Shown here: piece after piece, positions 1 through 64,000 of the stretch
How positions within the stretch are numbered: position 1 is the stretch's first letter
Layout: every line of letters starts with the position of its first letter
DNA from: Bacillota bacterium
Lineage (GTDB): Bacteria; Bacillota; Dehalobacteriia; UBA4068
Direction of reading: 5' to 3'
DNA: 64,000 nt
Assembly: GCA_031553915.1 (NCBI GenBank)
Contig: JAVBKT010000002.1
Location: forward strand, 271,642 to 335,641
The notes under the pieces: model-generated
The model's database searches: none
The model's input: only the letters and a program-made list of their open reading frames with translations
What the model was told of the DNA's origin: nothing
Translations under genes and position numbers: made by a program

Positions 1-32
1 GCTGTAACAAAAACTAGCAAACCTCTTTTCAT
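1..32 (-). CDS. 5' end of a gene running off the window (MKRGLLVFVTA..., signal-peptide-like)
   Basis: GGAGG SD then ATG at 32; preceded by an ECF-type promoter at 79-107; only 10 full codons visible. Confidence 0.55.
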   Translation of the reverse strand, partial: MKRGLLVFVT

Positions 33-78
33 ATCTTTCTCCTCCATCATATATTTTGGCATTATTATGCCTAAACAT

Positions 79-107
79 TAATACTATTAAAAGAGGATTT
101 TGTTACA
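79..107 (-). promoter_or_regulatory. ECF sigma-type promoter, copy 1 (TGTAACA-N16-GTATTA)
   Basis: Same motif and spacing as the copies at 1465-1493 and 1569-1597. Confidence 0.65.
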
Positions 108-124
108 GATTTTGTTAAATTTTT

Positions 125-910
125 TTAAGGATATCTCTCCTGCCATGTAACGCTCCTGGCAATCGCCAGGGCCTCTGACATGGGTAAATTGGTTTGTAGC
201 GTAAAGTCGGTTACATAATCATTCCAATAAATTTTAATCAGCCCGTCTTTTTGGCTGATAATAGCCGGCCAGTCATTGATCTTTTCGCTAAAAGAATAAT
301 CAGCATCAGTTGTATCAATAAGCCGCTGTAAATCTAGGGGCTGTGTGAAAAAATAAATATATTGCTCTCCTTGTTGATAATCAAGCGAAAATTCATTTTT
401 ATCATCAATAATACTTGTCAATTCAAAGCCCGCGGGAATATAGGCGGGCAGATAATATTTGGTAAAGCCCTGATCAACATCATAGCCTAAAATATCCGAC
501 GCATCAGGATTATTCTGGCTTTGGTCAACGCTGACCGCGACATAGTCCTCGTTCCACTCCAGAATATAGTTGTAGACAATCTGGCGAAAACTGGCCGAGG
601 CCGCAAACAATACTGTGGGCGTCGCCAGAGACAAGACAATGGCAATCATCGCTACTGCCGCTGCCTTGCGCCAGTGTTTGGTTATTTTTCTGCGCAGCGC
701 CATGCGCCGCCCCTTGCGGATCAGCTTGGCAATGGTCGCATCTAGCTGCGGTGTCGGCGCCATCTCAACATCCTCTGCCATCAGCTCTTGATATTCCTTG
801 TTCAGCTCCTCTTTGCGTAAAAAAGCGATATAGCGAAACAGCAGTTCAAATTCATTGCCCTTTGGCCAGGATTCCTGCCAATTATGGTCTTTGTTGTTAG
901 TGTTTGGCAT
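125..910 (-). CDS. Anti-sigma factor, DUF4367-type (basic N-terminus, one TM, extracellular domain)
   Basis: TAATG overlap with the ECF sigma gene; single TM; YYLPAYIPAGFEL motif typical of DUF4367 proteins. Confidence 0.8.
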   Translation of the reverse strand: MPNTNNKDHNWQESWPKGNEFELLFRYIAFLRKEELNKEYQELMAEDVEMAPTPQLDATIAKLIRKGRRMALRRKITKHWRKAAAVAMIAIVLSLATPTVLFAASASFRQIVYNYILEWNEDYVAVSVDQSQNNPDASDILGYDVDQGFTKYYLPAYIPAGFELTSIIDDKNEFSLDYQQGEQYIYFFTQPLDLQRLIDTTDADYSFSEKINDWPAIISQKDGLIKIYWNDYVTDFTLQTNLPMSEALAIARSVTWQERYP

Positions 911-1479
911 TAATCTCCCTCCCCATCACGAGATAATTCTTTGTACAGAGCGCTTAAAGCACGGTGCATCCGTACGCGTGCATTGCCCGGGGAGATCTGT
1001 AAATAGTTACTGATTTCGGTATCGCTTAAGCCATTGCAATATCTCAGCATGATTACGTCCCGATAGACATCTGGCAGCTGATTGGCTTTTTCTACGGCTT
1101 TGTCAAAATTTTCTTTGGTGCTGAGCATTTCCGCAAGATCGCTGATATAAACCGCCTCAACTGTTTCCGCAGGCTGTATCTTCTTTCTGCGGGTAATATA
1201 CGTCAGACAATGATTTTTCACCATAGCAAAAACATATGCGGTATTCTGTTGAGCAATCTCATACTCCAAAATTGCCGGATTCTCGATCAGTTTTGCAAAA
1301 ACCTCCTGCACTATGTCCTCGGCCATATGCTCGTCTTTGAGCAGCTTGTAGGCATAGCGCATGAAAGACTCTTTATACTCCGTATATAAGTGGAGCAATA
1401 AATCTCTCTTCTCTGCATCCTCAATCGCCAGTATTAAATTAAGAATAATAATCTCCCCTATCTGTTGTACAATTATCAA
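910..1479 (-). CDS. ECF-family sigma-70 factor (true start may be ATT at 1446)
   Basis: Region 2 (AEDIVQEVF) and region 4 (LSDTEISNYLQISPGNARVRMHRA) motifs. Confidence 0.92.
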   Translation of the reverse strand: MIIVQQIGEIIILNLILAIEDAEKRDLLLHLYTEYKESFMRYAYKLLKDEHMAEDIVQEVFAKLIENPAILEYEIAQQNTAYVFAMVKNHCLTYITRRKKIQPAETVEAVYISDLAEMLSTKENFDKAVEKANQLPDVYRDVIMLRYCNGLSDTEISNYLQISPGNARVRMHRALSALYKELSRDGEGD

Positions 1480-1493
1480 TGAAAATTGTTACA
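1465..1493 (-). promoter_or_regulatory. ECF sigma-type promoter, copy 2 (TGTAACA-N16-GTACAA), likely autoregulatory
   Basis: Directly upstream of the GGGGAG SD of the ECF gene. Confidence 0.65.
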
Positions 1494-1568
1494 GTTTTTT
1501 TCTACCAATTTTTTCCAATTTTTGCCTATTTATATTATAATGGCTTTTAGTACTAATTCAACAGATAT

Positions 1569-1597
1569 TGTAACAATTTGCCTTCTTGTTTGTATTA
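1569..1597 (+). promoter_or_regulatory. ECF sigma-type promoter, copy 3 (TGTAACA-N16-GTATTA)
   Basis: Same motif and spacing as copies 1 and 2, in the divergent orientation. Confidence 0.65.
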
Positions 1598-1602
1598 AAG
1601 AG

Positions 1603-1803
1603 TGCATATGCCTACTTATCTGGCCAATAATCCCGCTTGCATAGTCTGCCGCCCTGCTAAAAACACTAATCTTTGTCTGTAAAATTTTTGGTAGTCTTCA
1701 AAAGCAATTGGTAGTAGGACTCCTCCATCGTCTTTTTGGCGCTATGCAAGCGCCAAGTGGCGCATACGCCAACACACCACCGTTATTGGTGGTGTGTTTT
1801 TTT
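1603..1803 (+). ncRNA. Candidate ~200-nt sRNA or attenuated leader
   Basis: Bounded by an ECF promoter and an intrinsic terminator; 11-bp long-range complement 1634-1644/1742-1752; CTCCTCC at 1720-1726. Confidence 0.4.
1771..1803 (+). terminator. Intrinsic terminator
   Basis: AACACACCACC-GTTATT-GGTGGTGTGTT followed by a T run. Confidence 0.8.
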
Positions 1804-1896
1804 GTCGAAATATTTTTTTGAATATCGTCTGCATTCCCCGCAAAAAACAGCCGCTGCATATCTATAAAAATTTTAACAACTAAGCTTGCCTTTTTG

Positions 1897-1925
1897 TTGA
1901 TTATTGCGCCCACTTTTGTTATCAT
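1897..1925 (+). promoter_or_regulatory. SigA-type promoter of the lipoprotein gene
   Basis: TTGATT-N17-TATCAT with an extended -10 TG. Confidence 0.55.
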
Positions 1926-1947
1926 AAAACAAAGGAGGGTTTCCCTA

Positions 1948-3150
1948 ATGAAAAAACTACTTATTTGTTTATCTGTCTTTATATTTGCGCTATCTCTTTG
2001 TGGCTGCAGCGTACTTTTTAATCTTGGCTACAACCTTACTGCTACTCCCGAGCCGGCGCTGCCCGATGAGCCGGAAATTGAAGACCCGATAGTTCCTGAT
2101 CCGTCTCCAACACAAACTCTTTATATTAAGGATATCGCCATCAGCTTTGATGACCAATTAACTTTTTCAATGCAAGAACAATTAGAGACTAATGGCGTTG
2201 GCTCTCTGCTGCTGGCTTCACCAACAGCAGATAATATAAAAATACCTGTCGTCTACCTTGGGCCGCAGCAATTGGCGCTGCAAAGCGGCGAGGATGCCGA
2301 TAAAATTGCCGCTCAGTTTGAAGCCCTGCTAAACGGCATCACAACTGAGGTCGGCGTTGAGGTAACTGCTTCAGAAATCACCGCTATTGCCCTCAACGGC
2401 GCTGAGGCTTATCAATGCAACTATACCTATGCTGACGCTGATGCGAGCGATATCACCCATACCAGCCGCTATATCCTCTTCATTCATAATGGCAGCATCT
2501 ATGGGCTGGGGCTGGAAACCACCTCCCAAACAGAGATGACATATTTTACCCTCTTTGAGGATATTCTCTCCTCGCTGCAGCTGCTGGAGGTTGCGGACAC
2601 CACCGGATATCACAGCCGGCAGTTTATGGATTTGGCCTTTAGCTATAACTCCAAATACCTCTTGCATGAAACAGTGGACAGCCTCACTTTAACCTGCAAC
2701 AGCCCGGGCTATGTGATCAACATCATCATGGCGGCAGAAGCCTCCGCAGAAGAGCTGGCGGATATTGATGCTCTCCTGAAAAATAAAATTGAACTGCTCA
2801 GCCAGGATATGCGGTTTGCCAACGCAACAGAGCTGTCAGATATCAACATCACCACTATTAACGATCTGCCTGCTGCCACACGCTCCATCCTCTATGCCAA
2901 TGCTGATGAGGAAAGATATTATCAAATCACCGCCTTTGTCATTGGCGAAAAGCTATATTATGTTTCCGTCAATGCCCTGGCCGCTATCAAAGACACCTAC
3001 CAGACTGAATATAATATGCTGGTTTCCTCTGTGATCACCGCCCCGGCAGACAGCGCCGCTACCCCTGACGCTGCCGACGCGGCAAATGGCAACCCTGACG
3101 GCGCATCAGGGGGAGATACCCCTGATGCCAATACCAACACCACTCCGTAA
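1948..3150 (+). CDS. Acidic lipoprotein with two probable PsbP/DcrB-like domains
   Basis: AAGGAGG SD then ATG 1948; lipobox LCGC; two similar beta-rich halves; low-complexity D/A/P/N tail. Confidence 0.75.
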   Translation: MKKLLICLSVFIFALSLCGCSVLFNLGYNLTATPEPALPDEPEIEDPIVPDPSPTQTLYIKDIAISFDDQLTFSMQEQLETNGVGSLLLASPTADNIKIPVVYLGPQQLALQSGEDADKIAAQFEALLNGITTEVGVEVTASEITAIALNGAEAYQCNYTYADADASDITHTSRYILFIHNGSIYGLGLETTSQTEMTYFTLFEDILSSLQLLEVADTTGYHSRQFMDLAFSYNSKYLLHETVDSLTLTCNSPGYVINIIMAAEASAEELADIDALLKNKIELLSQDMRFANATELSDINITTINDLPAATRSILYANADEERYYQITAFVIGEKLYYVSVNALAAIKDTYQTEYNMLVSSVITAPADSAATPDAADAANGNPDGASGGDTPDANTNTTP

Positions 3151-3218
3151 TTAGCAACCGCCCGGGACGAGACCGTCCGGTAATGTGGCGGGGCCCTAAG
3201 GCAGTAATAATTAAAATT

Positions 3219-3259
3219 AAACAAAAGTGACGCCACTAAAGGAGGCGTCACTTTTGTTT
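3219..3259. terminator. Bidirectional terminator
   Basis: 16-bp perfect inverted repeat AAACAAAAGTGACGCC/GGCGTCACTTTTGTTT. Confidence 0.8.
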
Positions 3260-3314
3260 GGCGTCTCCTCGGCAAACCTTCTTAATTAGCGGATAAAATA
3301 TAGGGATACGCTTA

Positions 3315-3343
3315 TTGACATCTCTTCCGCATTGAGATAAAAT
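3315..3343 (+). promoter_or_regulatory. SigA promoter of tRNA-Ala
   Basis: TTGACA-N17-TAAAAT. Confidence 0.8.
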
Positions 3344-3367
3344 GATTCTGCTGCCCATTTTGATTAT

Positions 3368-3443
3368 GGGGGTGTGGCTCAGTTGGGAGAGCGCCTGCTT
3401 CGCATGCAGGAGGCCAGGGGTTCGAATCCCCTCATCTCCACCA
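3368..3443 (+). tRNA. tRNA-Ala(CGC)
   Basis: 76 nt cloverleaf; anticodon arm CCTGC-TTCGCAT-GCAGG; TTCGAAT T-loop; CCA end. Confidence 0.97.
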
Positions 3444-3450
3444 AAGTGAA

Positions 3451-3484
3451 TCCCCCGCTACATGTTATTGTAGCTGGGGATTTG
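3451..3484 (+). terminator. Terminator after tRNA-Ala
   Basis: TCCCC.GCTACA / TGTAGC.GGGGA hairpin followed by TTTG. Confidence 0.6.
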
Positions 3485-3681
3485 TTATGTCCGCGGCGCA
3501 GCAACTCGCCAGTGTGATAAGAAACCTATTTCTATCCATACTAATAAATGTGCGGCCAATCATCATAACTTGCTGATATATTTAATTTGCGCAAAAATAT
3601 TGAGCAGAAAGACTTGTATCTTAGTACTATTTATGTATAATAGATATATTCCTCGGATTATTGGGAAAGGCAACTCCTCAT

Positions 3682-5073
3682 ATGGCTCATAAATTTCACA
3701 AACTGAAATTATCTCCGCCACAGGCTATTCTGCTGGGGTTTGCTGCGATGATACTTTTGGGCGCTTTTTTGCTCAGCTTGCCTGCCGCCAGTAAAAGCGG
3801 CCAAAGCATCGGCTTTGTTGACGCTATTTTTTCTGCTACCTCCGCTACCTGCGTAACCGGTCTCACTGTCGTCGATACGGTGGAGCACTGGACCACTTTT
3901 GGCAAGGTAGTAATCCTGGCGCTGATCCAGTTTGGCGCGCTGGGCTTTATGACCATTCTCACTTTGCTGATGATGCTGATGCGCAAAAACATATCCCTGC
4001 GCAACCGCCTGGTTATTCAGGCCTCGTTCAATCAAAACAATATTGGCGGCATGGTGCGCCTGGTCAAAAACGTCATCCTTATCACCTGCGCCTTTGAGGC
4101 CATCGGCGTGTTGATTCTTACCCTAAGCTTCCACTTTGGCGAGGGGATGCCGATGAGTGAGTCTTTATATCAGGGCATATTCCATGCCATCTCCGCCTTT
4201 TGTAATTCCGGGATAAGCACCTTTAGCGATGGGCTGACTGCTATCAGCAGCAATACTCTGGCCATTGCTACCATAACCGCTCTTTTTATTTGCGGCGGCC
4301 TTGGCTTTACTGTGTGGTCAGAATTAATTACGCTGACCAAAAATAAACAGCGTCTGCCTCTGCGCAATCGGCTGGTACACCTTTCCCTGCATACCAAGCT
4401 TGCTCTGATGATGACCGGGATACTCCTCGTATCCGGCTGGATACTCTTTGCCGTATTGGAGTGGCATAACCCGGCAACCTTCGGCAATATGCCAGTCAAT
4501 GAAAAAATAGGCACTGCTTTTTTCCATTCAGCAAATTTGCGCACAGCCGGCTTTAATCTATTTAATACCGACGGGCTGACAGAAATATCCAAGTTCTTCT
4601 CCGGTATTTTTATGTTTATCGGCGGATCGCCGTCCGGTACAGCCGGGGGATTAAAAACTGTCACCATCGCCATTGTCATTTTTTCTATGATTTCCGTGCT
4701 CCGGGGACGCAATAATATCGAGGCCTTTGGCCGTACCCTACCCATAGATTTATTGCAAAAGGCCCTGACTGTCATCTGCACCGTGATGATTGTGGTTGTG
4801 ACCTCGACGATCATCCTCTATTTTACCGAACAGACAACTCTTTATCCGCATACCTTTTGGGATATCCTGGTGGAAAGCTGCTCGGCAGCCACCTCCGCTG
4901 GCATCAGTACCGGCATCACCCCATATCTCTCCACCGCAGGTAAAATAGTTATCAGCTTATGTATGTTCTTGGGCCGTCTCGGCCCGATAACAGTTGTTGT
5001 TGCGCTCTCTATGCGCTTGAATAACAGCCACGACGGCACCTCTTTGCCGGAAGAACGGGTAATTATTGGCTAA
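3682..5073 (+). CDS. ktrB: TrkH/KtrB-family K+ uptake membrane subunit
   Basis: SATCVTGL, SAFCNSG, RTAGF and GGSPSGTAGGLK pore motifs; ATG at 3682. Confidence 0.92.
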   Translation: MAHKFHKLKLSPPQAILLGFAAMILLGAFLLSLPAASKSGQSIGFVDAIFSATSATCVTGLTVVDTVEHWTTFGKVVILALIQFGALGFMTILTLLMMLMRKNISLRNRLVIQASFNQNNIGGMVRLVKNVILITCAFEAIGVLILTLSFHFGEGMPMSESLYQGIFHAISAFCNSGISTFSDGLTAISSNTLAIATITALFICGGLGFTVWSELITLTKNKQRLPLRNRLVHLSLHTKLALMMTGILLVSGWILFAVLEWHNPATFGNMPVNEKIGTAFFHSANLRTAGFNLFNTDGLTEISKFFSGIFMFIGGSPSGTAGGLKTVTIAIVIFSMISVLRGRNNIEAFGRTLPIDLLQKALTVICTVMIVVVTSTIILYFTEQTTLYPHTFWDILVESCSAATSAGISTGITPYLSTAGKIVISLCMFLGRLGPITVVVALSMRLNNSHDGTSLPEERVIIG

Positions 5074-5108
5074 AAACAGTGATTATTAACTAAAAGGAAA
5101 GGATTATT

Positions 5109-5753
5109 ATGCCTAACAAAAATAAAAATAAAAATTTTGCCGTGCTTGGTCTGGGACGCTTTGGCATGAGTATTGTGCAGACTCTATCGGAATATGATGT
5201 CAATGTTCTGGCCTGTGATGTTGATGAGGCGAAAATTCATCAGGTGGCGGATTTGGCCACGCATGTGATGCGGGCAGACCTCTCAGATGAAGGAGTACTC
5301 GCCACGCTGGGCCTGGGCAACTTTGATGTTGTTATTCTAGCCATGGGCGAGGAATTTGAGGCCTCGGTTATTGCCACAATGTTTGCCAAGGAAGAAGGCG
5401 CCAAATGGGTTATTGCTAAAGCGCGGACTATTCGCCAGAAACGCATCCTCGAAAATATCGGCGCAGATGAAGTTGTGCTGCCCGAGCATCAGATGGGCGC
5501 AAAAATCGCCGCCAAGCTGGTGGGCAGCAATATTCTCGATATTCTCGATGAATCTGATTTCTATACTATTTCAGAAATGCGCCCCAAGCCGGAATGGATT
5601 GGCAAAACCGTCAAGCAGGCAGATATCCGCAGAAAGGATGATTTAACCGTGCTGGCTATCCGCCACAAGGATAAACTGAGCATCCCTGTTTCTCCGGATA
5701 CGCTGATCTGCGCAGAGGATATTCTCATCACCCTCAGTGAGCATCGAAAATAG
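5109..5753 (+). CDS. ktrA: TrkA/KtrA-family RCK regulatory subunit
   Basis: GLGRFG Rossmann motif; TrkA-C tail; adjacent to ktrB. Confidence 0.92.
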   Translation: MPNKNKNKNFAVLGLGRFGMSIVQTLSEYDVNVLACDVDEAKIHQVADLATHVMRADLSDEGVLATLGLGNFDVVILAMGEEFEASVIATMFAKEEGAKWVIAKARTIRQKRILENIGADEVVLPEHQMGAKIAAKLVGSNILDILDESDFYTISEMRPKPEWIGKTVKQADIRRKDDLTVLAIRHKDKLSIPVSPDTLICAEDILITLSEHRK

Positions 5754-5764
5754 GCAAAAAATTA

Positions 5765-5790
5765 CCCCCGCTTGAAAAGCGGGGGTTTTT
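5765..5790 (+). terminator. Terminator of ktrBA
   Basis: CCCCCGCTT-GAA-AAGCGGGGG-TTTTT. Confidence 0.85.
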
Positions 5791-5838
5791 ATTTATCGAT
5801 TTTAACCGCTTCAAAACATCTACGCTTATAATCTGCTA

Positions 5839-6756
5839 CTACCCCTCTTCACCCTTGGCCGGCGCTTGTTTTTTATAGTTGGTTAACAGCACACCGCTGA
5901 TGACCGCCACAGCGCCCACCGCAAAGCTCCATCCCGGCTGCTCATCAAGAATAATAATGGCCGCAATAGTGGCAAAGATAGGCGAGAGATTATAAAAAAC
6001 GCCGGATCGGGAGGTGCCGATAATACCAATGCTGGCATAGTACCAGGTAAAAGCCAGGGCAGAGCATAAGCCGCCCAGCACAAACAGAGAAACCCAGACC
6101 GGCCAATCCAGCGCCATAATCAACTCACGCTCAAAACCGCTTTCCCAATAGGCGGGGATAATCAAAACAATTGCCGCAATCAGGCAAGCCCAGGTGACGG
6201 CGGCCAAAGGCTCCAGTGTTTGCTGCGCCAAGCGGTTGAGAAAAGTATAGATCACCCAGGCAGCCAGACCGAGAAGAATATAAATCTCTCCTGAAGACAA
6301 GCTATGGCGGAACAGATCAGCCAGATTTCCCTCACAAATAATAAACACCGCGCCAAAGGCTGAGACAATAATACCGAGGATTTGCACGGGCCGCAATTTG
6401 TCCTTAAAAATAATCGCAGAAATCAGAGCCACCAAAACCGGGTTCAGGGCCATGATCATTGAGGCGTAGCTGGCCTCCACTGTTTTTAGTCCGGAGATGA
6501 AAAAATAATTATATACAGCCATGCCGATCACAGCCATGCCGATGACAATCAGAGCTTCTTTGCGCTGCAAACGCGGCAGCCGTCCTCCTTTGGCATAAAG
6601 GGCAATCAGCAACACCACAGCGGCAATGATAAAACGAAAACAAGCTGCGGTCCAGGGCGGCATAGCTTGGGCGACAATATTGCCGGCGACAAACCCCGCT
6701 CCCCAGAGGAGATTAACTACAATCTGTTTGAGATAGTTTTGGCTGAGAAGAGACAT
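5839..6756 (-). CDS. DMT/EamA family transporter
   Basis: About 10 TM segments in two EamA repeats. Confidence 0.88.
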   Translation of the reverse strand: MSLLSQNYLKQIVVNLLWGAGFVAGNIVAQAMPPWTAACFRFIIAAVVLLIALYAKGGRLPRLQRKEALIVIGMAVIGMAVYNYFFISGLKTVEASYASMIMALNPVLVALISAIIFKDKLRPVQILGIIVSAFGAVFIICEGNLADLFRHSLSSGEIYILLGLAAWVIYTFLNRLAQQTLEPLAAVTWACLIAAIVLIIPAYWESGFERELIMALDWPVWVSLFVLGGLCSALAFTWYYASIGIIGTSRSGVFYNLSPIFATIAAIIILDEQPGWSFAVGAVAVISGVLLTNYKKQAPAKGEEG

Positions 6757-6907
6757 AATCTTTCCCTTATTACAACAAAATTACCGTAACAAAACAACAG
6801 TGACAAAATAATACATTGTAACCTATTATACTCTACCCTGCCATTTTAGCAAGATATTTTTCCAAGAATTAGCCTTGCCTGCAAAGCCCGGCCTTTTCTT
6901 TCCACAT

Positions 6908-6940
6908 AAAAAATCCGCTGCCTGATCAGACAGCGGATTT
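6908..6940 (-). terminator. Terminator of argH
   Basis: AAATCCGCTG/CAGCGGATTT hairpin with a T run on the minus strand. Confidence 0.75.
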
Positions 6941-6958
6941 ATCTGTATTATTTTCTCT

Positions 6959-8338
6959 TTATGCCTGTTTGAGCCACTCTCTGGCTTCAGCAATGGCAAT
7001 TTTGGTTGCCTCCGGCGCAGGGCCGCCCAAGACATTGCGCGCAGCCAGACACTGCGTCAGAGCGATAGCGTCATAAATATCCTCTGCAAACAAAGCGGAT
7101 TCTTTCTGCATTTCCTCCAAGCTCAAATCAGCCAAGCGGCGATTGCTCTTCTCCGCATACTGCACCAGTTTTCCTGATACTTCATGGGCAGAGCGGAAAG
7201 GCAAACCCTTAGCCACTAAATAGTCGGCCAGATCAGTGGCATTCAAAAACCCGCCTTCTAAATCCGCCGCCATTTTATCACGATTGACCACTATCGTCTG
7301 AAACATCGGTGTAAACACCATCAGGCAGCCTTTCAGGGTATCTAGCGCGTCAAAGGTCGCTTCCTTATCCTCTTGCATATCCTTATTATAGGCCAGTGGC
7401 AAGCTTTTCATTATCGTCAGGAGGGCCATCAAATCACCATATACCCGTCCGGTTTTGCCCCGAATCAGCTCTGCCATATCCGGATTCTTTTTCTGCGGCA
7501 TAATAGAGCTGCCGGTGCTATAGGCATCATCCATGGTGATAAAACCAAATTCACCGCTATTCCAGATGATAATCTCTTCGCAAAAACGGGACAAGTGCAT
7601 CATCGTAATTGCTGCCGCTGAGAGAAATTCTATGGCATAATCGCGGTCTGAGACACCGTCCAAGCTATTGCTCATCGGGGCATCAAAGCCCAGTTCAGCT
7701 GCTGTTTGCTCGCGGTCGATGGGGAAGCCTGTGCCAGCTAAAGCACAGCTGCCAAGCGGGCAGACATTCATGCGCGCCACGCAGTCATTCATCCTCTCCA
7801 CATCGCGGCGGAACATCTGTACATAAGCCAGCAGATGATGGGCAAAGCTGATCGGCTGCGCTTTTTGCAGATGGGTAAAGCCCGGCATCAGGGTGTGTGT
7901 ATGCTCCCCTGCTTTATCCAGCAATACGGCAAGCAAAGACCGCAGCAGCTCTGTTGTTTCGATAATTTCGCGCCGCAGCCACATCCGCAGATCCAAAGCC
8001 ACCTGATCATTACGGCTGCGCGCAGTATGCAGCTTTTTACCGGTTTCACCAATGCGCTCAGTCAGCAGCATTTCCACATTCATATGTATGTCTTCCGCCG
8101 CTTCGTCAAACTCAACCTCGCCGGCATCAATAGCAGCGCGCACAGCCTGCAACCCGGCCTGGATGGTAGCTGACTCCTCCGCGGAGATAATCCCGCAGGC
8201 AGCGAGCATCTTTGCATGAGCAAGCGAGCCCTCAATATCTTCGCGGTACAGCCGTTTATCAAAACCAATTGAAGAATGAAAATGCTCCGCCAGCTTGTCT
8301 GTATCTGCAGAAAAACGTCCGCCCCATAATTTCATCAA
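6959..8338 (-). CDS. argH: Argininosuccinate lyase
   Basis: LWGGRF N-terminus, HTARSRNDQV, GSSIMPQKKNPD signature. Confidence 0.98.
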   Translation of the reverse strand: MMKLWGGRFSADTDKLAEHFHSSIGFDKRLYREDIEGSLAHAKMLAACGIISAEESATIQAGLQAVRAAIDAGEVEFDEAAEDIHMNVEMLLTERIGETGKKLHTARSRNDQVALDLRMWLRREIIETTELLRSLLAVLLDKAGEHTHTLMPGFTHLQKAQPISFAHHLLAYVQMFRRDVERMNDCVARMNVCPLGSCALAGTGFPIDREQTAAELGFDAPMSNSLDGVSDRDYAIEFLSAAAITMMHLSRFCEEIIIWNSGEFGFITMDDAYSTGSSIMPQKKNPDMAELIRGKTGRVYGDLMALLTIMKSLPLAYNKDMQEDKEATFDALDTLKGCLMVFTPMFQTIVVNRDKMAADLEGGFLNATDLADYLVAKGLPFRSAHEVSGKLVQYAEKSNRRLADLSLEEMQKESALFAEDIYDAIALTQCLAARNVLGGPAPEATKIAIAEAREWLKQA

Positions 8339-8358
8339 CCGTTCCTCCTTGAATATAG

Positions 8359-8384
8359 CTAGAACCGCATAAATGCGGTTCTAG
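8359..8384. terminator. 11-bp hairpin between ispH-rpsA and argH
   Basis: CTAGAACCGCA-TAAA-TGCGGTTCTAG; weak U tract. Confidence 0.5.
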
Positions 8385-8423
8385 GCGTTTTCTTAATATA
8401 TGGCCACTGCCAGGCAAACAGTA

Positions 8424-10697
8424 TTAATCTTCTTTTTCAGCCTCAGCAGCATCATCGCTTTCCGCGGTCTCTTCTGTTGCAGCTGTTTCTTCCACGGATT
8501 CTTCCGCAATTTCTTCAGCAGCAACTCCTTCCTCTGCCGGAGCTGCCTCTTCAACCGCTAGTTCTTCGGCAACTGCTTCCGGCTCTACTTCTTTGGTCGG
8601 CGGCTCGGTTGGCGCATCCTCCGGCAAAGTAGCTTTAATGGACAGGCTCATCCGTTTGGCTTCCGGGTCAACAGAAAGCACTTCCACTTCCACCATATCG
8701 CCTGGTTTGACAATATCCTCGGTTTTGTCCACGCGGTAATTGGCCAGCTGAGAAATATGCACCAAGCCCTCAACACCGGGCTCAACTTCCAGAAATGCAC
8801 CAAAGGTTGTGGTACGCATAACCTTTGCTGTGATGATCGTGCCCTCCGGATATTTTTCCACAACGAGGCTCCAGGGGTTGGGGATCAGCTGCTTTAAGCC
8901 CAGAGAAATCTTTTCATTTTCTCTGTCTACGCCCAAGACAAAAACCTCAATTTGATCGCCTTCTTTAAGCAAATCAGCAGGATGATTAACCCTGTACCAG
9001 GCCATTTCAGAAACATGCAGCAGCCCGTCTACACCGCCGACATCAACAAAGACGCCAAAGCTAGCTATCCGGCGCACCACGCCTTGGCGGGTCTGGCCTT
9101 CGGCAATTTCTTCCCAGGTTTTTTCTTTGTTTTCCGAGGCTGCTTTGCGCAAGACAGCCTTGGCGGAGAGCACCAGCTTATTGCTGTGCTTATCGCATTC
9201 GATAATCTTCATATCCAAGGTTTGGCCAACATAGCTGCTCAGATCCTCAACATAGCCCATCGAAAGCAAGGATGCCGGGATAAAGCCGCGCAAGCCAACA
9301 TCGACCAAAACGCCGCCTTTAACAACATCAGTGACAGTGCCGCTGACCACAGCTCTTTCTTGTTTGAGCTTTGCCAGGCGGTCCCAGGCAACATCCTGGT
9401 CAACTCTGCGTTTGGAAAGCACCGGATAACCTTCCTGGTTTTCTTTACGCAGAATCAACACTTCAATCTCATCACCGACATTAAAGCGTTCTTTGATATT
9501 AGCGGCATCATCAGTAGAAAGCTCGCTGGCGCTCAAGACGCCCTCGCTTTTACCGCCGATATCCACCAACAGCTCATCATCCTTAACCTGAACAACAACG
9601 CCTTTTACTCTGGCGCCGCGGCGAATTTCTTTCATATCACCATATTCAGCAGCAAAATCGTCTATAGTAGGCTCAGAGGGTTCTTCGTTTGCCGCACTCT
9701 CTTCGGCAAGTGGCTGGCTATCCTCTGCTACTTGCTCAGCAGGGGCGGTCACCTCTGGCTCGCTTGTTGTTTCAGACTCACAGCCGCAGCTGCAAGATTC
9801 ACTAGCTTCTTCAGCGCTTTCTTGGGTATTTTCTTCACTGTTTTCCAATTCATTTTCCATTTTTTCCAGTTCTGTCATGCTGCTTACTACCTCCTCAATA
9901 ATATGTTCCGGGGTCGAGGCTCCGGCGGTGATACCAATCCTGCCATAGCCCCGCACAATATTTAAATCCAAATCAGCAATAGACTCAATATGATAAACAT
10001 CTATACCCGCTTCTTTGGATATTTGTGCCAATTTTTTGGTGTTGGCGCTGTTCTTGCCGCCAATGACAATCATCGCTTCCACTTGAGCCGCCAGCGCTGC
10101 TGTGGCTGCCTGGCTTTGTGCCGTATGATTACAGATGGTGTTTTCAGCTACAAATTGACCTGCTTTAGCCTGCAAAATCGCTGCCAGGCTGACAAAATCT
10201 TCCACTTTTTGTGTTGTCTGGGCAATCAGGGCCATTTTTGGCTCCGGCGCAATATCCATCGCGTCATCAGGCTTTGCGATGATAATGGCCTTGCCTTCGG
10301 CATAGCCCTGCAGACCGACAACCTCGGGATGCGCTTCATCTCCGAGAATATATAAGGTGTAGCCTTGCTCAATCAATGCAGCGGCGCTATGCTGCGCTCT
10401 TTTGACAAAGGGGCAGGTAGCATCAATGAAATCAAACCCTTGTTCCTGCACCTGCCGCATAACTGCCGGGCTCACCCCGTGCGAGCGTATAATCACTGTG
10501 GCGGGGCACTTCTTAATCTGATCCAGATCATCAACCGCAATAATCTGCCCGGATAGACGGCTCATCTCCTGCGGGTTGTGAATCAACTCGCCAATCGAAT
10601 AGATATGCCCGTGTATTTTGGCTGCTGCCAGGGCCTGATCAATTGCGAGTTTCACGCCCATACAAAATCCTGATCCACTCGCTACAAGTATTTCCAT
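8424..10697 (-). CDS. ispH-rpsA: Bifunctional 4-hydroxy-3-methylbut-2-enyl diphosphate reductase / ribosomal protein S1
   Basis: GFCMG, DATCP and TIC Fe-S cysteines; HPEV; QTT; four S1 repeats in the C-terminal half. Confidence 0.95.
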   Translation of the reverse strand: MEILVASGSGFCMGVKLAIDQALAAAKIHGHIYSIGELIHNPQEMSRLSGQIIAVDDLDQIKKCPATVIIRSHGVSPAVMRQVQEQGFDFIDATCPFVKRAQHSAAALIEQGYTLYILGDEAHPEVVGLQGYAEGKAIIIAKPDDAMDIAPEPKMALIAQTTQKVEDFVSLAAILQAKAGQFVAENTICNHTAQSQAATAALAAQVEAMIVIGGKNSANTKKLAQISKEAGIDVYHIESIADLDLNIVRGYGRIGITAGASTPEHIIEEVVSSMTELEKMENELENSEENTQESAEEASESCSCGCESETTSEPEVTAPAEQVAEDSQPLAEESAANEEPSEPTIDDFAAEYGDMKEIRRGARVKGVVVQVKDDELLVDIGGKSEGVLSASELSTDDAANIKERFNVGDEIEVLILRKENQEGYPVLSKRRVDQDVAWDRLAKLKQERAVVSGTVTDVVKGGVLVDVGLRGFIPASLLSMGYVEDLSSYVGQTLDMKIIECDKHSNKLVLSAKAVLRKAASENKEKTWEEIAEGQTRQGVVRRIASFGVFVDVGGVDGLLHVSEMAWYRVNHPADLLKEGDQIEVFVLGVDRENEKISLGLKQLIPNPWSLVVEKYPEGTIITAKVMRTTTFGAFLEVEPGVEGLVHISQLANYRVDKTEDIVKPGDMVEVEVLSVDPEAKRMSLSIKATLPEDAPTEPPTKEVEPEAVAEELAVEEAAPAEEGVAAEEIAEESVEETAATEETAESDDAAEAEKED

Positions 10698-10791
10698 AAT
10701 TTCTCCTAAAAGATTAAAGAAATGCTCAGCTTATTAACTTCGCGAACTGATAAATAAAATCCTGCATAAGCGTACGGTTTTTATCAAAAGT

Positions 10792-11439
10792 TTATTCGAC
10801 AGCTTTTGGCCAAGAACGCATTTTTTTGCCTTCTTGCTTGATAATCTCCTTGTTTTGCATCACTAAAGCGCTGACCGTTTCCGCAAACAAATTATTATAT
10901 TCGGCCAAAGTTTCTTTGTCCAGCCGCCCTTCACTCTCGACAATAATTGGCTGGCCGATATTGACAATAATATTACGCCGCCAAAAACGCCAGTAATCAC
11001 CGCAATTAATCAGGCCCACCGGCAAGATCGCTACCTGGGCGCGATGAGCAATAAAAGCCGCTCCCGGCAAAAATTCGCTCATTTCCTGATCAAGGTTGCG
11101 CTTGCCCTCGGGGAAAATTGCCACCACATTACCTTGCTTAAGCTGTTTGATCACGGCGCGCATGGCAGTCAGATCAGATTCCCCTTCATTAAGAAACACC
11201 GCCTCGCAGGCGCTGAAGATAACTCTCGTCAAGGGATTTTTGGCAAAGGTTTCCTTGCCGATATAAATAATTTTCTGCGGAACCGCCTGTGCCAGCGCCG
11301 GAGGATCGCCAAAGCTGGTATGATTGGCGACAATCACATACGCTTGATCCTGGGGAATATTCTCTTTACCCAGCACACGCATCCCAGCCAGCCTCAGCGG
11401 TATGCCAGTCAAAAACTTAGCTAATGGATAGAGCGACAT
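10792..11439 (-). CDS. plsC: 1-acyl-sn-glycerol-3-phosphate acyltransferase
   Basis: NHTSFGD (HX4D) and IFPEG motifs. Confidence 0.92.
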   Translation of the reverse strand: MSLYPLAKFLTGIPLRLAGMRVLGKENIPQDQAYVIVANHTSFGDPPALAQAVPQKIIYIGKETFAKNPLTRVIFSACEAVFLNEGESDLTAMRAVIKQLKQGNVVAIFPEGKRNLDQEMSEFLPGAAFIAHRAQVAILPVGLINCGDYWRFWRRNIIVNIGQPIIVESEGRLDKETLAEYNNLFAETVSALVMQNKEIIKQEGKKMRSWPKAVE

Positions 11440-12104
11440 TACGCATCCTCCGCCAGTTCCAATATTTTTGCCGCCACTTCAGCTGCTGTCATCTGGCTGC
11501 TGTCAATCAAATATGCGTCATCTGCCTGCTTGAGCGGGGAATTGCTTCTATGCGAATCGCGATAATCGCGGGCAATAATATCTTGTTCTATCTGGTCGAT
11601 ATCCGCATCTATACCTTTTGCCTTCAACTCTTCGCAGCGTCGATAGGCCCGTTCCCTGGCATCAGCAGTCAGAAAAATTTTGCAGTCCGCATCAGGTAGG
11701 ACAACTGTACCAATATCACGGCCGTCCATGACTACAGATGTAGTCTTTGCCATTTGCTGCTGCATCTTGACCAAAAGCTCACGCACTCCCTGTACGGCGG
11801 AAACCGGGGAGGCCGCATTGCCCACCTCCGGCAGGCGAATCTCCTCACTGACATCCTCGTCATTGACAGATACCTTATAGCCGGCGCTGGTGTTTTCCAG
11901 ACGAATATCGAGCCTGGCCGTTAAATCTGTGAGCGCCTTGGCATCATCAAAAGCAATGTTTTGCCGGATTGCCATCAGAGCCACTGCCCGGTACATGGCT
12001 CCGGTGTCTATATAAAGATAGCCTAATTGCTGGGCGATTGTTTTGGCAGCAGTGCTTTTTCCTGCCGCTGACGGTCCATCAATTGCTATTTTTTTTACGC
12101 TCAT
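11439..12104 (-). CDS. cmk: Cytidylate kinase
   Basis: IDGPSAAGKST, DTGAMYR, DGRDIGT. Confidence 0.97.
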   Translation of the reverse strand: MSVKKIAIDGPSAAGKSTAAKTIAQQLGYLYIDTGAMYRAVALMAIRQNIAFDDAKALTDLTARLDIRLENTSAGYKVSVNDEDVSEEIRLPEVGNAASPVSAVQGVRELLVKMQQQMAKTTSVVMDGRDIGTVVLPDADCKIFLTADARERAYRRCEELKAKGIDADIDQIEQDIIARDYRDSHRSNSPLKQADDAYLIDSSQMTAAEVAAKILELAEDA

Positions 12105-12550
12105 GACTCTATCTCCTTCACCGCTCTATGGGCAACAGCGATAGCCACATCATCAAGGTGAATCATACCAATAGCAAAAAAAGCAGCCACACAAAGATGC
12201 TGTCCCTTGCGCGCCACGCCAATTTTGCCGCCAAAATTAAGGCCGATAGCCCGGCCCATCACCTGGGACAGAACCTCGTGCGCAGCTCCGGCAACAGCGC
12301 CCTCTTCAGCATGGTTATCAAAAATAACCTCTTCGCGTTTGCTGCCCACTACCGCCCGCTCAATAATTTTCTGCACTGAGGTGATCGCTTCACCGCCAAA
12401 ATCCATGGCAGCCAGACGCATCCCCTGCATTTCCTGCCTTTGCTTGAGCTCTTTTTCTTCTTCTCTGCTGCCGCTGATTGCCATTTGAATCGCGGCCGAG
12501 GCTACCGTTCTGCTGGTGACGTCAGAAAATGTATGTTGCCGTTCTTCCAT
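12101..12550 (-). CDS. HutP-family RNA-binding protein
   Basis: EEGAVAGAAHE, GGKIGVARKGQHLCVA and AVAHRA match the HutP fold; ATG 12550. Confidence 0.8.
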   Translation of the reverse strand: MEERQHTFSDVTSRTVASAAIQMAISGSREEEKELKQRQEMQGMRLAAMDFGGEAITSVQKIIERAVVGSKREEVIFDNHAEEGAVAGAAHEVLSQVMGRAIGLNFGGKIGVARKGQHLCVAAFFAIGMIHLDDVAIAVAHRAVKEIES

Positions 12551-12637
12551 AATTCCATCCACCTTATAAAAAATATTTGAGAATATTTTGATAAATATCC
12601 TCAAATATATTATACTACAACTTAGCGGGCATCTCAA

Positions 12638-13102
12638 CTATTTAAATACGATGATGCCCACCTCAACTATATTGCCTTTGCTGTAAACAGTCGTCTGCAA
12701 AAATTCGCTGTCAATATTGGAAGAAATAGCTGTGACCTGAAACTGCAATTCCTTCTGGTAAGCGCTGCCGTCAATACTGATAATATCTCCGGGGTAAACG
12801 CGCAGCAACAACTCAGCCTCACCCAGATCGCCATAATCCGCACCGTCAACCAAAACATGAGCATAGGCCAGGCTTAAACTGTCTTCTGTCTTGATCCTGA
12901 TATTGCCGAAAAGGCTATTATCCTCTCCTCTGACTGCAGCTGTGGGGTCGAGAATGCTGACATTTGTTTCACTAGGATTGCTTTTGGGCAAAAAAGTAAC
13001 AGCAATAAAGATTATTAAAATTATTAATAGCGCAAAGAGTAAAATCCGCTGCACTCCGGCAAAACGGTTTATTTCCTTTTGATCATTTGGGGGAGATGTC
13101 AT
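12638..13102 (-). CDS. Hypothetical single-TM protein
   Basis: AAGGAG SD; N-terminal TM; beta-rich remainder; no family recognised. Confidence 0.7.
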   Translation of the reverse strand: MTSPPNDQKEINRFAGVQRILLFALLIILIIFIAVTFLPKSNPSETNVSILDPTAAVRGEDNSLFGNIRIKTEDSLSLAYAHVLVDGADYGDLGEAELLLRVYPGDIISIDGSAYQKELQFQVTAISSNIDSEFLQTTVYSKGNIVEVGIIVFK

Positions 13103-13218
13103 GCTTGCTCCTTATGCTTAAAGCCAATTTTTAGAAGGCACGGCTTTTTCTTATCATGCATCTCACAAGTTATTTTTATGCAAAAAGCTTTTTAAAAAGA
13201 AATTTTTCGCAAAAGAAC

Positions 13219-13247
13219 TTGACAGCAAAAAGAGTTTTAGCTATAAT
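13219..13247 (+). promoter_or_regulatory. Consensus SigA promoter of the tRNA operon
   Basis: TTGACA-N17-TATAAT. Confidence 0.9.
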
Positions 13248-13305
13248 AAACAGGCTGCCGGGATTAAGCAGTAGATGTTTGGGCATGATTACTACCCTGC
13301 CCTGC

Positions 13306-13381
<76 letters not shown>

Positions 13382-13384
13382 TAT

Positions 13385-13461
13385 GGCGCAGTAGCTCAGT
13401 TGGTTAGAGTGCCAGCCTGTCACGCTGGATGTCGAGGGTTCGAGCCCCTTCTGCGTCGCCA
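13385..13461 (+). tRNA. tRNA-Asp(GTC)
   Basis: 77 nt; CCAGC-CTGTCAC-GCTGG; CCA end. Confidence 0.97.
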
Positions 13462-13464
13462 CTT

Positions 13465-13540
13465 GCCTCGGTAGCTCAGTTGGTAGAGCAGGGGACTGAA
13501 AATCCCCGTGTCGGTGGTTCGACTCCGCCCCGGGGCACCA
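13465..13540 (+). tRNA. tRNA-Phe(GAA)
   Basis: 76 nt; GGGGA-CTGAAAA-TCCCC; CCA end. Confidence 0.97.
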
Positions 13541-13544
13541 ACTT

Positions 13545-13619
13545 GCGGGTATAACTCAGTGGTAGAGTGTCACCTTGCCAAGGTGAAAGTCGAGGGTTCG
13601 AATCCCTTTGCCCGCTCCA
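13545..13619 (+). tRNA. tRNA-Gly(GCC)
   Basis: 75 nt; CACC-TTGCCAA-GGTG; CCA end. Confidence 0.97.
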
Positions 13620-13623
13620 CTAG

Positions 13624-13651
13624 AAAAACCCGTTCATCTGAACGGGTTTTT
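13624..13651 (+). terminator. Terminator of the tRNA operon
   Basis: AAAAACCCGTTCA/TGAACGGGTTTTT. Confidence 0.85.
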
Positions 13652-13682
13652 CTTCATAAAAAAATTTTAGGGGGAACCACAA

Positions 13683-14369
13683 ATGAAAAAAACACATATT
13701 CTTTTAATCGTTATGCTTATGCTTGCCCTGGTTGTCCTGACTGCCTGCGCCACTGATAATGGCGGCGATGTCAATACTGACCCGGATGTTGTTAACAATG
13801 ATGATGTTGATAACAACACTGATACCGACTCTGCGACTATCAGCCGCGGCGAGTGGAACGGCAATGTCTATACCAATGACTATGCTGGCGTTACCTTCAC
13901 CAAACCTGATGATTGGGTAATATTCACTGATGAAGAACTGGCTACATTGATGGGCACTGGCGCAGATATTTTGGCTGAGGCTGGCATGGATTTTAACGCA
14001 GCGATGATGGACCTGCAATCTCTTTATGATATGTGTTCCTTCTCCGCTGATCAAACCAGCAATGTAAGCGCCTTCTTCGAAAAAATCCCTGCCACTGGTG
14101 ATACTGCAGCACTCACAGTAAATGATTATTATGACTCTTTGTCAAGCATTTTCGACCAAGTCTATAGCACTATTGACTACACCACCAGCACCGGCACAAA
14201 ACAAATTGGCGATGCTACTTATGACTATTTGTTGTTCAGCATCAATGCTGACGGCCAGACAATGGATCAGTATTATTTCACCCGTTCCATTGATGAATAT
14301 ATGTTCTCCGTTATCGTCACTTTAAGCGGCGCCACCACCCTTGATGATGTGCTGGCTATGTTTTCTTAA
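13683..14369 (+). CDS. Acidic lipoprotein, PsbP/DcrB-like fold probable
   Basis: Lipobox LTAC; D/N-rich linker; YTNDYAGVTFTKPDDW motif. Confidence 0.75.
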   Translation: MKKTHILLIVMLMLALVVLTACATDNGGDVNTDPDVVNNDDVDNNTDTDSATISRGEWNGNVYTNDYAGVTFTKPDDWVIFTDEELATLMGTGADILAEAGMDFNAAMMDLQSLYDMCSFSADQTSNVSAFFEKIPATGDTAALTVNDYYDSLSSIFDQVYSTIDYTTSTGTKQIGDATYDYLLFSINADGQTMDQYYFTRSIDEYMFSVIVTLSGATTLDDVLAMFS

Positions 14370-14393
14370 TCACCGGCTAAACTAAATTTACCT

Positions 14394-14429
14394 AAAAAAC
14401 AACTGCTCTTATTGAGCAGTTGTTTTTTT
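14394..14429 (+). terminator. Intrinsic terminator
   Basis: AAAAAACAACTGCTC-TTATT-GAGCAGTTGTTTTTT. Confidence 0.85.
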
Positions 14430-14678
14430 ATTGCTCTTATCCTCTTCCCCACCGGGTAAATACATCTGAATACATTTGCCGATATAATAACTTTTTGTAC
14501 AAAACAGCAATATTGTCCTTGGATTCGCCTATTTTAGGCAGGTAAAGGCTTTTTCAACAAGAATCCTTATTATATATATGTGTGTGCCTGCTGATACGTA
14601 TTGTGGCTCGCGCTATTGCACAATAATAATCTTCCGTCTTTATCCTGATGCACTTGTTTACTAAAAGGAGGAGCTGTT

Positions 14679-15596
14679 ATGCGTAAAAACATTCTTATTA
14701 TTTTATGCCTCGTTTTTTGTCTCTGCCTTGCCGGCTGCGCTGTTGATGATGGGAACTCATCGCAAAATGATAACCCGGCATCGCCTACTGATGTCGTTAT
14801 TGAGCCGTCAGCGTATTTTGAGAGCGGATTCACCGAGGAAAATATCCGCACCTTCTATGCAGACCAACAAATTGAGCTGGCATATATCAACATCAATCAA
14901 GATGACCGCCTTGAGATAGACTTGGCCCTTGTTGCCTACCAAGAGGGCGCTGGCTTGGAATGGTATGAGTTTGAAACCATTGATATTGGCGCCAACCGGG
15001 CTCAAGCCTTCTCCAATTTCTGGCTGCCGCAAGAAGTTACCTTTGCTGGTTATACTGGTTTGGATATCGTGGCTAATACCTTTTGGGATGACGCGGGTCC
15101 CTATAATGAGGACGAGTTTCCCACCCATATCTCACTGGATGCTTCAGATATGGCTTATCACAGGCTTGAGCGGCCATATTTTGCGTCTCTAGCTGAAAGC
15201 TACACTGTGGGCAGAGCTAACCATGTTAAACTCAATGCCATCCGCTTCACCACTAATGGACTTGATATTGAATTCGGCTGTCCGACTGAAGATAATGTCG
15301 GCTATTATGCCGGTGGCGTCAAGCGTGCCCAGGCTCACTTCAGCTTTGACCAAGGGGCAAGCACCGGCACCATCGTGCTCAAAAACACGGAGCTTGGCAC
15401 AGCTTATAGCAGCCTCAACAATGAAGAGAATATTGATATTGTCCCTGTTAAGTCCTTTAGCATCACCGAGGACGGTGAAGATTTGATTATCACCCTTAAT
15501 CTTAACGAAGAGGTTGAATATTATAATGTAGTCTATGACTCGAGTCTGATGCATGACGGCTTCTATTCAGTAACTTTCAGCAGCAATGGCCGGTAA
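14679..15596 (+). CDS. Acidic lipoprotein, unknown function
   Basis: AAGGAGG SD; lipobox LAGC; C-terminal domain similar to that of 43365-44993. Confidence 0.8.
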   Translation: MRKNILIILCLVFCLCLAGCAVDDGNSSQNDNPASPTDVVIEPSAYFESGFTEENIRTFYADQQIELAYININQDDRLEIDLALVAYQEGAGLEWYEFETIDIGANRAQAFSNFWLPQEVTFAGYTGLDIVANTFWDDAGPYNEDEFPTHISLDASDMAYHRLERPYFASLAESYTVGRANHVKLNAIRFTTNGLDIEFGCPTEDNVGYYAGGVKRAQAHFSFDQGASTGTIVLKNTELGTAYSSLNNEENIDIVPVKSFSITEDGEDLIITLNLNEEVEYYNVVYDSSLMHDGFYSVTFSSNGR

Positions 15597-15612
15597 GCAC
15601 TGCTTGTACAAT

Positions 15613-15643
15613 AAAAAAAGCGACCCTTACGGGTCGTTTTTTT
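15613..15643. terminator. Bidirectional terminator
   Basis: A7-GCGACCC-TTAC-GGGTCGT-T run between convergent genes. Confidence 0.85.
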
Positions 15644-16541
15644 ATGCCTCCTCAACTAAACCGAGAATCACAATACCTGCCAGCACCAAAGAAATGACAA
15701 TATAATGCTGGCGGGACAGTTTTTCTTTGAGGAAAATACGGCTCCAAAGCACACTGAAAACACAATAAGAGCTAATCAGCGGCGCGGCCAAGATAGCATT
15801 GGCGCCGAGAGCAAAAATATAGGCGAATTGCCCGGCGGTTTCAAAAATGGCCGCCACCCCTTTGGGCCATTCATCGCGTGCGACTATTTTTTGCCGCCTG
15901 ATCAGCACGACATAGATGAAGCCCACAATGGCCATGGCAAAAAAGGTCAGCTCATAGGCGATATTTGCCTGAGTCTCGGCAATAAAGTTGTCCAGCCAAT
16001 AGGCATCGGCAAAAGTACCCAAGGCATCCAAAATGCAATAAATAATCGGAAAAATGATCGCCAAAATGCTGGAGGTATATTTGACATTTTGTTTTTCTCT
16101 GCGCAGCATTTTCGCGGCATTGCTTTGGCGTTTTTCAACAATAGCCAGGCCGATTACACCGCTGCAGATCAAAACAACCGCCAGCAGCTGCGCCCAACCC
16201 ATCGTCTCTTTAAGGATAAAAAAGCACAGGATGACCACAATGGCGCCGGAAGAATTGCATACCGGAGAGCTGATCGAAAGCTCAATATAGCGCAACCCCA
16301 CATAGCCAAAAATCATCGAGACTATATATAACGCTGATATAGGCAGATAAGTAATAATATCCCTAAAAGCAAACTCAGTTCCGGTGCATATCTGAATAAT
16401 GGCATGGATACCCATTACCGTGCCCACTGCCATCACCAGTTTCCAATGGCTGAACCTGTCTTTTGGGCGGGAACCCAGCTTGCTAAAAAGGTCTGATCCG
16501 CTCCAGGCAAGCACAGCGCAGAGGGATAAAACAAACCACAC
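15642..16541 (-). CDS. DMT/EamA family transporter
   Basis: About 10 TM segments in two repeats; GTG start; own TG-C-TATAAT promoter. Confidence 0.82.
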   Translation of the reverse strand: MWFVLSLCAVLAWSGSDLFSKLGSRPKDRFSHWKLVMAVGTVMGIHAIIQICTGTEFAFRDIITYLPISALYIVSMIFGYVGLRYIELSISSPVCNSSGAIVVILCFFILKETMGWAQLLAVVLICSGVIGLAIVEKRQSNAAKMLRREKQNVKYTSSILAIIFPIIYCILDALGTFADAYWLDNFIAETQANIAYELTFFAMAIVGFIYVVLIRRQKIVARDEWPKGVAAIFETAGQFAYIFALGANAILAAPLISSYCVFSVLWSRIFLKEKLSRQHYIVISLVLAGIVILGLVEEA

Positions 16542-16593
16542 TTATCAGCCACCTACTCTCAATCAAAAATTACAACTCGGTTATTATAGCATA

Positions 16594-19116
16594 TTATCTT
16601 TCTTTAGCAAAGTGTGTTTTTCTCATACCTAGCTTGACCAGCTCATACCACAGCACAGAGACTGCTCCCAGACCAATGGCGAGAGTCAGCTGCGGCAGGC
16701 TAAGCGGAGCCAGGCCCAAAAAACTATTTACAGGGCTATAAAGAATTATTGCCAGCAGCAAACAGGCCAAAATATTAACCGCCCACATCACCTTGTCTTG
16801 GCGCAGCTTGCTAATTGTTTGCCACCAGGGCTGAGCATAAGAGCTGTTGACCTGCACCAAAAACAAATTCGCTATCATCAGCACTGTCAAACCTACCGAG
16901 CGGGCAATTTCCGACGCAGCAAAATTATTTTGTAGCAGCAGATAATAGGCGGCAAATGACGCGGCGAAAATGACTAACCCCTGCACCATACCCTTAGCCA
17001 CTATCGCCCGTGTCAAAATATTCTCGTTGGGATCACGCGGCGGAAGGGACATGATATTGTTTTCCGCCGGCTGACGCTCCAAAACCACGGAGCAGGTCGG
17101 GTCAATCACCAGCTCCAGGAGCATGATATGAAAGGGCAGCAGCATCAGCGCTTCCATCGGTATCGAGAGCATCGGCCCCAGCAAAGAAACGAGAGCAATG
17201 GGAATATGAATAGCAAAAATATAGCCGATCGCTTTGCGGATATTATCATAGATGCGTCTGCCATCGCGAATGGTATCGACAATGGTAGAAAAATTATCAT
17301 CCAACAAAACTAAATCCGCTGCTTCGCGGGCAATTTCTGATCCGCGCTTGCCCATAGCAATACCAATATCAGCATATTTGAGCGCAGCAGCGTCATTGAC
17401 GCCATCTCCGGTCATCGCCACAATTTGCCCATTAGCCTGGAAAGCAGTGACAATACGCATTTTATGTTCCGGGATCACTCTGGCAAAAACGCGCGCGCTT
17501 TGCACTGCCGCGCTTAACTCCTCGTCGCTCATCTGTTCCAGCATAGCTCCTGTTATCACCTGCTCTTGCTCAATCCCCACCTGCTCGGCAATAGCTTTGG
17601 CCGTCAGCGCATTGTCGCCGGTAATCATCACCACCGCTATGCCTGCCTGGTGACAAAGAGCAATATCTTCTTTGATACCCCCTCTGGGCGGGTCAGCCAG
17701 CGCGATCAGCCCTAACAGCCGCAAGCGGCAATTCTCTATGTTTTCGGGCAAAACTTCTGCACTCTTGACCGATGCTGTTGCCACTGCCAAAACGCGTAGT
17801 CCTTGAGAACACAGCTGCTGTAAGGCCTCATTTGCCTGCCTCGACTCTTCCGCTGACAAATCACATAAAGAAAAGACACTCTCCGCTGACCCTTTGGCGG
17901 CAATAATCACATCGCCCTCAATTTGCCAGACATGCGCCATCATCTTCGTCTGATTGGTGAAGGGATATTCCTTGATAATTTCCCCGGCACAATCACTAGC
18001 TGCCACACCCTGATCCATGGTATAGCGGATGATAGCCTTCTCCATCGGGTCATATGCTTCTTGCTCGCAGGCCATCATTGCTATTTTATTGAATTCCGCC
18101 GCAGCCGCTCCTGCCAGCCAGGTCTGGTCAACTACCATCTCGTTTTTGGTAAGCGTGCCTGTTTTATCAACACAAAGCACAGAGATCGCTCCCAATGTTT
18201 CTGTGGCTGGCAAATGGCGGATTAAAGAATTTTTTCTTGCCAAACGCCAGGCACCCATTGAGAGAAAAACAGTCAGGACCACCGGAAATTCTTCCGGAAT
18301 CATCGCCATTGCTAAAGTAATGCCTGCCAGAATGCTGTTGACTGCTCTTTCCTTGAGCAGCAAATCACTGAGATCAAAAAAGGTTATTGCGGCAACCAAA
18401 AGGCAAAGCGCCAGGGCCAGCCAGGCGCAAAATTTCACCAAACGGCGCATTTGTTTTTGCAGCGGAGTAGGCCTTACCGGCGCCTGGGCCAAAGCCGCGC
18501 TGATCTTGCCGTATTCGCTGTTGACGCCGGTTTTTTCCACCTGTACTAAGGCAAATCCCTGCAACACAAAGGTACCCGCATAGCAATAGTCCCTGCGCCA
18601 ATAATCAGCGCTGCTATCAGCGCTAAGATCAGCGCTTTTCCACACACCCTCAGCTTCCCCGGTGAGCGAGCTTTCATCCACACACAGATCATTGCAGGCG
18701 ACAATCAGGCCATCGACAGAAATTTTGTCTCCCTCGGTAATTTCCAGCAAATCTCCGGGAACCAGCTCCGTGGTTGCAATCTGCTTTTGAACTCCATCGC
18801 GGATAACCGTGCTATTAGGCTGGGAAAGCTCGCGCAGGGCGCGCAGGGTTTTATCTGTCTTCCATTCCTGAAAGATATCAATAGCAATAATCAGCACCAC
18901 AAAAACCAGCATAACCGCACCGTCAGCCGGCTCGCCCAAAAAGAAATAGATCAGTGCCGCGCCAAGCAACAGCAGAAACATCGGCTCGCGGATAATGGCC
19001 GCTGCCTGACGCAAAAAACCGGCCTTTTTTTCTGGCTCCAGCTCGTTTTTGCCAAAGCGGAGCAGCCGTTCTTTGGCTTCTTCACTGGTCAGTCCCTGCA
19101 ATTTGTGGCTATTCAT
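16594..19116 (-). CDS. Cation-translocating P-type ATPase (type II-like)
   Basis: TGE, IPEEFP, DKTGT, DPPR, MITGD and TGDGVNDA motifs; AGGAGG SD before ATG 19116. Confidence 0.95.
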   Translation of the reverse strand: MNSHKLQGLTSEEAKERLLRFGKNELEPEKKAGFLRQAAAIIREPMFLLLLGAALIYFFLGEPADGAVMLVFVVLIIAIDIFQEWKTDKTLRALRELSQPNSTVIRDGVQKQIATTELVPGDLLEITEGDKISVDGLIVACNDLCVDESSLTGEAEGVWKSADLSADSSADYWRRDYCYAGTFVLQGFALVQVEKTGVNSEYGKISAALAQAPVRPTPLQKQMRRLVKFCAWLALALCLLVAAITFFDLSDLLLKERAVNSILAGITLAMAMIPEEFPVVLTVFLSMGAWRLARKNSLIRHLPATETLGAISVLCVDKTGTLTKNEMVVDQTWLAGAAAAEFNKIAMMACEQEAYDPMEKAIIRYTMDQGVAASDCAGEIIKEYPFTNQTKMMAHVWQIEGDVIIAAKGSAESVFSLCDLSAEESRQANEALQQLCSQGLRVLAVATASVKSAEVLPENIENCRLRLLGLIALADPPRGGIKEDIALCHQAGIAVVMITGDNALTAKAIAEQVGIEQEQVITGAMLEQMSDEELSAAVQSARVFARVIPEHKMRIVTAFQANGQIVAMTGDGVNDAAALKYADIGIAMGKRGSEIAREAADLVLLDDNFSTIVDTIRDGRRIYDNIRKAIGYIFAIHIPIALVSLLGPMLSIPMEALMLLPFHIMLLELVIDPTCSVVLERQPAENNIMSLPPRDPNENILTRAIVAKGMVQGLVIFAASFAAYYLLLQNNFAASEIARSVGLTVLMIANLFLVQVNSSYAQPWWQTISKLRQDKVMWAVNILACLLLAIILYSPVNSFLGLAPLSLPQLTLAIGLGAVSVLWYELVKLGMRKTHFAKER

Positions 19117-19142
19117 AATTAGCCTCCTTATCTCTTTATAAT

Positions 19143-19187
19143 AAAAAAACATACCTGTAGGATAGTCTTACTGTCCCACAGATATGT
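19143..19187 (-). terminator. Riboswitch expression-platform terminator
   Basis: 14-bp stem ACAUAUCUGUGGGA/UCCUACAGGUAUGU plus U run; 5' arm overlaps the aptamer. Confidence 0.85.
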
Positions 19188-19258
19188 TGCTTCTTATCTG
19201 CTGCCGTAAATCACGGCCCGGCTCTTGCTTGCGCAGCGCCTGTTCAGATTGTACTGTA
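19168..19258 (-). ncRNA. NiCo (czcD) metal-sensing riboswitch aptamer
   Basis: Minus strand reads CAGUACAAUCUGAACAGGC...GAGCCGGGCC...GGCAGCAGAUA...UAUCUGUGGGACAGUA, the conserved strings of the NiCo four-way junction; upstream of a cation ATPase. Confidence 0.85.
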
Positions 19259-19298
19259 TGGCTCTAAAAAGAGGATGTCAGTGCAAAGATTTTCGTTT

Positions 19299-19327
19299 AA
19301 TATATACTATGCAGCCTGGTTTGTCAA
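19299..19327 (-). promoter_or_regulatory. SigA promoter of the riboswitch-ATPase transcript
   Basis: TTGACA-N17-TATATT. Confidence 0.7.
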
Positions 19328-19345
19328 GTGCTAATTATATTTTTT

Positions 19346-19564
19346 CTAGATGCTTTTTTCCACATGCTCGCACAGGTCGGCAACGGTCTTAAGCCTAAAA
19401 ACATCTTCCAGCGTAATGTCAAATTCTTCTTCAATCGAAAGCATAATTTCCACCATATAGAGCGAATCTACTTCCATATCATCAAAGCTGCTTTCCGGTT
19501 TAATCACATCTTTATCAATATCCAGCTTCTCTGAAATAATTTCTACAATCTTATCATATACCAT
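19346..19564 (-). CDS. acpP: Acyl carrier protein
   Basis: 72 aa, acidic; DSL phosphopantetheine site; IEEEFDI. Confidence 0.9.
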   Translation of the reverse strand: MVYDKIVEIISEKLDIDKDVIKPESSFDDMEVDSLYMVEIMLSIEEEFDITLEDVFRLKTVADLCEHVEKSI

Positions 19565-19664
19565 CTTGTTTCCCCTTTACGTATATTGTTATGCCCAAGC
19601 CTGAAAAACTATTAAACCAACTATTTAATCATAGCATTTGCGCCCGCTAAAAGCAATACGCAGA

Positions 19665-20240
19665 TTAAGACCTGCTGCCGGGTTTGATAGCGGGGGTTTT
19701 GCCTTCTTTGCACAAAGGGCACTCTGCTTCGTCAAAGCTTTCTATCTCCAAAGAGACCAATGAGCGCAAAGGCACGCCCAAATCAATCTTCCCGGCGCTT
19801 CTATCCACCAAAACCGCGGCGCCGGCAATATCCGCGCCGATCTCTCTCATCAGGGCGATCACTTCCTTCACCGAACCCCCGGTAGTGACCACATCTTCAA
19901 CCACTAAAACCTTGTCATCAGGGCTGACGCTAAAGCCGCGGCGCAAGGTCATCACGCCATTTTCTCTCTCGGCAAAAACAGATTTCACCCCTAAAGCCCG
20001 GGCTATTTCGTAGGATAAAGAAATAGCGCCGATAGCCGGGCCAACAACAACGGTTATCCCCTGTCCGGCAAAATAGCTTGCCAGCTGCTCGCATAAAGGC
20101 CCGGCAATTTCCGGATATTGCAGCAAGCGGGCGCACTGCATATAATAGGCAGCATGGCGGCCGGAGGTTAATTTGAAATGTCCGGATAAAAGGACCTCCT
20201 TCTCTTCAAGGATATGCAAAATCTCTTCTCTAGTATACAT
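19665..20240 (-). CDS. pyrE: Orotate phosphoribosyltransferase
   Basis: GHFKLTSGRH; VLVVEDVVTTGGS PRPP loop. Confidence 0.96.
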   Translation of the reverse strand: MYTREEILHILEEKEVLLSGHFKLTSGRHAAYYMQCARLLQYPEIAGPLCEQLASYFAGQGITVVVGPAIGAISLSYEIARALGVKSVFAERENGVMTLRRGFSVSPDDKVLVVEDVVTTGGSVKEVIALMREIGADIAGAAVLVDRSAGKIDLGVPLRSLVSLEIESFDEAECPLCKEGKTPAIKPGSRS

Positions 20241-20339
20241 GTTGTGGTCTCCTAATTATTAATGGCTATACATTATTTTATTCGCGTTTTTTATAGCCAA
20301 ACCTTTTACTTTATATTTTGCCGTGATCAAGTGATAGTT

Positions 20340-20996
20340 TTAAGCCTGCCGGTTGATTGTCTCTATCACTGCCCGCAGCTCGGGAAAGCTATCTATGCGA
20401 TAATCCCAGCATTCCGGCTTGAGACTCCCCTGGCCAAAGCCATAGGCCGCATAGACATAGGGGATGGCCGCATATTCGGCGGCAATGCTGTCTTTGATCA
20501 TATCGCCCACATAAATAGCCCTTTTGCTGCCTAGACGCGCCATCACCAGGAGAATATTTTCTCCCTTGGCTCGGCCGGTGCGGCCCAGGCTTTCAAAATC
20601 AGCTATATATGGCGCGAGCTGATGTTTCTGCAAAAAGCATTCAATATACCCCTCTTCGCAATTGCTGACAATGGCAAAAGTATAATCTTGCGCCAGTTCC
20701 GCCAGCGTTTCCCGGACGCCAGGGTAAAGCTGCCCGCCATAGCGACGCAGATAAGCGTACTCTGCCGCCAAACACTCTCTTAATATTTTCTGCCGCAATG
20801 TGGGCTCCACCCGGGGGAAAATCCGCTCGCCGATTTCCACAAGGCTAAACCCCATGCAGTTGGCAATTTCCGCATCTGTTATTGCCGGACGCAAGCCCGG
20901 ATATTTATCAAGCACACTTTGCCAGGCCAAAGAAACCTTGGCCACAGAATCCCAAAGCGTACCGTCCAAATCAAGTAAAATGCTATCTATCTTCAT
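20340..20996 (-). CDS. HAD-family hydrolase
   Basis: DLDGTL motif I, VSN motif II, YVGD motif IV; start ATG 20996 or GTG 20999. Confidence 0.88.
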   Translation of the reverse strand: MKIDSILLDLDGTLWDSVAKVSLAWQSVLDKYPGLRPAITDAEIANCMGFSLVEIGERIFPRVEPTLRQKILRECLAAEYAYLRRYGGQLYPGVRETLAELAQDYTFAIVSNCEEGYIECFLQKHQLAPYIADFESLGRTGRAKGENILLVMARLGSKRAIYVGDMIKDSIAAEYAAIPYVYAAYGFGQGSLKPECWDYRIDSFPELRAVIETINRQA

Positions 20997-21486
20997 CACA
21001 TACGGCCTTTTCTGGTACTTGTCTGCGATAATTATGAAGGCTGATAACAGCAACTATCATGCCCCCGGCCAGTATCGCAAAGATCAGCGCCATAAACCAG
21101 GGCGGCAGATCCGCACCCGCTATTATCCAGAAAAGAACCGCAAAAAAGACTAATACCATGATCAGCTTTAGCAGTATCAGCAGCGTAAGCGTGCGGGAAG
21201 CATACCCTGCACTCTCTTTGCCTTCATCAGCCTGGGGAATCTGCCAAAATTTTGGCATCATCTCGATTGCGGTCATTGCCAAAAAAACAGCCAAAGCTAA
21301 AACAGGTATGGTCAGGACTACCTCTTTATTTGCCCAGGCATCAATGGTGCCGTTAAAACCAAAATGAGTAGGCGTGGTATCGCCAATGCTTTGCCAGTTG
21401 AGCATAAAAAAGACCAGCATAGCTATAAAGCTCAGCAATGCCATGGCCTCTAAAAGCCAGTGTTTTCTCTCAAAGGATGCAAACAT
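20983..21486 (-). CDS. DUF1648-type membrane protein
   Basis: PTHFGFNGTIDAW motif; four TMs. Confidence 0.8.
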   Translation of the reverse strand: MFASFERKHWLLEAMALLSFIAMLVFFMLNWQSIGDTTPTHFGFNGTIDAWANKEVVLTIPVLALAVFLAMTAIEMMPKFWQIPQADEGKESAGYASRTLTLLILLKLIMVLVFFAVLFWIIAGADLPPWFMALIFAILAGGMIVAVISLHNYRRQVPEKAVCDEDR

Positions 21487-21505
21487 ATCTTCTCCCTGCC
21501 AGTCT

Positions 21506-23179
21506 CTAAAAGAGCTGCGGCTGGCTCATTTTTTCCAGCAAATCCCTGGCCTGCTGCAAGGTGATTTCCCCGGCCTTGTCTCCGGCAATCATGCGCGCAA
21601 TCTCATGTATCCGTTCCTGCTGATCCAGAGTATGCGCCGCGACTACGGTGCGCCCGCCTTCCTCGTGTTTTTCCAGCATCACCTGATGCGCTGCCGCTGC
21701 CGCGGTCACCGCATTATGCGTGACTACCAGCGCCTGCGCGCTTTCGCCCACCATAGCAATACGCTGGGCCACAGCTACCAGGGCTTTGCCGGAAAGTCCG
21801 GTATCCACTTCATCAAAGACTAAGGTTGGCACAAAATCGAGCCGCGATAAAATAACCTTCAACCCTAAAACAATACGCGAAAGTTCGCCACCGCTGGCAA
21901 TTTTGGCCACCGGCTGAAAAGGCTCGCCCACATTAGGGCAAATCATAAACAAAGCATGTTCATTGCCTGTTTTGGCAGCAGGGTTGGTTAGCAAATCAAC
22001 ACGAAAATGCGCATTGGGCATCGAGAGCATTTGCAGCTCTCTCGTCACCACCGAGGACAAAGACTTCGCTGCCTGCTGCCGGGCAGCGGTTAATTTTGCC
22101 GCGGCCTGGTCATACTTACTCTGTGCTTGTTGCTGGCGCAGATATAAGCTATCCGCGCTAAGAGAAAGCTCCTCCAGCTGGTTTAGCTCTTGCCTGGAAG
22201 AGTCCAATTTAGCAATCAGCTCATCAATACTGCTATGGTATTTTTTGCTCAGCCTGCTGATCAGCGCGCGCCTGGCTTCAACGATCTCCAGCCGCTGCGA
22301 GTCAAGATTGACCCGCTCCTGATAAGCAGTCATTTCCCGGGACAAATCTTCCGCCTCATAAAAAAGGCTGCGCGTCCGCTCGGCCAATGACTCTGCCTGC
22401 GTGTCCAAATCAGCAATAGCTTTAATATTGTTCAGGGCATCACCCAGGCTGTCTATGGCTGCGCCGCTGTTATTAAGCGCGGAAAAAGCGGCGCCGGCCA
22501 GCTGATAAAGCTTCTCGCCATGCACCAATAAATTAGCTTCCGCCGCCAACTCCTCATCTTCGCCCGGAACGAGCTCAGCCTTTTGCAGTTCGTCAATTAT
22601 GTAATGCAACTCTTCGCTGCGGGAAAGCAGCTGGTCGCGGTTTTGCTCATATTTTTTGATCTCTTGCTTTGCTGCCAGCAATTGCTGATAGGCGGTTGCG
22701 GTTGCCGTGAGTTGCTCCTTGATCGCCGGGTCAAAGCTGTCCAAAAGCAGCAATTGCTGCTCTTCTTCCAGTAATAACATATGCTCGCTTTGGCCATGAA
22801 TATTAATCAGCAAACGTCCCAGCTCGCGCAGCTGCGATAAATTAGTGACAGCGCCGTTAATGCGGGCGATGCTTCTGCCGCCGCGAACCAGTTCCCGCCG
22901 CAAAATCAGCGTATCTTCAATATCAAACCCAGCCCCACGCAGCAAATTGCCGGCAGGTTCCGGAAAGGGCGGCAAAAATACCCCCTCCACCACCGCTTTA
23001 TCCTCGCCACTGCGAATAAAACTATCACTGCCGCGGCTGCCAATCAACAAAGAAACTGCGTCAATCAGCAGGGATTTGCCCGCGCCGGTCTCACCGGTCA
23101 GGGCATTCATCCCCTCACCAAGATTAAGGCGCAAAGTAGAAATCAGCGCAAAATTTTCCGCATACAGTTCGTAGAGCAT
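21506..23179 (-). CDS. recN: DNA repair protein RecN
   Basis: LTGETGAGKS, SGGELSR, FDEVDTG; coiled coil. Confidence 0.97.
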   Translation of the reverse strand: MLYELYAENFALISTLRLNLGEGMNALTGETGAGKSLLIDAVSLLIGSRGSDSFIRSGEDKAVVEGVFLPPFPEPAGNLLRGAGFDIEDTLILRRELVRGGRSIARINGAVTNLSQLRELGRLLINIHGQSEHMLLLEEEQQLLLLDSFDPAIKEQLTATATAYQQLLAAKQEIKKYEQNRDQLLSRSEELHYIIDELQKAELVPGEDEELAAEANLLVHGEKLYQLAGAAFSALNNSGAAIDSLGDALNNIKAIADLDTQAESLAERTRSLFYEAEDLSREMTAYQERVNLDSQRLEIVEARRALISRLSKKYHSSIDELIAKLDSSRQELNQLEELSLSADSLYLRQQQAQSKYDQAAAKLTAARQQAAKSLSSVVTRELQMLSMPNAHFRVDLLTNPAAKTGNEHALFMICPNVGEPFQPVAKIASGGELSRIVLGLKVILSRLDFVPTLVFDEVDTGLSGKALVAVAQRIAMVGESAQALVVTHNAVTAAAAAHQVMLEKHEEGGRTVVAAHTLDQQERIHEIARMIAGDKAGEITLQQARDLLEKMSQPQLF

Positions 23180-23203
23180 ATATCCCTCTCGCTTATTTGC
23201 AGC

Positions 23204-23656
23204 TTAGGCCATCAGGGTTCTGATGCGCTCTGCCAAGGCATTGACGTCGTCTTCATCGCGGATAGCGACAAAAATAGTATCATCACCGGCAATACTGCCG
23301 ACAATTTCTTTCCATCCCAAACCGTCCAGACAAAAAGCTACGCCTTGGGCAGTCCCCGGCAAAGCCTTCAGGATAACCAGGTTACGCGCCACATCAACCT
23401 TAATCAGATTGTCACGCAGCATCCTTTTCACCCGGTCAAAGGTGTTGACGGTAGTCATACCCGGGGGGAAGCCATAGCAAAAGGTATTGTCGCCGGTAGC
23501 GATTTTCACCAGGCCTAAATCCTTGATATCGCGTGAAATAGTAGCCTGGGTGACATTTAAGCCATAGCGGGCCAAGGCCTCTGTCAGCTGATATTGGGTT
23601 TCAATATTCTGCTGTTCAATAATTTCACGAATAATTTTATGCCGCCGTGTCTTCAT
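23204..23656 (-). CDS. argR: Arginine repressor
   Basis: TQATISRDIK; GSIAGDDTIF. Confidence 0.97.
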   Translation of the reverse strand: MKTRRHKIIREIIEQQNIETQYQLTEALARYGLNVTQATISRDIKDLGLVKIATGDNTFCYGFPPGMTTVNTFDRVKRMLRDNLIKVDVARNLVILKALPGTAQGVAFCLDGLGWKEIVGSIAGDDTIFVAIRDEDDVNALAERIRTLMA

Positions 23657-23682
23657 CGTTTTTCCTCCTTAAGTTTGATAGT

Positions 23683-24531
23683 TTAGTCGCTAATCGTTTT
23701 TTTATAAATTTTTTCTTTGATACGGTGGAAATAATCATTTTTGCCAAACTGAATGAATTTGGCCTTGCTGTCCGCTGAACAAATGCGGATCTGGTCATTT
23801 CTCTCCAGGGGGATATGGGATTGGCCGTCAGCGGTCAAAAAAGCCACGCCCGAGGAGCTTCTGTAATAAATATCAATCACGCTGGATGAGGGCGCCACGA
23901 TCGGCCGGGAAAAGAAACCATGCGGGCAAACAGGGGTAATCATATTGATTTCCATATCTTCCATAATCAAAGGCCCGCCGGCAGAAAGCGAATAGCCGGT
24001 GCTGCCTGTCGGTGTTGCCACAATAATGCCATCCGCGCGGTAGTCATTGACATGCTGCTCGTCAATATACAGCTGCAAAGAAATGGCGCGCGAATACTTG
24101 CCATAGCTAACCACAAAATCATTAAGCACCGAAAATGTTGCGATAATCTGCCCGTTTCTGATCAGCTCAGCCTTGATCATGGAGCGTTCTTTAAGCGTAT
24201 AATCACCGCTGAGGATTTTGTCCATAGCGGCAAAGGCATCCGCCCCCTCGGCCGAACAAAGAAAACCGATACGCCCCATATTAATGCCACAAATGGGGAT
24301 GCCGTACTTGGCCAGCTGACGAAAGGAGGCCAGCAGCGTACCATCGCCGCCCAGCACGATAGCCAGATCAACCGCAGAAAAATCAAGAGAAACAATATCG
24401 TCGATATTAATGGAGTTAGCCCCGTTAAAGGACATAATTTCCATGCCCCGCTCATATAAATACTTTGCGAGAAGGGCGGAGCTTTCAATGCTCTCTTGCC
24501 GTTTTGGGTTATATATAAACGCTGTTTTCAT
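23683..24531 (-). CDS. nadK: NAD(+) kinase
   Basis: GGDGT, GRIGFL, ATPTGSTGYSLSAGG. Confidence 0.96.
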   Translation of the reverse strand: MKTAFIYNPKRQESIESSALLAKYLYERGMEIMSFNGANSINIDDIVSLDFSAVDLAIVLGGDGTLLASFRQLAKYGIPICGINMGRIGFLCSAEGADAFAAMDKILSGDYTLKERSMIKAELIRNGQIIATFSVLNDFVVSYGKYSRAISLQLYIDEQHVNDYRADGIIVATPTGSTGYSLSAGGPLIMEDMEINMITPVCPHGFFSRPIVAPSSSVIDIYYRSSSGVAFLTADGQSHIPLERNDQIRICSADSKAKFIQFGKNDYFHRIKEKIYKKTISD

Positions 24532-24696
24532 CGATGCTCCTTGTCAACATCATTTATGCATATTGTGTATATTGATATACTACCCAATTTATGCGGATAT
24601 TTCAAGTCTTTTCCTAATATTTATACACATTATATCTTTTATGTCGCTATTTGTTGAAACATTCTTGCATAAAAGGGAAGGTAAACGCCCCAATTA

Positions 24697-25284
24697 TTGA
24701 GAAAGTTATCTAATACAAACAGTAAAAAGGGGGAAATTCGAACGTCTAAGTCAGAGAAAAAAAGTAATATCATTCTGGTGGGCTTTATGGGCAGCGGCAA
24801 AACCGTAATCGGCCGCAATATCGCCCGCCTGCTTGATTATAATTTTGCTGATACTGATGATGCCATCAGAGATGTGACTGGCATGGATTTGGTGACGCTG
24901 TTCCGCAAACACGGGGAGATCCGCTTTCGTTCCGAAGAACAGCTGGTGATTAAAAAGCTGGCGGATAAACAGCAGTTGGTTATCGCTTGCGGCGGCAGCC
25001 TGATTCCGGCTGCGGAAAACCTCAATCTGCTGCGCGATAATGGCTATTTTGTGCTGCTTTCTGCCTCCCCAGAGGTGATTTATAACCGCCTCAGCCGCAA
25101 AAACAACCGTCTTTTGCCTGCCGGCAAGCCTTCTCTTGCTGATATTGAAAAAATGCTGGCGCATAGACAAGAGTATTTTGCCGATCTCAGCCATATCAGT
25201 GTTGATACCGGCGCCATGAACGTAGAACAGGCGGCAAATTATATTGCCGGGCAATATCAGGGTTATTTGCGAAAAGAGGATTAG
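24697..25284 (+). CDS. aroK: Shikimate kinase
   Basis: GFMGSGKT, GEIRFRSEE, CGG; start codon uncertain. Confidence 0.9.
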   Translation: MRKLSNTNSKKGEIRTSKSEKKSNIILVGFMGSGKTVIGRNIARLLDYNFADTDDAIRDVTGMDLVTLFRKHGEIRFRSEEQLVIKKLADKQQLVIACGGSLIPAAENLNLLRDNGYFVLLSASPEVIYNRLSRKNNRLLPAGKPSLADIEKMLAHRQEYFADLSHISVDTGAMNVEQAANYIAGQYQGYLRKED

Positions 25285-25308
25285 CGGCCGCAAAATTTAT
25301 ACTATAAT

Positions 25309-25366
25309 TTGTACTATTATGCTATCCATGTTATAATAAAACCACGCTTAGGCGTGGTTTTATTAT
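25309..25366 (+). promoter_or_regulatory. SigA promoter of rbgA overlapped by a 15-bp palindrome
   Basis: TTGTAC-N17-TATAAT (25309-25337); ATAATAAAACCACGC-TTAG-GCGTGGTTTTATTAT (25333-25366). Confidence 0.55.
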
Positions 25367-25381
25367 ATTTTCTAAGAGGTT

Positions 25382-26248
25382 ATGATGATTCAGTGGTACC
25401 CCGGCCATATGGCCAAAACCAAACGGAATATTGAGGCTGATCTGGCCCTGGTCGATATGATTATCGAGGTTGTGGACGCGCGCATCCCCGGCTCTTCCCG
25501 TAATCCGGATCTGCAACCATATATAGACAAAAAGGCCCATTTGCTTTTGCTCAACAAAAGTGATCTGGCCAATGAAAACCTGACTAAAAGATGGAAAAAA
25601 TATTACCGTGAGCTGGGCTATATTCCCGCCAGCATTAATGCAGCCCGCAAGCAGGGCCTAAAAGAAATGCTCGCTGCCATTGCAATAGCCTCCCGGCCCA
25701 TTATGGAGCGGCTGAAAAGCAAAAACCGCTTGCCTCGGCCAATACGAGCCATGGTGCTGGGGATTCCCAATTGCGGCAAATCAACGGTGATCAATGCTAT
25801 TGCGCCCTCTGCCGCAGCCAAAACCGGCAACAAGCCCGGTGTGACCCGCGGCCGCCAGTGGGTAAAAACCAATGCCGGCATTGAGCTGCTGGATACCCCG
25901 GGTATGCTCTGGCCCAAATTCGCCGACTATGATACCGCCTTCAAGCTTGCTGTTTGCGGGTCAATCAGCGACAATGTCTACCCCACCTATCAGGTTGGCT
26001 GCGAATTGGCAGTTTTACTGACGCGCATAGCGCCTGAGGCGCTCGCGGAACGTTACAAAATGGCAGCTATCCCGGAGACAGGCGAGGAAATAATGATCGA
26101 AATTGCCAAAGCGCGCGGTATGCTCGGACAAGGGGGCAAGCCGCGCGAGGAAGACGCGGCCATGCTGCTGATTCAGGAGTTCCGCGCCGGAAAAATCGGC
26201 CGAATCACCTTGGAAAAACCACAGAGCTCGCAAACGGAGGAAAGATAA
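25382..26248 (+). CDS. rbgA: Ribosome biogenesis GTPase RbgA/YlqF
   Basis: IQWYPGHM, NKSD, GIPNCGKS, DTPG (circularly permuted GTPase). Confidence 0.97.
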   Translation: MMIQWYPGHMAKTKRNIEADLALVDMIIEVVDARIPGSSRNPDLQPYIDKKAHLLLLNKSDLANENLTKRWKKYYRELGYIPASINAARKQGLKEMLAAIAIASRPIMERLKSKNRLPRPIRAMVLGIPNCGKSTVINAIAPSAAAKTGNKPGVTRGRQWVKTNAGIELLDTPGMLWPKFADYDTAFKLAVCGSISDNVYPTYQVGCELAVLLTRIAPEALAERYKMAAIPETGEEIMIEIAKARGMLGQGGKPREEDAAMLLIQEFRAGKIGRITLEKPQSSQTEER

Positions 26249-26872
26249 TTGCCGGGAAAGCTAGATCAAGCTGAAATAGAACGCCTGAGCCAAATGAGCA
26301 GCTATGAGCAAGAGCTATGGCAAAACGGGCTGCAATATGTGGCTGGCATTGATGAAGTGGGGCGCGGCCCTCTGGCCGGGCCGGTGACAGCTGCGGCAGT
26401 AATACTGCCGCCCAACTGCCTGATTGCCGGCATTAATGACAGCAAAAAAATAGCGGAAAAAAAGCGCCTGGCCCTGGAAGAAGAAATCAAAGACGCGGCT
26501 ATTGCCTGGGCCTGTGTTTCCATAAACCACCGCGTAATTGACCGCACCAATATCAAGGAAGCCGCCCGTCTGGCTATGGCCAAAGCAGTAGCTGCCCTGG
26601 ACATCTTTCCCGAACATTTGCTGATTGACGCCGAAAAGATTGATCTTGATATACCGCAAACAGCGATTATCAAGGGCGACGCCAAAAGCATTTCTATTGC
26701 GGCAGCCAGCATTATTGCCAAAAACACCCGCGATAAATTAATGGTGATCTGCGACAGCAAATGGCCCGAATATGGTTTTGCCCAGCATAAGGGTTATCCG
26801 ACTGCTGCCCATAAAGCAGCTTTACGCGAACATGGCCCCTCCCCTATTCACCGCCTCACTTTCAAGTATTAG
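26249..26872 (+). CDS. rnhB: Ribonuclease HII
   Basis: GIDEVGRGPLAGPV, DSKK, IAAASIIAK. Confidence 0.97.
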   Translation: MPGKLDQAEIERLSQMSSYEQELWQNGLQYVAGIDEVGRGPLAGPVTAAAVILPPNCLIAGINDSKKIAEKKRLALEEEIKDAAIAWACVSINHRVIDRTNIKEAARLAMAKAVAALDIFPEHLLIDAEKIDLDIPQTAIIKGDAKSISIAAASIIAKNTRDKLMVICDSKWPEYGFAQHKGYPTAAHKAALREHGPSPIHRLTFKY

Positions 26873-26881
26873 GAGCGCTTT

Positions 26882-27232
26882 ATGGCAAAAAATTCCAGCA
26901 AAGCTGATGGAAACCGCGGTGAGGATATTGCCGCGCGCTTTTTGAGCCGCTCAGGCTACAGCATACTTGAGCGCAATTTTCGCCAAGGCCCGGGAGAAAT
27001 AGATATTATCGCCCAGAAAAAGGGTATTATCTATTTTGTCGAAGTAAAGGCCCGGCATAGCAGCAAATTTGCCACCCCTGCCGATAGTGTTACGCCCAAC
27101 AAAAGAGGTCATATTGCCAAGGCTGCGTCATTGTGGTTTGCCAAGCACGGTGAGAGCGACAGCGGCTTTATCGTTGCGGAGGTTGATCTTAACAATGAGG
27201 CTGTCTATTTAATAGAAGATTTTTTGCTCTAG
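26882..27232 (+). CDS. yraN: YraN family protein
   Basis: GEIDIIA and FVEVKAR motifs; follows rnhB. Confidence 0.92.
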   Translation: MAKNSSKADGNRGEDIAARFLSRSGYSILERNFRQGPGEIDIIAQKKGIIYFVEVKARHSSKFATPADSVTPNKRGHIAKAASLWFAKHGESDSGFIVAEVDLNNEAVYLIEDFLL

Positions 27233-27308
27233 CAGTGTTAATAATCACTCTTTTGTCATTTGACAAACAGATGGATAATATGATAGTTTATAGCCGTTAA
27301 GCTTAAAC

Positions 27309-27330
27309 TAAGCATCATTTAAGCATCATT
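27309..27330 (+). repeat. 11-bp perfect tandem repeat upstream of the dxs SD
   Basis: TAAGCATCATT x2. Confidence 0.8.
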
Positions 27331-27346
27331 ACTGGAGGAATATTTT

Positions 27347-29209
27347 TTGAGCCGATTGATTGATACAATTAATAGTCCGGCTGACTTAAAAGGCTTGTCC
27401 ATAGATGAACTGGCCCAGCTAGCAGCGGAAATCCGGGAAATGATCATTGCCACTACTGCCAAAAACGGCGGGCATCTTGCGCCTAATCTTGGCATAGTTG
27501 AGCTAACCTTGGCTTTGCACTATGTTTTTGATACCCCAAAAGACAAGTTAATCTTTGACGTGGGGCATCAAAGCTATACTCATAAAATTATTACCGGACG
27601 CAGGGAGCGTTTCAGCTCTATCCGCACACCGGAGGGCTTAAGCGGCTTTTGCCTCAAAGAAGAAAGCGAGTATGACTGCTTTTCTACCGGGCACAGCAGC
27701 AATTCCATTTCTGTAGCTTTGGGCATGGCAACAGCGCGTGACCTCTCCGGCTCCACGCATAAAATTGTCGCTATCTTGGGTGACGGCGCCTTAACCGGAG
27801 GCGTGGCCTGGGAAGCGATGGATCATGCCGGCGATATGAAAACGCCGTTGATGGTTGTCTTAAATGACAACAGCATGAGCATTGACCGCAATGTGGGCGC
27901 CTTGAACAGCTATCTCTCTCATTTGCGCTCCAACCCCGGCTACCGCAACGCCAAAAAGAAAGTGCGTAATTTTCTTTTGCACATTCCTTTGATTGGCAAG
28001 GGCTTGGTTCGCTTTATCAGCGGCTTTAAGCATTGGTTGAAATCGCTGTTTGTCAGCGGCATGATTTTTGAAGATATGGGCTTTACCTATCTCGGTCCCA
28101 CTGACGGGCATAATCTGGAAGAGATTATTGAGATTCTGCGGCGCGCGGCGGAGATACAAAAACCGGTCTTTTTGCATATGGTGACGCAAAAAGGCAAGGG
28201 CTATGCCCCAGCGGAAGAACACCCTTGCGGCTGGCATGGGGTAGAACCTTTTGATGCTGCCACCGGCACTCCGCTTAATAGCAGCCTCAACCTCACCTAC
28301 ACCGGCGCCTTTGGCGAAACCATGCTGGGCTTGGCTGAGGAGGATGAGCGCATTATCGCTATCACCGCAGCGATGGCAGACGGCACCGGCTTGACTGCTT
28401 TCAAAAAGCGCTTTCCCGGGCGTTTCTATGATGTCGGCATTGCCGAGCAACATGCCATTTCCTTTGCCGCAGGCTTAGCCTCTGCCGGAAAAAGGCCTGT
28501 GGTGGCTATTTATTCCTCTTTCATCCAAAGAGCATATGACCAGATCCTGGAAGATGTTTGCCTGCAAAAGCTGCCCATCACCATTGCGCTGGACCGCGCC
28601 GGTATTATCGGCAGCGATGGCTATACGCATCAGGGGATTTATGATATATCCTTCCTGCGCAGCATTCCCACCTTGACCATTATGGCTCCGTCCGATGCCC
28701 GCGAATTGCGCTCGATGCTGCGCTTTTCCTTGAAAATGGCTCAGCCCGCGGCTATCCGCTATCCCAAAGGCATCTCAACCGATCTGCCTCTGGCCATCCC
28801 GGAAATTGAGCTTGGCAAAGCGATTGTGATTAAGGAAGGCTCAGACATGGCCTTTTTTGCCCTGGGCTCAATGGTATCCGTTGCTTTGGAGGCGGCGTCA
28901 TTATTGTATCATCAGGGAATTTCCGCCCAGGTGGTCAATGCCCGTTTTGCCGCGCCTCTTGACCAGGATATGCTAACGCAATGCGTCCGGGACTGTCAGG
29001 GGAGAATTATTACCGTTGAAGAGAATGTGCAGGCCGGCGGTTTTGGCGAAGGATGTCAGGCTGCCATCAATGGACATGGCGCTGATATTATTATTGCTGC
29101 CCTACCCAATAAATTTATCCCCCATGGTAACCGAGCCCAACAGCTGGACCAAATGGGCCTGAGCGCGGAAAAACTGGCTGAGACTGCCAGGCAAAAATGG
29201 TTTAGGTAA
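27347..29209 (+). CDS. dxs: 1-deoxy-D-xylulose-5-phosphate synthase
   Basis: GGHLAPNLG, GDGALTGG...LNDN TPP motif, GIAEQHA. Confidence 0.98.
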   Translation: MSRLIDTINSPADLKGLSIDELAQLAAEIREMIIATTAKNGGHLAPNLGIVELTLALHYVFDTPKDKLIFDVGHQSYTHKIITGRRERFSSIRTPEGLSGFCLKEESEYDCFSTGHSSNSISVALGMATARDLSGSTHKIVAILGDGALTGGVAWEAMDHAGDMKTPLMVVLNDNSMSIDRNVGALNSYLSHLRSNPGYRNAKKKVRNFLLHIPLIGKGLVRFISGFKHWLKSLFVSGMIFEDMGFTYLGPTDGHNLEEIIEILRRAAEIQKPVFLHMVTQKGKGYAPAEEHPCGWHGVEPFDAATGTPLNSSLNLTYTGAFGETMLGLAEEDERIIAITAAMADGTGLTAFKKRFPGRFYDVGIAEQHAISFAAGLASAGKRPVVAIYSSFIQRAYDQILEDVCLQKLPITIALDRAGIIGSDGYTHQGIYDISFLRSIPTLTIMAPSDARELRSMLRFSLKMAQPAAIRYPKGISTDLPLAIPEIELGKAIVIKEGSDMAFFALGSMVSVALEAASLLYHQGISAQVVNARFAAPLDQDMLTQCVRDCQGRIITVEENVQAGGFGEGCQAAINGHGADIIIAALPNKFIPHGNRAQQLDQMGLSAEKLAETARQKWFR

Positions 29210-29215
29210 CTATAG

Positions 29216-30025
29216 ATGAAAGAAGAAAAAAAGCGGCTGGATATCCTGCTGACTGAACGCGGACTCTTCCCTTCCCGCGAGCAGGCAAGGTCAGCGATTA
29301 TGGCAGGAAATGTGCTGGTCGATGAGCAAAAAATTGATAAAGCCGGGGCTGCGGTCAAGGAAAGCTGCCAGATTCGCCTGCTTGGCGAGCGGCTGCCTTA
29401 TGTCTCCCGCGGGGGCCTCAAACTAGCCAAGGCCATTACCAGCTTTGGGCTCGATTTGGCGGGAAAAACTATTATTGATATTGGCGCCTCCACCGGCGGT
29501 TTTGTCGATTGCGCTCTGCAAAATGGCGCTGCCAAGATCTATGCTGTGGATGTGGGCTATAATCAGCTGGCCTGGAAGCTGCGCAATGACAGCCGCGTGG
29601 TAGTGATGGAAAAAACCAACGCCCGCTATCTGGACCAAAGCCTGATCACATGTAGCGTGGACATGCTTACCGCTGACGTTTCTTTTATCTCGCTTAGCTT
29701 GGTGATCCCGCCTGCTGCGCAAACCCTCTTGAAAGACAAGGGAGAGGTTGTGGCATTAATCAAGCCGCAATTTGAGGCAGGAAAAGCAGCTATCGGCAAG
29801 GGCGGTATTGTCCGCGACAAAGCTACGCATAAACAAGTAGTGGAAAAGATTATCGCTAACTTTGAACAAAACAATCTCGGTATCCGCGCTCTGGACTATT
29901 CGCCGATTACCGGAGCTGACGGTAATATTGAATATCTGATCTATGCGCAGAAAAACAGCCCTTCTCTACCGTTTGATCTCGATAAAATTATCGATGCCGC
30001 ACATCACGAGCATCATAAAAATTAG
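29216..30025 (+). CDS. tlyA: TlyA family RNA methyltransferase
   Basis: N-terminal S4 domain; YVSRGGLKL; DIGASTGGF. Confidence 0.96.
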   Translation: MKEEKKRLDILLTERGLFPSREQARSAIMAGNVLVDEQKIDKAGAAVKESCQIRLLGERLPYVSRGGLKLAKAITSFGLDLAGKTIIDIGASTGGFVDCALQNGAAKIYAVDVGYNQLAWKLRNDSRVVVMEKTNARYLDQSLITCSVDMLTADVSFISLSLVIPPAAQTLLKDKGEVVALIKPQFEAGKAAIGKGGIVRDKATHKQVVEKIIANFEQNNLGIRALDYSPITGADGNIEYLIYAQKNSPSLPFDLDKIIDAAHHEHHKN

Positions 30026-30051
30026 CCCCCTGCTCGCGCGGGGGCTCTTTT
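30024..30051 (+). terminator. Terminator after tlyA
   Basis: AGCCCCC/GGGGGCT hairpin followed by CTTTT. Confidence 0.7.
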
Positions 30052-30101
30052 ATAAATAAAACTTTGCCTGGTCATTAGGCAAACAAATAGGAGGTATAGT
30101 C

Positions 30102-30458
30102 ATGGATCTGGCCGTAAAATATGCGACAATAATAGTGAAAGACATGGATGAATCAATCAAATTTTACACGGAAACAATGGGCTTTGCCATTGACAGCCAA
30201 TATCATCCCCAGCCGGGAACAACTATCACCCTGATGAAAGGCAAGGGAGAGGCCATGATAGAGCTGATCCAATCAGCCGCCTATGATGTCGGCTTCTATT
30301 CAGTGGGTATGGAGGTTGAAAATTTGCTCACTGCTATAGCAGAGCTCAAAAGCAAAGGGGCCAAGATGATCAGCGAGCCTCTGCCCACATTAGTTGGCAG
30401 CCTGGCCTTTTTGCAGGACCCCAATGGCGTCACCATAGCGCTGATTCAGCATGACTAA
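30102..30458 (+). CDS. VOC/glyoxalase family protein
   Basis: VKDMDESIKFY and FLQDPNG motifs. Confidence 0.88.
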   Translation: MDLAVKYATIIVKDMDESIKFYTETMGFAIDSQYHPQPGTTITLMKGKGEAMIELIQSAAYDVGFYSVGMEVENLLTAIAELKSKGAKMISEPLPTLVGSLAFLQDPNGVTIALIQHD

Positions 30459-30504
30459 TTAGTACTGCTTTTAATTTGTAAGCTAAAACCAAATTATCCT
30501 AAAC

Positions 30505-31437
30505 TTAATCCTTAAGATATTTGGCCAAAAAAGCATCGACTGTCTGCCAATAGAGCTCCGGCGCTACTGAGGAAGATTTGCCATGGTCAGCGCCATGAAT
30601 AATCACCTTTTCTTTGGGGCAGGTTGCTGCTGCATAGAGCTTCTCTGTCATCCAATAAGGGATCATATGGTCATCATCGCCATGGAAAAAGAGCATGGGC
30701 GTGCGGCATTTTTGCACCTGTTTTAAGGCGTCGCCGTCGCGGCGTAAATTATAGTGGTTATAAACGCGGTTCCAAAAAGCAAAGGCATACATAACTGGAG
30801 TTATCGGCAGCTTATAATATTCCCGGCACATAAAACCAAATTCTTCCCACACCGAGCTATAGCCGCAATCTTCAATAGCGCAAACTACATTTCCGGGCAG
30901 TTTATCGGTTTCGCCCAAGGTCATGGCCACAATGGTGCCGCCCATCGAAACGCCATGCAGGACAATCTCCTCCGGGGCATATTCTGTGTTTAGCTTGTCC
31001 AGCCAGCCCAGCAGATCATAATGCTCAGGCCAGCCCATGCCAATAATATTATCCTGGCTGCGGCCATGAGCGCGGGAATTGGGCATCAAAATGCTATAGC
31101 CCCTCTTGTCATATTCAGCAGCCAGCGTTGACATGCACTTGGCATTGCCGGTATAGGTGTGGCAAATCACTACCCACCTGGGGCTGCCGCGGTCAATCAC
31201 ATAGGCGTGCAGACGCAAGCCATCATAGGACTGCTGGTATATTTCTTGATAGCCGGAATGCTCCAGCCAGGAAAAATCAAGCTCAAAAGGAGATTGGTTT
31301 TGCTTTTTCAGTCTTTGACTCATCTTAGCGCTGCCGCCGCGCCGGAGCATCATCATAAAGGCAAAATGACCTACGGCGAGCAAGGCAATAACTGCCAGTA
31401 TCAGCACTATGATCAGAATAATTATCGCTATTTTCAT
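30505..31437 (-). CDS. Membrane-anchored alpha/beta hydrolase
   Basis: N-terminal TM; GVSMG nucleophile elbow; FHGDDD; H near C-terminus. Confidence 0.9.
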   Translation of the reverse strand: MKIAIIILIIVLILAVIALLAVGHFAFMMMLRRGGSAKMSQRLKKQNQSPFELDFSWLEHSGYQEIYQQSYDGLRLHAYVIDRGSPRWVVICHTYTGNAKCMSTLAAEYDKRGYSILMPNSRAHGRSQDNIIGMGWPEHYDLLGWLDKLNTEYAPEEIVLHGVSMGGTIVAMTLGETDKLPGNVVCAIEDCGYSSVWEEFGFMCREYYKLPITPVMYAFAFWNRVYNHYNLRRDGDALKQVQKCRTPMLFFHGDDDHMIPYWMTEKLYAAATCPKEKVIIHGADHGKSSSVAPELYWQTVDAFLAKYLKD

Positions 31438-31612
31438 GGTATTTCCTTCAGAGTTAATCCAAATTTGACAGTTTTGTTATATTATCATTTTTTGCCGCTT
31501 TTGTCTATAGCCACCAGTCATCAACTGATTATCTGTCTTAACACTTTGGCTTGCAGGAAAAAAGTTGTAATTCATAGAAATAAATAGCAACCCTATACAA
31601 AGGAGAGACTTT

Positions 31613-32485
31613 ATGAGCAATTATCAAATTATTACTGATGCTACTGCTGATCTGACCTCAGATCTCGCTACAAAATTTGCTGTCGACACTATCCCGATGG
31701 AGATTAATCTCGACGGCGCTGTTTTTACCTATGTACCCGGCGGCGGAAACATTTCCGTGCAAACGCTATATGAAAAAATGCGCGCCGGCGCCAATACCTC
31801 TACCAGCCAAATCAACCCGCTGGTCTACAGCGAATATTTCGAAAAATACCTGCAAAACGGCATTGATGTTTTATATATCTGCTTCAGCTCCGGCCTGAGC
31901 GCGACGATTCAAACCGCCACCATGATTGCAAACGAGTTGCAAGAAAAATATCCTGAGCGTAAAATTAATATTGTCGATACCCTCTGCGCTTCTGTTGGTG
32001 AAGGGCTGCTGGTATATGAGGCTGCCCGCCAAAAAGCCGCAGGATTGGATCTTGATCAACTGACCGCTTGGCTGGAAGAGAATAAGTTGAAACTATGCCA
32101 TTGGTTCACTGTGGATGATTTGATGTTTTTGAAACGCGGCGGCCGCATCGGCGCCCTGAGCGCTGCCATTGGCACAACGCTCAAAATCAAACCAGTGCTG
32201 CACGTTGATAATGACGGCCATCTGATCAATGTTAAAAAGGCTCATGGCCGGATTAAATCTCTGCGCGGCATGGCAGAGGAAATGAAAAAGACGATTATTC
32301 CGGAAATGGGTAATGATATTTTCATCGGACACGGAGGCTGTATGGAAGATGCCCAGCAGCTTTCCGCAATGATTGCTGAGGATTACCCTGATATGGATAT
32401 CAGCATCTGTGATATTGGCCCGGTTATTGGCGCCCATGCCGGCCCGGGTGTGCTCGCCCTCTTTTTCTGGGGTACAACTCGATAA
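31613..32485 (+). CDS. DegV family fatty-acid-binding protein
   Basis: ITDATADL, TSQ, SSGLS, LKRGGR, GAHAGPG. Confidence 0.95.
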   Translation: MSNYQIITDATADLTSDLATKFAVDTIPMEINLDGAVFTYVPGGGNISVQTLYEKMRAGANTSTSQINPLVYSEYFEKYLQNGIDVLYICFSSGLSATIQTATMIANELQEKYPERKINIVDTLCASVGEGLLVYEAARQKAAGLDLDQLTAWLEENKLKLCHWFTVDDLMFLKRGGRIGALSAAIGTTLKIKPVLHVDNDGHLINVKKAHGRIKSLRGMAEEMKKTIIPEMGNDIFIGHGGCMEDAQQLSAMIAEDYPDMDISICDIGPVIGAHAGPGVLALFFWGTTR

Positions 32486-32499
32486 ATTGGACACAAGCC

Positions 32500-32529
32500 A
32501 AGGCCACTTGTACCCATACAAGTGGCCTT
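32500..32529. terminator. Terminator between convergent degV and yqeG
   Basis: 13-bp stem AAGGCCACTTGTA/TACAAGTGGCCTT. Confidence 0.75.
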
Positions 32530-32570
32530 TCTCTATACCTTGACTGCTGGCTTATTTCGTCATACGCCAG

Positions 32571-33068
32571 CTATTTTTTAGTTTGCCACCGCTGTTTAAT
32601 CAGCCGCTCTATCGGTCGGGAAAGCCTCCGGGTGCCCCAAAACTCATCCACGCTAATCATTTCCGTAAATATGGTATAAAACCCGGCCCGTTTGCCGCCA
32701 TAAATATCGGTCAGCAATTGGTCGCCAATCATCGCCAGTTGCTCAGGCGGCAATCCCAAACCACGGCTGGCCTTGGCAAAAGCAGCTTTGCGCGGTTTGC
32801 CGCTGCTGCCATAGATCGGGATATCCAGCCAAGCTTTGAGCAAATCCACCTTTTCTCTATGGCTGTTGGAGAGGATGCAGACAGCAAAACCCCTCTGTTT
32901 CAGTTCGTCAAACCAGGCGATTAAATTGCTGTCCGGATCATAGCTATGCCAGGGCACAACAGTGTTGTCCAAATCAAAAACCAGGCCGCGTATGCCCTGC
33001 TGCCATAGTTTGTCAAAATCTATATCCTGAATCTGCTGCACATGCATATCCGGTGCAAATCGGCTCAT
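32571..33068 (-). CDS. yqeG: YqeG family HAD IIIA phosphatase
   Basis: DLDNT, LSN, KP and IGDQLLTDI motifs. Confidence 0.93.
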   Translation of the reverse strand: MSRFAPDMHVQQIQDIDFDKLWQQGIRGLVFDLDNTVVPWHSYDPDSNLIAWFDELKQRGFAVCILSNSHREKVDLLKAWLDIPIYGSSGKPRKAAFAKASRGLGLPPEQLAMIGDQLLTDIYGGKRAGFYTIFTEMISVDEFWGTRRLSRPIERLIKQRWQTKK

Positions 33069-33070
33069 AA

Positions 33071-34078
33071 TCAACCCCTGACCAGCTGAAAAACTGCTCT
33101 CGTCTCTCCTACTTTATCGTTTTGACAATTAATATTGTCAAAATAACTAAACTTGTTTAATTGTTGCTGCTCCACCTTGCTCAGCAAATCCATTTGCATA
33201 AGTACGCTGATCACTGTCGGCGCCAGCATTGCGCCGTTGCCATCCTCAATTTTTACAGCAATAGCAATATCTTCATTGTGCACAGCGGCGCAATAAACGC
33301 CGTCTGCGCCCAGCTTGCCAATAATCCTGCCTTTGGTTGCTGTAATCAGATCTGTACAAAAACAGCCAAAAGCAGCTATCATCTGAGGGTATGCAGCTAT
33401 CGCGCTGATTATACGCCGGGCAGCTTGCTCTCTTACTCCGTCCAGGGCTGTGGGATTTGCCAGCTGATGATAAGCAAAGGCCATCCGCGAGAGCGGCAAG
33501 GCAAACACCGGCACCCCGCAGCCATCAACGCCGATGATAATATCCTCCGGAGCAATGCCCGCGTAGCCGGCCACTGTTTGGCGAATCAAAACCTGCACCG
33601 GATGCGTAGGGCGCTGATAATCAGTTATATCCCAACCCATATATTGACATATCGCCAGCATGCAGGCGTGTTTCCCTGAGCAGTTATTATAGATTTTGCG
33701 CGGCTGAACCCCTTCAGCGATCCTTTTCAGCCGCAATGCTTCGGAAAAAGATAAATCCGCACCCAGGGTCAGCGCTGTTTCATCCAGGCTCAGCTTGTCC
33801 AAAATAGCCTGCAAGGTTTCCACATGATAATCATCGCCCATATGCGAGCCGCACATCACCGCCAGCTCAGCCTCTGAGATGCCAAAATGGTCGATAGCGC
33901 CGCATTCCAGCGCTGCCGAAGTTTGCAAAGGTTTGGCAGCGCTGCGCATATAGGTCAGATAATCAGGATCGCCCAGATAAGCAATGGGCTTGCCATCTCT
34001 GCCGACAACCGCAATATTACCGCGGATGATATTCTCTACCAAGGGGCCGCGCGTTGTTTCGATAATAATTTCGCTCAT
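33071..34078 (-). CDS. Class 3 (Rhizobium-type) L-asparaginase family protein
   Basis: RSAAKP, CGSH, NCSGKH and KLGADG motifs; ATG 34078. Confidence 0.88.
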   Translation of the reverse strand: MSEIIIETTRGPLVENIIRGNIAVVGRDGKPIAYLGDPDYLTYMRSAAKPLQTSAALECGAIDHFGISEAELAVMCGSHMGDDYHVETLQAILDKLSLDETALTLGADLSFSEALRLKRIAEGVQPRKIYNNCSGKHACMLAICQYMGWDITDYQRPTHPVQVLIRQTVAGYAGIAPEDIIIGVDGCGVPVFALPLSRMAFAYHQLANPTALDGVREQAARRIISAIAAYPQMIAAFGCFCTDLITATKGRIIGKLGADGVYCAAVHNEDIAIAVKIEDGNGAMLAPTVISVLMQMDLLSKVEQQQLNKFSYFDNINCQNDKVGETRAVFQLVRG

Positions 34079-34176
34079 CTGATCACCTTTTTTACGCAAC
34101 AATCCGCAACAAAGACGATGCGGATTGATTCATTAATATTATTATATATTTTCTCCGCTGGGGCAATTTTATCCTG

Positions 34177-34872
34177 CTAATCTGCATGCTTATGAATAGC
34201 GCGGGCCAGCTTTTGCACTGCTTTTTTCTCGATACGGCTGACATAGCTGCGGGATATGCCCAGCTGCTTGGCTATTTCTCTTTGCGTAATCTTTTTGGTA
34301 TCGCCAAGACCATAGCGCAACCGCAGTACAAAGCCTTCTTTTTCATCCAACACATGAAAATGTTCTTGCAACAGCTGCAATTCCTCATCCTGCTCCACCT
34401 TTTCCTGAGCAGTGGCTTCCTTGCTGCCGAGAATATCAATCAAAGACACTTCATTGCCTTCTTTATCCGTACCCACCGGATCATAGAGGGATACTTCTGT
34501 TTTCTGGTTTTTGATCGAGCGCAAATACATCAACACTTCGTTCTCAATACAGCGGGCAGCATATGTAGCCAGGCGGGTTTTACGCTCCAAAGAAAAGGTA
34601 TTGATACCCTTAATCAGGCCGATGATGCCAATCGAAATCAAATCATCGCGGTCAACGCCGCTGCTTTCAAATTTCTTGCAGACATGGGCCACCAGGCGCA
34701 AATTATGAGTGATGAGAATACGCCTGGCCTCTTCTGAGCCTGCTGCCAAGGCCTGCAAATTCGTTAATTCTTCTTCCTCTGTCAGCAGAGGCGGGAAAAC
34801 ACTATTGTGTAAATACCCCAGAAAAAAACGCATATAGTATACCACTCTTTGCCAGAAATGTTGATATATCAT
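34177..34872 (-). CDS. sigK: Sporulation sigma factor SigK, uninterrupted
   Basis: FPPLLTEEEE, HNLRLVAH, DDLISIGIIGLIK, TQREIAKQLGISRSYVSRIEKKA; alternative ATG at 34833. Confidence 0.93.
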   Translation of the reverse strand: MIYQHFWQRVVYYMRFFLGYLHNSVFPPLLTEEEELTNLQALAAGSEEARRILITHNLRLVAHVCKKFESSGVDRDDLISIGIIGLIKGINTFSLERKTRLATYAARCIENEVLMYLRSIKNQKTEVSLYDPVGTDKEGNEVSLIDILGSKEATAQEKVEQDEELQLLQEHFHVLDEKEGFVLRLRYGLGDTKKITQREIAKQLGISRSYVSRIEKKAVQKLARAIHKHAD

Positions 34873-34899
34873 ATGCGTTCTTACGCTTAAGGTGCTTGT

Positions 34900-36636
34900 T
34901 TATATTCCTTCTAAAAGAGCCAAATCATCAATTATTTTTTTAAAAATGCTCGCCGCCTCTGTTCCGCCGCTGCTGCCGTCCGCTACATAGATAGCAATAA
35001 CATAGAGCGGCTGTTCCGCTGGCGCAAAGCCGCTGAACCAGACGCCAAAATCTTGGGTGGTGCCTGTTTTGCCGCCCGCATCCACATATGCTCCCTGAGC
35101 TTTGGCAGCCGTACCGCTGTTTACCGTCTCAATTAGCATCTGCTTGAGCGTATCTGCCAGCGCTGCTGAAATAATGCTCTTTTTTTCTGCCAAAGGAAAG
35201 GTCTCTATTGCCTGATTATCCTGATCATAAATGTCTTGTACCAGCCGTGGAACAACCAGATAGCCGCCATTGACGCAGGCTGACATCATCACTGCTGATT
35301 GCAAAGGGCTGATGCGGATGCCCTTTTCACCAATAGAGGCATTGGCAATATCGCCATCAATATATGAAGAAAAATCAAGATGCCTAGCTAAAGGCAGCTC
35401 GTAGCCAATTATGACATCGCTCTCCATACCAAAACGCTCCGCATATTCTTTAATCACCTCACCGCCTAAAGCCAAGCCCAAAGCGACAAAATAGCAGTTG
35501 CAGGAATTAGCGACAGCTTCGGTCAGTGTTTGCTCGCCGTGGCCTTCTTTGTTCCAGCAGGCGACATCATAGCCCTCTGCCAGAGTATAGGCGCCGTCAC
35601 AATAAAATGTGGCTGATGAAGCGGCATAGCTCTCTGCTGCCGCATCCGTATCACTGCTGCCATCATCGGTGGTATCGGTGTTTGCCGCGGCTGCCAGCTG
35701 ATTGGCAGTTTTTGCTCCTTCCGGGAGTGGTTCCGCCCCTGTTTCCAGGGCTGCCGCAGCGAGGATAATTTTGAAGGTTGATGCCGGCGGATACAGCGAA
35801 AATGCCTTGTTGACATAAACATCATCCGCAGCCAGCTCCTCCCAGCCATAGGGGTCATAGCCGGGCAGGGAAACAGCAGCCAGAATATCGCCGCTTTCCG
35901 GATCCAGAATTACGCAGGCACCGCTATGGCTGCCAAAAGCGCGGGCGGCAATTTGCTGATAGTCAAGATTAATTGTCAGCTGCACATTATTATAGACAGG
36001 GTCTTCCTCCTCCAGCAAATACAGGTCGTCTACGCTCAACTCTCCGCCGGCGTCAACATAAGCGACAACCTGTTTATCAACCCGGCCGCTTAAATAGGCA
36101 TCATACTCTTTTTCCAACCCGCTGGCGCCGATATATGCGCCGTTCTCCCCTTGCGGCAGCAGCATGCCCAAAAGATGATTGAGCGGATATTCTGAGCTAT
36201 AGCGAGCGATCAAAGGCAAAGCAACAATGCCTTTAATATCTGCGACAGTTACGGCTTTAGTTTGCACTGAGCTTAGCCCTGTTTTTAAGATATAAGGAGA
36301 ATTGGTGCGGCTATTATTGTCATAGATGCGGGAAATAATAGCATCCTGCTCCAGATCAAGCAAAGGCTGCAAAATTGCTGCCGCTGCTTCCACATCATCC
36401 AGCATAGCCGGAAAAACAACTAAACAATTCTCTTCTATCCCGGTTAAGGGACGGCCCAAGCTATCATAAAAATCACCGCGCGCATATTGGTAATAGTCAA
36501 GATGGCGCGTTTGTTGTTTTTCGCTCATCGCTTGCAATTGCTGGCCCTTGACCAGGCTGAGATAAGCCACCCGGCCAACTATCACCACGAATAAAAACAA
36601 AAAAAGCATACCCAGAGCAAAAAGTTTGCGCGACAT
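34900..36636 (-). CDS. Class B penicillin-binding protein
   Basis: N-terminal TM; STFK (SxxK), SCN (SxN) and KTG motifs. Confidence 0.92.
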   Translation of the reverse strand: MSRKLFALGMLFLFLFVVIVGRVAYLSLVKGQQLQAMSEKQQTRHLDYYQYARGDFYDSLGRPLTGIEENCLVVFPAMLDDVEAAAAILQPLLDLEQDAIISRIYDNNSRTNSPYILKTGLSSVQTKAVTVADIKGIVALPLIARYSSEYPLNHLLGMLLPQGENGAYIGASGLEKEYDAYLSGRVDKQVVAYVDAGGELSVDDLYLLEEEDPVYNNVQLTINLDYQQIAARAFGSHSGACVILDPESGDILAAVSLPGYDPYGWEELAADDVYVNKAFSLYPPASTFKIILAAAALETGAEPLPEGAKTANQLAAAANTDTTDDGSSDTDAAAESYAASSATFYCDGAYTLAEGYDVACWNKEGHGEQTLTEAVANSCNCYFVALGLALGGEVIKEYAERFGMESDVIIGYELPLARHLDFSSYIDGDIANASIGEKGIRISPLQSAVMMSACVNGGYLVVPRLVQDIYDQDNQAIETFPLAEKKSIISAALADTLKQMLIETVNSGTAAKAQGAYVDAGGKTGTTQDFGVWFSGFAPAEQPLYVIAIYVADGSSGGTEAASIFKKIIDDLALLEGI

Positions 36637-36682
36637 AAAAAGCCCTCCTCTTTCACCTTATTATTGGCAAAAGAGAAGGGCT
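36637..36682 (-). terminator. Probable terminator of metK
   Basis: AGCCCT..CTCTTTT / AAAAGAG..AGGGCT hairpin with a T run on the minus strand. Confidence 0.55.
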
Positions 36683-36696
36683 ATTATACTTGTCGC

Positions 36697-37887
36697 TTAG
36701 ATATTAAAATATTTTTTAAGCACAGCTACTTTATCGGTTTGCTCCCAAGGCATATTAAGGGTATTGCAGCCAAAATGTCCATAGGTTGCTGTAGCCCGGT
36801 AAATGGGCCGGCGCAAATCAAAATTATCGATAATAGCCGACGGCCTGGCATCAAAAAGATCGGCAACAGCTGCACACAGCCGCTCATCCGCTACCCTGCC
36901 GGTGCCAAAGGTATCTATCATGACCGAAACCGGCTCAGCAACACCAATCGCATAGGCCAGCTGAATCTCTACTCTATCGGCCAGACCTGCCGCGACAATA
37001 TTTTTGGCCACATAACGGGCAAAATAGGAGGCACTGCGGTCAACCTTGGTCGGGTCTTTGCCGGAAAAAGCGCCGCCGCCATGCCGCGCCATGCCGCCAT
37101 AAGTATCGACAATAATTTTACGCCCGGTCAAGCCGGTATCCCCTTGCGGCCCGCCAATCACAAAACGTCCGGTGGGATTAATCAAATATCTGGTATCAGC
37201 GTCGATCAGCTCTTCGGGGATAGTGGATTTAATCACTCTTTCAATGACCATCTCCCGCAGCTCGGGCAAGGCAATTTTTTCTTTATGCTGGGTCGAGATT
37301 ACAACCGTATCTACTCTCACCGGTCGATTATTATCATCATACTCCACTGTCACCTGCGATTTGCCATCGGGGAGCAAGAACGAATCCTCGTCCTCCCGGC
37401 GGACTGCGGCCAGTTTTTTGGTCAATTTATGCGCCAGGCTAATCGGCAGCGGCATCAATTCTGCTGTCTCATTACAGGCATAGCCAAACATCATTCCCTG
37501 ATCTCCGGCGCCCAGCTGAGAGTAAATATCAGCGTCCCCTGCTTTTTTCTCCAGGGCTTTGTCCACACCCAGAGCAATATCTCCTGATTGCTCGTCAATG
37601 GCGGACATTACCGCGCAGGTATCGCAGTCAAAGCCATACTTAGCCCTGGTATAGCCGATATCGCGCACTGTTTTGCGGGCAATTTTCGGTATATCCACAT
37701 AACAGTCTGTGGTAATCTCCCCAGAGACAAAAATTAAACCGGTGGTGACAAAGGTCTCACAAGCCACCCGGCCATTGGCATCATCTTTGAGAATAGCGTC
37801 CAGAATCGCGTCAGAAATCTGATCAGCTATTTTGTCCGGGTGCCCCTCTGTGACTGATTCAGAAGTAAATAGTCTAGCCATACTCAT
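36697..37887 (-). CDS. metK: S-adenosylmethionine synthetase
   Basis: [26 protein letters not shown]. Confidence 0.98.
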
Positions 37888-37921
37888 CCTCCTATGCTAA
37901 CGTACTTAAGCACGGTATTTG

Positions 37922-39106
37922 TTATATGAATTGGGAGATCAGCTCAATAATTTCTTTAGCTGCCTCTGTTTTGCTCATCAGCGCATATTTCTGTATTTTT
38001 TGCGCAGAAATCGCCGTGATAATATTGGTATCAACATCAAAACCCGCGCCTTCCTCGCTGATATCATTGGCGATGATCAGGTCCAGGTTTTTTTCTTGCA
38101 GTTTGCGCGTAGCATACTCATCTACATTCGTTGTTTCCGCGGCAAAACCAACTAATATCCGCGAGCCCTTATCTTTACCCAGTTGGGATAAAATATCCGG
38201 AGTACGCTTCAGGGTTAGGCTGAGCTGCTGCTCATTCTTCTTGATTTTCTCTGTTGCTGTTTGCTCAGGGCAGTAATCCGCCACTGCTGCTGTCATGATC
38301 ACAATATCCGTATCAGCATAGTCTGCGGCAATTGCCGCGGCCATTTCCGCGGCGCTGACCACCCTTTTCACCTTTATGCCGGGAGGGTCACTCAATGCTG
38401 TTGGCCCGGAGACCAGCACTACCTCGGCTCCGGCAGCCTTGGCTGCGGCTGCGATAGCATAGCCCATTTTGCCGCTGCTGCGGTTACCGATGAAACGTAT
38501 TGGGTCGATATATTCATAGGTTGGCCCGGCTGTGACAATAACCTTTTTACCGGCCAGCTTTTGTTTGCCAGCCAAAAACGCGCTTATCGCATCTTTGATG
38601 CTATCAAGATCCGCCAACCGGCCTTTGCCAACAGCGCCGCAGGCCAGATGGCCTGCATCAGGCTCAATCATCTGCCAGCCGCGCGCTTTCAGTATGGCCA
38701 TATTCTCCTGGGTGGCAGGGTTCTCATACATATCTGTATGCATAGCCGGGGCGCATAAAATAGGCGCCTTGGTTGCCAGCAGGATGGCGGAGACTATTTC
38801 ATCAGCTATCCCATGCGCTGCTTTGGCCATAATGTTTGCGGTGGCCGGGATCAGGAGCAATAAATCGCAGGCAGCCAAATCAATATGCGGCACATGCCAG
38901 GCAGCTCCGGCATCCATGATATCGGTTGCCACAGGATAGCGGGAGAGTGTTTTGATGGTGAGAGGCGTGATAATTTCGCAGGCGGATTTAGTCATTGCGA
39001 CCCGTACTTCCGCCCCGTTTTGGCTGAGCCAGCTGACCAGATCAGCAGCCTTATAAGCAGCAATACCGCCGGTTATCCCAACGGTAATTTTAACACCTCT
39101 AAACAT
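37922..39106 (-). CDS. coaBC: Phosphopantothenoylcysteine decarboxylase/ligase
   Basis: GGIAAYK, PAMH, TAGPT..IDPIR, SSGKMG. Confidence 0.97.
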   Translation of the reverse strand: MFRGVKITVGITGGIAAYKAADLVSWLSQNGAEVRVAMTKSACEIITPLTIKTLSRYPVATDIMDAGAAWHVPHIDLAACDLLLLIPATANIMAKAAHGIADEIVSAILLATKAPILCAPAMHTDMYENPATQENMAILKARGWQMIEPDAGHLACGAVGKGRLADLDSIKDAISAFLAGKQKLAGKKVIVTAGPTYEYIDPIRFIGNRSSGKMGYAIAAAAKAAGAEVVLVSGPTALSDPPGIKVKRVVSAAEMAAAIAADYADTDIVIMTAAVADYCPEQTATEKIKKNEQQLSLTLKRTPDILSQLGKDKGSRILVGFAAETTNVDEYATRKLQEKNLDLIIANDISEEGAGFDVDTNIITAISAQKIQKYALMSKTEAAKEIIELISQFI

Positions 39107-39138
39107 TTGTCTCCTCCGTCATACCGGGTTTATCTGTG

Positions 39139-39336
39139 TTAGCCTTCCGTGCTCCAGGTGATGTTGCCGTCAATAATGTCATTTAAGGCAATAGATACCG
39201 GGTTAAAGGTGGCAATATCCATCATTTCCGGATTATCATTAATCAAAGTACGCGCTCTTTTGGCAGCGACAATCACCAGGGTATATTTAGAATCAACATG
39301 ATCCATCAATTCTTTTAATAAAGGTTTATTAAGCAA
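39139..39336 (-). CDS. rpoZ: RNA polymerase omega subunit
   Basis: SKYTLVIVAAKRAR; position after gmk. Confidence 0.93.
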   Translation of the reverse strand: MLNKPLLKELMDHVDSKYTLVIVAAKRARTLINDNPEMMDIATFNPVSIALNDIIDGNITWSTEG

Positions 39337-39366
39337 GTGTGTCCTCCTTAAAATCCTCTTAATGCT

Positions 39367-39951
39367 TTAATCGATCTTCCTTTGCCCGCGCAAGCCCCGG
39401 ACAATAGTCATAATTTCCTCAGCAGCCTGCGTTATATCATTATTAATAACGATATACTGATACTGCTCGGCCAAGCCCATCTCATAGTGAGCCAAATCAA
39501 GACGTCTTTGCAAATCCGCGCCGGTTTCCGTACCGCGGCCGATAATACGTCTTTGCAGCTCCGCAAAATCCGGAGGAAGAATAAAGATTAAAACACCATG
39601 GGGGCAAGCAGACTTAACCTGCATTGCCCCTTGAGTGTCAATTTCTAATATTACGTTTTTTCCGGCAGCAAGCTGCGTAGCAACTGTGGCCTTTGGGGTG
39701 CCATAATAGTTGCCGAATACCTCAGCCCATTCCAGAAAGTCACCATTATCGCGTCTGCGAATAAATTCATCTTGATCGAGGAAAAAATAATTTTTTCCAT
39801 CGCTTTCCCCCTTGCGCGGAGGACGGGTAGTAGCTGAAACAGAATAAACAAAATCCTCGTCTCGAGCCAGCAATTCAGCACAAACTGTGCCCTTACCTAC
39901 CCCGGATGGACCAGAAATAATCAATAATACACCGGTATTCTCTTTGTGCAT
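39367..39951 (-). CDS. gmk: Guanylate kinase
   Basis: GPSGVGKGT, TTRPPR, YYGT. Confidence 0.97.
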   Translation of the reverse strand: MHKENTGVLLIISGPSGVGKGTVCAELLARDEDFVYSVSATTRPPRKGESDGKNYFFLDQDEFIRRRDNGDFLEWAEVFGNYYGTPKATVATQLAAGKNVILEIDTQGAMQVKSACPHGVLIFILPPDFAELQRRIIGRGTETGADLQRRLDLAHYEMGLAEQYQYIVINNDITQAAEEIMTIVRGLRGQRKID

Positions 39952-39971
39952 TACTTTTGTTCCCCCGGAAT

Positions 39972-40217
39972 TTACTTGTAAGCGTTAAAGCGACTACTGA
40001 TAGTCTCAGGCAAAAGCGCAGACAAAATAATGTGGTTGCTATCGGTGATAATAATAGCTCTGGTTCTTCTGCCACAGGTAGCATCAATCAGCATACCAGT
40101 TTCTTTGGCAGCGGCAATCATCCTCCTGCTGGGCGCAGATTCCGGCGCCACCACAGCGATAACTCTCGAACCGGCAACGATATTACCATAACCGATATTT
40201 ATTAGCGCATCAGGCAT
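39972..40217 (-). CDS. remA: RemA/DUF370 family regulator
   Basis: [20 protein letters not shown]. Confidence 0.93.
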
Positions 40218-40250
40218 ATTTAACCTTGTCCCAAAATAACTAAAAAGTTA

Positions 40251-40559
40251 TTAGGAAAGCTTTTCTAAAAGCTGAGCTTTTTGTCTGCTGCCTAAGCCCT
40301 GAACACGACGGGCTTCATCAATGCCGATTTCTTCCATCAGTTTAAGAGCGGTAATTTTACCGATCTGAGGAAGGCTTTCCAGCAGATATTTGACTCTCAT
40401 TTTAGCATAAACCTCATTGTCCTTTTCGTTGAGGACTTTTTCGAGTGAAAGTTTGCCAGCTTTAAGCTGTTTGCGAACTTCCATACGCTCAGAGCGGATT
40501 TTCTGAGCCTTTGCTAATGCTTTGCTTCTTTCTTCCGGGGACAGTTTTGGTATAGCCAT
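40251..40559 (-). CDS. mihF: Integration host factor, actinobacterial type (mIHF/sIHF; H2TH fold)
   Basis: KMRVKYLLESLPQIGK and RRVQGLGSRQ match the mIHF consensus (KMKVSALLESLPGVGK...RRLRGLGxNQ). Confidence 0.85.
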   Translation of the reverse strand: MAIPKLSPEERSKALAKAQKIRSERMEVRKQLKAGKLSLEKVLNEKDNEVYAKMRVKYLLESLPQIGKITALKLMEEIGIDEARRVQGLGSRQKAQLLEKLS

Positions 40560-40577
40560 AAGACACCTCCATAAAAT

Positions 40578-41456
40578 TTATTCTACATTTTGTACTTGCT
40601 CTTTGATTCTTTCAAGCTCATTCTTTATATCAATAACTAAATTATTGATTTCGAGATTATTGGACTTCGACCCAATGGTATTGCTTTCCCGGAGCATTTC
40701 CTGAAGGATAAAATCAAGCTTCCTGCCTACAGGCTCCGGCTTGTCCAGATTAGACTTAAATTGCTCAATATGGCTTTGCAGGCGGGTCAGTTCTTCATTG
40801 ATATCAACCTTGTCGGCAAAGAAGGCCAGCTCATTAGCCAAACGCGCCTGGTCAAGCTCCACATCTCCCAGCAAAACGCTGAGGCGCTGTTCCAGCCTTA
40901 GCTTTTGTTCTTCTACCACTATGGCAGAAAAATCAGCGATCTTGGTGAGGTTCTGGTTGATGATCGTCAAATGGCTGAGCATATCATTGGCCAAAGCCAG
41001 GCCTTCGGTGATACGCATTTCGACGATGCCATCTAATGCATCTTCGATTGCTCCGGCCAGCAAAGCTGCAATCTGCTCTTGATCCGCATCTTCGCTCTCC
41101 AAGGAAAATATTCCCGAAAAACCGGCGAGCGTATCCAAAGTAACATCTGCGGCAATATGGCAGGCTTCTGCAATCTCTTGTACTGCCTTATAATACGATA
41201 TAGCAAGCGCTTTGTCAACCTTTAGCGCTATTTTTCTTTCCCCGATTTGCTCAAAAGTGATAAAAACATCAATTTTACCCCGCAAAAGGCGGCGCGCTAT
41301 CTGCTTTTTTAGCGAATCTTCGAGCATATTCAGCTGCTTGGGCAGGCGCACATATATTTCACAAAAACGGTGATTAACCGCTTTTAGCTCGACCGTTAGC
41401 GAATATTCTTCATTTTCGGCGATAGCTCTGCCAAAGCCTGTCATGCTTTTGATCAA
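40578..41456 (-). CDS. yloC: YicC/YloC family endoribonuclease
   Basis: MIKSMTGFG, NHRF, GRKLDF..QE..RE.NTIGSK, KEQVQNVE. Confidence 0.96.
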   Translation of the reverse strand: MIKSMTGFGRAIAENEEYSLTVELKAVNHRFCEIYVRLPKQLNMLEDSLKKQIARRLLRGKIDVFITFEQIGERKIALKVDKALAISYYKAVQEIAEACHIAADVTLDTLAGFSGIFSLESEDADQEQIAALLAGAIEDALDGIVEMRITEGLALANDMLSHLTIINQNLTKIADFSAIVVEEQKLRLEQRLSVLLGDVELDQARLANELAFFADKVDINEELTRLQSHIEQFKSNLDKPEPVGRKLDFILQEMLRESNTIGSKSNNLEINNLVIDIKNELERIKEQVQNVE

Positions 41457-41581
41457 TGAACTGCCCTCTTCTTGTGACGTAATATTATCATTTCTGCGTT
41501 ATGCAGGCAAATCCTTTTTTTTTAATCATTTTCCTTGACTTTTTCACGGCCACAGGGTAATTTTAAAATGAGGTAATAAAT

Positions 41582-43324
41582 ATGCCATATGATTCTTTGG
41601 TCCTGCGTGCAGCTATTGATGAGCTGCAATCGCAGCTGATCAATGCCAAAATCAATAAAGTTCATCAACCGGACGAGCGTACCGTTATTCTGCGCTATTA
41701 CAGCAAAGACGGCAACGGCCGTCTGATTATTTGCGCGCATCCGCAAAATGGTCGCCTGCATAAAACCAAGAGCAATCCGGAGAACCCGGCTAAAGCGCCC
41801 CTGTTTGTGATGGTGCTGCGCAAATGGCTGGAAGGCTCGCGCATTACTAAAATAGAAGCTGTGGAAGACGAACGGATAGCAAACATCTACTTTGCCGCGC
41901 ATAATGATTTAGGCGATAGTGTTGAACTGCGCCTGGTAATAGAAATCATGGGCAAGCACAGCAATATTATTCTGGTTGACAGCGAGGGGATTATCCTTGA
42001 CGGCATCCGCCGCTATGGTTCCGCCCTTTCCCGCTATCGCGAGGTGCTGCCCGGCAAAGCATATCTTTCGCCGCCGCCAATAGCTAAGATGGGCTTTGTG
42101 CCCGCGAGCGAGGCTGCTCTGGCTGAGGTGCTCTATAGCAGCGAAAGCGCTATAGACGCGGCGCTGCAGCAAAAGCTCAAAGGCATCTCCCCTATTCTGG
42201 CAAAAAATATTCCCCTGTGGGCCGGCATCTCGCCGGATATCAGCTGCGATAGTCTGGGCAGCTATGAGATCAGTTGCCTTTATCAACAGCTGCAAAGGCT
42301 CAACCAAGCCCGCCAAAATCAGGCCTATCAGCCAACCCTCTTGCTGGAAAAAGGACGGATCAAAGATTATTATGCCTGGGACCTGCCTGGCTGGGACGAG
42401 ACGAAAAAGCAAGCCTGCGCATCAATAAATGAAGCTATCGACGCTTTTTTCATCGAGAAAGAACAAGAGCAGGCTTTTGCTAAACGGCAAAACATCATTG
42501 CCAAATCCCTACGTCAGCATAAAAACCGTTTGCAGAAAAAGATCCGCATTGAAGAGGCTGATTTGGCTAATTGCGAGGCAGCGGCAAAATATAAAGATGC
42601 CGGTGATTTGCTTTCCGCCAATCTCTACTATCTGCAAAAAGGCATGGCCAGTATTGAATTGCCCTCCTTTTTTGCCGAGAATGAACTAATAACGATTGCG
42701 CTGGACCCGGCCAAAAGCCCGCAGGAAAATATCAAGCACTATTATAAACGCTATAGCAAGGCCAAAAATGCGCGCCAGCTCATCGAAGAACAGCTGGAAC
42801 GCAATGTGCAGGAGCTCGATTATTTGCTCTCTATTGAGCAGTCGCTGGAGGACAGCTTGGAGATGGCTGATTTGGATATTATTGAGAGCGAGGCGGCGCG
42901 GGCCGGCTTTTATCAGCATAAATCGCCAGCCAAGAAAAAGAATGCTCCCGACGCCACTCAATTGCCGCCCCGGAAATATCTGTCAGAAGACGGCTTCACC
43001 ATTTTAATTGGCCGCAACAACAAACAAAATGACCGCCTCAGCCTGAAAACAGCCCATGGGGACGACATTTGGCTGCATACGCAGAAAATACCTGGAGCGC
43101 ATACTTTAATCGTCGCAAATGGCCGCAAAATCCCGCCTGATACTATCGCAGAGGCTGCCGCCTATGCCGCCTGGTTTTCCAAGGCGCGGCAAAGCGGCAA
43201 AACAGCTGTTGATTATACTTTTGCCAAAAATATTCATAAACCCAATGGCTCTGTCCCCGGTTATGTTATCTATGGCGGACAGGAAACAATATATACTGAA
43301 CCAAAAAACCCGGATGAAAAATAA
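41582..43324 (+). CDS. rqcH: NFACT/RqcH (FbpA) ribosome quality-control factor
   Basis: NFACT-N (EIMGKHSNIIL), coiled coil, NFACT-R (GRNNKQND, WLHTQKIPGAH); divergent from yloC as in Bacillus. Confidence 0.95.
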   Translation: MPYDSLVLRAAIDELQSQLINAKINKVHQPDERTVILRYYSKDGNGRLIICAHPQNGRLHKTKSNPENPAKAPLFVMVLRKWLEGSRITKIEAVEDERIANIYFAAHNDLGDSVELRLVIEIMGKHSNIILVDSEGIILDGIRRYGSALSRYREVLPGKAYLSPPPIAKMGFVPASEAALAEVLYSSESAIDAALQQKLKGISPILAKNIPLWAGISPDISCDSLGSYEISCLYQQLQRLNQARQNQAYQPTLLLEKGRIKDYYAWDLPGWDETKKQACASINEAIDAFFIEKEQEQAFAKRQNIIAKSLRQHKNRLQKKIRIEEADLANCEAAAKYKDAGDLLSANLYYLQKGMASIELPSFFAENELITIALDPAKSPQENIKHYYKRYSKAKNARQLIEEQLERNVQELDYLLSIEQSLEDSLEMADLDIIESEAARAGFYQHKSPAKKKNAPDATQLPPRKYLSEDGFTILIGRNNKQNDRLSLKTAHGDDIWLHTQKIPGAHTLIVANGRKIPPDTIAEAAAYAAWFSKARQSGKTAVDYTFAKNIHKPNGSVPGYVIYGGQETIYTEPKNPDEK

Positions 43325-43338
43325 TTCATCCGGGTTTT
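43305..43338. terminator. Bidirectional terminator
   Basis: AAAACCCGGATGAA/TTCATCCGGGTTTT. Confidence 0.75.
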
Positions 43339-43364
43339 CTTTGGCTCATCATCAGCTCCGTTTA

Positions 43365-44993
43365 TTACAGCGCTTCCGCGTTATTTAGGTTTGCGTCTAT
43401 GGCGTCGCTCTCATTAAGCTTAATCACTACTGTGCCGTCAGCATTCTCCTGGATATGATAATAATCATCGCGCCAGGAGCCAACAGAAATTTTCAGCAGC
43501 ACATCTTCGCCATCCTGCTCAGCATAATAATCAGAGATCCGTGAGTCTTCCGAATAAGCATATGGCTCAATGCTCTCACCCAAAACAGTGTTTTTCAGGC
43601 GCAATTCGCCGGTGTTCCAGTTGGTGTCAAAGTGGGCTTCAATATAGGGAAAAAGCTTGTTGTTATCATCATTACCGCTGCCAGCAAAAGTCAATTGCAG
43701 CCCATTGGCATTAAAATCAATTGAGCTCAGCGTGGCGGCAATATCATAACCGGTGGTGGTATCAACAGACAGCGCCTGATAATCAGAAAGCACCACCTCA
43801 GCAAAGCTGCCTCCCGCATAGGTGTAGGCATATTTGCTAAGGAAGCCGCGGTAGCCGTTATCGCCAAGCTTAACGCCTGTGACCACAAAGTAATCATTAG
43901 AAACCGCCTCATATGCCGCCGCTTCATGCACCTTGGTAATCGGGCGTAAATCACCATTTTGCAGCAGATAATAATAGATCGCGCCATCATCAATCAAAGC
44001 AAAATTCATCTTCACATCAATGGTGGCTGCGCTAATGCCCAAATATGGCAAATAGGCTTTAATGCTTTCCTCTGTAAAATTGCCCTGCAATTGCTCAGCG
44101 GCGGCAATAAAGGCCTCATCTACCACCATAATCTGAAAAATGGCATATCTCGTCGGCTGCGCTTGTTCATTCCAGGCCAAGTCCACGCGTATATCATTTT
44201 TGCCGGCTTTTTCATAATCATAGTTAATAATGCTGCTCATCGGACGCAGCCCGCCCTCCCTTGGCTGCAAAGCAGCCAGAGAAATCTCATCGCCGTTAAG
44301 CATTTTATCGCGCAGCACAAAGCGCGCTTGCTGCCTGCTACCCAAAGACAGCATCAGGCTATCCTTGGATGATGGAGAGGCATTGACCCCGTCCGAGGCA
44401 GCATCCGCCTCTACCAAGGTAAACTCTCCCCTATTGCCGTCAGCAGTCAAGAGGCTATAGGTGTATTCAACCTGCATGCCGCCGACAGCTGAAGTGTCCA
44501 AGAGAGCTATTAACTCCGCCAGCTTATCCTGGTCTTTAATCATATAGACCAAGGCGGTATTAGCCTGCTGCAAATCATCGCTATAGCCGTACCGTTGCCG
44601 CGCCGGAACCTCGTTGCCATATTCATACCAGGCAGCTTGCTGATTAGTGTCAAGATAAATCGCTACGCCGCTGCCGGAGAAAAGCAGGCGGTGGGTGGCA
44701 GTGGTAGTAATATTCTCATCTGCGGCCAGCGGTTTTTGGGCGCAATTAGTCTGCCCCAGCAGCTTGATGACGGCATTAATCGTCTCCGGGTCATCTATTC
44801 TTGCGGCAAAATGCTCGCCGTAGAGCGCATCCTCATCATGATAAACAACAGACTGCGTACGCACCAGCAAGGTGTCCAAAGAATGCCCGCTTGGCGAGGA
44901 CAGATCGGGCTGATTGCCAAAAATCAAAATACATGCCAGGGCAATCAGACATATCGCAATAATCAATAAAATTAGTTGGTTTCTCAGCCTCAT
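43365..44993 (-). CDS. Membrane-anchored extracellular protein, unknown function
   Basis: N-terminal TM; acidic multi-domain body; C-terminal domain resembles that of 14679-15596. Confidence 0.8.
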   Translation of the reverse strand: MRLRNQLILLIIAICLIALACILIFGNQPDLSSPSGHSLDTLLVRTQSVVYHDEDALYGEHFAARIDDPETINAVIKLLGQTNCAQKPLAADENITTTATHRLLFSGSGVAIYLDTNQQAAWYEYGNEVPARQRYGYSDDLQQANTALVYMIKDQDKLAELIALLDTSAVGGMQVEYTYSLLTADGNRGEFTLVEADAASDGVNASPSSKDSLMLSLGSRQQARFVLRDKMLNGDEISLAALQPREGGLRPMSSIINYDYEKAGKNDIRVDLAWNEQAQPTRYAIFQIMVVDEAFIAAAEQLQGNFTEESIKAYLPYLGISAATIDVKMNFALIDDGAIYYYLLQNGDLRPITKVHEAAAYEAVSNDYFVVTGVKLGDNGYRGFLSKYAYTYAGGSFAEVVLSDYQALSVDTTTGYDIAATLSSIDFNANGLQLTFAGSGNDDNNKLFPYIEAHFDTNWNTGELRLKNTVLGESIEPYAYSEDSRISDYYAEQDGEDVLLKISVGSWRDDYYHIQENADGTVVIKLNESDAIDANLNNAEAL

Positions 44994-45230
44994 TGAGCTT
45001 CTTCCTCTTATATCGTTTTTAGTTATCTTTTAGTGGGTGTTGTTTGCCAATCATTTGTGCCGGGGAAATCCCGGCTATCTGCACGATAGGGCAATTTTCA
45101 TATACTAAATATAGTATCAAAGAAAAGCGCTTATTACAAGCACCTGTTAGTATTTGTCAATAAATCATCTGCCTCCGCCATCATATAGCTTGCGGTGAAA
45201 AGATCAAAAATATGTACCAACGCTTTTATT

Positions 45231-46523
45231 TCAGCGGATAATTTCTTGAATAAGCAAGCCCGCCTCCGCGGCTTGATCGCTGATCGTTATGGCCGGCTCA
45301 AGCAGAGCGGCAGTGGCCTGATACTGCTGATCAGTAGCGCAATGGATTGTAGCGATAGTCTCTCCCTGTTGCAGATAAGCGCCGACTTTTGCCTGAAAAA
45401 CCAGTCCGGCAGAGGGGTCTATCGCATCCTCTTGTCTTATTCTACCCGCGCCTGTTTGCCGGGCAGCCAGGCCAATCTTCTCCGCGTCAATATGGCTGAT
45501 AAAACCGCTTCGTTGCGCGGCAAAGGGCAAAACCAGCTCTGCCTTAGGCAAATGGGAGAAATCACTGTCCCCGTGCTGGGCTTCAATCATTTCTACAAAT
45601 TTGGCATAGGCTGCGCCGCTGTCGAGGATTTTTGCGGCCAGAGCCAGCGCTGCTTCCTCATCTGTGGCCAAGTTTGCCAAAGATAACATTTCCGCGGCAA
45701 CAGCAAGCGAGATTTCGCGCAAATCAGCAGGCCCATGCCCCTGCAACACCGCAACCGCTTCGGCGACTTCCAAGGCATTGCCAACAGCCCATCCCAAAGG
45801 CTGCTCCATTGATGTCAACAATGCGGAGCAGCGCATCTGATATTGCCCGGCAATTTCTATCATCAGCTGAGCCAGTTCTTTGGCTTGTTTTTGACTATGT
45901 ATCACCGCGCCGCTGTCATACTTAACATCAAGCACCAAAACATCGGCCCGGGTAGCAACTTTTTTGCTCATAATGCTGGCGGCAAGCAAAGGAATGCTGT
46001 CCACGGTGGCGGTGACATCACGCAGGGCATAGAGCTTTTGGTCCGCCGGAACCAATTCCGCGCTTGGGCTGGCAATAGCTATGCCGTGACGCCTGACCAA
46101 CAGCTTAAATTGTTCTATGGAGAGCTGGCTTTGAAACCTAGCTATGGCCTCGAGCTTATCAATGGTGCCGCCGGTATGCCCCAGGCCGCGGCCGCTCATT
46201 TTGACCACCTTTAAGCCTGCTGCCGCAACAATCGGCATAGCGATGAGCGTTGTTTTATCGCCAACGCCACCGGTAGAATGCTTATCAACGGTGATGCCGC
46301 CAATATCGCCAAAATCGATCTTGTCGCTAAATGCAAGCATCTGGCGCACTAAAGCAAAGGTTTCCTGCTTGCTCAAACCATTGAGACGTATTGCCATCAG
46401 CATGGCCGCGCTTTGATAATCGGGAATGCTGCCAACAACGCAGCCCTCAATCCACTGCGCCAGCTCCGCCTCGCTCAGCTCGCAGTTGTCCCGCTTTTTG
46501 GCGATAATATCATACATACCCAT
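45231..46523 (-). CDS. pdp: Pyrimidine-nucleoside phosphorylase
   Basis: DKHSTGGVGDK, KMSGRGLGHTGGT, LYALRDVT. Confidence 0.97.
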   Translation of the reverse strand: MGMYDIIAKKRDNCELSEAELAQWIEGCVVGSIPDYQSAAMLMAIRLNGLSKQETFALVRQMLAFSDKIDFGDIGGITVDKHSTGGVGDKTTLIAMPIVAAAGLKVVKMSGRGLGHTGGTIDKLEAIARFQSQLSIEQFKLLVRRHGIAIASPSAELVPADQKLYALRDVTATVDSIPLLAASIMSKKVATRADVLVLDVKYDSGAVIHSQKQAKELAQLMIEIAGQYQMRCSALLTSMEQPLGWAVGNALEVAEAVAVLQGHGPADLREISLAVAAEMLSLANLATDEEAALALAAKILDSGAAYAKFVEMIEAQHGDSDFSHLPKAELVLPFAAQRSGFISHIDAEKIGLAARQTGAGRIRQEDAIDPSAGLVFQAKVGAYLQQGETIATIHCATDQQYQATAALLEPAITISDQAAEAGLLIQEIIR

Positions 46524-46537
46524 CAGCTATACCCTCA

Positions 46538-47368
46538 TCATATCCTCATCATAATCTCTGCGATCAAAGCGGAAAAACGCTGCTCGACCATTTTTCCTGT
46601 TGCGGTAACCTCTTCATGGGTAAGCGGCTGCTTACTGAGGCCTGCGGCCAGATTAGTAATGCAGGAAATAGCTAACAAGCGCAGGTCCATCTGTCTGGCA
46701 GCTATCGCTTCCGGAACAGTTGACATGCCCACCGCGTCGGCGCCGAGCAGACGCAGCATCTTGATCTCCGCCGGGGTTTCAAAGGCCGGACCAGAGAGCC
46801 CGCAATAGACGCCTTTTTGCAGCGCAAATCCCAGCTTTATGGCTGCCTGCTCAGCGATCTCCGCATATTCTTGATCATATACCGCGCTCATATCCGGAAA
46901 ACGCGGCCCCCATTCAGGCGCGTTCTCTCCCCTAAGAGGACTATAACCGGTAAAATTAATATGGTCGCTGATCAACATCAGGTCTCCCGGCGCAAAAGCG
47001 CTGTTGATACCGCCTGCCGCATTGGTCAAAAGCAGGCTGCGGCAGCCCAGCTTAGCCAAAACCCGTATTGGCAGTATCACCGTATGCGGAGTATGACCCT
47101 CATAATAATGAAAACGCCCGCTCAATACATATACCTGCTTGCTGCCAATTTTCCCTGAGAGCAATGTACCGCTGTGGCCGAGAACTGTCGGTAGCGGAAA
47201 ATGCGGAATATCCGCATAATCAATTGTCACCGCGCCGCTCAGATTATCCGCTAAGGCGCCTAAGCCGGAGCCAAGGACAATGGCGATATCCGCCGGCGGT
47301 AAGACTGCGGATATCGCCTGCGCCGCTTCCTCAATTATACGCAATTCTTTTAATAAGGATTCGCTCAT
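46538..47368 (-). CDS. punA: Purine-nucleoside phosphorylase
   Basis: LGSGLG, GRFHYYEG, FETPAE, GMSTVPE. Confidence 0.96.
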   Translation of the reverse strand: MSESLLKELRIIEEAAQAISAVLPPADIAIVLGSGLGALADNLSGAVTIDYADIPHFPLPTVLGHSGTLLSGKIGSKQVYVLSGRFHYYEGHTPHTVILPIRVLAKLGCRSLLLTNAAGGINSAFAPGDLMLISDHINFTGYSPLRGENAPEWGPRFPDMSAVYDQEYAEIAEQAAIKLGFALQKGVYCGLSGPAFETPAEIKMLRLLGADAVGMSTVPEAIAARQMDLRLLAISCITNLAAGLSKQPLTHEEVTATGKMVEQRFSALIAEIMMRI

Positions 47369-48552
47369 CTTCTCACTCCTCCATCAATAATTTCATCAAG
47401 AAAAGATTGTCCAACCGCCAGCGGAGCCGCACCCAGATAGGCGACAGCTGTTTGGCCTAAATCAGCAAAGCTGCTGCGAATGCCTAAAGCCACGGGCTTA
47501 ACCTTTGGGCCATAAACAAGCAGCGGCGCATATTCGCGGTTATGGTCAGTGCCAAAAGTTGTCGGGTCATTGCCGTGATCTGCCGTGATCACAAAAATAT
47601 CATCCTCGCGCAGCAGTTCTAGCAACATGCCCAGATAAAAATCAAAGGTTTCAATAGCCTGACGATAGCCATCAAGGTCATTACGGTGGCCGTAAAGGCT
47701 GTCAAAATCAACAAAATTGGCAAAGATCAAACCCCGATCATGCTCTTTCAGCGCATTATATAAGGAGTGGCCGCTTTGCTGATTGTCATGCCCTTCATAG
47801 GCTGCGCTGATATCTTTGCCAGCAAAAACATCATAAATTTTGCCGACGCTGATCACCGGTATACCAGCTTGCGCCAGGCATTGCAGCATATTGCCATCCG
47901 GCGGCAACAGCGAAAAATCCTTGCGGTTAGCGGTGCGGTAAAACTTGCCGGCTTTTTCGCCGACAAAGGGCCGGGCAATCACCCTCCCGACACTATGCTC
48001 GCCTTGGCAGATGGCGCGGGCCTGGGCGCAAATATCGTAGAGCTGCGGGAGAGGGATTATTTCTTCATGCGCGGCAATCTGCAAAACACTATCCGCGGAA
48101 GTATAAACTATCGGCCGTCCGCTTTGCATATGCTCTTCGCCCAAGGTCTGGATGATCTCTGTGCCTGAGGCCACAATATTACCCAGCACTTTTCGGCCAA
48201 TAGATTCTTCAATAGCTGCTATCAGCTCCCGCGGGAAACCATGCGGATATGTCGGCATTCTTTGCGTGAGTACAATTCCGGCCATTTCCCAATGCCCGCT
48301 GGTAGTATCCATGCCTGCTGTTTGCGACGCCATCTTGCCATAAGCAGCGCGCGGTTGCTTAACCGGGGCTACGGTTTTGAGCGGAATAATATTGCTTATG
48401 CCCATATTTTGCAGCGTGGGGATATCAAAGGTGCTGCTATATTCGGCAATATGGCCAAGAGTGTTAGCGCCAGTGCTATTGTACGCCGCAGCATCCGGCA
48501 ATTCCCCTGCGCCCAAACTATCCAGAACAATAATAATAAACCTCTTTTTCAT
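47365..48552 (-). CDS. deoB: Phosphopentomutase
   Basis: VLDSLGAG, DTTSGHWE, YTSADSV, ADHGND. Confidence 0.97.
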   Translation of the reverse strand: MKKRFIIIVLDSLGAGELPDAAAYNSTGANTLGHIAEYSSTFDIPTLQNMGISNIIPLKTVAPVKQPRAAYGKMASQTAGMDTTSGHWEMAGIVLTQRMPTYPHGFPRELIAAIEESIGRKVLGNIVASGTEIIQTLGEEHMQSGRPIVYTSADSVLQIAAHEEIIPLPQLYDICAQARAICQGEHSVGRVIARPFVGEKAGKFYRTANRKDFSLLPPDGNMLQCLAQAGIPVISVGKIYDVFAGKDISAAYEGHDNQQSGHSLYNALKEHDRGLIFANFVDFDSLYGHRNDLDGYRQAIETFDFYLGMLLELLREDDIFVITADHGNDPTTFGTDHNREYAPLLVYGPKVKPVALGIRSSFADLGQTAVAYLGAAPLAVGQSFLDEIIDGGVRR

Positions 48553-48556
48553 CGCT

Positions 48557-49483
48557 TTAGCGCTCTCCTTTCATTTTTGCCCGGGGGTGATAGGTATTAT
48601 AAATGCGTTTTAATTCCCCGGTGCTCAAATGAGTATATATTTGGGTAGTCATAATATCGCTATGGCCAAGAAATTCCTGAATGATGCGCAAATCCGCGCC
48701 ATTTTCCATCATATGCGTTGCCGCTGAGTGGCGCAGCGTATGCGGGTGAATATCATAGCCCAATCTTTTGCCGTATCCCTCTAAAATACGCCAAAAACCA
48801 CTGCGGCTCAAGCTGTTGCCCAGGCGGTTGACAAATAATTGCTGTGTTTGTTTTTGCTGCAGCAAAGAAGGACGGCTTTCTGCCAAATAGTCATTAACCG
48901 CCTTGAGCGCAAAAGAACCCATAGGGATGATACGCTCTTTATTGCCCTTGCCCTTGACCCGTATCAGCCCCAGCTCAAAATTAATATCATGGACGCTGAT
49001 ATTAACCAGCTCTGATACGCGCAAGCCGCAGCTGTACATGGTTTCTATCATCGCTTTGTCGCGGCAGCCAAGCACAGTCCGCTGATCCGGCAAAGCCAGC
49101 AGCTTGTCCATTTCCGACTGAGTCAAAACATAGGGCAGCGGTTTGCTCCTTTTGGGCGTTTGCAGATTTTGGCTGATATCTTTGCTCTGCCTTTTATCCA
49201 AAAGCAAAAAACGGCAGAAACCACGAATGGCGGAAAGGCGGCGGCTGATGGTTGAGGCTTGTTTTTGCGCCTTTTTTTCCGCGGCAAGATAGGCCATGAT
49301 ATGCTCGCTCACCAGCTCTTCCGGACTGTTGCAACCAGAGGCCACGGCAAAGCGGGCAAAGCTGTTCAGATCACGGCGATAGCTATCTATGGTCATATCT
49401 GACATAGCCTGCTCATGCAGATAGTCGATATAATCGAGGATTGCTATGGCAAAATTCTCCTGGGCTTCCTTTTTGCTGACCAT
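48557..49483 (-). CDS. xerD: Tyrosine recombinase XerD
   Basis: GLRVSEL, GKGNKER, HPHTLRH, LGH..TTQIY; conserved xerD-deoB-punA synteny. Confidence 0.92.
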   Translation of the reverse strand: MVSKKEAQENFAIAILDYIDYLHEQAMSDMTIDSYRRDLNSFARFAVASGCNSPEELVSEHIMAYLAAEKKAQKQASTISRRLSAIRGFCRFLLLDKRQSKDISQNLQTPKRSKPLPYVLTQSEMDKLLALPDQRTVLGCRDKAMIETMYSCGLRVSELVNISVHDINFELGLIRVKGKGNKERIIPMGSFALKAVNDYLAESRPSLLQQKQTQQLFVNRLGNSLSRSGFWRILEGYGKRLGYDIHPHTLRHSAATHMMENGADLRIIQEFLGHSDIMTTQIYTHLSTGELKRIYNTYHPRAKMKGER

Positions 49484-49550
49484 TTCCGCCTCCGCGCCTT
49501 AAGCCAATATCTGATAAATTTCTGCGCGGAAGCTAAACTATCCTGCCTTT

Positions 49551-49811
49551 TTAATTGGAATCCGCCACACCGGCTACTTTATTCTGGAAATAGTCTTCCA
49601 GACTATTATACACCCGGATCGGCTCCCCCGGATAATGCACTTCATTGCCCTCCGCCGCCGGGGCGTCAGTAGAAATAATCGGCTCTGTTGTTGATGCCGG
49701 CAAGGCAGCGCTAAAGGCATATCCCACCAAAAACAACATTAGTAAAACGACAAAAATTTTGGCTAGCAAGCGTAATTTCTTTCTCGTACCGTTAATTGAA
49801 ATAACAAACAT
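49551..49811 (-). CDS. Small single-TM protein at the yqzK/DUF4227 position
   Basis: GGAGG SD; TM; sits upstream of xerD like yqzK in Bacillus; family assignment uncertain. Confidence 0.65.
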   Translation of the reverse strand: MFVISINGTRKKLRLLAKIFVVLLMLFLVGYAFSAALPASTTEPIISTDAPAAEGNEVHYPGEPIRVYNSLEDYFQNKVAGVADSN

Positions 49812-49863
49812 GATTATTCACCTCCGCCTAAATAATATGCAACTGCCCATCCTGAAATACCAA

Positions 49864-49893
49864 AAAGACCCTCGCCAATACGGGAGGGTCTTT
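49864..49893 (-). terminator. Terminator of the EF-G paralog gene
   Basis: AAAGACCCTC/GAGGGTCTTT hairpin with a T run on the minus strand. Confidence 0.75.
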
Positions 49894-49929
49894 CTCACTA
49901 ATTTCTTTTTTACTTGCTTGCTGCCAAAA

Positions 49930-51969
49930 TTATTCTTTCTCTTCTTTGGCTGCTTTGGCGGCGGCCACCACCTTGTCGGCAATATTGGACGGAACTTCTT
50001 CATAGCTGGCAAATTTCATCGTAAACTTGCCGCGGCCCTGGGTAATAGATTTCAGGTCAATGGCATAGCGGTGCATTTCCGACAAAGGCGCCTGCGCATG
50101 AATCATCTGGCGTTTACCCTGCTGTTCCATACCCATAATCCGTCCGCGTTTGGTATTCATATCGCCCATGATATCACCCATGAACTGATCCGGAACCAGA
50201 ATATCAACATCTACAACCGGCTCCAGCAAAATGGGCTTGGCTTGCTCGCAGGCTTTCTTAAAGGCAATATTGGCTGCCAGCTTAAAGGCCATCTCCGAGC
50301 TGTCAACATCATGATAAGAGCCATCCACCAGCGTAATGCGGATATTTGTAGCGGGGAATCCGGCTAAAACGCCTTCCTGCATCGCTTCGCGCATACCTTT
50401 TTCAACAGCGGGGATATATTGCTTAGGCACCGAACCGCCGAAGATTTTTTCTTCAAAAATGAATTCTTCATTGGGCTCATAGGCAATGTCAATTTTGACA
50501 TGGCCGTATTGGCCGTGTCCGCCGGATTGTTTCTTATGCTTGCCTTCGACCAGCTGCGCTGTACCGCGGATTGATTCACGGTAAGGCACCTTAACCTCAA
50601 CCGGATCAACCTCAACGCCAAATTTGCTGGAAAGCCGCGAGATAATAATATTCAAATGCGCCTCGCCCACACCGGTAAGCAGAGTTTGGTGGGTTTCGGC
50701 ATTCTTTTCATAACGCAGGGTTGGGTCTTCTTCCAGCAGACGGGAAATAGCATTACCCAGCTTATCTTCATCGCCTTTGGTGCGGGGAACAATGGCTATG
50801 GTAAGGTTTGGCTCTGGGAAATCAATGCCGTCCAAAATGATATTGCTGCCCTTGGCGGTCAAGGTATCGCCGGTAACCGTTGCGGTCAGCTTGCTCACTG
50901 TGGCAATATCACCGAGATTGACTTCCTGGAGGGCAATAGCGTTTTTGCCCTGCATGGTAGAGATTTGCGCAACCTTTTCATCAACTTTTTTGTTGGCATT
51001 GTACATCGTCTGGTCGCCCTTCATTTTGCCGGACATAACCTTAAACATGCTAATACGGCCAACAAAGGCATCTGCCATTGTTTTGAAAATGAGCGCTGCC
51101 GGGGCTTCATTGGCTGCGGCAGCATCCAACCTGGCGAGTGGAGACGGAGCATAATCCACCAGGATATCCAGCAGCTTATCTGCGCCAATGCTCTTGGTGG
51201 CGCAGCCGCAAGCGACAGGAACAACCTTGCCGGCCTTGAGCCCTTCTTTGAGGCCGAGGATGATTTCAGCATCTGTTAGCTCTTCACCATCCAGATATTT
51301 CATGGTGATATCATCATCGCCTTCAGCGGCGGCTTCAATCATCATTTCGCGATAATGTTCGACATCCGCCTGCATATCAGCTGGAATAGCAATCTCGCTG
51401 GCCTTACCGTTATCATATTTATAGGCCTTCATGCTGATTAGATCAACCATGCCGTTGAAGCTGTCTTCCTTGCCGATCGGCAGCTGGATAGGTACGATTT
51501 GACGGGTAAGGGTGGATTTCATCGAATCAAGCGCCTGATAAAAATCAGCGTTTTCCTTATCCATTCTATTGATAAAGGCCATCATTGGGATATTATTATC
51601 ATCAGCCATCTCCCAAATAATTTCTGTCGAAACCTCAACGCCGGCCACAGCATCAAGCACCATAACCAGGCAGTCAGCTACACGCAGGGTGCTGACAACT
51701 TCACCGAAAAAGTCAGAAAAGCCGGGAACGTCCAGGACGTTAATTTTATGGTCCTTCCACTCGCAAGCTACCAAAGAGGTATTGACTGTACTCTTTCTTT
51801 TCAACTCCTCAGGATGATAGTCGGCTACAGTATTGCCGTCGTCAATTTTACCTAGACGAGTGGTAGCGCCGGTAGCATAAATTAATGCTTCGGTTAAAGA
51901 GGTTTTTCCTGCCCCTTGATGGGCAACAATACCGACATTACGGATTTTTTCACTGGGATAGACCTTCAT
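49930..51969 (-). CDS. fusA2: Elongation factor G paralog (EF-G II type)
   Basis: Full five-domain EF-G layout (KHKKQSGGHGQYGH, DGSYHDVDSSEMAF); divergent G motifs; outside the str operon. Confidence 0.92.
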   Translation of the reverse strand: MKVYPSEKIRNVGIVAHQGAGKTSLTEALIYATGATTRLGKIDDGNTVADYHPEELKRKSTVNTSLVACEWKDHKINVLDVPGFSDFFGEVVSTLRVADCLVMVLDAVAGVEVSTEIIWEMADDNNIPMMAFINRMDKENADFYQALDSMKSTLTRQIVPIQLPIGKEDSFNGMVDLISMKAYKYDNGKASEIAIPADMQADVEHYREMMIEAAAEGDDDITMKYLDGEELTDAEIILGLKEGLKAGKVVPVACGCATKSIGADKLLDILVDYAPSPLARLDAAAANEAPAALIFKTMADAFVGRISMFKVMSGKMKGDQTMYNANKKVDEKVAQISTMQGKNAIALQEVNLGDIATVSKLTATVTGDTLTAKGSNIILDGIDFPEPNLTIAIVPRTKGDEDKLGNAISRLLEEDPTLRYEKNAETHQTLLTGVGEAHLNIIISRLSSKFGVEVDPVEVKVPYRESIRGTAQLVEGKHKKQSGGHGQYGHVKIDIAYEPNEEFIFEEKIFGGSVPKQYIPAVEKGMREAMQEGVLAGFPATNIRITLVDGSYHDVDSSEMAFKLAANIAFKKACEQAKPILLEPVVDVDILVPDQFMGDIMGDMNTKRGRIMGMEQQGKRQMIHAQAPLSEMHRYAIDLKSITQGRGKFTMKFASYEEVPSNIADKVVAAAKAAKEEKE

Positions 51970-52090
51970 TTAATATCCTCCTTCAACAGCTGTGTTCAGC
52001 TTATATTTCAACCTATCTTATATTAGAGACGTTCTCGATAAAACCCTTTTTTATTGGCAAAATAAATTGACTTCGCGCATACAATTGTCT

Positions 52091-53629
52091 ATGAACCCAA
52101 AACCGCAAAAAACAGGTTTATTTTGGGGAACAGTTTTACTGCTCTTCTCTAATATTATTGTCAAGGGGCTCGGTTTTTTTTACCGGGTGGTGTTAGTGCG
52201 CCTGCTCGGCGTAGAAGGCGTGGGCTTAATCGAAATGGTTTCGCCCATTTTTTCTTTTTTACTGGTGCTGGCCGGCTGCGGTATTCAAACCGCGCTGTCG
52301 CAAATTATCGCTGCCAGACATGGCGAGAATAGCCGCCGTTATTTTCATACTGCAGTCATTCTCTTAGTCATCGGCAGCTCCATCCTTACCGGCGCCGCCT
52401 ATCTGGCTGCGCCCTGGCTGATCGAAAACTTTGCTCCTGACCAACGCATTTTGCTTTGCTTTAAGGCTGTTCTGCCGGCAATTATTATTATTTGCGCCGC
52501 ATCTTCCCTGCGCGGTCTTTTCCAGGGCAATAAGCAAGTCGCGCCTCTGGGCATCAGCCAAAATGTCGAGCAGATCATCCGGGTGATCGCCGGCATTTGG
52601 CTGATCGGCAAGCTGGCAACAGCCGGACTGGAAATAGAAGTAAGCGCAGCCTCTATTGCCACGGTCTGTGGCGAGCTGGCCGGGGTCATCTATCTGATCT
52701 GGGTCTATTTGCGCAGAAAAAACCAGCTGTTTAGCAGTATGGATAACAAAGGCGGCTTTAGCTTTGGCGCAGCCAAAGAGCTGCTGCGTATGGGCCTGCC
52801 CTTAACCGGCAGCCGCCTGGTCAGCACTGGTATCCTCATGCTGCAGGCGTTGCTGATCCCCTTATGCCTGAAAATGGCGGGCTGGGATATTCGCGCTGCG
52901 ACAGAAATATACGGCCGTTTTTCCGGAGTAGCCCTGGCTCTGCTGCATTTGCCGGGAGTATTTACTTCCGCGTTAACGGTATCGGTTCTGCCCGCGGTGG
53001 CGGAAAGCATGACCTATGATATCAGCGGCCAGCGCATCCTCGGCCAGAGGATTAACGCCTCCATGCAGGCGGCGTCATCTTTTACTCTGCTGGGGATGGT
53101 TTTACTTTTCCTCTTTGCTGATCCGCTGTGCACTTATCTTTTCGACAATCCCCCTGCTGCGGCCATATTAAAAATACTGACCTGCGGCGGCATTTTCTTC
53201 TACCTGTCATTGACTCTGGCCAGCATACTCCAGGGTCTGGGCGAGGTACGCCAGCTTTTAGTCAATAATATTATCAGCGGCATTATCCTCTTACTGGGTA
53301 TTGTGCTGTTGACGCCACATGCCAGCCTCGGCATTCAAGGCACAGCTCTGGCCGCGGATATCTCCTGGCTATGCGCTTTTTTGCTTAATCTGCTCAGTGT
53401 TTATCGCAAGGGCAAGGTGCGCCTGGACTGGAAAAATATTGCCTTTAAGCCGGCAATGGCCGCTCTTGTTGCAATTCTCTGCTACTACTTTGCCCGGCCC
53501 CTTTTCCCCGGTTTATTGAGCAATCAAAACATAACCACCATGCTGATATGCGGCATAGTGGTTGCAGTGGTCTATCTATTAACCTTGTTTGTTTGCGGCG
53601 GTTTGATTAAGCTTCGCCGCCAAAAGTAA
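52091..53629 (+). CDS. spoVB: SpoVB/MurJ-like MOP flippase
   Basis: KGLGFFYRV..RLLG.EGVGL; many TMs; CATACAAT SigE-like -10 upstream. Confidence 0.82.
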   Translation: MNPKPQKTGLFWGTVLLLFSNIIVKGLGFFYRVVLVRLLGVEGVGLIEMVSPIFSFLLVLAGCGIQTALSQIIAARHGENSRRYFHTAVILLVIGSSILTGAAYLAAPWLIENFAPDQRILLCFKAVLPAIIIICAASSLRGLFQGNKQVAPLGISQNVEQIIRVIAGIWLIGKLATAGLEIEVSAASIATVCGELAGVIYLIWVYLRRKNQLFSSMDNKGGFSFGAAKELLRMGLPLTGSRLVSTGILMLQALLIPLCLKMAGWDIRAATEIYGRFSGVALALLHLPGVFTSALTVSVLPAVAESMTYDISGQRILGQRINASMQAASSFTLLGMVLLFLFADPLCTYLFDNPPAAAILKILTCGGIFFYLSLTLASILQGLGEVRQLLVNNIISGIILLLGIVLLTPHASLGIQGTALAADISWLCAFLLNLLSVYRKGKVRLDWKNIAFKPAMAALVAILCYYFARPLFPGLLSNQNITTMLICGIVVAVVYLLTLFVCGGLIKLRRQK

Positions 53630-54389
53630 TTTCCTCTTTTTGGAGCATTTCCAGCAAACGGTAATCAGTGAAATCTGAATGCAGCGGCGTAATCGTCGCA
53701 TAGCCATTATTACATACTTCGACATCGCTGCCCACGCCGCAAGCGCTGTCGTCAAATTTGCCTTGCAGCCAATAATAAGTGCCGCCTCTGGGGTCAGTCC
53801 GCTCGCCAAAAGGCTCCGTATACCAACGCCAGCCCATATAAGTGTATTTGACGCCCAGCACATCTTCCGGAGCTGCGCCGGGAACATTAATATTCAAAAA
53901 CATCCGCGGAGAATACTCCTTCTCCGCCATTTGCAAGCATACTTGCGCGACCATTTGCGCGGCATAGTGATAATTGCCCCTACCCCGGCCATGGCGAATG
54001 CCTGCCGCAGAGACGGCAATAGCGGGATAGCCATTCAAATAGCCTTCCATGGCAGCGGCGACAGTGCCGGAATAAATAATATCTGTACCCAGGTTTGGCC
54101 CCTGATTAATGCCGGAGATAACAATATCCGGACGCTCTGTCATCAGGGCATCCAGGGCCAGTTTCACACAATCAGCAGGCGTGCCGTCAACTGCCCAGGC
54201 CTGCTTAATCCCTGGGATGTCCCTTTGATAGGCGCGAATGGGCATAGTCGTGGTTAAGCCATGGCTGGTGCCGCTCTTCTCGGACAGGGGCGCGGCAACA
54301 TATATCTCTGCAATTTTGCTTAGCTCTGCTGCTAGAATTTGGATACCCGGGGCGTCAATGCCGTCATCATTACAAATGAGAATCTTCAA
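53607..54389 (-). CDS. surE: 5'/3'-nucleotidase SurE
   Basis: NDDG, GTPADCV, SGINQGPN, YSGTVAAA; AGGAGG SD before TTG 54389. Confidence 0.96.
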   Translation of the reverse strand: MKILICNDDGIDAPGIQILAAELSKIAEIYVAAPLSEKSGTSHGLTTTMPIRAYQRDIPGIKQAWAVDGTPADCVKLALDALMTERPDIVISGINQGPNLGTDIIYSGTVAAAMEGYLNGYPAIAVSAAGIRHGRGRGNYHYAAQMVAQVCLQMAEKEYSPRMFLNINVPGAAPEDVLGVKYTYMGWRWYTEPFGERTDPRGGTYYWLQGKFDDSACGVGSDVEVCNNGYATITPLHSDFTDYRLLEMLQKEEITFGGEA

Positions 54390-54949
54390 TCGTACAGTCC
54401 TCCTATGCGTGATAGCGGCCAATAGGTGAAAACAGCCTTGCCTTTGATAGCATCTTCGCTGAGGAAAGGATTAATCCATTCATGGCTGTCAGCGCTGTTG
54501 TTGCGATTGTCGCCCATCACAAAATAGCTCTCTTCGGGGACAGTCACCGGGCCATAAGTATAGTTGGGCTGTGCATTAAGATAGTTTTCTTCTAGGGGTT
54601 CGCCATCAATATAAACATAGCCGTCTTTGATTTCCACTGTTTCTCCGGGCAGGCCAATCACCCTCTTGATCAGGTCGTATTTCAGGTTTAGCTCAGCCGG
54701 AGGCGTAAAGACGATAATATCGCCGCGCTCGGGCGCGCCATTAAAAGCATAGGCCAACCGCCACAGCACGATGCGGTCGCCCTCCTCAATCGTCGGCACC
54801 ATTGATGGTGTGGGAATAGAGCGGCTGTCTACCAGAAAAGTTTTAATTACCGCAGCCAACGCTACAGCGCAAAGCAGAATTATGACAAATTCCTTTATCC
54901 AGGATTTCACTTTACTCTGAGTATTTGTTTGAAGAGTTTTTTTGGACAT
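54386..54949 (-). CDS. lepB: Signal peptidase I
   Basis: PSM, IKRVIG, GDNRNNSADS. Confidence 0.96.
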   Translation of the reverse strand: MSKKTLQTNTQSKVKSWIKEFVIILLCAVALAAVIKTFLVDSRSIPTPSMVPTIEEGDRIVLWRLAYAFNGAPERGDIIVFTPPAELNLKYDLIKRVIGLPGETVEIKDGYVYIDGEPLEENYLNAQPNYTYGPVTVPEESYFVMGDNRNNSADSHEWINPFLSEDAIKGKAVFTYWPLSRIGGLYD

Positions 54950-54986
54950 ACTTTTATTTACCTCTAATCTATTTTATCAGTCTATT

Positions 54987-55550
54987 CTATCTTACAGATT
55001 TAATCAGGCTGAAAGCCTCGGAACGGGTGGCGTTTCTATGAAAAACACCGCGCACAGCAGAAGTGACCGTTAGTGAGCCCGGCTTTTTGACGCCGCGAAT
55101 GCTCATACACATATGCTCAGCTTCCATCACCACCAGCACCCCTTGCGGCTTTAAGGCCTGCATAATCGCCTCGGCGATTTGGCTGGTCAAACGCTCTTGC
55201 ACCTGCAAGCGGTGGGAAAATCCCTCGACAACACGGGCAATTTTCGAAAGCCCGGTGATGCGGCCGCCCTCAGGGATATAGGCCACATGCGCTTTGCCAA
55301 TAAAAGGCATCATATGGTGCTCGCAGATCGAGGCAAAGGGAATATCGCGGACAATAATCATTTCTCCATGCTCGTCCTCGCGAAACTGGGTGATCAGATG
55401 TTCTTTGGGGTCTTGTTCAATACCGTCAAAAATTTCCTCATACATCCTTGCCACCCGCGCGGGGGTTTGCTGCAATCCTTCCCTATCTGGGTTTTCGCCA
55501 ATGGCTGCCAATATTTCCTGCACCGCAGCCATTATTCTTTCCCGGTCCAT
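54987..55550 (-). CDS. folE: GTP cyclohydrolase I
   Basis: [24 protein letters not shown]. Confidence 0.97.
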
Positions 55551-55695
55551 TTTTCATCCTCCATACATTTGCTTATCGCAGACAATAGTATTATTGTATG
55601 CCAATTATCTTTTACCGTCAAGCATTCGGCATAAAGATTAAAAACGCGCATATCTTGAAACAAAAACATTTTATCATCATACTTGGGAGGTTATT

Positions 55696-56064
55696 ATGGA
55701 AAAAGGAATCTTAAGCGGATTTTCTCTGCATACGCTTAAATCAATGCTGATTGGCCTGGGCGCAGCATTGTTGGCCATGCTTGTCCTCTCCGGCCTCATC
55801 TCTTTAATCGTCTATTTGACCCCGATGATGGACAGCAATCTGGTTGCCTTTGCTATTATCACCCCGGCTATTGCCATTTTTGGCGGCAGTTTTCTGGCCG
55901 CGCGCATTCATGGCAGCCGCGGCCTGCTGCTGGGCTTGGCCACCGGCATTCTGCTCTTTCTCTTAATGCTCATCTTGGGCAGCAATGTGGCCATTTCGCC
56001 ACTGCTGAAGCTGGGATATTGCGCTCTGTGCGGTATGGCCGGCGGCTTTTGGGGCATCAAATAG
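55696..56064 (+). CDS. TIGR04086-type four-TM membrane protein
   Basis: GGAGG SD; four Gly-rich TMs; GLLLG motif; SigE/K-like CATAnnnT upstream. Confidence 0.75.
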   Translation: MEKGILSGFSLHTLKSMLIGLGAALLAMLVLSGLISLIVYLTPMMDSNLVAFAIITPAIAIFGGSFLAARIHGSRGLLLGLATGILLFLLMLILGSNVAISPLLKLGYCALCGMAGGFWGIK

Positions 56065-56231
56065 CTTTTGTGCCTGATGCCAAGACAAAAGGCGGTAATT
56101 ATCTACCGCCCCTGCCACAAAAAAAGCGTCTCAAAAATTTTGGCAGCGCAAAATAATAAATTTTCATCTTCATCCCTCCAACCTCTCTCTTGTATCGACA
56201 TATTATTCAGCAAGAGCGGGATTGGTGACTA

Positions 56232-59015
56232 TCACAGCCATTTTTTTATTTGCTCGGCGATACTATCAGTGTCGCCGTGTATTCTTTTTAAGTCAGGCAA
56301 TACCTTGATAAAGCTGCTGCCATAACGCTTTTCAATAATGCGCTTATCCAGCACGCAAAAGACGCCGCTATCCTTATCAGAACGAATCAGCCTGCCAAAG
56401 CCTTGCTTAAAGCGGATCAGCGCCATCGGCATACTATAATCCCAAAAGGCGGATTTGCCATCAGCTTCAATACGCTCCATCCTCGTGGTGGCCAATGGAG
56501 TATTGGGCGGCCAAAAAGGCAGGCGTACCACGATGACAGCCGAGAGAGCCTCGCCAATCACATCGACACCCTCCCAGAAGCTTGCCGCACCCAGGATGCA
56601 GCAGTTATCTTCTTTTTTCAACCGCTCCAGCAGCATCGAGGGCGCGCCGCTCACCCCATGCGCCAGCACAGTAATGCCTTCCTGCTTCAAGGGTCCGCTA
56701 ATTTCCCGGTAGATATTTTTCAGCTGCAAATGCGAAGTAAATAGCACAATCGCCCGGCCCCGGGTCACAGATAAAAGCTTGATCAGGGCCGCAGAAATGG
56801 CTGCGGTAGCTTCAATTTCGCTGCATTTGCTCCAATCCGGCAAATCATCAACAATGGTAAACAGGGCCTGATCGCGATAAAAAAACGGTGAAGATAAAGT
56901 GAGCTCTCGCGGCGGATCAGGCAGCAGGGAAAGACCGGTTCTGTCCTTGAAATAAGAAAAATCTTTGCCCAGCGAAAGCGTTGCCGAGGTCATGACAATG
57001 GCCTCAGTCTTTTCATAAAGCAGTTGTTGGAGAATTTCATCAATTTCTATCGGCGCAATGCTGACTGATGGTTTAGCCTCTTTGTCGCCGTATTCCACCC
57101 AGGCAACATAATTGCTGTTTTCCTCGCTGATACAGGCGCGGATGGTATCGGCCAGCTCGCGGGCCATAGTGCCCAGGCTGTACAGCTCATCAAAGCCGCG
57201 CGGCAGAGTATTATCTTCTTCTTCCATTTTACTCGCCTTGATGGTGTCCAGGATTTGCAGGCTATTGCCGGCCAGCATTTTCAGCGCAGCTGAGAGCTCG
57301 TCAGTCATTTGCTCCAACAGCTGCCAGGCATAATCATTGCGGTGCGCCGGCATCACCCTGACTTTGGTCGGGAAAAAGATCGCCTGCATTTTTTCCGCGG
57401 CAAAAATACTGTCCAGCACCTGATAGAATTTTTCCGCGCAAACCAGCGTATCTTCAACATTAGCCGCCAGCTTTTCTACTAAAACCTGCACCTGCTCATA
57501 ATCAAAATTATCATATAAACCTTCCCTCAGCTTGGCCATAGTGGCGATCACACCGGTTTCCCTGCCCTTTTCTTTTCTGCTATAACGGCCAAGCATGTTC
57601 AAAATATCAAAAAAGGATACGGCCGTAGTCAGCTGGTCTTCGGTGGCATTTTCCAGATGCTGCGCCTCGTCAATAATCAAATAGGGCAGCTCCGGCAGAA
57701 ACCCGGCATTATTGGCAGCATTGGCAATCAGCAAAGAGTGATTGAGTATCAGCACATCCGCCTCTGCCGCTTTAAAGCGCGCTTTTTGCACATAGCAGCT
57801 GTTCTTTTGCCGAAAAGGGCAAAAGGGCGCGCAATTTTCTTTTGCGCCGCACAGTCGCTGCCATTTGCGCCGGGTATAAGAATTAAGCGGCAGCTCTCCC
57901 TGCTCGGCATTATTGTCTAAGCCCTTCCACACGGCAATCTGCATCAAAAAATAGCGTATATCATCCGATGGCTCTTGGCAAAAATATTTATATAGCCGCT
58001 TGCATAAATAATTACTGCGTCCTTTGAGCACGGCCGCCTTCACCGGCATATCCAGCAGACGCGAGAGCATAACCACATCTTTATTCAGCAGCTGCTCCTG
58101 CAAATTGCGGGTATAGGTGGCAATAGCTACCTGCCTGCCGCTGCCCTTGGCAAACAGCACAGCCGGCAAAAGATAGGCCAGCGACTTTCCAGTGCCAGTG
58201 CCAGCCTCAGCCAGCAAAAAGCTATTATTATTGAAGGCTTTGGCTACCTCTTGCGAGAAGAGCAGCTGCTGCGGCCGCTCCTCAAAATCAGCATAGCGCT
58301 CCTTATAGATCGCTTTTTCACCTAAGTATTTCCCCAGCTCCGCAATGTCCAGCACATAATTTTCATCAATTGTCCGCTTGGCTGCGGGAGGAGCCTTTGG
58401 CAAGGAAGGTGTGCTTATCTCTCCGCCTTTACGCTTGTTGCAGCGGCTGCGGATAAAATCCGCCAAAGGACTATGATCGCTCTCTGCCAAATGCAGCAAA
58501 TCCTCCTGCAAATAGTCAGGGAAAGCAGCTATATCCTTGCTGATACGCAAAAACAGCTCTGCCGTTGCCAAAGCGTCGGCCAAAGCGCGGTGAGCATTGG
58601 TATTTTCTATCCCCAGGGCATTGGTCAGCCAGGCCAAAGAATGGGACGGCTGCAAAGGGTAAGCAATCTGCGACAAGGTGACAGTGTCAATCCATGCTCT
58701 GCTATCCGGCCAATAGCGCTGCAAAAAAGTACGGTCAAAATCCGCATTGTGGGCGATCAAGGTGGCGTCGCCGATAAACTCACTGAGGCTGGGAATAATA
58801 TCCTCTATGCGCGGCTGCCCCACCAGCATATCATCACTGATGCCGGTCAAGGCGGAGATCTCCGGGGTTAGCGGGCAATCAATCTCAATCAAGCTGGCAA
58901 ATTCATCGACAATCAAATTGCGCTTGATTTTCACTGCCGCTACTTCGATAATCTTATCCTTATCCGTATCTAAACCTGTTGTTTCCAGGTCAATTACTAC
59001 AAAAGTTTCCGCCAT
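56232..59015 (-). CDS. dinG: DinG family helicase with N-terminal 3'-5' exonuclease
   Basis: DLETTG...HNADFD...HRALADA exonuclease; GTGTGKS; DEAQH; QGFGRLIR. Confidence 0.95.
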   Translation of the reverse strand: MAETFVVIDLETTGLDTDKDKIIEVAAVKIKRNLIVDEFASLIEIDCPLTPEISALTGISDDMLVGQPRIEDIIPSLSEFIGDATLIAHNADFDRTFLQRYWPDSRAWIDTVTLSQIAYPLQPSHSLAWLTNALGIENTNAHRALADALATAELFLRISKDIAAFPDYLQEDLLHLAESDHSPLADFIRSRCNKRKGGEISTPSLPKAPPAAKRTIDENYVLDIAELGKYLGEKAIYKERYADFEERPQQLLFSQEVAKAFNNNSFLLAEAGTGTGKSLAYLLPAVLFAKGSGRQVAIATYTRNLQEQLLNKDVVMLSRLLDMPVKAAVLKGRSNYLCKRLYKYFCQEPSDDIRYFLMQIAVWKGLDNNAEQGELPLNSYTRRKWQRLCGAKENCAPFCPFRQKNSCYVQKARFKAAEADVLILNHSLLIANAANNAGFLPELPYLIIDEAQHLENATEDQLTTAVSFFDILNMLGRYSRKEKGRETGVIATMAKLREGLYDNFDYEQVQVLVEKLAANVEDTLVCAEKFYQVLDSIFAAEKMQAIFFPTKVRVMPAHRNDYAWQLLEQMTDELSAALKMLAGNSLQILDTIKASKMEEEDNTLPRGFDELYSLGTMARELADTIRACISEENSNYVAWVEYGDKEAKPSVSIAPIEIDEILQQLLYEKTEAIVMTSATLSLGKDFSYFKDRTGLSLLPDPPRELTLSSPFFYRDQALFTIVDDLPDWSKCSEIEATAAISAALIKLLSVTRGRAIVLFTSHLQLKNIYREISGPLKQEGITVLAHGVSGAPSMLLERLKKEDNCCILGAASFWEGVDVIGEALSAVIVVRLPFWPPNTPLATTRMERIEADGKSAFWDYSMPMALIRFKQGFGRLIRSDKDSGVFCVLDKRIIEKRYGSSFIKVLPDLKRIHGDTDSIAEQIKKWL

Positions 59016-59086
59016 TTTTCATCCTTCAAATTAATTGTTTTGGGAGATTATTTTATTGTATCTTGATTTAGGTTGCTTGTAAAGCA

Positions 59087-59118
59087 ATAAAAAACGGAGC
59101 CGAAGCCCCGTTTTTTAT
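59087..59118 (-). terminator. Terminator of the decarboxylase operon
   Basis: ATAAAAAACGG/CCGTTTTTTAT hairpin. Confidence 0.75.
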
Positions 59119-59128
59119 TATAGTTTGT

Positions 59129-60316
59129 TTATCCGAATAGTGTCATGAGGATGCCTGCTGCCACCGCCGTACCAATAACACCGGCGACATTTGGCCCCAT
59201 GGCATGCATCAGCAGCCAATTGTCCGGATCCTCTTTCTGGCCCATCTTATGCACCACCCTGGCTGCCATCGGCACTGCGGAAACACCGGCCGCACCGATA
59301 AGCGGGTTGATTTTGTTCTTCAGAAACAGGTTCATGATCTTGGCCACCATCACGCCGCCTGCCGCGCAGAAAGCAAAGGCTAAAACGCCCAAGACCAGGA
59401 TTGCCAAGGTTTGGCTGGTGAGGAAGACCTCGCCATTGGCAGTAGCGCCGACGGAGATGCCCAGTAGAATAGTGACAATATTAATCATCGCGTTTTGCGC
59501 AGTTTCGGACAAGCGGTCAACAACGCCGCATTCGCGGAAGAGGTTGCCCAACATCAGCATCCCAATAAGCGGAGTAGCTACCGGCACAAACAGGGCAACA
59601 ACCACTGTGGTTATGATCGGGAAAATAATTTTGGTCCGTTTGCTAACCGGCTTCAGCTGCACCATGCGGATCTGCCGCTCTTTTTTGGTGGTGAGCAGCT
59701 TGGCCACTGGCGGAATAATCACCGGCACTAAAGCCATATACGAGTATGCGGCAACCGCAATCGGCCCCAATAAATGCGGCGCCAGCTTAGTGGCAAGATA
59801 AATAGCTGTCGGCCCGTCCGCACCGCCGATAATGCCAATAGAGGCTGCCTCCTGAAAGGTGAAATAGATACCGGGAACCAGATCCCTGAGCAACAATGCG
59901 CCCCAGAAGGTAAGATATACACCCAGCTGGGCAGCTGCGCCAAGCAGCAGGGTCTTTGGGTTGGCAATCAGCGGGCCAAAATCTGTCATTGCGCCGATGC
60001 CCAGGAAAATCAAAGGCGGGAAAATACCCAGATGGTCGCCTTGATAAATATATTGCAGCAAGCCGCCTACTGCTTCCAATACTGGTTTGCCGGAAGCAGA
60101 CAGCGCATAAATAGGGTCTTCCATCACACCGCCCAAAGGAATATTGGCCAGCAGCATCCCAAAAGCGATTGGCAGCAAAACCAATGGCTCAAAGCCTTTT
60201 TTGATTGCCAGATAGAAAAGGAGAAATGATACCCCCATCATCACCAGTTGTTTCCAGGTGAAGGCGGCAAAGCCCGTGTCAGAGAAAAACTCTATTAATG
60301 AGTTTACTATTTCCAT
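59129..60316 (-). CDS. mmdB: Na+-translocating decarboxylase beta subunit
   Basis: GIIGGADGPT, GVSAVPMAAR, HAMGPN. Confidence 0.93.
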   Translation of the reverse strand: MEIVNSLIEFFSDTGFAAFTWKQLVMMGVSFLLFYLAIKKGFEPLVLLPIAFGMLLANIPLGGVMEDPIYALSASGKPVLEAVGGLLQYIYQGDHLGIFPPLIFLGIGAMTDFGPLIANPKTLLLGAAAQLGVYLTFWGALLLRDLVPGIYFTFQEAASIGIIGGADGPTAIYLATKLAPHLLGPIAVAAYSYMALVPVIIPPVAKLLTTKKERQIRMVQLKPVSKRTKIIFPIITTVVVALFVPVATPLIGMLMLGNLFRECGVVDRLSETAQNAMINIVTILLGISVGATANGEVFLTSQTLAILVLGVLAFAFCAAGGVMVAKIMNLFLKNKINPLIGAAGVSAVPMAARVVHKMGQKEDPDNWLLMHAMGPNVAGVIGTAVAAGILMTLFG

Positions 60317-60353
60317 AATATACAAAACTCCCTACTTTTTTCTTTTGCGCTTC

Positions 60354-60740
60354 TTACATAGAAATTAGTAGATCACCAGTGTTGACAGCATCATTGAGAT
60401 TAACGTGAATGCCTTTAATCGTGCCGTCTTGAGGCGCGGAAATATCATTTTCCATTTTCATCGCTTCCAGAATCATCAGCACATCGCCCTTTTTGACTGC
60501 CTGACCCACGCTGATATTAATCTTCCAAACATTGCCCGGCAAGGGGCTGTCAATTCTGACGTCACCGGCAGCTACTGCTGCGGCAGCGGCAATCGGTGCT
60601 GCTGGCGTAGCTGCTGCAACCGCAGCGGGCGCAGCTGCGACAACAGCTGGTGCAGGTGCAGCAACAGCGGCAGCGCCGCCAATTTCTTCCACCTCTACAC
60701 TATAGCTTATACCATTAACTGCTACGTTAAATTTTCTCAT
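60354..60740 (-). CDS. mmdC: Biotin carrier (gamma) subunit of the decarboxylase
   Basis: Ala/Pro linker; EAMKM biotinylation motif. Confidence 0.9.
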   Translation of the reverse strand: MRKFNVAVNGISYSVEVEEIGGAAAVAAPAPAVVAAAPAAVAAATPAAPIAAAAAVAAGDVRIDSPLPGNVWKINISVGQAVKKGDVLMILEAMKMENDISAPQDGTIKGIHVNLNDAVNTGDLLISM

Positions 60741-60761
60741 TTGTTCTATCCTCCCACATCT

Positions 60762-61166
60762 TTACAAGTTTTGTTGTCTACTATGAATGATGTCAGCAGT
60801 ACCACTGCTCTGCCAAGCATTATTGTTGCGGCGAATAGCAGTAAACCGCAATTGTTGGGCTGGTTTGCCGCAATACACCTCCACCGCTGCCACAATAGCA
60901 GCCACAGTTTGCGTATCCAAATCTGCTGTGGCGTCCACAGCGGCTGCTTTGGACTTCTTGGTTTTTTTCTCTTTTGGCTCTTTTTTGCTCTGAGCAGTGT
61001 CCAGAGCGGAAATACCCTTAAAAAGAACATACAAGGCAATCAGGACGAGAAAAACAACGCCCATACCAATCACTGTGGTGCTAATGCCTGTTTCCAGGGT
61101 TAGATCGGTGATATACCCGGGGGTCTCATCAATGGTTGCCAATACGACATATAAATTGTTCACCAT
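60762..61166 (-). CDS. mmdD: OadG-family (delta) subunit
   Basis: GMGVVFLVL TM; VAAIVAAV; C-terminal W..SG. Confidence 0.85.
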   Translation of the reverse strand: MVNNLYVVLATIDETPGYITDLTLETGISTTVIGMGVVFLVLIALYVLFKGISALDTAQSKKEPKEKKTKKSKAAAVDATADLDTQTVAAIVAAVEVYCGKPAQQLRFTAIRRNNNAWQSSGTADIIHSRQQNL

Positions 61167-61181
61167 TTTACCTCCTTTTTC

Positions 61182-62726
61182 TTAGCAAGGGAAATTGCCA
61201 TGCTTTTTGCCGGGGCGTGTTTCTTTCTTGCTGAGCAAGGCGTCAATGGCTTTGATCACATAGAAACGGCTGACTTCCGGTTCGATCACCGTATCAACCA
61301 GGCCGCGGCTGGCAGCATGATAGGGATCAGCATAGCTGTCCTCATACTCAGCTGTTTTGATGCCCCGCATGGCATGTGGATCAGCAGCTTGATCAATCTC
61401 TTCGCGGAAAAGGATATTGGCTGCGCCCAGGGGGTCCATGACGGCAATCTGCGCTGTGGGCCAGGCTATCACCATATCCGCGCCCAGAGCCTTGCTGCAC
61501 ATGGCCAAATAAGCGCCCCCGTAAGCCTTGCGGGTGATCACCACCACCTTGGGCACAGATGCTTCCGCATAGGCATAAACGAGCTTGGAGGCATGGCGGA
61601 TAATACCGTTATCGTTTTCAGCAATAGTGGGAACATATCCGGGAGTATCGACAAAGGTTAACAGCGGAATGCCCATCGAATCACAAAAACGCACAAAGGA
61701 ACTGGCTTTGTCGCTGCTGTTAATATCCAGGCAGCCGGAGGCGGAATTGGGCTGATTGGCAACAACGCCAATACTGACGCCATTCATCCTGATCAACCCT
61801 GTTATGATATTGGTAGCAAAATAAGCTTGTACCTCGAAAAAGTCTTGATTATCAGCAATATTGCGGATAATATCATGCATATCATAAGGCTGGTTAGCAT
61901 CTTCCGGCAATAAATCTGCCAGGGCCGCAGTACGTTCAGCAGGATCGCTGCATTTATACATGGGAGAACCCTCGAGATTATTAGCCGGCAAAAAGGAGAG
62001 CAAGCGTTTGATCTGCGACAGGCAATCAGCCTCGTCCACCGCATAAAAGTGAGCGGAGCCGCTTTTGGCATTATGCGTCATCGCGCCTGCCAAGTCCTCA
62101 GCGCTAATATTAGTGTTGGCCACAGCGCTCACTACTCCGGGCGCAAGCAGGCCCATCTCCGCACCGTTCACCATAAAGGTAAAATCGCTGAGGGCCGTAG
62201 TGATGGCTGCCCCGCCATAGCAGGGGCCCATAATAGCGGTAATCTGCGGTATCACCCCGGAAGCTAAAACACTGCGGCGGTAAATTTCCGCATAGCCGTT
62301 TAAGGCGTCAATGCCCTCTTGGATACGCGCTCCGGCGCTATCGCTGATGCCGATAAGGGGAACTCCGGCTGATAGGGCCATATCCATCACCTTACAAATT
62401 TTCGCGGCATGCATCTCTCCCACAGAGCCGCCAAAAACAGTAAAATCCTGAGAATAAACATAGACCAGTCTGCCATCCACATTACCATAGCCTGTTACGA
62501 CACCTTCTCCGGGTATTGCAATATCCCGCATGTCAAAAGCTACACTTCTGTGAGTAACGAACTGATCCAGTTCCATAAAGCTGCCAGCATCGAGCAAAGC
62601 GTCAATTCTTTCTCTGGCAGTCATTTTCCCAGCGCTATGCTGTTTAGTAATTTTCTCTTCACCGCCGGCTGCGAGAACTTGTTCCCTTTTAGCAGCAAGT
62701 TTTTCCAGCTTGGCTTCTTTTGACAT
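61182..62726 (-). CDS. mmdA: Methylmalonyl-CoA decarboxylase alpha (carboxyltransferase) subunit
   Basis: GKMTARERI, GARIQEG, RKAYGGAY, KKHGNFP; AGGAGG SD before ATG 62726. Confidence 0.88.
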   Translation of the reverse strand: MSKEAKLEKLAAKREQVLAAGGEEKITKQHSAGKMTARERIDALLDAGSFMELDQFVTHRSVAFDMRDIAIPGEGVVTGYGNVDGRLVYVYSQDFTVFGGSVGEMHAAKICKVMDMALSAGVPLIGISDSAGARIQEGIDALNGYAEIYRRSVLASGVIPQITAIMGPCYGGAAITTALSDFTFMVNGAEMGLLAPGVVSAVANTNISAEDLAGAMTHNAKSGSAHFYAVDEADCLSQIKRLLSFLPANNLEGSPMYKCSDPAERTAALADLLPEDANQPYDMHDIIRNIADNQDFFEVQAYFATNIITGLIRMNGVSIGVVANQPNSASGCLDINSSDKASSFVRFCDSMGIPLLTFVDTPGYVPTIAENDNGIIRHASKLVYAYAEASVPKVVVITRKAYGGAYLAMCSKALGADMVIAWPTAQIAVMDPLGAANILFREEIDQAADPHAMRGIKTAEYEDSYADPYHAASRGLVDTVIEPEVSRFYVIKAIDALLSKKETRPGKKHGNFPC

Positions 62727-62923
62727 CTCTTTACCTCCTAAAATATCTAAAAGAATACGAACAAATCGCAAAACACAGCACACCAATAATTAAGACAAGA
62801 TGCTTTTAGACAAAAAAAATAATCGTAAAAAATCTATTACTATATTACTGCATTAATATAATATTTAGGATAACATAAATAGTAGTGTATCGCAATGATA
62901 ATTTTTTTAAAAATGAAATTTTA

Positions 62924-63070
62924 TTAAAAATTTTTGATACTATAAACAAAGCATAGTGAGCTGAGGAACAAGCAAATCAAGACGGCTGACATCAAAACGA
63001 TGCAGACCGATAAGAGCTGCGCCAAAAGGCCAACTGTGACAACAACAAAGTAAGCAAATTTTATCAACAC
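62924..63070 (-). CDS. Possible 48-aa hydrophobic peptide
   Basis: GTG start; MLIKFAYFVVVTVGLLAQLLSVCIVLMSAVLICLFLSSLCFVYSIKNF; no clear SD. Confidence 0.25.
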   Translation of the reverse strand: MLIKFAYFVVVTVGLLAQLLSVCIVLMSAVLICLFLSSLCFVYSIKNF

Positions 63071-63073
63071 TCT

Positions 63074-63436
63074 TAGCCATTTGGGATGCGAACCCCATGC
63101 GGTTTTGGCGGAAAAACGCTGGCATCTCCCGATAAAAACATTGTTTCCCGTAGATATACTACGAAAAGCAATGTTTTCACCAGGATTTGTTTAGTTAAAA
63201 CCAAGATGTTTCATCTTGGTTTTAACTAAATGCATAGCTGAGATTTTGCCATAGGCAAAAGCCAGCTAGGTCTCACTGTTTTCCAGTCAAAACTGCTAAC
63301 ACCCCGACGGAGGGAGGGTCGGGCTGGGCCAGGCAGAGTGACGAAGGCAGGCTGGACGCCTGCCTAGGAGCGATAACAAAGCGCCAGCTCGACCAAACGC
63401 CGTCCGGGGCGCATGAGTTTGCATCCCTAATGGCTA
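63074..63436. other. 363-nt multi-hairpin element (structured ncRNA or MITE-like)
   Basis: 28/27-nt terminal inverted repeat enclosing at least four long hairpins, including a perfect 19-bp one. Confidence 0.7.
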
Positions 63437-63547
63437 GCCGCTGAGGGCAAAATTATCAAGCTGCCTGCTTACCGCAGAAAACCAGGTAAAATGCAGCTAT
63501 CACAAACTGTTAATCTTGGTTACACATATTTATCAGGGTTGCGCTTG

Positions 63548-63576
63548 GCAGGAATTAATTTGCCAATATGGAAATA
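63548..63576 (+). promoter_or_regulatory. SigH-like promoter of hpf
   Basis: GCAGGAATT-N11-ATGGAAATA; one mismatch to the SigH -10 GAAT; hpf/yvyD is SigH-controlled in B. subtilis. Confidence 0.35.
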
Positions 63577-63618
63577 ATATATTAGGTAAGCACACTACTA
63601 TGAAGCGAGGTGGAAATC

Positions 63619-64000
63619 ATGGAGTTTACGTATAAAGCACGAAACCTTGAAATCACAGACGCCATGAAGGAATATTGTGAAAAAAGGCTGCAAAAGCTGG
63701 ACAAACTAATTGGCGTGGAGCGCGCCAGCATATCCATGAGCGCAATCAAAGACCGGCATCGCATTGAAGTAACAATTCCTTATCACGGCGTCACCATCCG
63801 CGGCGAAGTGGAAGGCTATGATATGTATACCTGCATCGACTATGTCAGTGAAAAACTAGAATCCCAGATTCATAAATATCGGCAGCGCCTGATCAAACGG
63901 GGGCGTAACACCGGCAAGGAGCTGGGCGGCTATCGCGAGGAGATGGCAGCAGCCTGGTTTGAGGACGACGAGCCGGTAAAAACCAAAACCTTTACCACCA
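63619..64000 (+). CDS. hpf: Ribosome hibernation factor HPF/RaiA (long form), truncated by the window end
   Basis: GAGGTG SD; MEFTYKARNLEITDAMKEYCEKRLQKLDK...DMYTCID..SEKLESQIHKYR. Confidence 0.93.
   Translation, partial: MEFTYKARNLEITDAMKEYCEKRLQKLDKLIGVERASISMSAIKDRHRIEVTIPYHGVTIRGEVEGYDMYTCIDYVSEKLESQIHKYRQRLIKRGRNTGKELGGYREEMAAAWFEDDEPVKTKTFTT

What the first reader, a model, noticed from the sequence alone, without database searches (positions are those of the whole stretch)
1603..1803. Candidate ECF-driven ~200-nt RNA with switchable folds and an anti-SD motif
Seen: the segment lies between an ECF promoter and a perfect 11-bp terminator, and the downstream lipoprotein gene has its own SigA promoter. 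CGCTTGCATAG (1634-1644) is exactly complementary to CTATGCAAGCG (1742-1752). That second segment can instead form the local hairpin TTGGCGCT/AGCGCCAA (1736-1756), so the two folds exclude each other. CTCCTCC (1720-1726) is a perfect anti-SD. Known: Gram-positive trans-acting sRNAs often use C-rich anti-SD loops, and envelope-stress sigmas often have sRNA arms. Inference: an unannotated sRNA or attenuator.
Basis: partly seen in the sequence, partly recalled or inferred. Interest (0 to 1): 0.65.

Follow-up and report, generated by a model that had tools for sequence, protein, structure and literature searches.

The report
Orphan promoter-to-terminator unit beside ECF sigma
Next to a stress sigma-factor gene of an uncultured gut Clostridia bacterium lies a 200-base stretch built like a small RNA gene (sigma-specific promoter motif, then a strong terminator), but no RNA from it is seen where the neighbouring sigma operon is highly expressed, and it has no relatives, so it is an ordinary, unproven small-RNA candidate.

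Summary
These are the exact 11-nt complement (1634-1644/1742-1752), the competing hairpin (1736-1756), CTCCTCC (1720-1726) and a strong terminator (1771-1798 plus T7, -19.5 kcal/mol). TGTAAC-N16-WGTA occurs three times in 64 kb (0.15 expected), always at this ECF sigma/anti-sigma locus and each time facing a transcription unit. A ~200-nt promoter-to-terminator unit on the + strand is therefore a fair reading.

The rest is not supported:
- The body fold is unexceptional (z -2.7; 5.5% of random windows match it; the opposite strand gives the same MFE).
- The alternative fold costs +4.9 kcal/mol and never involves the terminator, and there is no antiterminator, so it is not an attenuator.
- Anti-SD pairing is not target-specific.
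- There is no Rfam hit, no homolog and no second copy. The nearest relative lacks the whole locus.
- In the only metatranscriptome carrying this organism, the adjacent ECF operon has the deepest mRNA contig of the 44 kb examined (depth 62.7). No contig covers 1440-1949.

Verdict: an orphan, constitutively terminated divergent unit. It is an unverified sRNA candidate of a known kind, with negative expression evidence.

The parts
1569..1595 (+). ECF-type promoter motif TGTAACAA-N14-TGTAT, pointing at the candidate unit; predicted start about 1601-1603
   Evidence: It is one of three copies of TGTAAC-N16-WGTA in the window. It forms a 33-nt, 73% inverted repeat with the sigma-gene copy (I1).
1468..1493 (-). 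Same motif (TGTAACAA-N14-TGTAC) upstream of the ECF sigma gene; presumed autoregulated promoter
   Evidence: The X2 RNA contig of the operon ends at 1420, about 40 nt inside the predicted start near 1460.
82..107 (-). Third copy of the motif (TGTAACAA-N14-AGTAT), ahead of a 152-aa secreted-protein gene that starts at window 32 and runs off the left end
1603..1804 (+). Candidate ~200-nt non-coding transcript (promoter-to-terminator unit)
   Evidence: No RNA contig covers it. No Rfam match at E<=10.
1604..1651 (+). 5' arm of the predicted long-range helix (31 pairs in all), containing the exact 11-mer 1634-1644
1737..1769 (+). 3' arm of the long-range helix, containing the 11-mer 1742-1752; 1736-1756 can instead form a local 8-bp hairpin at a cost of 4.9 kcal/mol
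1720..1729 (+). CUCCUCCAUC, complementary to GAUGGAGGAG-type Shine-Dalgarno regions; partly paired in the MFE; opening energy for CUCCUCC is 1.8 kcal/mol
1771..1804 (+). Intrinsic terminator: 12-bp stem, 4-nt loop, T7; -19.5 kcal/mol. It works on the + strand only, because no T-run follows it on the - strand.
   Evidence: strand reading
1897..1925 (+). Sigma-70-like promoter (TTGATT-17-TATCAT with TG) of the lipoprotein gene
   Evidence: The X2 contig of the gene begins at 1950.
1948..3150 (+). Lipoprotein gene (signal peptide ending LSLCGC), an ORFan
910..1452 (-). ECF sigma factor gene; start codon uncertain (ATT near 1452-1445 after GGGGAG, or TTG at 1398)
125..910 (-). Anti-sigma factor candidate with a C-terminal DUF4367 domain

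Best explanation
The segment is an orphan divergent transcription unit of the local ECF sigma locus. A third copy of the locus-specific promoter motif (TGTAAC-N16-TGTA, 1569-1594) faces away from the sigma gene. Any RNA started there, at about 1603, is stopped about 200 nt later by a strong, unconditional intrinsic terminator (1771-1804). That is before it reaches the lipoprotein gene, which has its own sigma-70-like promoter.

The product is a short non-coding RNA predicted to fold as one long imperfect hairpin plus the terminator. On present evidence it is rare or unstable. The clearest effect of the arrangement is to uncouple the lipoprotein gene from the ECF promoter, so the terminator acts as an insulator.

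Shown: the motif triple, the terminator, the absence of an antiterminator, and the absence of RNA contigs. Inferred: that the motif is an ECF promoter, that it fires, and that the terminator's role is insulation.
For: - The motif is restricted to this locus, and each copy faces a unit.
- The architecture TGTAAC-N16-xGTA resembles the Bacillus sigma-W/sigma-X consensus TGAAAC-N16-CGTA / TGTAAC-N17-CGAC (my own knowledge, not tested here).
- The sigma protein passes the ECF superfamily model (TIGR02937: 78 bits against a cut-off of 42.9).
- The terminator is strong and specific to the + strand, with no + strand gene upstream of it.
- Nothing competes with the terminator. Both candidate folds keep it.
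- In X2 the operon contig has depth 62.7 and ends at 1420. The lipoprotein is covered only at 3-7, starting at 1950. Depth is zero across 1475-1949. Lipoprotein expression is therefore not coupled to the operon.
- The segment is a GC island within AT-rich intergenic DNA.
Against: - No transcription start has been mapped, so the motif could be something other than a promoter.
- The -10-like element has T or A where characterised ECF promoters have C (CGT).
- If the promoter fired as strongly as its twin, an RNA with a paired 5' end and a 3' hairpin should be stable and visible. It is absent from X2, although tRNA-derived contigs of 31-71 nt were captured.
- Insulation is an inference. It cannot be told apart from a relic terminator with one genome.
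- Only contigs were available, not reads.
Confidence: 0.4

Rival explanations
1. It is a trans-acting ECF-dependent sRNA, the repressor arm of the sigma regulon. The ~200-nt RNA accumulates on sigma activation and pairs through CUCCUCCAUC(GU) with Shine-Dalgarno regions to block translation. A possible target is the operon's own third gene, which would give feedback.
For: - Promoter-to-terminator anatomy with no ORF of 30 aa or more that ends before the terminator.
- The C-rich motif is cheap to open, at 1.84 kcal/mol.
- A 12-bp match (one G-U) to AUGAUGGAGGAG at the SD of the 152-aa gene, and a 10-mer match at the SD of the gene starting at 47368.
- GC island.
- Precedent: sigma-E-dependent MicA/RybB/MicL (PMC4102768), and C-rich seeds of RsaE/RoxS (PMC6158497, PMC8216469).
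Against: - No RNA contig in X2, where the ECF operon has the deepest mRNA contig of the 44 kb examined.
- Small structured RNAs are captured in that library.
- The SD matches rank only about 14th-18th of 33,010 windows, and many intragenic sites score better.
- The fold is not exceptional, and the opposite strand gives the same MFE.
- No homolog, no paralog, no Rfam hit.
Confidence: 0.15
2. It is a relic or chance assembly. The terminator, and perhaps the GC-richer body, are left over from a + strand gene lost when the ECF module was acquired. The promoter-like motif is an inactive duplicate, and nothing is transcribed today.
For: - Zero RNA coverage.
- The locus is accessory. The nearest relative (TrkH 69% identical) keeps the TrkH-TrkA-EamA-lyase-LytB synteny but has other genes here. 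A tRNA gene is adjacent, and integrases sit at this position in other relatives.
- The inverted repeat and the fold are within the window's background.
- The fold is equally good on both strands.
Against: - No trace of a decayed ORF: no Pfam hit for any frame's ORFs at E<=1.
- The motif keeps both half-sites and the exact spacing, which a decaying duplicate would be expected to lose.
- The terminator is perfect.
Confidence: 0.25
3. It is a regulated 5' leader (attenuator) of the lipoprotein gene. ECF-driven transcripts read through the terminator under some signal.
For: - The divergent neighbour is the usual ECF target.
- The leader would be about 345 nt and contain a terminator.
- The patchy, low coverage of the lipoprotein mRNA (nothing beyond 2486) means read-through at that level cannot be excluded.
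Against: - No antiterminator or other structure competes with the terminator.
- No known aptamer or leader model matches.
- The lipoprotein contig begins at 1950, next to its own promoter.
- Lipoprotein depth is about 10-fold below that of the operon.
Confidence: 0.08
4. It is the mRNA of a 24-aa cysteine-containing peptide (ATG 1607 to TAA 1681, MPTYLANNPACIVCRPAKNTNLCL). This could be a type I toxin-like arrangement, with the 5' end sequestered by the 3' region.
For: - The ORF exists.
- Its start codon lies in the 5'/3' closing helix, as in type I toxin mRNAs (my own knowledge).
Against: - There is no Shine-Dalgarno within the predicted transcript, and the ATG is 4-6 nt from the predicted 5' end.
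- The peptide is not hydrophobic.
- No homologs, and it is too short to test for coding potential.
Confidence: 0.03

Closest known systems
Sigma-E-dependent envelope-stress sRNAs of enterobacteria (MicA, RybB, MicL; PMC4102768)
   Same: A short non-coding unit with an ECF-type promoter and an intrinsic terminator. It is proposed to pair with translation-initiation regions and to give an activator sigma a repressor arm.
   Different: - Those RNAs are abundant on sigma activation, conserved, dependent on Hfq, and have defined seeds.
- Here no RNA is detected while the sigma operon is highly covered.
- There is no conservation and no sequence or structure similarity: no Rfam hit at E<=10.
C-rich-motif sRNAs of Firmicutes (RsaE/RoxS; PMC6158497, PMC8216469)
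   Same: A C-rich stretch complementary to G-rich Shine-Dalgarno sequences in a Gram-positive, and a terminator-ended RNA of roughly 100-200 nt.
   Different: - RsaE/RoxS carry several C-rich regions and are conserved across Firmicutes.
- Here there is one CUCCUCC, partly paired, and no match to any Rfam family in 1440-1950.
- The promoter type differs.
Promoter-plus-orphan-terminator sRNA predictions (the sRNAPredict/SIPHT style of candidate)
   Same: It meets exactly this criterion: an intergenic promoter motif, an orphan Rho-independent terminator 200 nt downstream, and no ORF of 30 aa or more that ends before the terminator.
   Different: Such predictions usually also require conservation, which cannot be met here. 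From my own knowledge, a large share of such candidates fail experimental validation.
Terminator/antiterminator leaders (riboswitches, T-boxes, protein-mediated attenuation)
   Same: A terminator lies upstream of a gene in the same orientation.
   Different: There is no alternative pairing with the terminator arm, no aptamer match, and the downstream gene has its own promoter.

Membership tests
ECF sigma-dependent promoter | Bipartite motif with an AAC-containing -35 and a short -10 about 16-17 nt downstream, repeated upstream of the sigma gene itself (autoregulation) | tested here: met
   TGTAAC-N16-WGTA occurs at 1468-1493(-), 1569-1594(+) and 82-107(-), the only 3 hits in 64 kb against 0.15 expected. 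The pattern was derived post hoc. The -10 has T/A where known ECF promoters have C.
ECF sigma-dependent promoter | A transcription start 6-9 nt downstream that depends on the sigma factor | not testable with these tools
   Only contigs of one metatranscriptome were available. The operon contig ends at 1420, compatible with a start near 1460. No start data exist for the + strand copy.
Intrinsic (Rho-independent) terminator | A GC-containing stem-loop followed directly by a U-tract on the transcribed strand | tested here: met
   12-bp stem, 4-nt loop, T7, -19.5 kcal/mol. The - strand version lacks a T-run.
Trans-acting sRNA (sigma-E-type repressor arm) | A discrete, abundant transcript when the sigma regulon is on | tested here: not met
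   Zero contig depth over 1440-1960 in X2 and X3 at 80% likeness or more. The operon reaches depth 62.7, against 0-16 for most genes. This is contig-level evidence only.
Trans-acting sRNA (sigma-E-type repressor arm) | A conserved seed and structure in related genomes (covariation) | not testable with these tools
   - The sigma factor has no close relative and the lipoprotein none at all.
- The nearest relative lacks the locus.
- There is no DNA match in phages, plasmids, JGI metagenomes or the source metagenome.
Trans-acting sRNA (sigma-E-type repressor arm) | Seed pairing that singles out specific targets | tested here: inconclusive
   The 12-bp match to the SD of the 152-aa gene scores -21.0 kcal/mol. 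It ranks about 18th of 33,010 windows, and better sites lie inside genes.
RsaE/RoxS family | Match to the family covariance model, and several C-rich regions | tested here: not met
   No Rfam match in 1440-1950 at E<=10. There is a single CUCCUCC, with unpaired probabilities of 0.27-0.91 per base.
Transcription attenuator / riboswitch leader | Mutually exclusive terminator and antiterminator structures | tested here: not met
   With the 3' arm blocked, the 5' arm stays unpaired. The best upstream duplex, -9.4 kcal/mol, uses GGCG/CGCC and not the arm. The alternative fold keeps the terminator.
Transcription attenuator / riboswitch leader | A known ligand- or tRNA-binding domain | tested here: not met
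   No Rfam family matches in the segment.
Type I toxin-antitoxin | A small hydrophobic membrane peptide ORF with a sequestered ribosome-binding site | tested here: not met
   The only ORF that ends before the terminator encodes MPTYLANNPACIVCRPAKNTNLCL. It is not hydrophobic and has no SD in the predicted transcript.

The most novel reading that the evidence does not exclude
A Gram-positive (termite- or invertebrate-gut Clostridia) ECF sigma factor with its own dedicated anti-Shine-Dalgarno sRNA, transcribed divergently from the sigma gene. It would feed back on the operon's third gene through a 12-bp match to its ribosome-binding site. That would be a Firmicute analogue of the sigma-E/MicA-RybB repressor arm, invented independently in a lineage-specific accessory module.
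Probability: 0.1. Interest if true: 0.55.

Novelty: new member of a known kind. Interest (0 to 1): 0.25.

Why it matters
If the RNA exists and acts in trans, it would be one of the few ECF-sigma-dependent sRNAs outside Proteobacteria. It would show that repressor arms arise repeatedly, even in strain-specific sigma modules. As it stands, the useful results are narrower:
- A putative three-promoter regulon motif (TGTAAC-N16-WGTA) for an uncharacterised ECF/DUF4367 system.
- A worked example in which appealing hand-read features (complementary 11-mers, "switch" folds, an anti-SD heptamer) do not exceed the genomic background.

Tried and rejected
- Rfam at E<=10 over 1-6000 and at gathering threshold over the whole window: nothing in the segment.
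- Comparative genomics:
  - GTDB species representatives searched with the sigma factor gave only 25-43% identical paralog-level hits.
  - The 5.8-billion-protein search found the sigma factor and the lipoprotein only as themselves.
  - An exhaustive phmmer of the lipoprotein found only itself.
  - The nearest genome by TrkH (69% identity) lacks the locus.
  - Covariation is therefore impossible.
- DNA searches:
  - Plasmids and phages: no match.
  - The 21-mer hairpin in JGI metagenomes: none.
  - The two-arm pattern hit 8 JGI contigs. They are an unrelated long-palindrome family that shares only the 11-mers. Rejected as homologs.
  - blastn/nhmmer against the rest of the window and all fetched loci: no paralog.
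  - Source-metagenome contigs at 80% likeness: only the contig itself.
- Antiterminator search: none.
- Target scan: not specific.
- Pseudogene check of all intergenic ORFs against Pfam: none.
- Distant ECF loci L001-L005, examined for a recurring divergent architecture: not divergent, so uninformative.
- TTGGTAG direct repeats (1688, 1708, and 1502 on the - strand): 9 in the window against 5.3 expected, so not significant window-wide.
That boundary is inferred from the contig length alone.

Full report
**Setting.** The window starts inside a small operon on the minus strand.
- An ECF sigma factor lies at 910 to about 1452. It matches Sigma70_r2 and r4_2, and scores 78 bits on TIGR02937 against a cut-off of 42.9.
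- A membrane protein with a C-terminal DUF4367 domain, the presumed anti-sigma, lies at 125-910.
- A 152-aa protein with a signal peptide starts at window 32 and runs off the left edge. It was seen on the source contig L007.
- On the plus strand, an ORFan lipoprotein gene lies at 1948-3150, followed by a tRNA gene at 3368-3440.
- The finding lies in the 495-nt divergent intergenic region between the sigma gene and the lipoprotein gene.
- The DNA comes from an invertebrate-gut metagenome (the Logan sample is named). The best TrkH matches are uncultured Clostridia named Christensenellaceae/Oscillospiraceae/Eubacteriales "OttesenSCG".

**Checking the observation.** Every sequence statement is correct at the given coordinates.
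- The 11-mers 1634-1644 and 1742-1752 are perfectly complementary.
- 1736-1743 and 1749-1756 can form a local 8-bp hairpin that overlaps the second 11-mer.
- CTCCTCC lies at 1720-1726.
- The terminator is an 11-bp perfect stem, 12 bp with a G-U pair, followed by seven T. On its own it folds at -19.5 kcal/mol. On the minus strand no T-run follows the hairpin, so it is a plus-strand terminator with no plus-strand gene upstream of it.

**The promoter.**
- TGTAACAA occurs four times in 64 kb, all within the first 1600 bases.
- Three copies share the full architecture TGTAACAA-N14-(T/A)GTA(C/T):
  - 1493 to 1468 (minus), facing the sigma gene;
  - 107 to 82 (minus), facing the 152-aa gene;
  - 1569 to 1594 (plus), facing the candidate segment.
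- The bipartite pattern has 3 hits against 0.15 expected. I wrote the pattern after seeing the sites, so this is descriptive and not a clean test.
- The spacing and the -35 resemble the Bacillus sigma-W/sigma-X consensus (my own knowledge). The -10 has T/A where those promoters have C.
- A start near 1601-1603 is therefore plausible but unmapped.

**The fold.**
- 1603-1803 folds at -66.2 kcal/mol with z = -5.1, but 19.5 kcal/mol of that is the terminator.
- The body, 1603-1770, folds at -46.7 with z = -2.69.
- Against the same genome's background this is ordinary. 5.5% of 400 random 168-nt windows have as low a z. On GC-adjusted MFE it ranks at the 22nd percentile of 10,641 windows.
- The reverse complement folds to the same energy, so the fold does not pick a strand.
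- Perfect inverted repeats of at least 11 bp within 150 nt number 17 in the window against 2.6 expected. The excess is short-loop terminator hairpins. For the six long-gap repeats, about two are expected by chance.
- The segment is a GC island (37-54% GC) between 22-35% GC flanks. That is mild support for constraint.

**The "switch" and the attenuator idea.**
- Forcing the local hairpin 1736-1756 costs 4.9 kcal/mol.
- In the ensemble the long-range 11-mer helix is essentially always formed: the unpaired probability is 0.00 across it, and opening it costs 9.1 kcal/mol.
- Both folds leave the terminator intact.
- With the terminator's 3' arm blocked, its 5' arm pairs with nothing. The best upstream duplex with that region is -9.4 kcal/mol and does not use the arm.
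- Termination is therefore predicted to be unconditional, and the attenuator alternative has no structural basis.

**The anti-SD motif.**
- CUCCUCC is partly paired in the MFE but cheap to open, at 1.84 kcal/mol.
- The extended CUCCUCCAUC occurs three times on the plus strand. The other two copies are the antisense of the Shine-Dalgarno regions of the 152-aa gene and of the gene starting at 47368.
- Pairing with the 152-aa gene extends to 12 bp, which suggests feedback on the operon.
- In a scan of every 36-nt window on both strands, however, these two sites (-21.0 and -21.5 kcal/mol) rank only about 14th-18th. Many better sites lie inside genes.
- The motif is compatible with SD targeting, but the scan does not single out any target.

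**Expression.** One DNA run (X1) and two metatranscriptomes of the same study (X2, X3) are available, as assembled contigs only.
- In X2 a 1922-nt contig of depth 62.7 covers window 1-1420 and, by its length, about 500 nt to the left.
  - That is the whole sigma/anti-sigma/152-aa operon.
  - It stops about 40 nt short of the start predicted from the ECF motif.
- Across another 40 kb of the window, this organism's genes sit at depth 0-16, and hpf at 31.8. The ECF operon is therefore the most strongly covered mRNA seen.
- The lipoprotein gene is covered only patchily at depth 3-7, beginning at 1950.
- Between 1440 and 1949 there is no contig at all in X2 or X3, even at 80% likeness. No RNA run in the index holds any word of 1603-1803.
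- tRNA-derived contigs of 31-71 nt, one crossing an inter-tRNA spacer without mismatch, appear at depth 36-190. Small structured RNAs are therefore not excluded from this library.
- An RNA with a paired 5' end and a terminator hairpin, made from a promoter as active as its twin, should have been assembled.
- Caveats: contigs show presence and not absence, 200-nt RNAs are under-represented in standard libraries, and the operon might be driven by another promoter.

**Conservation.** This cannot be tested.
- The sigma factor's best non-self hit among 5.8 billion proteins is 27% identical.
- The lipoprotein has no relative, either in the word-indexed search or in an exhaustive phmmer of 1.84 billion representatives.
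- GTDB representatives give only 25-43% identical sigma paralogs.
- The nearest genome fragment (TrkH 69% identical, L008) shares the downstream synteny: TrkH, TrkA, EamA, lyase, LytB/S1, acyltransferase and cytidylate kinase. Upstream it has DUF1847/DUF2229 genes in place of the ECF module. Other relatives have an integrase at this position. The module is accessory DNA next to a tRNA gene.
- DNA searches found no homolog or paralog.
- The eight JGI contigs that matched the two-arm pattern are an unrelated palindromic family.

**Interpretation.** I commit to the following, at confidence 0.4.
- The segment is an orphan divergent unit of the ECF locus: a third regulon-type promoter whose transcripts are ended unconditionally after about 200 nt.
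- The demonstrable consequence is that the lipoprotein gene, with its own sigma-70-like promoter, is uncoupled from the ECF promoter.
- The RNA itself is rare or unstable in the one sample available.

The rivals are:
- A true anti-SD sRNA (0.15).
- A relic with no present transcription (0.25).
- A conditional leader (0.08).
- A 24-aa peptide mRNA (0.03).

**Comparison with the known.**
- The unit would work like the sigma-E-dependent sRNAs (PMC4102768) or like the C-rich sRNAs of Firmicutes (PMC6158497, PMC8216469). It is not a member of either family: it matches no covariance model, no abundant transcript was seen, and there is no conservation.
- It meets the classic "promoter plus orphan terminator" criterion for an sRNA candidate, a class in which many candidates fail validation (my own knowledge).
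- Novelty: at most a new member of a known kind.
- Interest: 0.25.

Noticed in passing
window 63060-63300, minus strand (perfect 19-bp hairpin arms at 63190-63208 / 63228-63246): This is the strongest GC-adjusted fold in the whole window: 168-nt MFE of -76.9 at 38% GC, 6.7 SD below trend. It is a run of long hairpins in the roughly 830-nt gap between the start of the minus-strand gene 61182..62786 and the plus-strand hpf-like gene. Rfam gives no real match, only spurious miRNA hits. X2 depth there is about 1.
   Followed up: partly
window 1-1420 and about 500 nt to the left (L007 about 1552-3473): The ECF sigma / DUF4367 anti-sigma / 152-aa secreted-protein operon forms a single RNA contig of depth 62.7 in metatranscriptome X2. 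That is several-fold above every other gene examined in 44 kb of the window, so this sigma system appears to be switched on in the gut sample.
   Followed up: partly
window 1948-3150: The lipoprotein (lipobox LSLCGC, 400 aa) is a strict ORFan. It has no Pfam or NCBIfam family. Its only hit is itself, both among 5.8 billion word-indexed proteins and in an exhaustive phmmer of 1.84 billion representatives.
   Followed up: yes
window 17-60 versus 1700-1756, minus strand: On the minus strand both places read hairpin, then GCCAAAA, then 4-5 nt, then GATGGAGGAG. At 17-60 this is the real 5' UTR and SD of the 152-aa gene. At 1700-1756 no ORF follows (13 codons only). This could be chance in A-rich SD contexts or a trace of a duplicated gene start.
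   Followed up: no
window 1398-1479, minus strand: The start of the sigma gene is unclear. The listed TTG at 1479 lies upstream of the predicted transcription start. After the strong SD GGGGAG (1458-1453) come only ATT codons. The next conventional start in frame is TTG at 1398.
   Followed up: no
L011-L018 (JGI contigs Ga0209149, Ga0209637, Ga0209339, Ga0209338, Ga0209781): Eight metagenome contigs carry a family of palindromes about 250-300 nt long. The arms contain GACA/GTCT-type simple repeats and the core GCGCTTGCATAGC...GCTATGCAAGCGC. They are unrelated to the window apart from the 11-mers, and their nature is unknown.
   Followed up: partly
window 19169-19257, minus strand: A NiCo (nickel/cobalt) riboswitch scores 67.7 bits, just upstream of the 852-aa gene 16594..19152.
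   Followed up: no
window 3150-3660, with L008, L009 and L010: The region upstream of TrkH is variable among relatives. Here it holds the ECF module plus a tRNA gene. L008 has DUF1847/DUF2229 genes there, and L009/L010 have a tyrosine-recombinase gene. The ECF/lipoprotein module therefore looks like accessory DNA.
   Followed up: partly
window 50457-50759: X2 contigs show two "skips" (148 and 221 nt, one at depth 115.8) inside the 679-aa gene 49930..51969. They are probably chimeric or foreign contigs of a conserved gene and not a real deletion.
   Followed up: no

Follow-up and report, generated by a model that had tools for sequence, protein, structure and literature searches.

Between mmdA and hpf in an uncultured Bacillota bacterium, positions 63074-63436 form a 363-nt element that is genuine and structurally remarkable. 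Its self-complementarity exceeds chance and it belongs to no described RNA family. On balance, the evidence leans towards MITE-like DNA inserted at a rearrangement point rather than towards a proven new RNA gene. All positions refer to the window, the whole 64,000-nt stretch of DNA that was analysed.

The two readings carry different consequences. As a MITE or foldback insertion, the element would be commonplace in kind but new in sequence, and its interest would lie in marking how the mmd operon and hpf became neighbours; the contig may even be mis-joined there. As an RNA, it would be a rare 360-nt, 76%-paired bacterial molecule without relatives at the position typical of the raiA motif, and it would be relevant to the still unsolved question of what RNAs linked to ribosome hibernation do.

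Architecture and folding of the element

In outline, a 27-bp closing stem surrounds a three-hairpin domain and a 108-nt GC-rich arm. The arms of this stem, P1, constitute the left and right terminal inverted repeats and were detected both with a repeat finder and in the MFE structure, the 5' arm at 63074-63101 (TAGCCATTTGGGATGCGAACCCCATGCG) and the 3' arm at 63410-63436 (CGCATGAGTTTGCATCCCTAATGGCTA). The repeat finder delimits 20-nt arms of 90% identity (63074-63093 and 63417-63436), and the MFE helix is longer, about 27 bp interrupted by a single T-T mismatch and a single bulge. TA borders the element at both outer ends. Directly inside P1, with zero linker, begins a second-level stem, P2 (63102-63126/63269-63295), which was absent from the initial annotation of this locus. 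P2 encloses three hairpins as one domain: H1 (63127-63185, core 63135-63177), H2 (63189-63231), whose arms at 63190-63208 and 63212-63230 form a perfect 19-bp helix with a 3-nt loop, and H3 (63235-63268). The resulting domain A (63102-63295, 194 nt, 39% GC) is recovered by MFE folding of both strands and as DNA.

A six-base linker separates domain A from the long arm (63302-63409, plus strand; 108 nt, 69% GC), which in turn lies flush against the 3' arm of P1. The long arm is capped by an 8-bp hairpin, AGGCAGGC-TGGAC-GCCTGCCT (63345-63365), and is interrupted on the plus strand by two tandem G-A/A-G loops (63336-37/63372-73 and 63340-41/63368-69). Its 5' strand carries a predicted canonical G-quadruplex motif, GGGAGGGTCGGGCTGGG (63312-63328, plus strand), with loops of 1, 2 and 2 nt, the sole short-loop G3 motif in the 64-kb window; a quadruplex at this site would compete with the long-arm helix. 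Over the whole element 138 of about 181 possible pairs form, corresponding to 76% of bases paired, and the three-way junctions are compact, with next to no linker. Base composition is mosaic, with 39% GC in domain A and 69% in the long arm against 48% in the genome. Since excision of domain A would leave P1 and the long arm as one continuous rod, a nested composite origin is plausible. The ORFs within the element are 47 aa or shorter.

The closing stem, the inner hairpins, the perfect 19-bp helix, the long arm and its cap had all been described in the initial annotation and were reproduced here, as was a further stem that it placed at about 63459-63498. The latter is a separate, weaker hairpin outside the element (63458-63498, AGCTGC...GCAGCT, z of about -3.8 on the plus strand); no T-run follows it and no terminator was called there.

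Folded as RNA, the segment 63060-63510 reaches -196 kcal/mol on the plus strand (z = -10.9) and -201 kcal/mol on the minus strand (z = -10.5), the z-scores being relative to 100 dinucleotide shuffles, none of which (0/100) folded as well. The element alone gives -103 kcal/mol as DNA (z = -12.3) and MFE values of -176.2 (plus) versus -178.4 kcal/mol (minus) as RNA. In a 150-nt sliding fold scan of the whole window the element region is the top outlier, followed by gene ends at 15.6 kb and 32.5 kb, and no comparable inverted repeat was found elsewhere in the 64 kb. Extreme thermodynamic structure alone cannot tell an RNA gene from palindromic DNA.

The evidence as to strand is in conflict. With 9 G-U pairs on the plus strand versus 11 on the minus strand, there is no net RNA-strand bias. 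The mixed G-U bias noted in the initial annotation was borne out, with plus-strand wobbles in P1, P2 and the long arm and minus-strand wobbles in H1; P1, P2, the base of H2 and the long arm together account for all but one of the nine plus-strand G-U pairs. The five minus-strand wobbles of H1 become five A-C oppositions on the plus strand, and this hairpin folds at -31.9 kcal/mol on the minus strand versus -19.2 kcal/mol on the plus strand, a preference of 12.7 kcal/mol for the minus strand. On the plus strand, the internal loops of the long arm contain 28 purines versus 3 pyrimidines, loops in the remainder of the element being balanced (12 versus 14); unpaired bases comprise A 38, C 18, G 16 and T 15, A thus making up 44%; and the predicted ensemble is tighter than on the minus strand (27 versus 43). 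The left flank, 62935-63073, is likewise A-rich and purine-rich on the plus strand. Neither a sigma-70-type plus-strand promoter nor an intrinsic terminator was predicted to bracket the element. A minus-strand promoter-like site was predicted at 63604-63576 and a weak terminator-like feature in H1, also on the minus strand; promoter-like sites were no commoner than in shuffled sequences.

Relatives of the element and its genomic setting

At gathering score, Rfam 15 returned nothing at the element; its only matches in the window, five tRNAs and a NiCo riboswitch, lie elsewhere. A cmscan of 62750-63650 (901 bases, both strands, E<=10) yielded no raiA match and only far-sub-threshold, meaningless microRNA-type matches on H2. 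Together, the two scans ruled out raiA, OLE, GOLLD, ROOL, HEARO, 6S and SRP RNAs as well as RNase P, tmRNA, group I and II introns and riboswitches. The initial annotation, which had reported that the hallmarks of tmRNA, RNase P, SRP, 6S and group II introns were absent and had proposed a cmscan against Rfam, is therefore upheld: no known family is found at the element. The same annotation could not find the conserved strings of raiA-motif RNAs, and as raiA is missing even from the match list at E<=10, membership in this class is rejected by test.

RNAs of the raiA motif measure about 200 nt and combine six to eight stems with two pseudoknots; 51 of their nucleotides are highly conserved, and in 66% of cases the gene precedes raiA, its usual place being between comFC and raiA (PMC10861870). 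The element shares with them a position directly upstream of an hpf/raiA gene in a Bacillota genome and a large, multi-stem, non-coding nature (PMC10861870, PMC12968392), but it differs in its length of 363 nt, in giving no covariance-model match at E<=10 and in its neighbourhood, comFC being absent from the 64-kb window. Neither a raiA RNA nor a look-alike of the element was detected in the comFC-hpf loci of relatives, and the literature on newly described large bacterial RNAs offered nothing relevant beyond the raiA papers.

Searches for other copies were similarly negative. BLAST with word sizes of 9-11 found no second copy in the 64-kb window, and none of the five helices recurs there at 14 nt or more. 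Neither the whole element nor a 36-nt end of it matched PLSDB plasmids or GenBank phages; an end pattern and a pseudo-protein gave no match in IMG/VR; and two pseudo-protein scans of JGI metagenomes, with 12 back-translated 24-nt patterns (two of them concatenation joints), found none. Six frames of the element and its flanks were compared with 5.8 billion predicted proteins at E<=10, a search meant to catch ORFs spuriously called on other copies. Not one frame matched, in agreement with the view of the initial annotation that no recognisable protein is encoded. The scan of GTDB genomes covered the termini of the element alone, as a 20-nt pattern, and produced one chance match (L002, 6677-6696), which lies inside a protease-like coding sequence of a Bacteroidetes MAG. 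The source organism is poorly sampled in sequence collections: its hpf and mmdA have their closest homologues in one Logan run, at 80% and 79% identity respectively, and the next ones do not exceed 70%.

The flanking genes are those named in the initial annotation. On the left, divergently oriented, is mmdA (61182-62726, minus strand), encoding the carboxyltransferase subunit of methylmalonyl-CoA decarboxylase with its Carboxyl_trans domain. On the right is hpf (63619-64000, plus strand, running off the window), which encodes a long-form hibernation promoting factor with a Ribosomal_S30AE domain and the C-terminal domain, and is followed by ctpA and an ABC transporter on a contig of the same strain (L003). 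A Pfam analysis of the 49 ORFs of the 64-kb window revealed housekeeping genes only and no transposase, mobile-type integrase, reverse transcriptase or phage gene. The cognate transposase for which the initial annotation suggested searching is thus missing from the window, just as its copy-number check gave no other copies in the window or the collections searched.

Alignment to relatives places the element within a lineage-specific block of about 610 nt (62931-63546). Similarity to the mmdA upstream region of the 80% relative (L014) ends at about 62930 and similarity to the hpf upstream regions of relatives (L004, L005, L011) begins at about 63546, from which we conclude that the block is where two ancestral gene orders were broken and joined. 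A BLAST search of the block against all fetched loci retrieved only contigs of the same strain and a chance 21-mer. On the hpf side, relatives share the order pcsB-ftsX-ftsE <-> comFC-(radical SAM)-hpf-ctpA, with 50-190 nt upstream of hpf; on the mmd side they have tRNA-Arg(CCG) <-> (epimerase)-mmdA-mmdD-mmdC-mmdB-dinG. The syntenic conservation that the initial annotation proposed to look for did not materialise: the element is missing next to both hpf and mmdA, in the 80% relative (L004, L014) as in the 65-70% relatives. Because these genomes carry comFC-hpf and tRNA-Arg(CCG)/mmdA instead, the element marks a synteny breakpoint, and because their neighbouring genes differ there is no clean empty site.

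All mmdA relatives (L014, L015-L018) have the divergent tRNA-Arg(CCG) gene 230-310 nt upstream of the mmd operon, and the 69% relatives an additional methylmalonyl-CoA epimerase-like gene ahead of mmdA. The window has neither at 62727-62930, and tRNA-Arg(CCG) is not among its five tRNAs; a search of the block for a tRNA remnant found none. Strains of the 69% relative differ from one another by the presence or absence of 294 nt of non-coding DNA before tRNA-Arg(CCG) (L015 and L016, 3654-4531; L017, 3948-4531), the sequence of which is unrelated to the element.

The element lies outside the conserved control regions of both neighbours. A promoter-like motif of hpf, GCAGGAAT-N14-GGAAATA (63548-63576, plus strand), is located downstream of the element and is not part of it. 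In the general form GCAGGAAT-N13/14-GGAA(A/T/G)TA, this motif precedes hpf by 45-60 nt, with constant spacing to the start codon, in four genomes: the window, L004 (about 6290-6320), L005 and L011. We take it to resemble the sigma-H promoter consensus, and a sigma-H-like motif is in line with stationary-phase expression of hpf. With a conserved hpf promoter downstream of the element, the link between element and hpf is positional only. For this reason, and in view of the lack of copies and conservation, the rating of the element in the initial annotation as the best candidate for a new system appears overstated.

The same strain is also represented in Logan run SRR23967709 (assembled with k=31). 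Up to 63118 and from 63366 its contigs match the window at every position save for a single substitution at an unpaired base (63383 G>T), and that assembly therefore breaks inside the element. One contig (L001, window 60459-63118) stops 45 nt inside the element, and L003 takes up again at 63366, 71 nt short of the right end. Possible causes are a repeated sequence, low coverage, and drop-out over hairpins or the G-quadruplex motif. The other end of L001, at 60459, falls within mmdC (60354-60740), whose product contains a long alanine-rich stretch.

Origin and possible roles

We tentatively favour, as a reading that has somewhat less than an even chance of being correct, an inserted, MITE- or foldback-like palindromic non-coding DNA at a rearrangement junction. 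The element may be composite, with an AT-rich 194-nt palindromic unit (domain A) seated in the 5' strand of a GC-rich rod (P1 and the long arm). A transposase acting in trans would have recognised the terminal repeats and moved it, and the element, or recombination between copies of it, would have created the junction that placed the mmd operon beside hpf in this lineage. Such an element would at present lack a dedicated role in the cell. Were it transcribed by read-through, RNase III would probably act on its long helices, which could also affect the expression of mmdA and hpf by insulation or modulation; effects of this kind have been described for the Correia elements of Neisseria.

Several properties are those expected of such an insertion. 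The terminal inverted repeats (20 nt at 90%, extended to about 27 bp) lie at the exact ends and are bordered by TA on both sides; the element is small, at 363 nt, and without coding capacity; both strands and single-stranded DNA fold equally well, with balanced G-U pairs (9 plus versus 11 minus); the H2 palindrome pairs perfectly over 19 bp around a 3-nt loop; and base composition switches from 39% to 69% GC in a 48% GC genome. Its absence from the orthologous sites of the 80% and 65-70% relatives at a synteny breakpoint, the lack of a predicted promoter and terminator that would define an RNA gene, the lack of an Rfam family and the break of the Logan assembly at 63118 and 63366, as expected of repeated or hard-to-sequence DNA, point in the same direction. 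Against an insertion stand the missing further copies and empty sites that characterise MITEs: none was seen in the window, plasmids, phages, IMG/VR, JGI metagenomes or the 5.8-billion-protein set, and the GTDB end-pattern match is a chance one within coding sequence. The 64 kb also hold no transposase, mobile-type integrase or reverse transcriptase, and no target-site duplication is demonstrable beyond the TA/TA at the borders. Moreover, five independent helices in two enclosing stems, with 76% of bases paired, represent more order than a MITE needs, and the purine bias in loops, the 44% A among unpaired bases and the tighter plus-strand ensemble look like selection on one strand. An imperfect 13-14-nt direct repeat, GCAAATTTTATCAA / GCAAAATTATCAA (63053-63066 and 63446-63458), flanks the element symmetrically at a distance of 8-10 nt on either side; it scores no higher than shuffled flanks, and flank-to-flank repeats, considered as att sites or as a target-site duplication, were no better than chance.

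By the criterion of the initial annotation, which counted missing copies and missing conservation towards a decayed relic and a conserved syntenic copy towards an RNA, these results lean to an inserted or relic element. Of its two options, the mobile or relic one is thus favoured, and the other, in the form of an RNA conserved in synteny at the raiA locus, loses ground.

Comparison with known palindromic elements gives partial likenesses. Copy numbers of Correia-type elements range from tens to hundreds, and their interiors lack nested hairpins. With these and other MITEs the element shares its non-coding nature, a length of a few hundred bases, terminal inverted repeats of about 26-27 nt, TA borders, an intergenic location beside promoters and a transcript that would form long helices. 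It differs in that no second copy or cognate transposase was found and in that its whole interior is paired. REP, BIME and REPIN sequences and BOX-type palindromes consist of units repeated many times per genome. The element resembles them in its short imperfect palindromes, packed intergenically and foldable on either strand, but no helix of it recurs in 64 kb at 14 nt or more. In invertons, inverted repeats of 20-30 bp flank an invertible promoter segment and a hairpin interior is not needed. Here too there are 20-30 bp inverted repeats around a segment of about 300 bp between divergent operons; however, the window encodes no invertase, its only tyrosine recombinase being XerD-like and located 14 kb away in a housekeeping cluster.

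A new, lineage-restricted and highly structured plus-strand non-coding RNA, read in the same direction as hpf, is possible but somewhat less probable. The 27-bp P1 helix would hold both termini of the molecule together, a design shared by many stable RNAs; the long arm, rich in purines and containing tandem G-A pairs, would offer a protein- or ribosome-binding surface; and the RNA would occupy the niche upstream of hpf that raiA-motif RNA holds in other Bacillota. An RNA would account for the extreme and well-defined fold, the compact three-way junctions with hardly any linker, the excess of A among unpaired plus-strand bases (A 38, C 18, G 16, T 15), the 28 purines versus 3 pyrimidines and the two tandem GA/GA loops of the long arm, the location of eight of nine plus-strand G-U pairs in P1, P2, the H2 base or the long arm, and the A-rich, purine-rich left flank. 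On the mmdA side, in addition, the equivalent strand of relatives carries a gene for a stable RNA, tRNA-Arg, and the position directly upstream of hpf recalls the 66% of raiA-motif RNAs found upstream of raiA (PMC10861870). Yet the closest relatives lack the element, and with no homologue found there is no covariation to support the helices; no sigma-70 plus-strand promoter or terminator is predicted; H1 has five A-C oppositions on the plus strand and is 12.7 kcal/mol better on the minus strand; and hpf has a conserved promoter downstream of the element. Uninterrupted helices of 12-20 bp with 3-nt loops are also unusual in functional bacterial RNAs and would attract RNase III, and the element is built of such helices. 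A bolder form of the proposal would make the element the only sequenced member of a new class of large, almost fully paired plus-strand RNAs upstream of hpf, in a raiA-like niche, with the purine-rich, tandem-G-A and G-quadruplex-capable long arm as the functional surface; this we regard as unlikely.

It is quite improbable that the join of mmdA, element and hpf is wholly or partly false. In that event the element, or its interior at 63089-63395, would occur as a repeat at more than one locus, and the assembler, walking through it, would have fused the mmdA and hpf loci; the element itself would still be real, and the case would be a variant of the repeat hypothesis. The synteny break falls exactly at the element, and the k=31 Logan assembly ends 45 nt inside its left end and restarts 71 nt before its right end. 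The remaining end of L001, at 60459 within mmdC with its alanine-rich product, may mark a low-complexity repeat, which would suggest that this assembly breaks at repeats. On the other hand, the two P1 arms lie on different Logan contigs and are nevertheless complementary, as in one intact element, low coverage or drop-out over the hairpins and the G-quadruplex motif explains the gap equally well, and no other copy was seen. There is a similarly slim chance that the element acts in cis on its neighbours, as a long structured leader (of hpf, from an upstream promoter on the plus strand, or of the mmd operon, from one on the minus strand) or as a DNA-level structure, for example a cruciform extruded at the perfect H2 palindrome and coupling the divergent promoters to supercoiling. 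Its position between two divergent operons, the minus-strand promoter-like site (63604-63576) with the weak terminator-like feature in H1, and the 3-nt spacer of the 19-bp H2 palindrome would suit such a role; but the conserved upstream regions of both neighbours end before the element, the same genes are expressed in relatives that lack it, promoter-like sites are no commoner than in shuffles, and no riboswitch or leader family was matched.

The plus-strand layout finally recalls retrons, whose ncRNA has a closing inverted repeat, short 5' hairpins and one long 3' hairpin, and adjoins its reverse transcriptase. The terminal inverted repeat and the order of short 5' hairpins and a long 3' hairpin are common to the element and to retron msr/msd, and the strong folding as single-stranded DNA would fit a relic of a retron-like or rolling-circle system (a single-strand origin in the latter case) that has lost its protein genes. 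Such a relic is very improbable. The element has the extra enclosing stem P2 and is larger than typical retron RNAs; Pfam analysis of the 49 window ORFs and the downstream contig L003 revealed no adjacent reverse transcriptase; no reverse transcriptase, Rep or relaxase gene is present in the 64 kb or the 4.7 kb downstream; and no plasmid or phage matched.

Additional features of the locus

Other candidate functions were also considered. A 48-aa, very hydrophobic ORF (62924-63070, minus strand) directly abuts the left end of the element. A reading as a type I toxin gained no support: the ORF has a GTG start, no convincing ribosome-binding site and no homologue, and lies on a T-rich strand. Lacking both a convincing ribosome-binding site and a homologue, it is probably a by-product of that T-rich strand. 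A replication origin was dismissed, as GC skew is negative across the window and near zero downstream, with no DnaA-box cluster, and a CRISPR/tracrRNA-like reading of the GTTTT/AAAAC-rich helices was dropped, the window having no cas genes.

The window contains at 21509-30022 a cluster of recN, argR, nadK, dxs and a tlyA-like methyltransferase gene, a neighbourhood that we take to house OLE RNA in some anaerobic Firmicutes; the window gave no OLE match at the Rfam gathering score. The hpf contig of the 80% relative (L004) ends in a large SRP RNA gene (8879-9045, 86.8 bits), downstream of ctpA and an HTH gene. The NiCo riboswitch of the window (19169-19257, minus strand, 67.7 bits) immediately precedes the gene for a P-type cation ATPase (16597-19152, minus strand), an ordinary arrangement.
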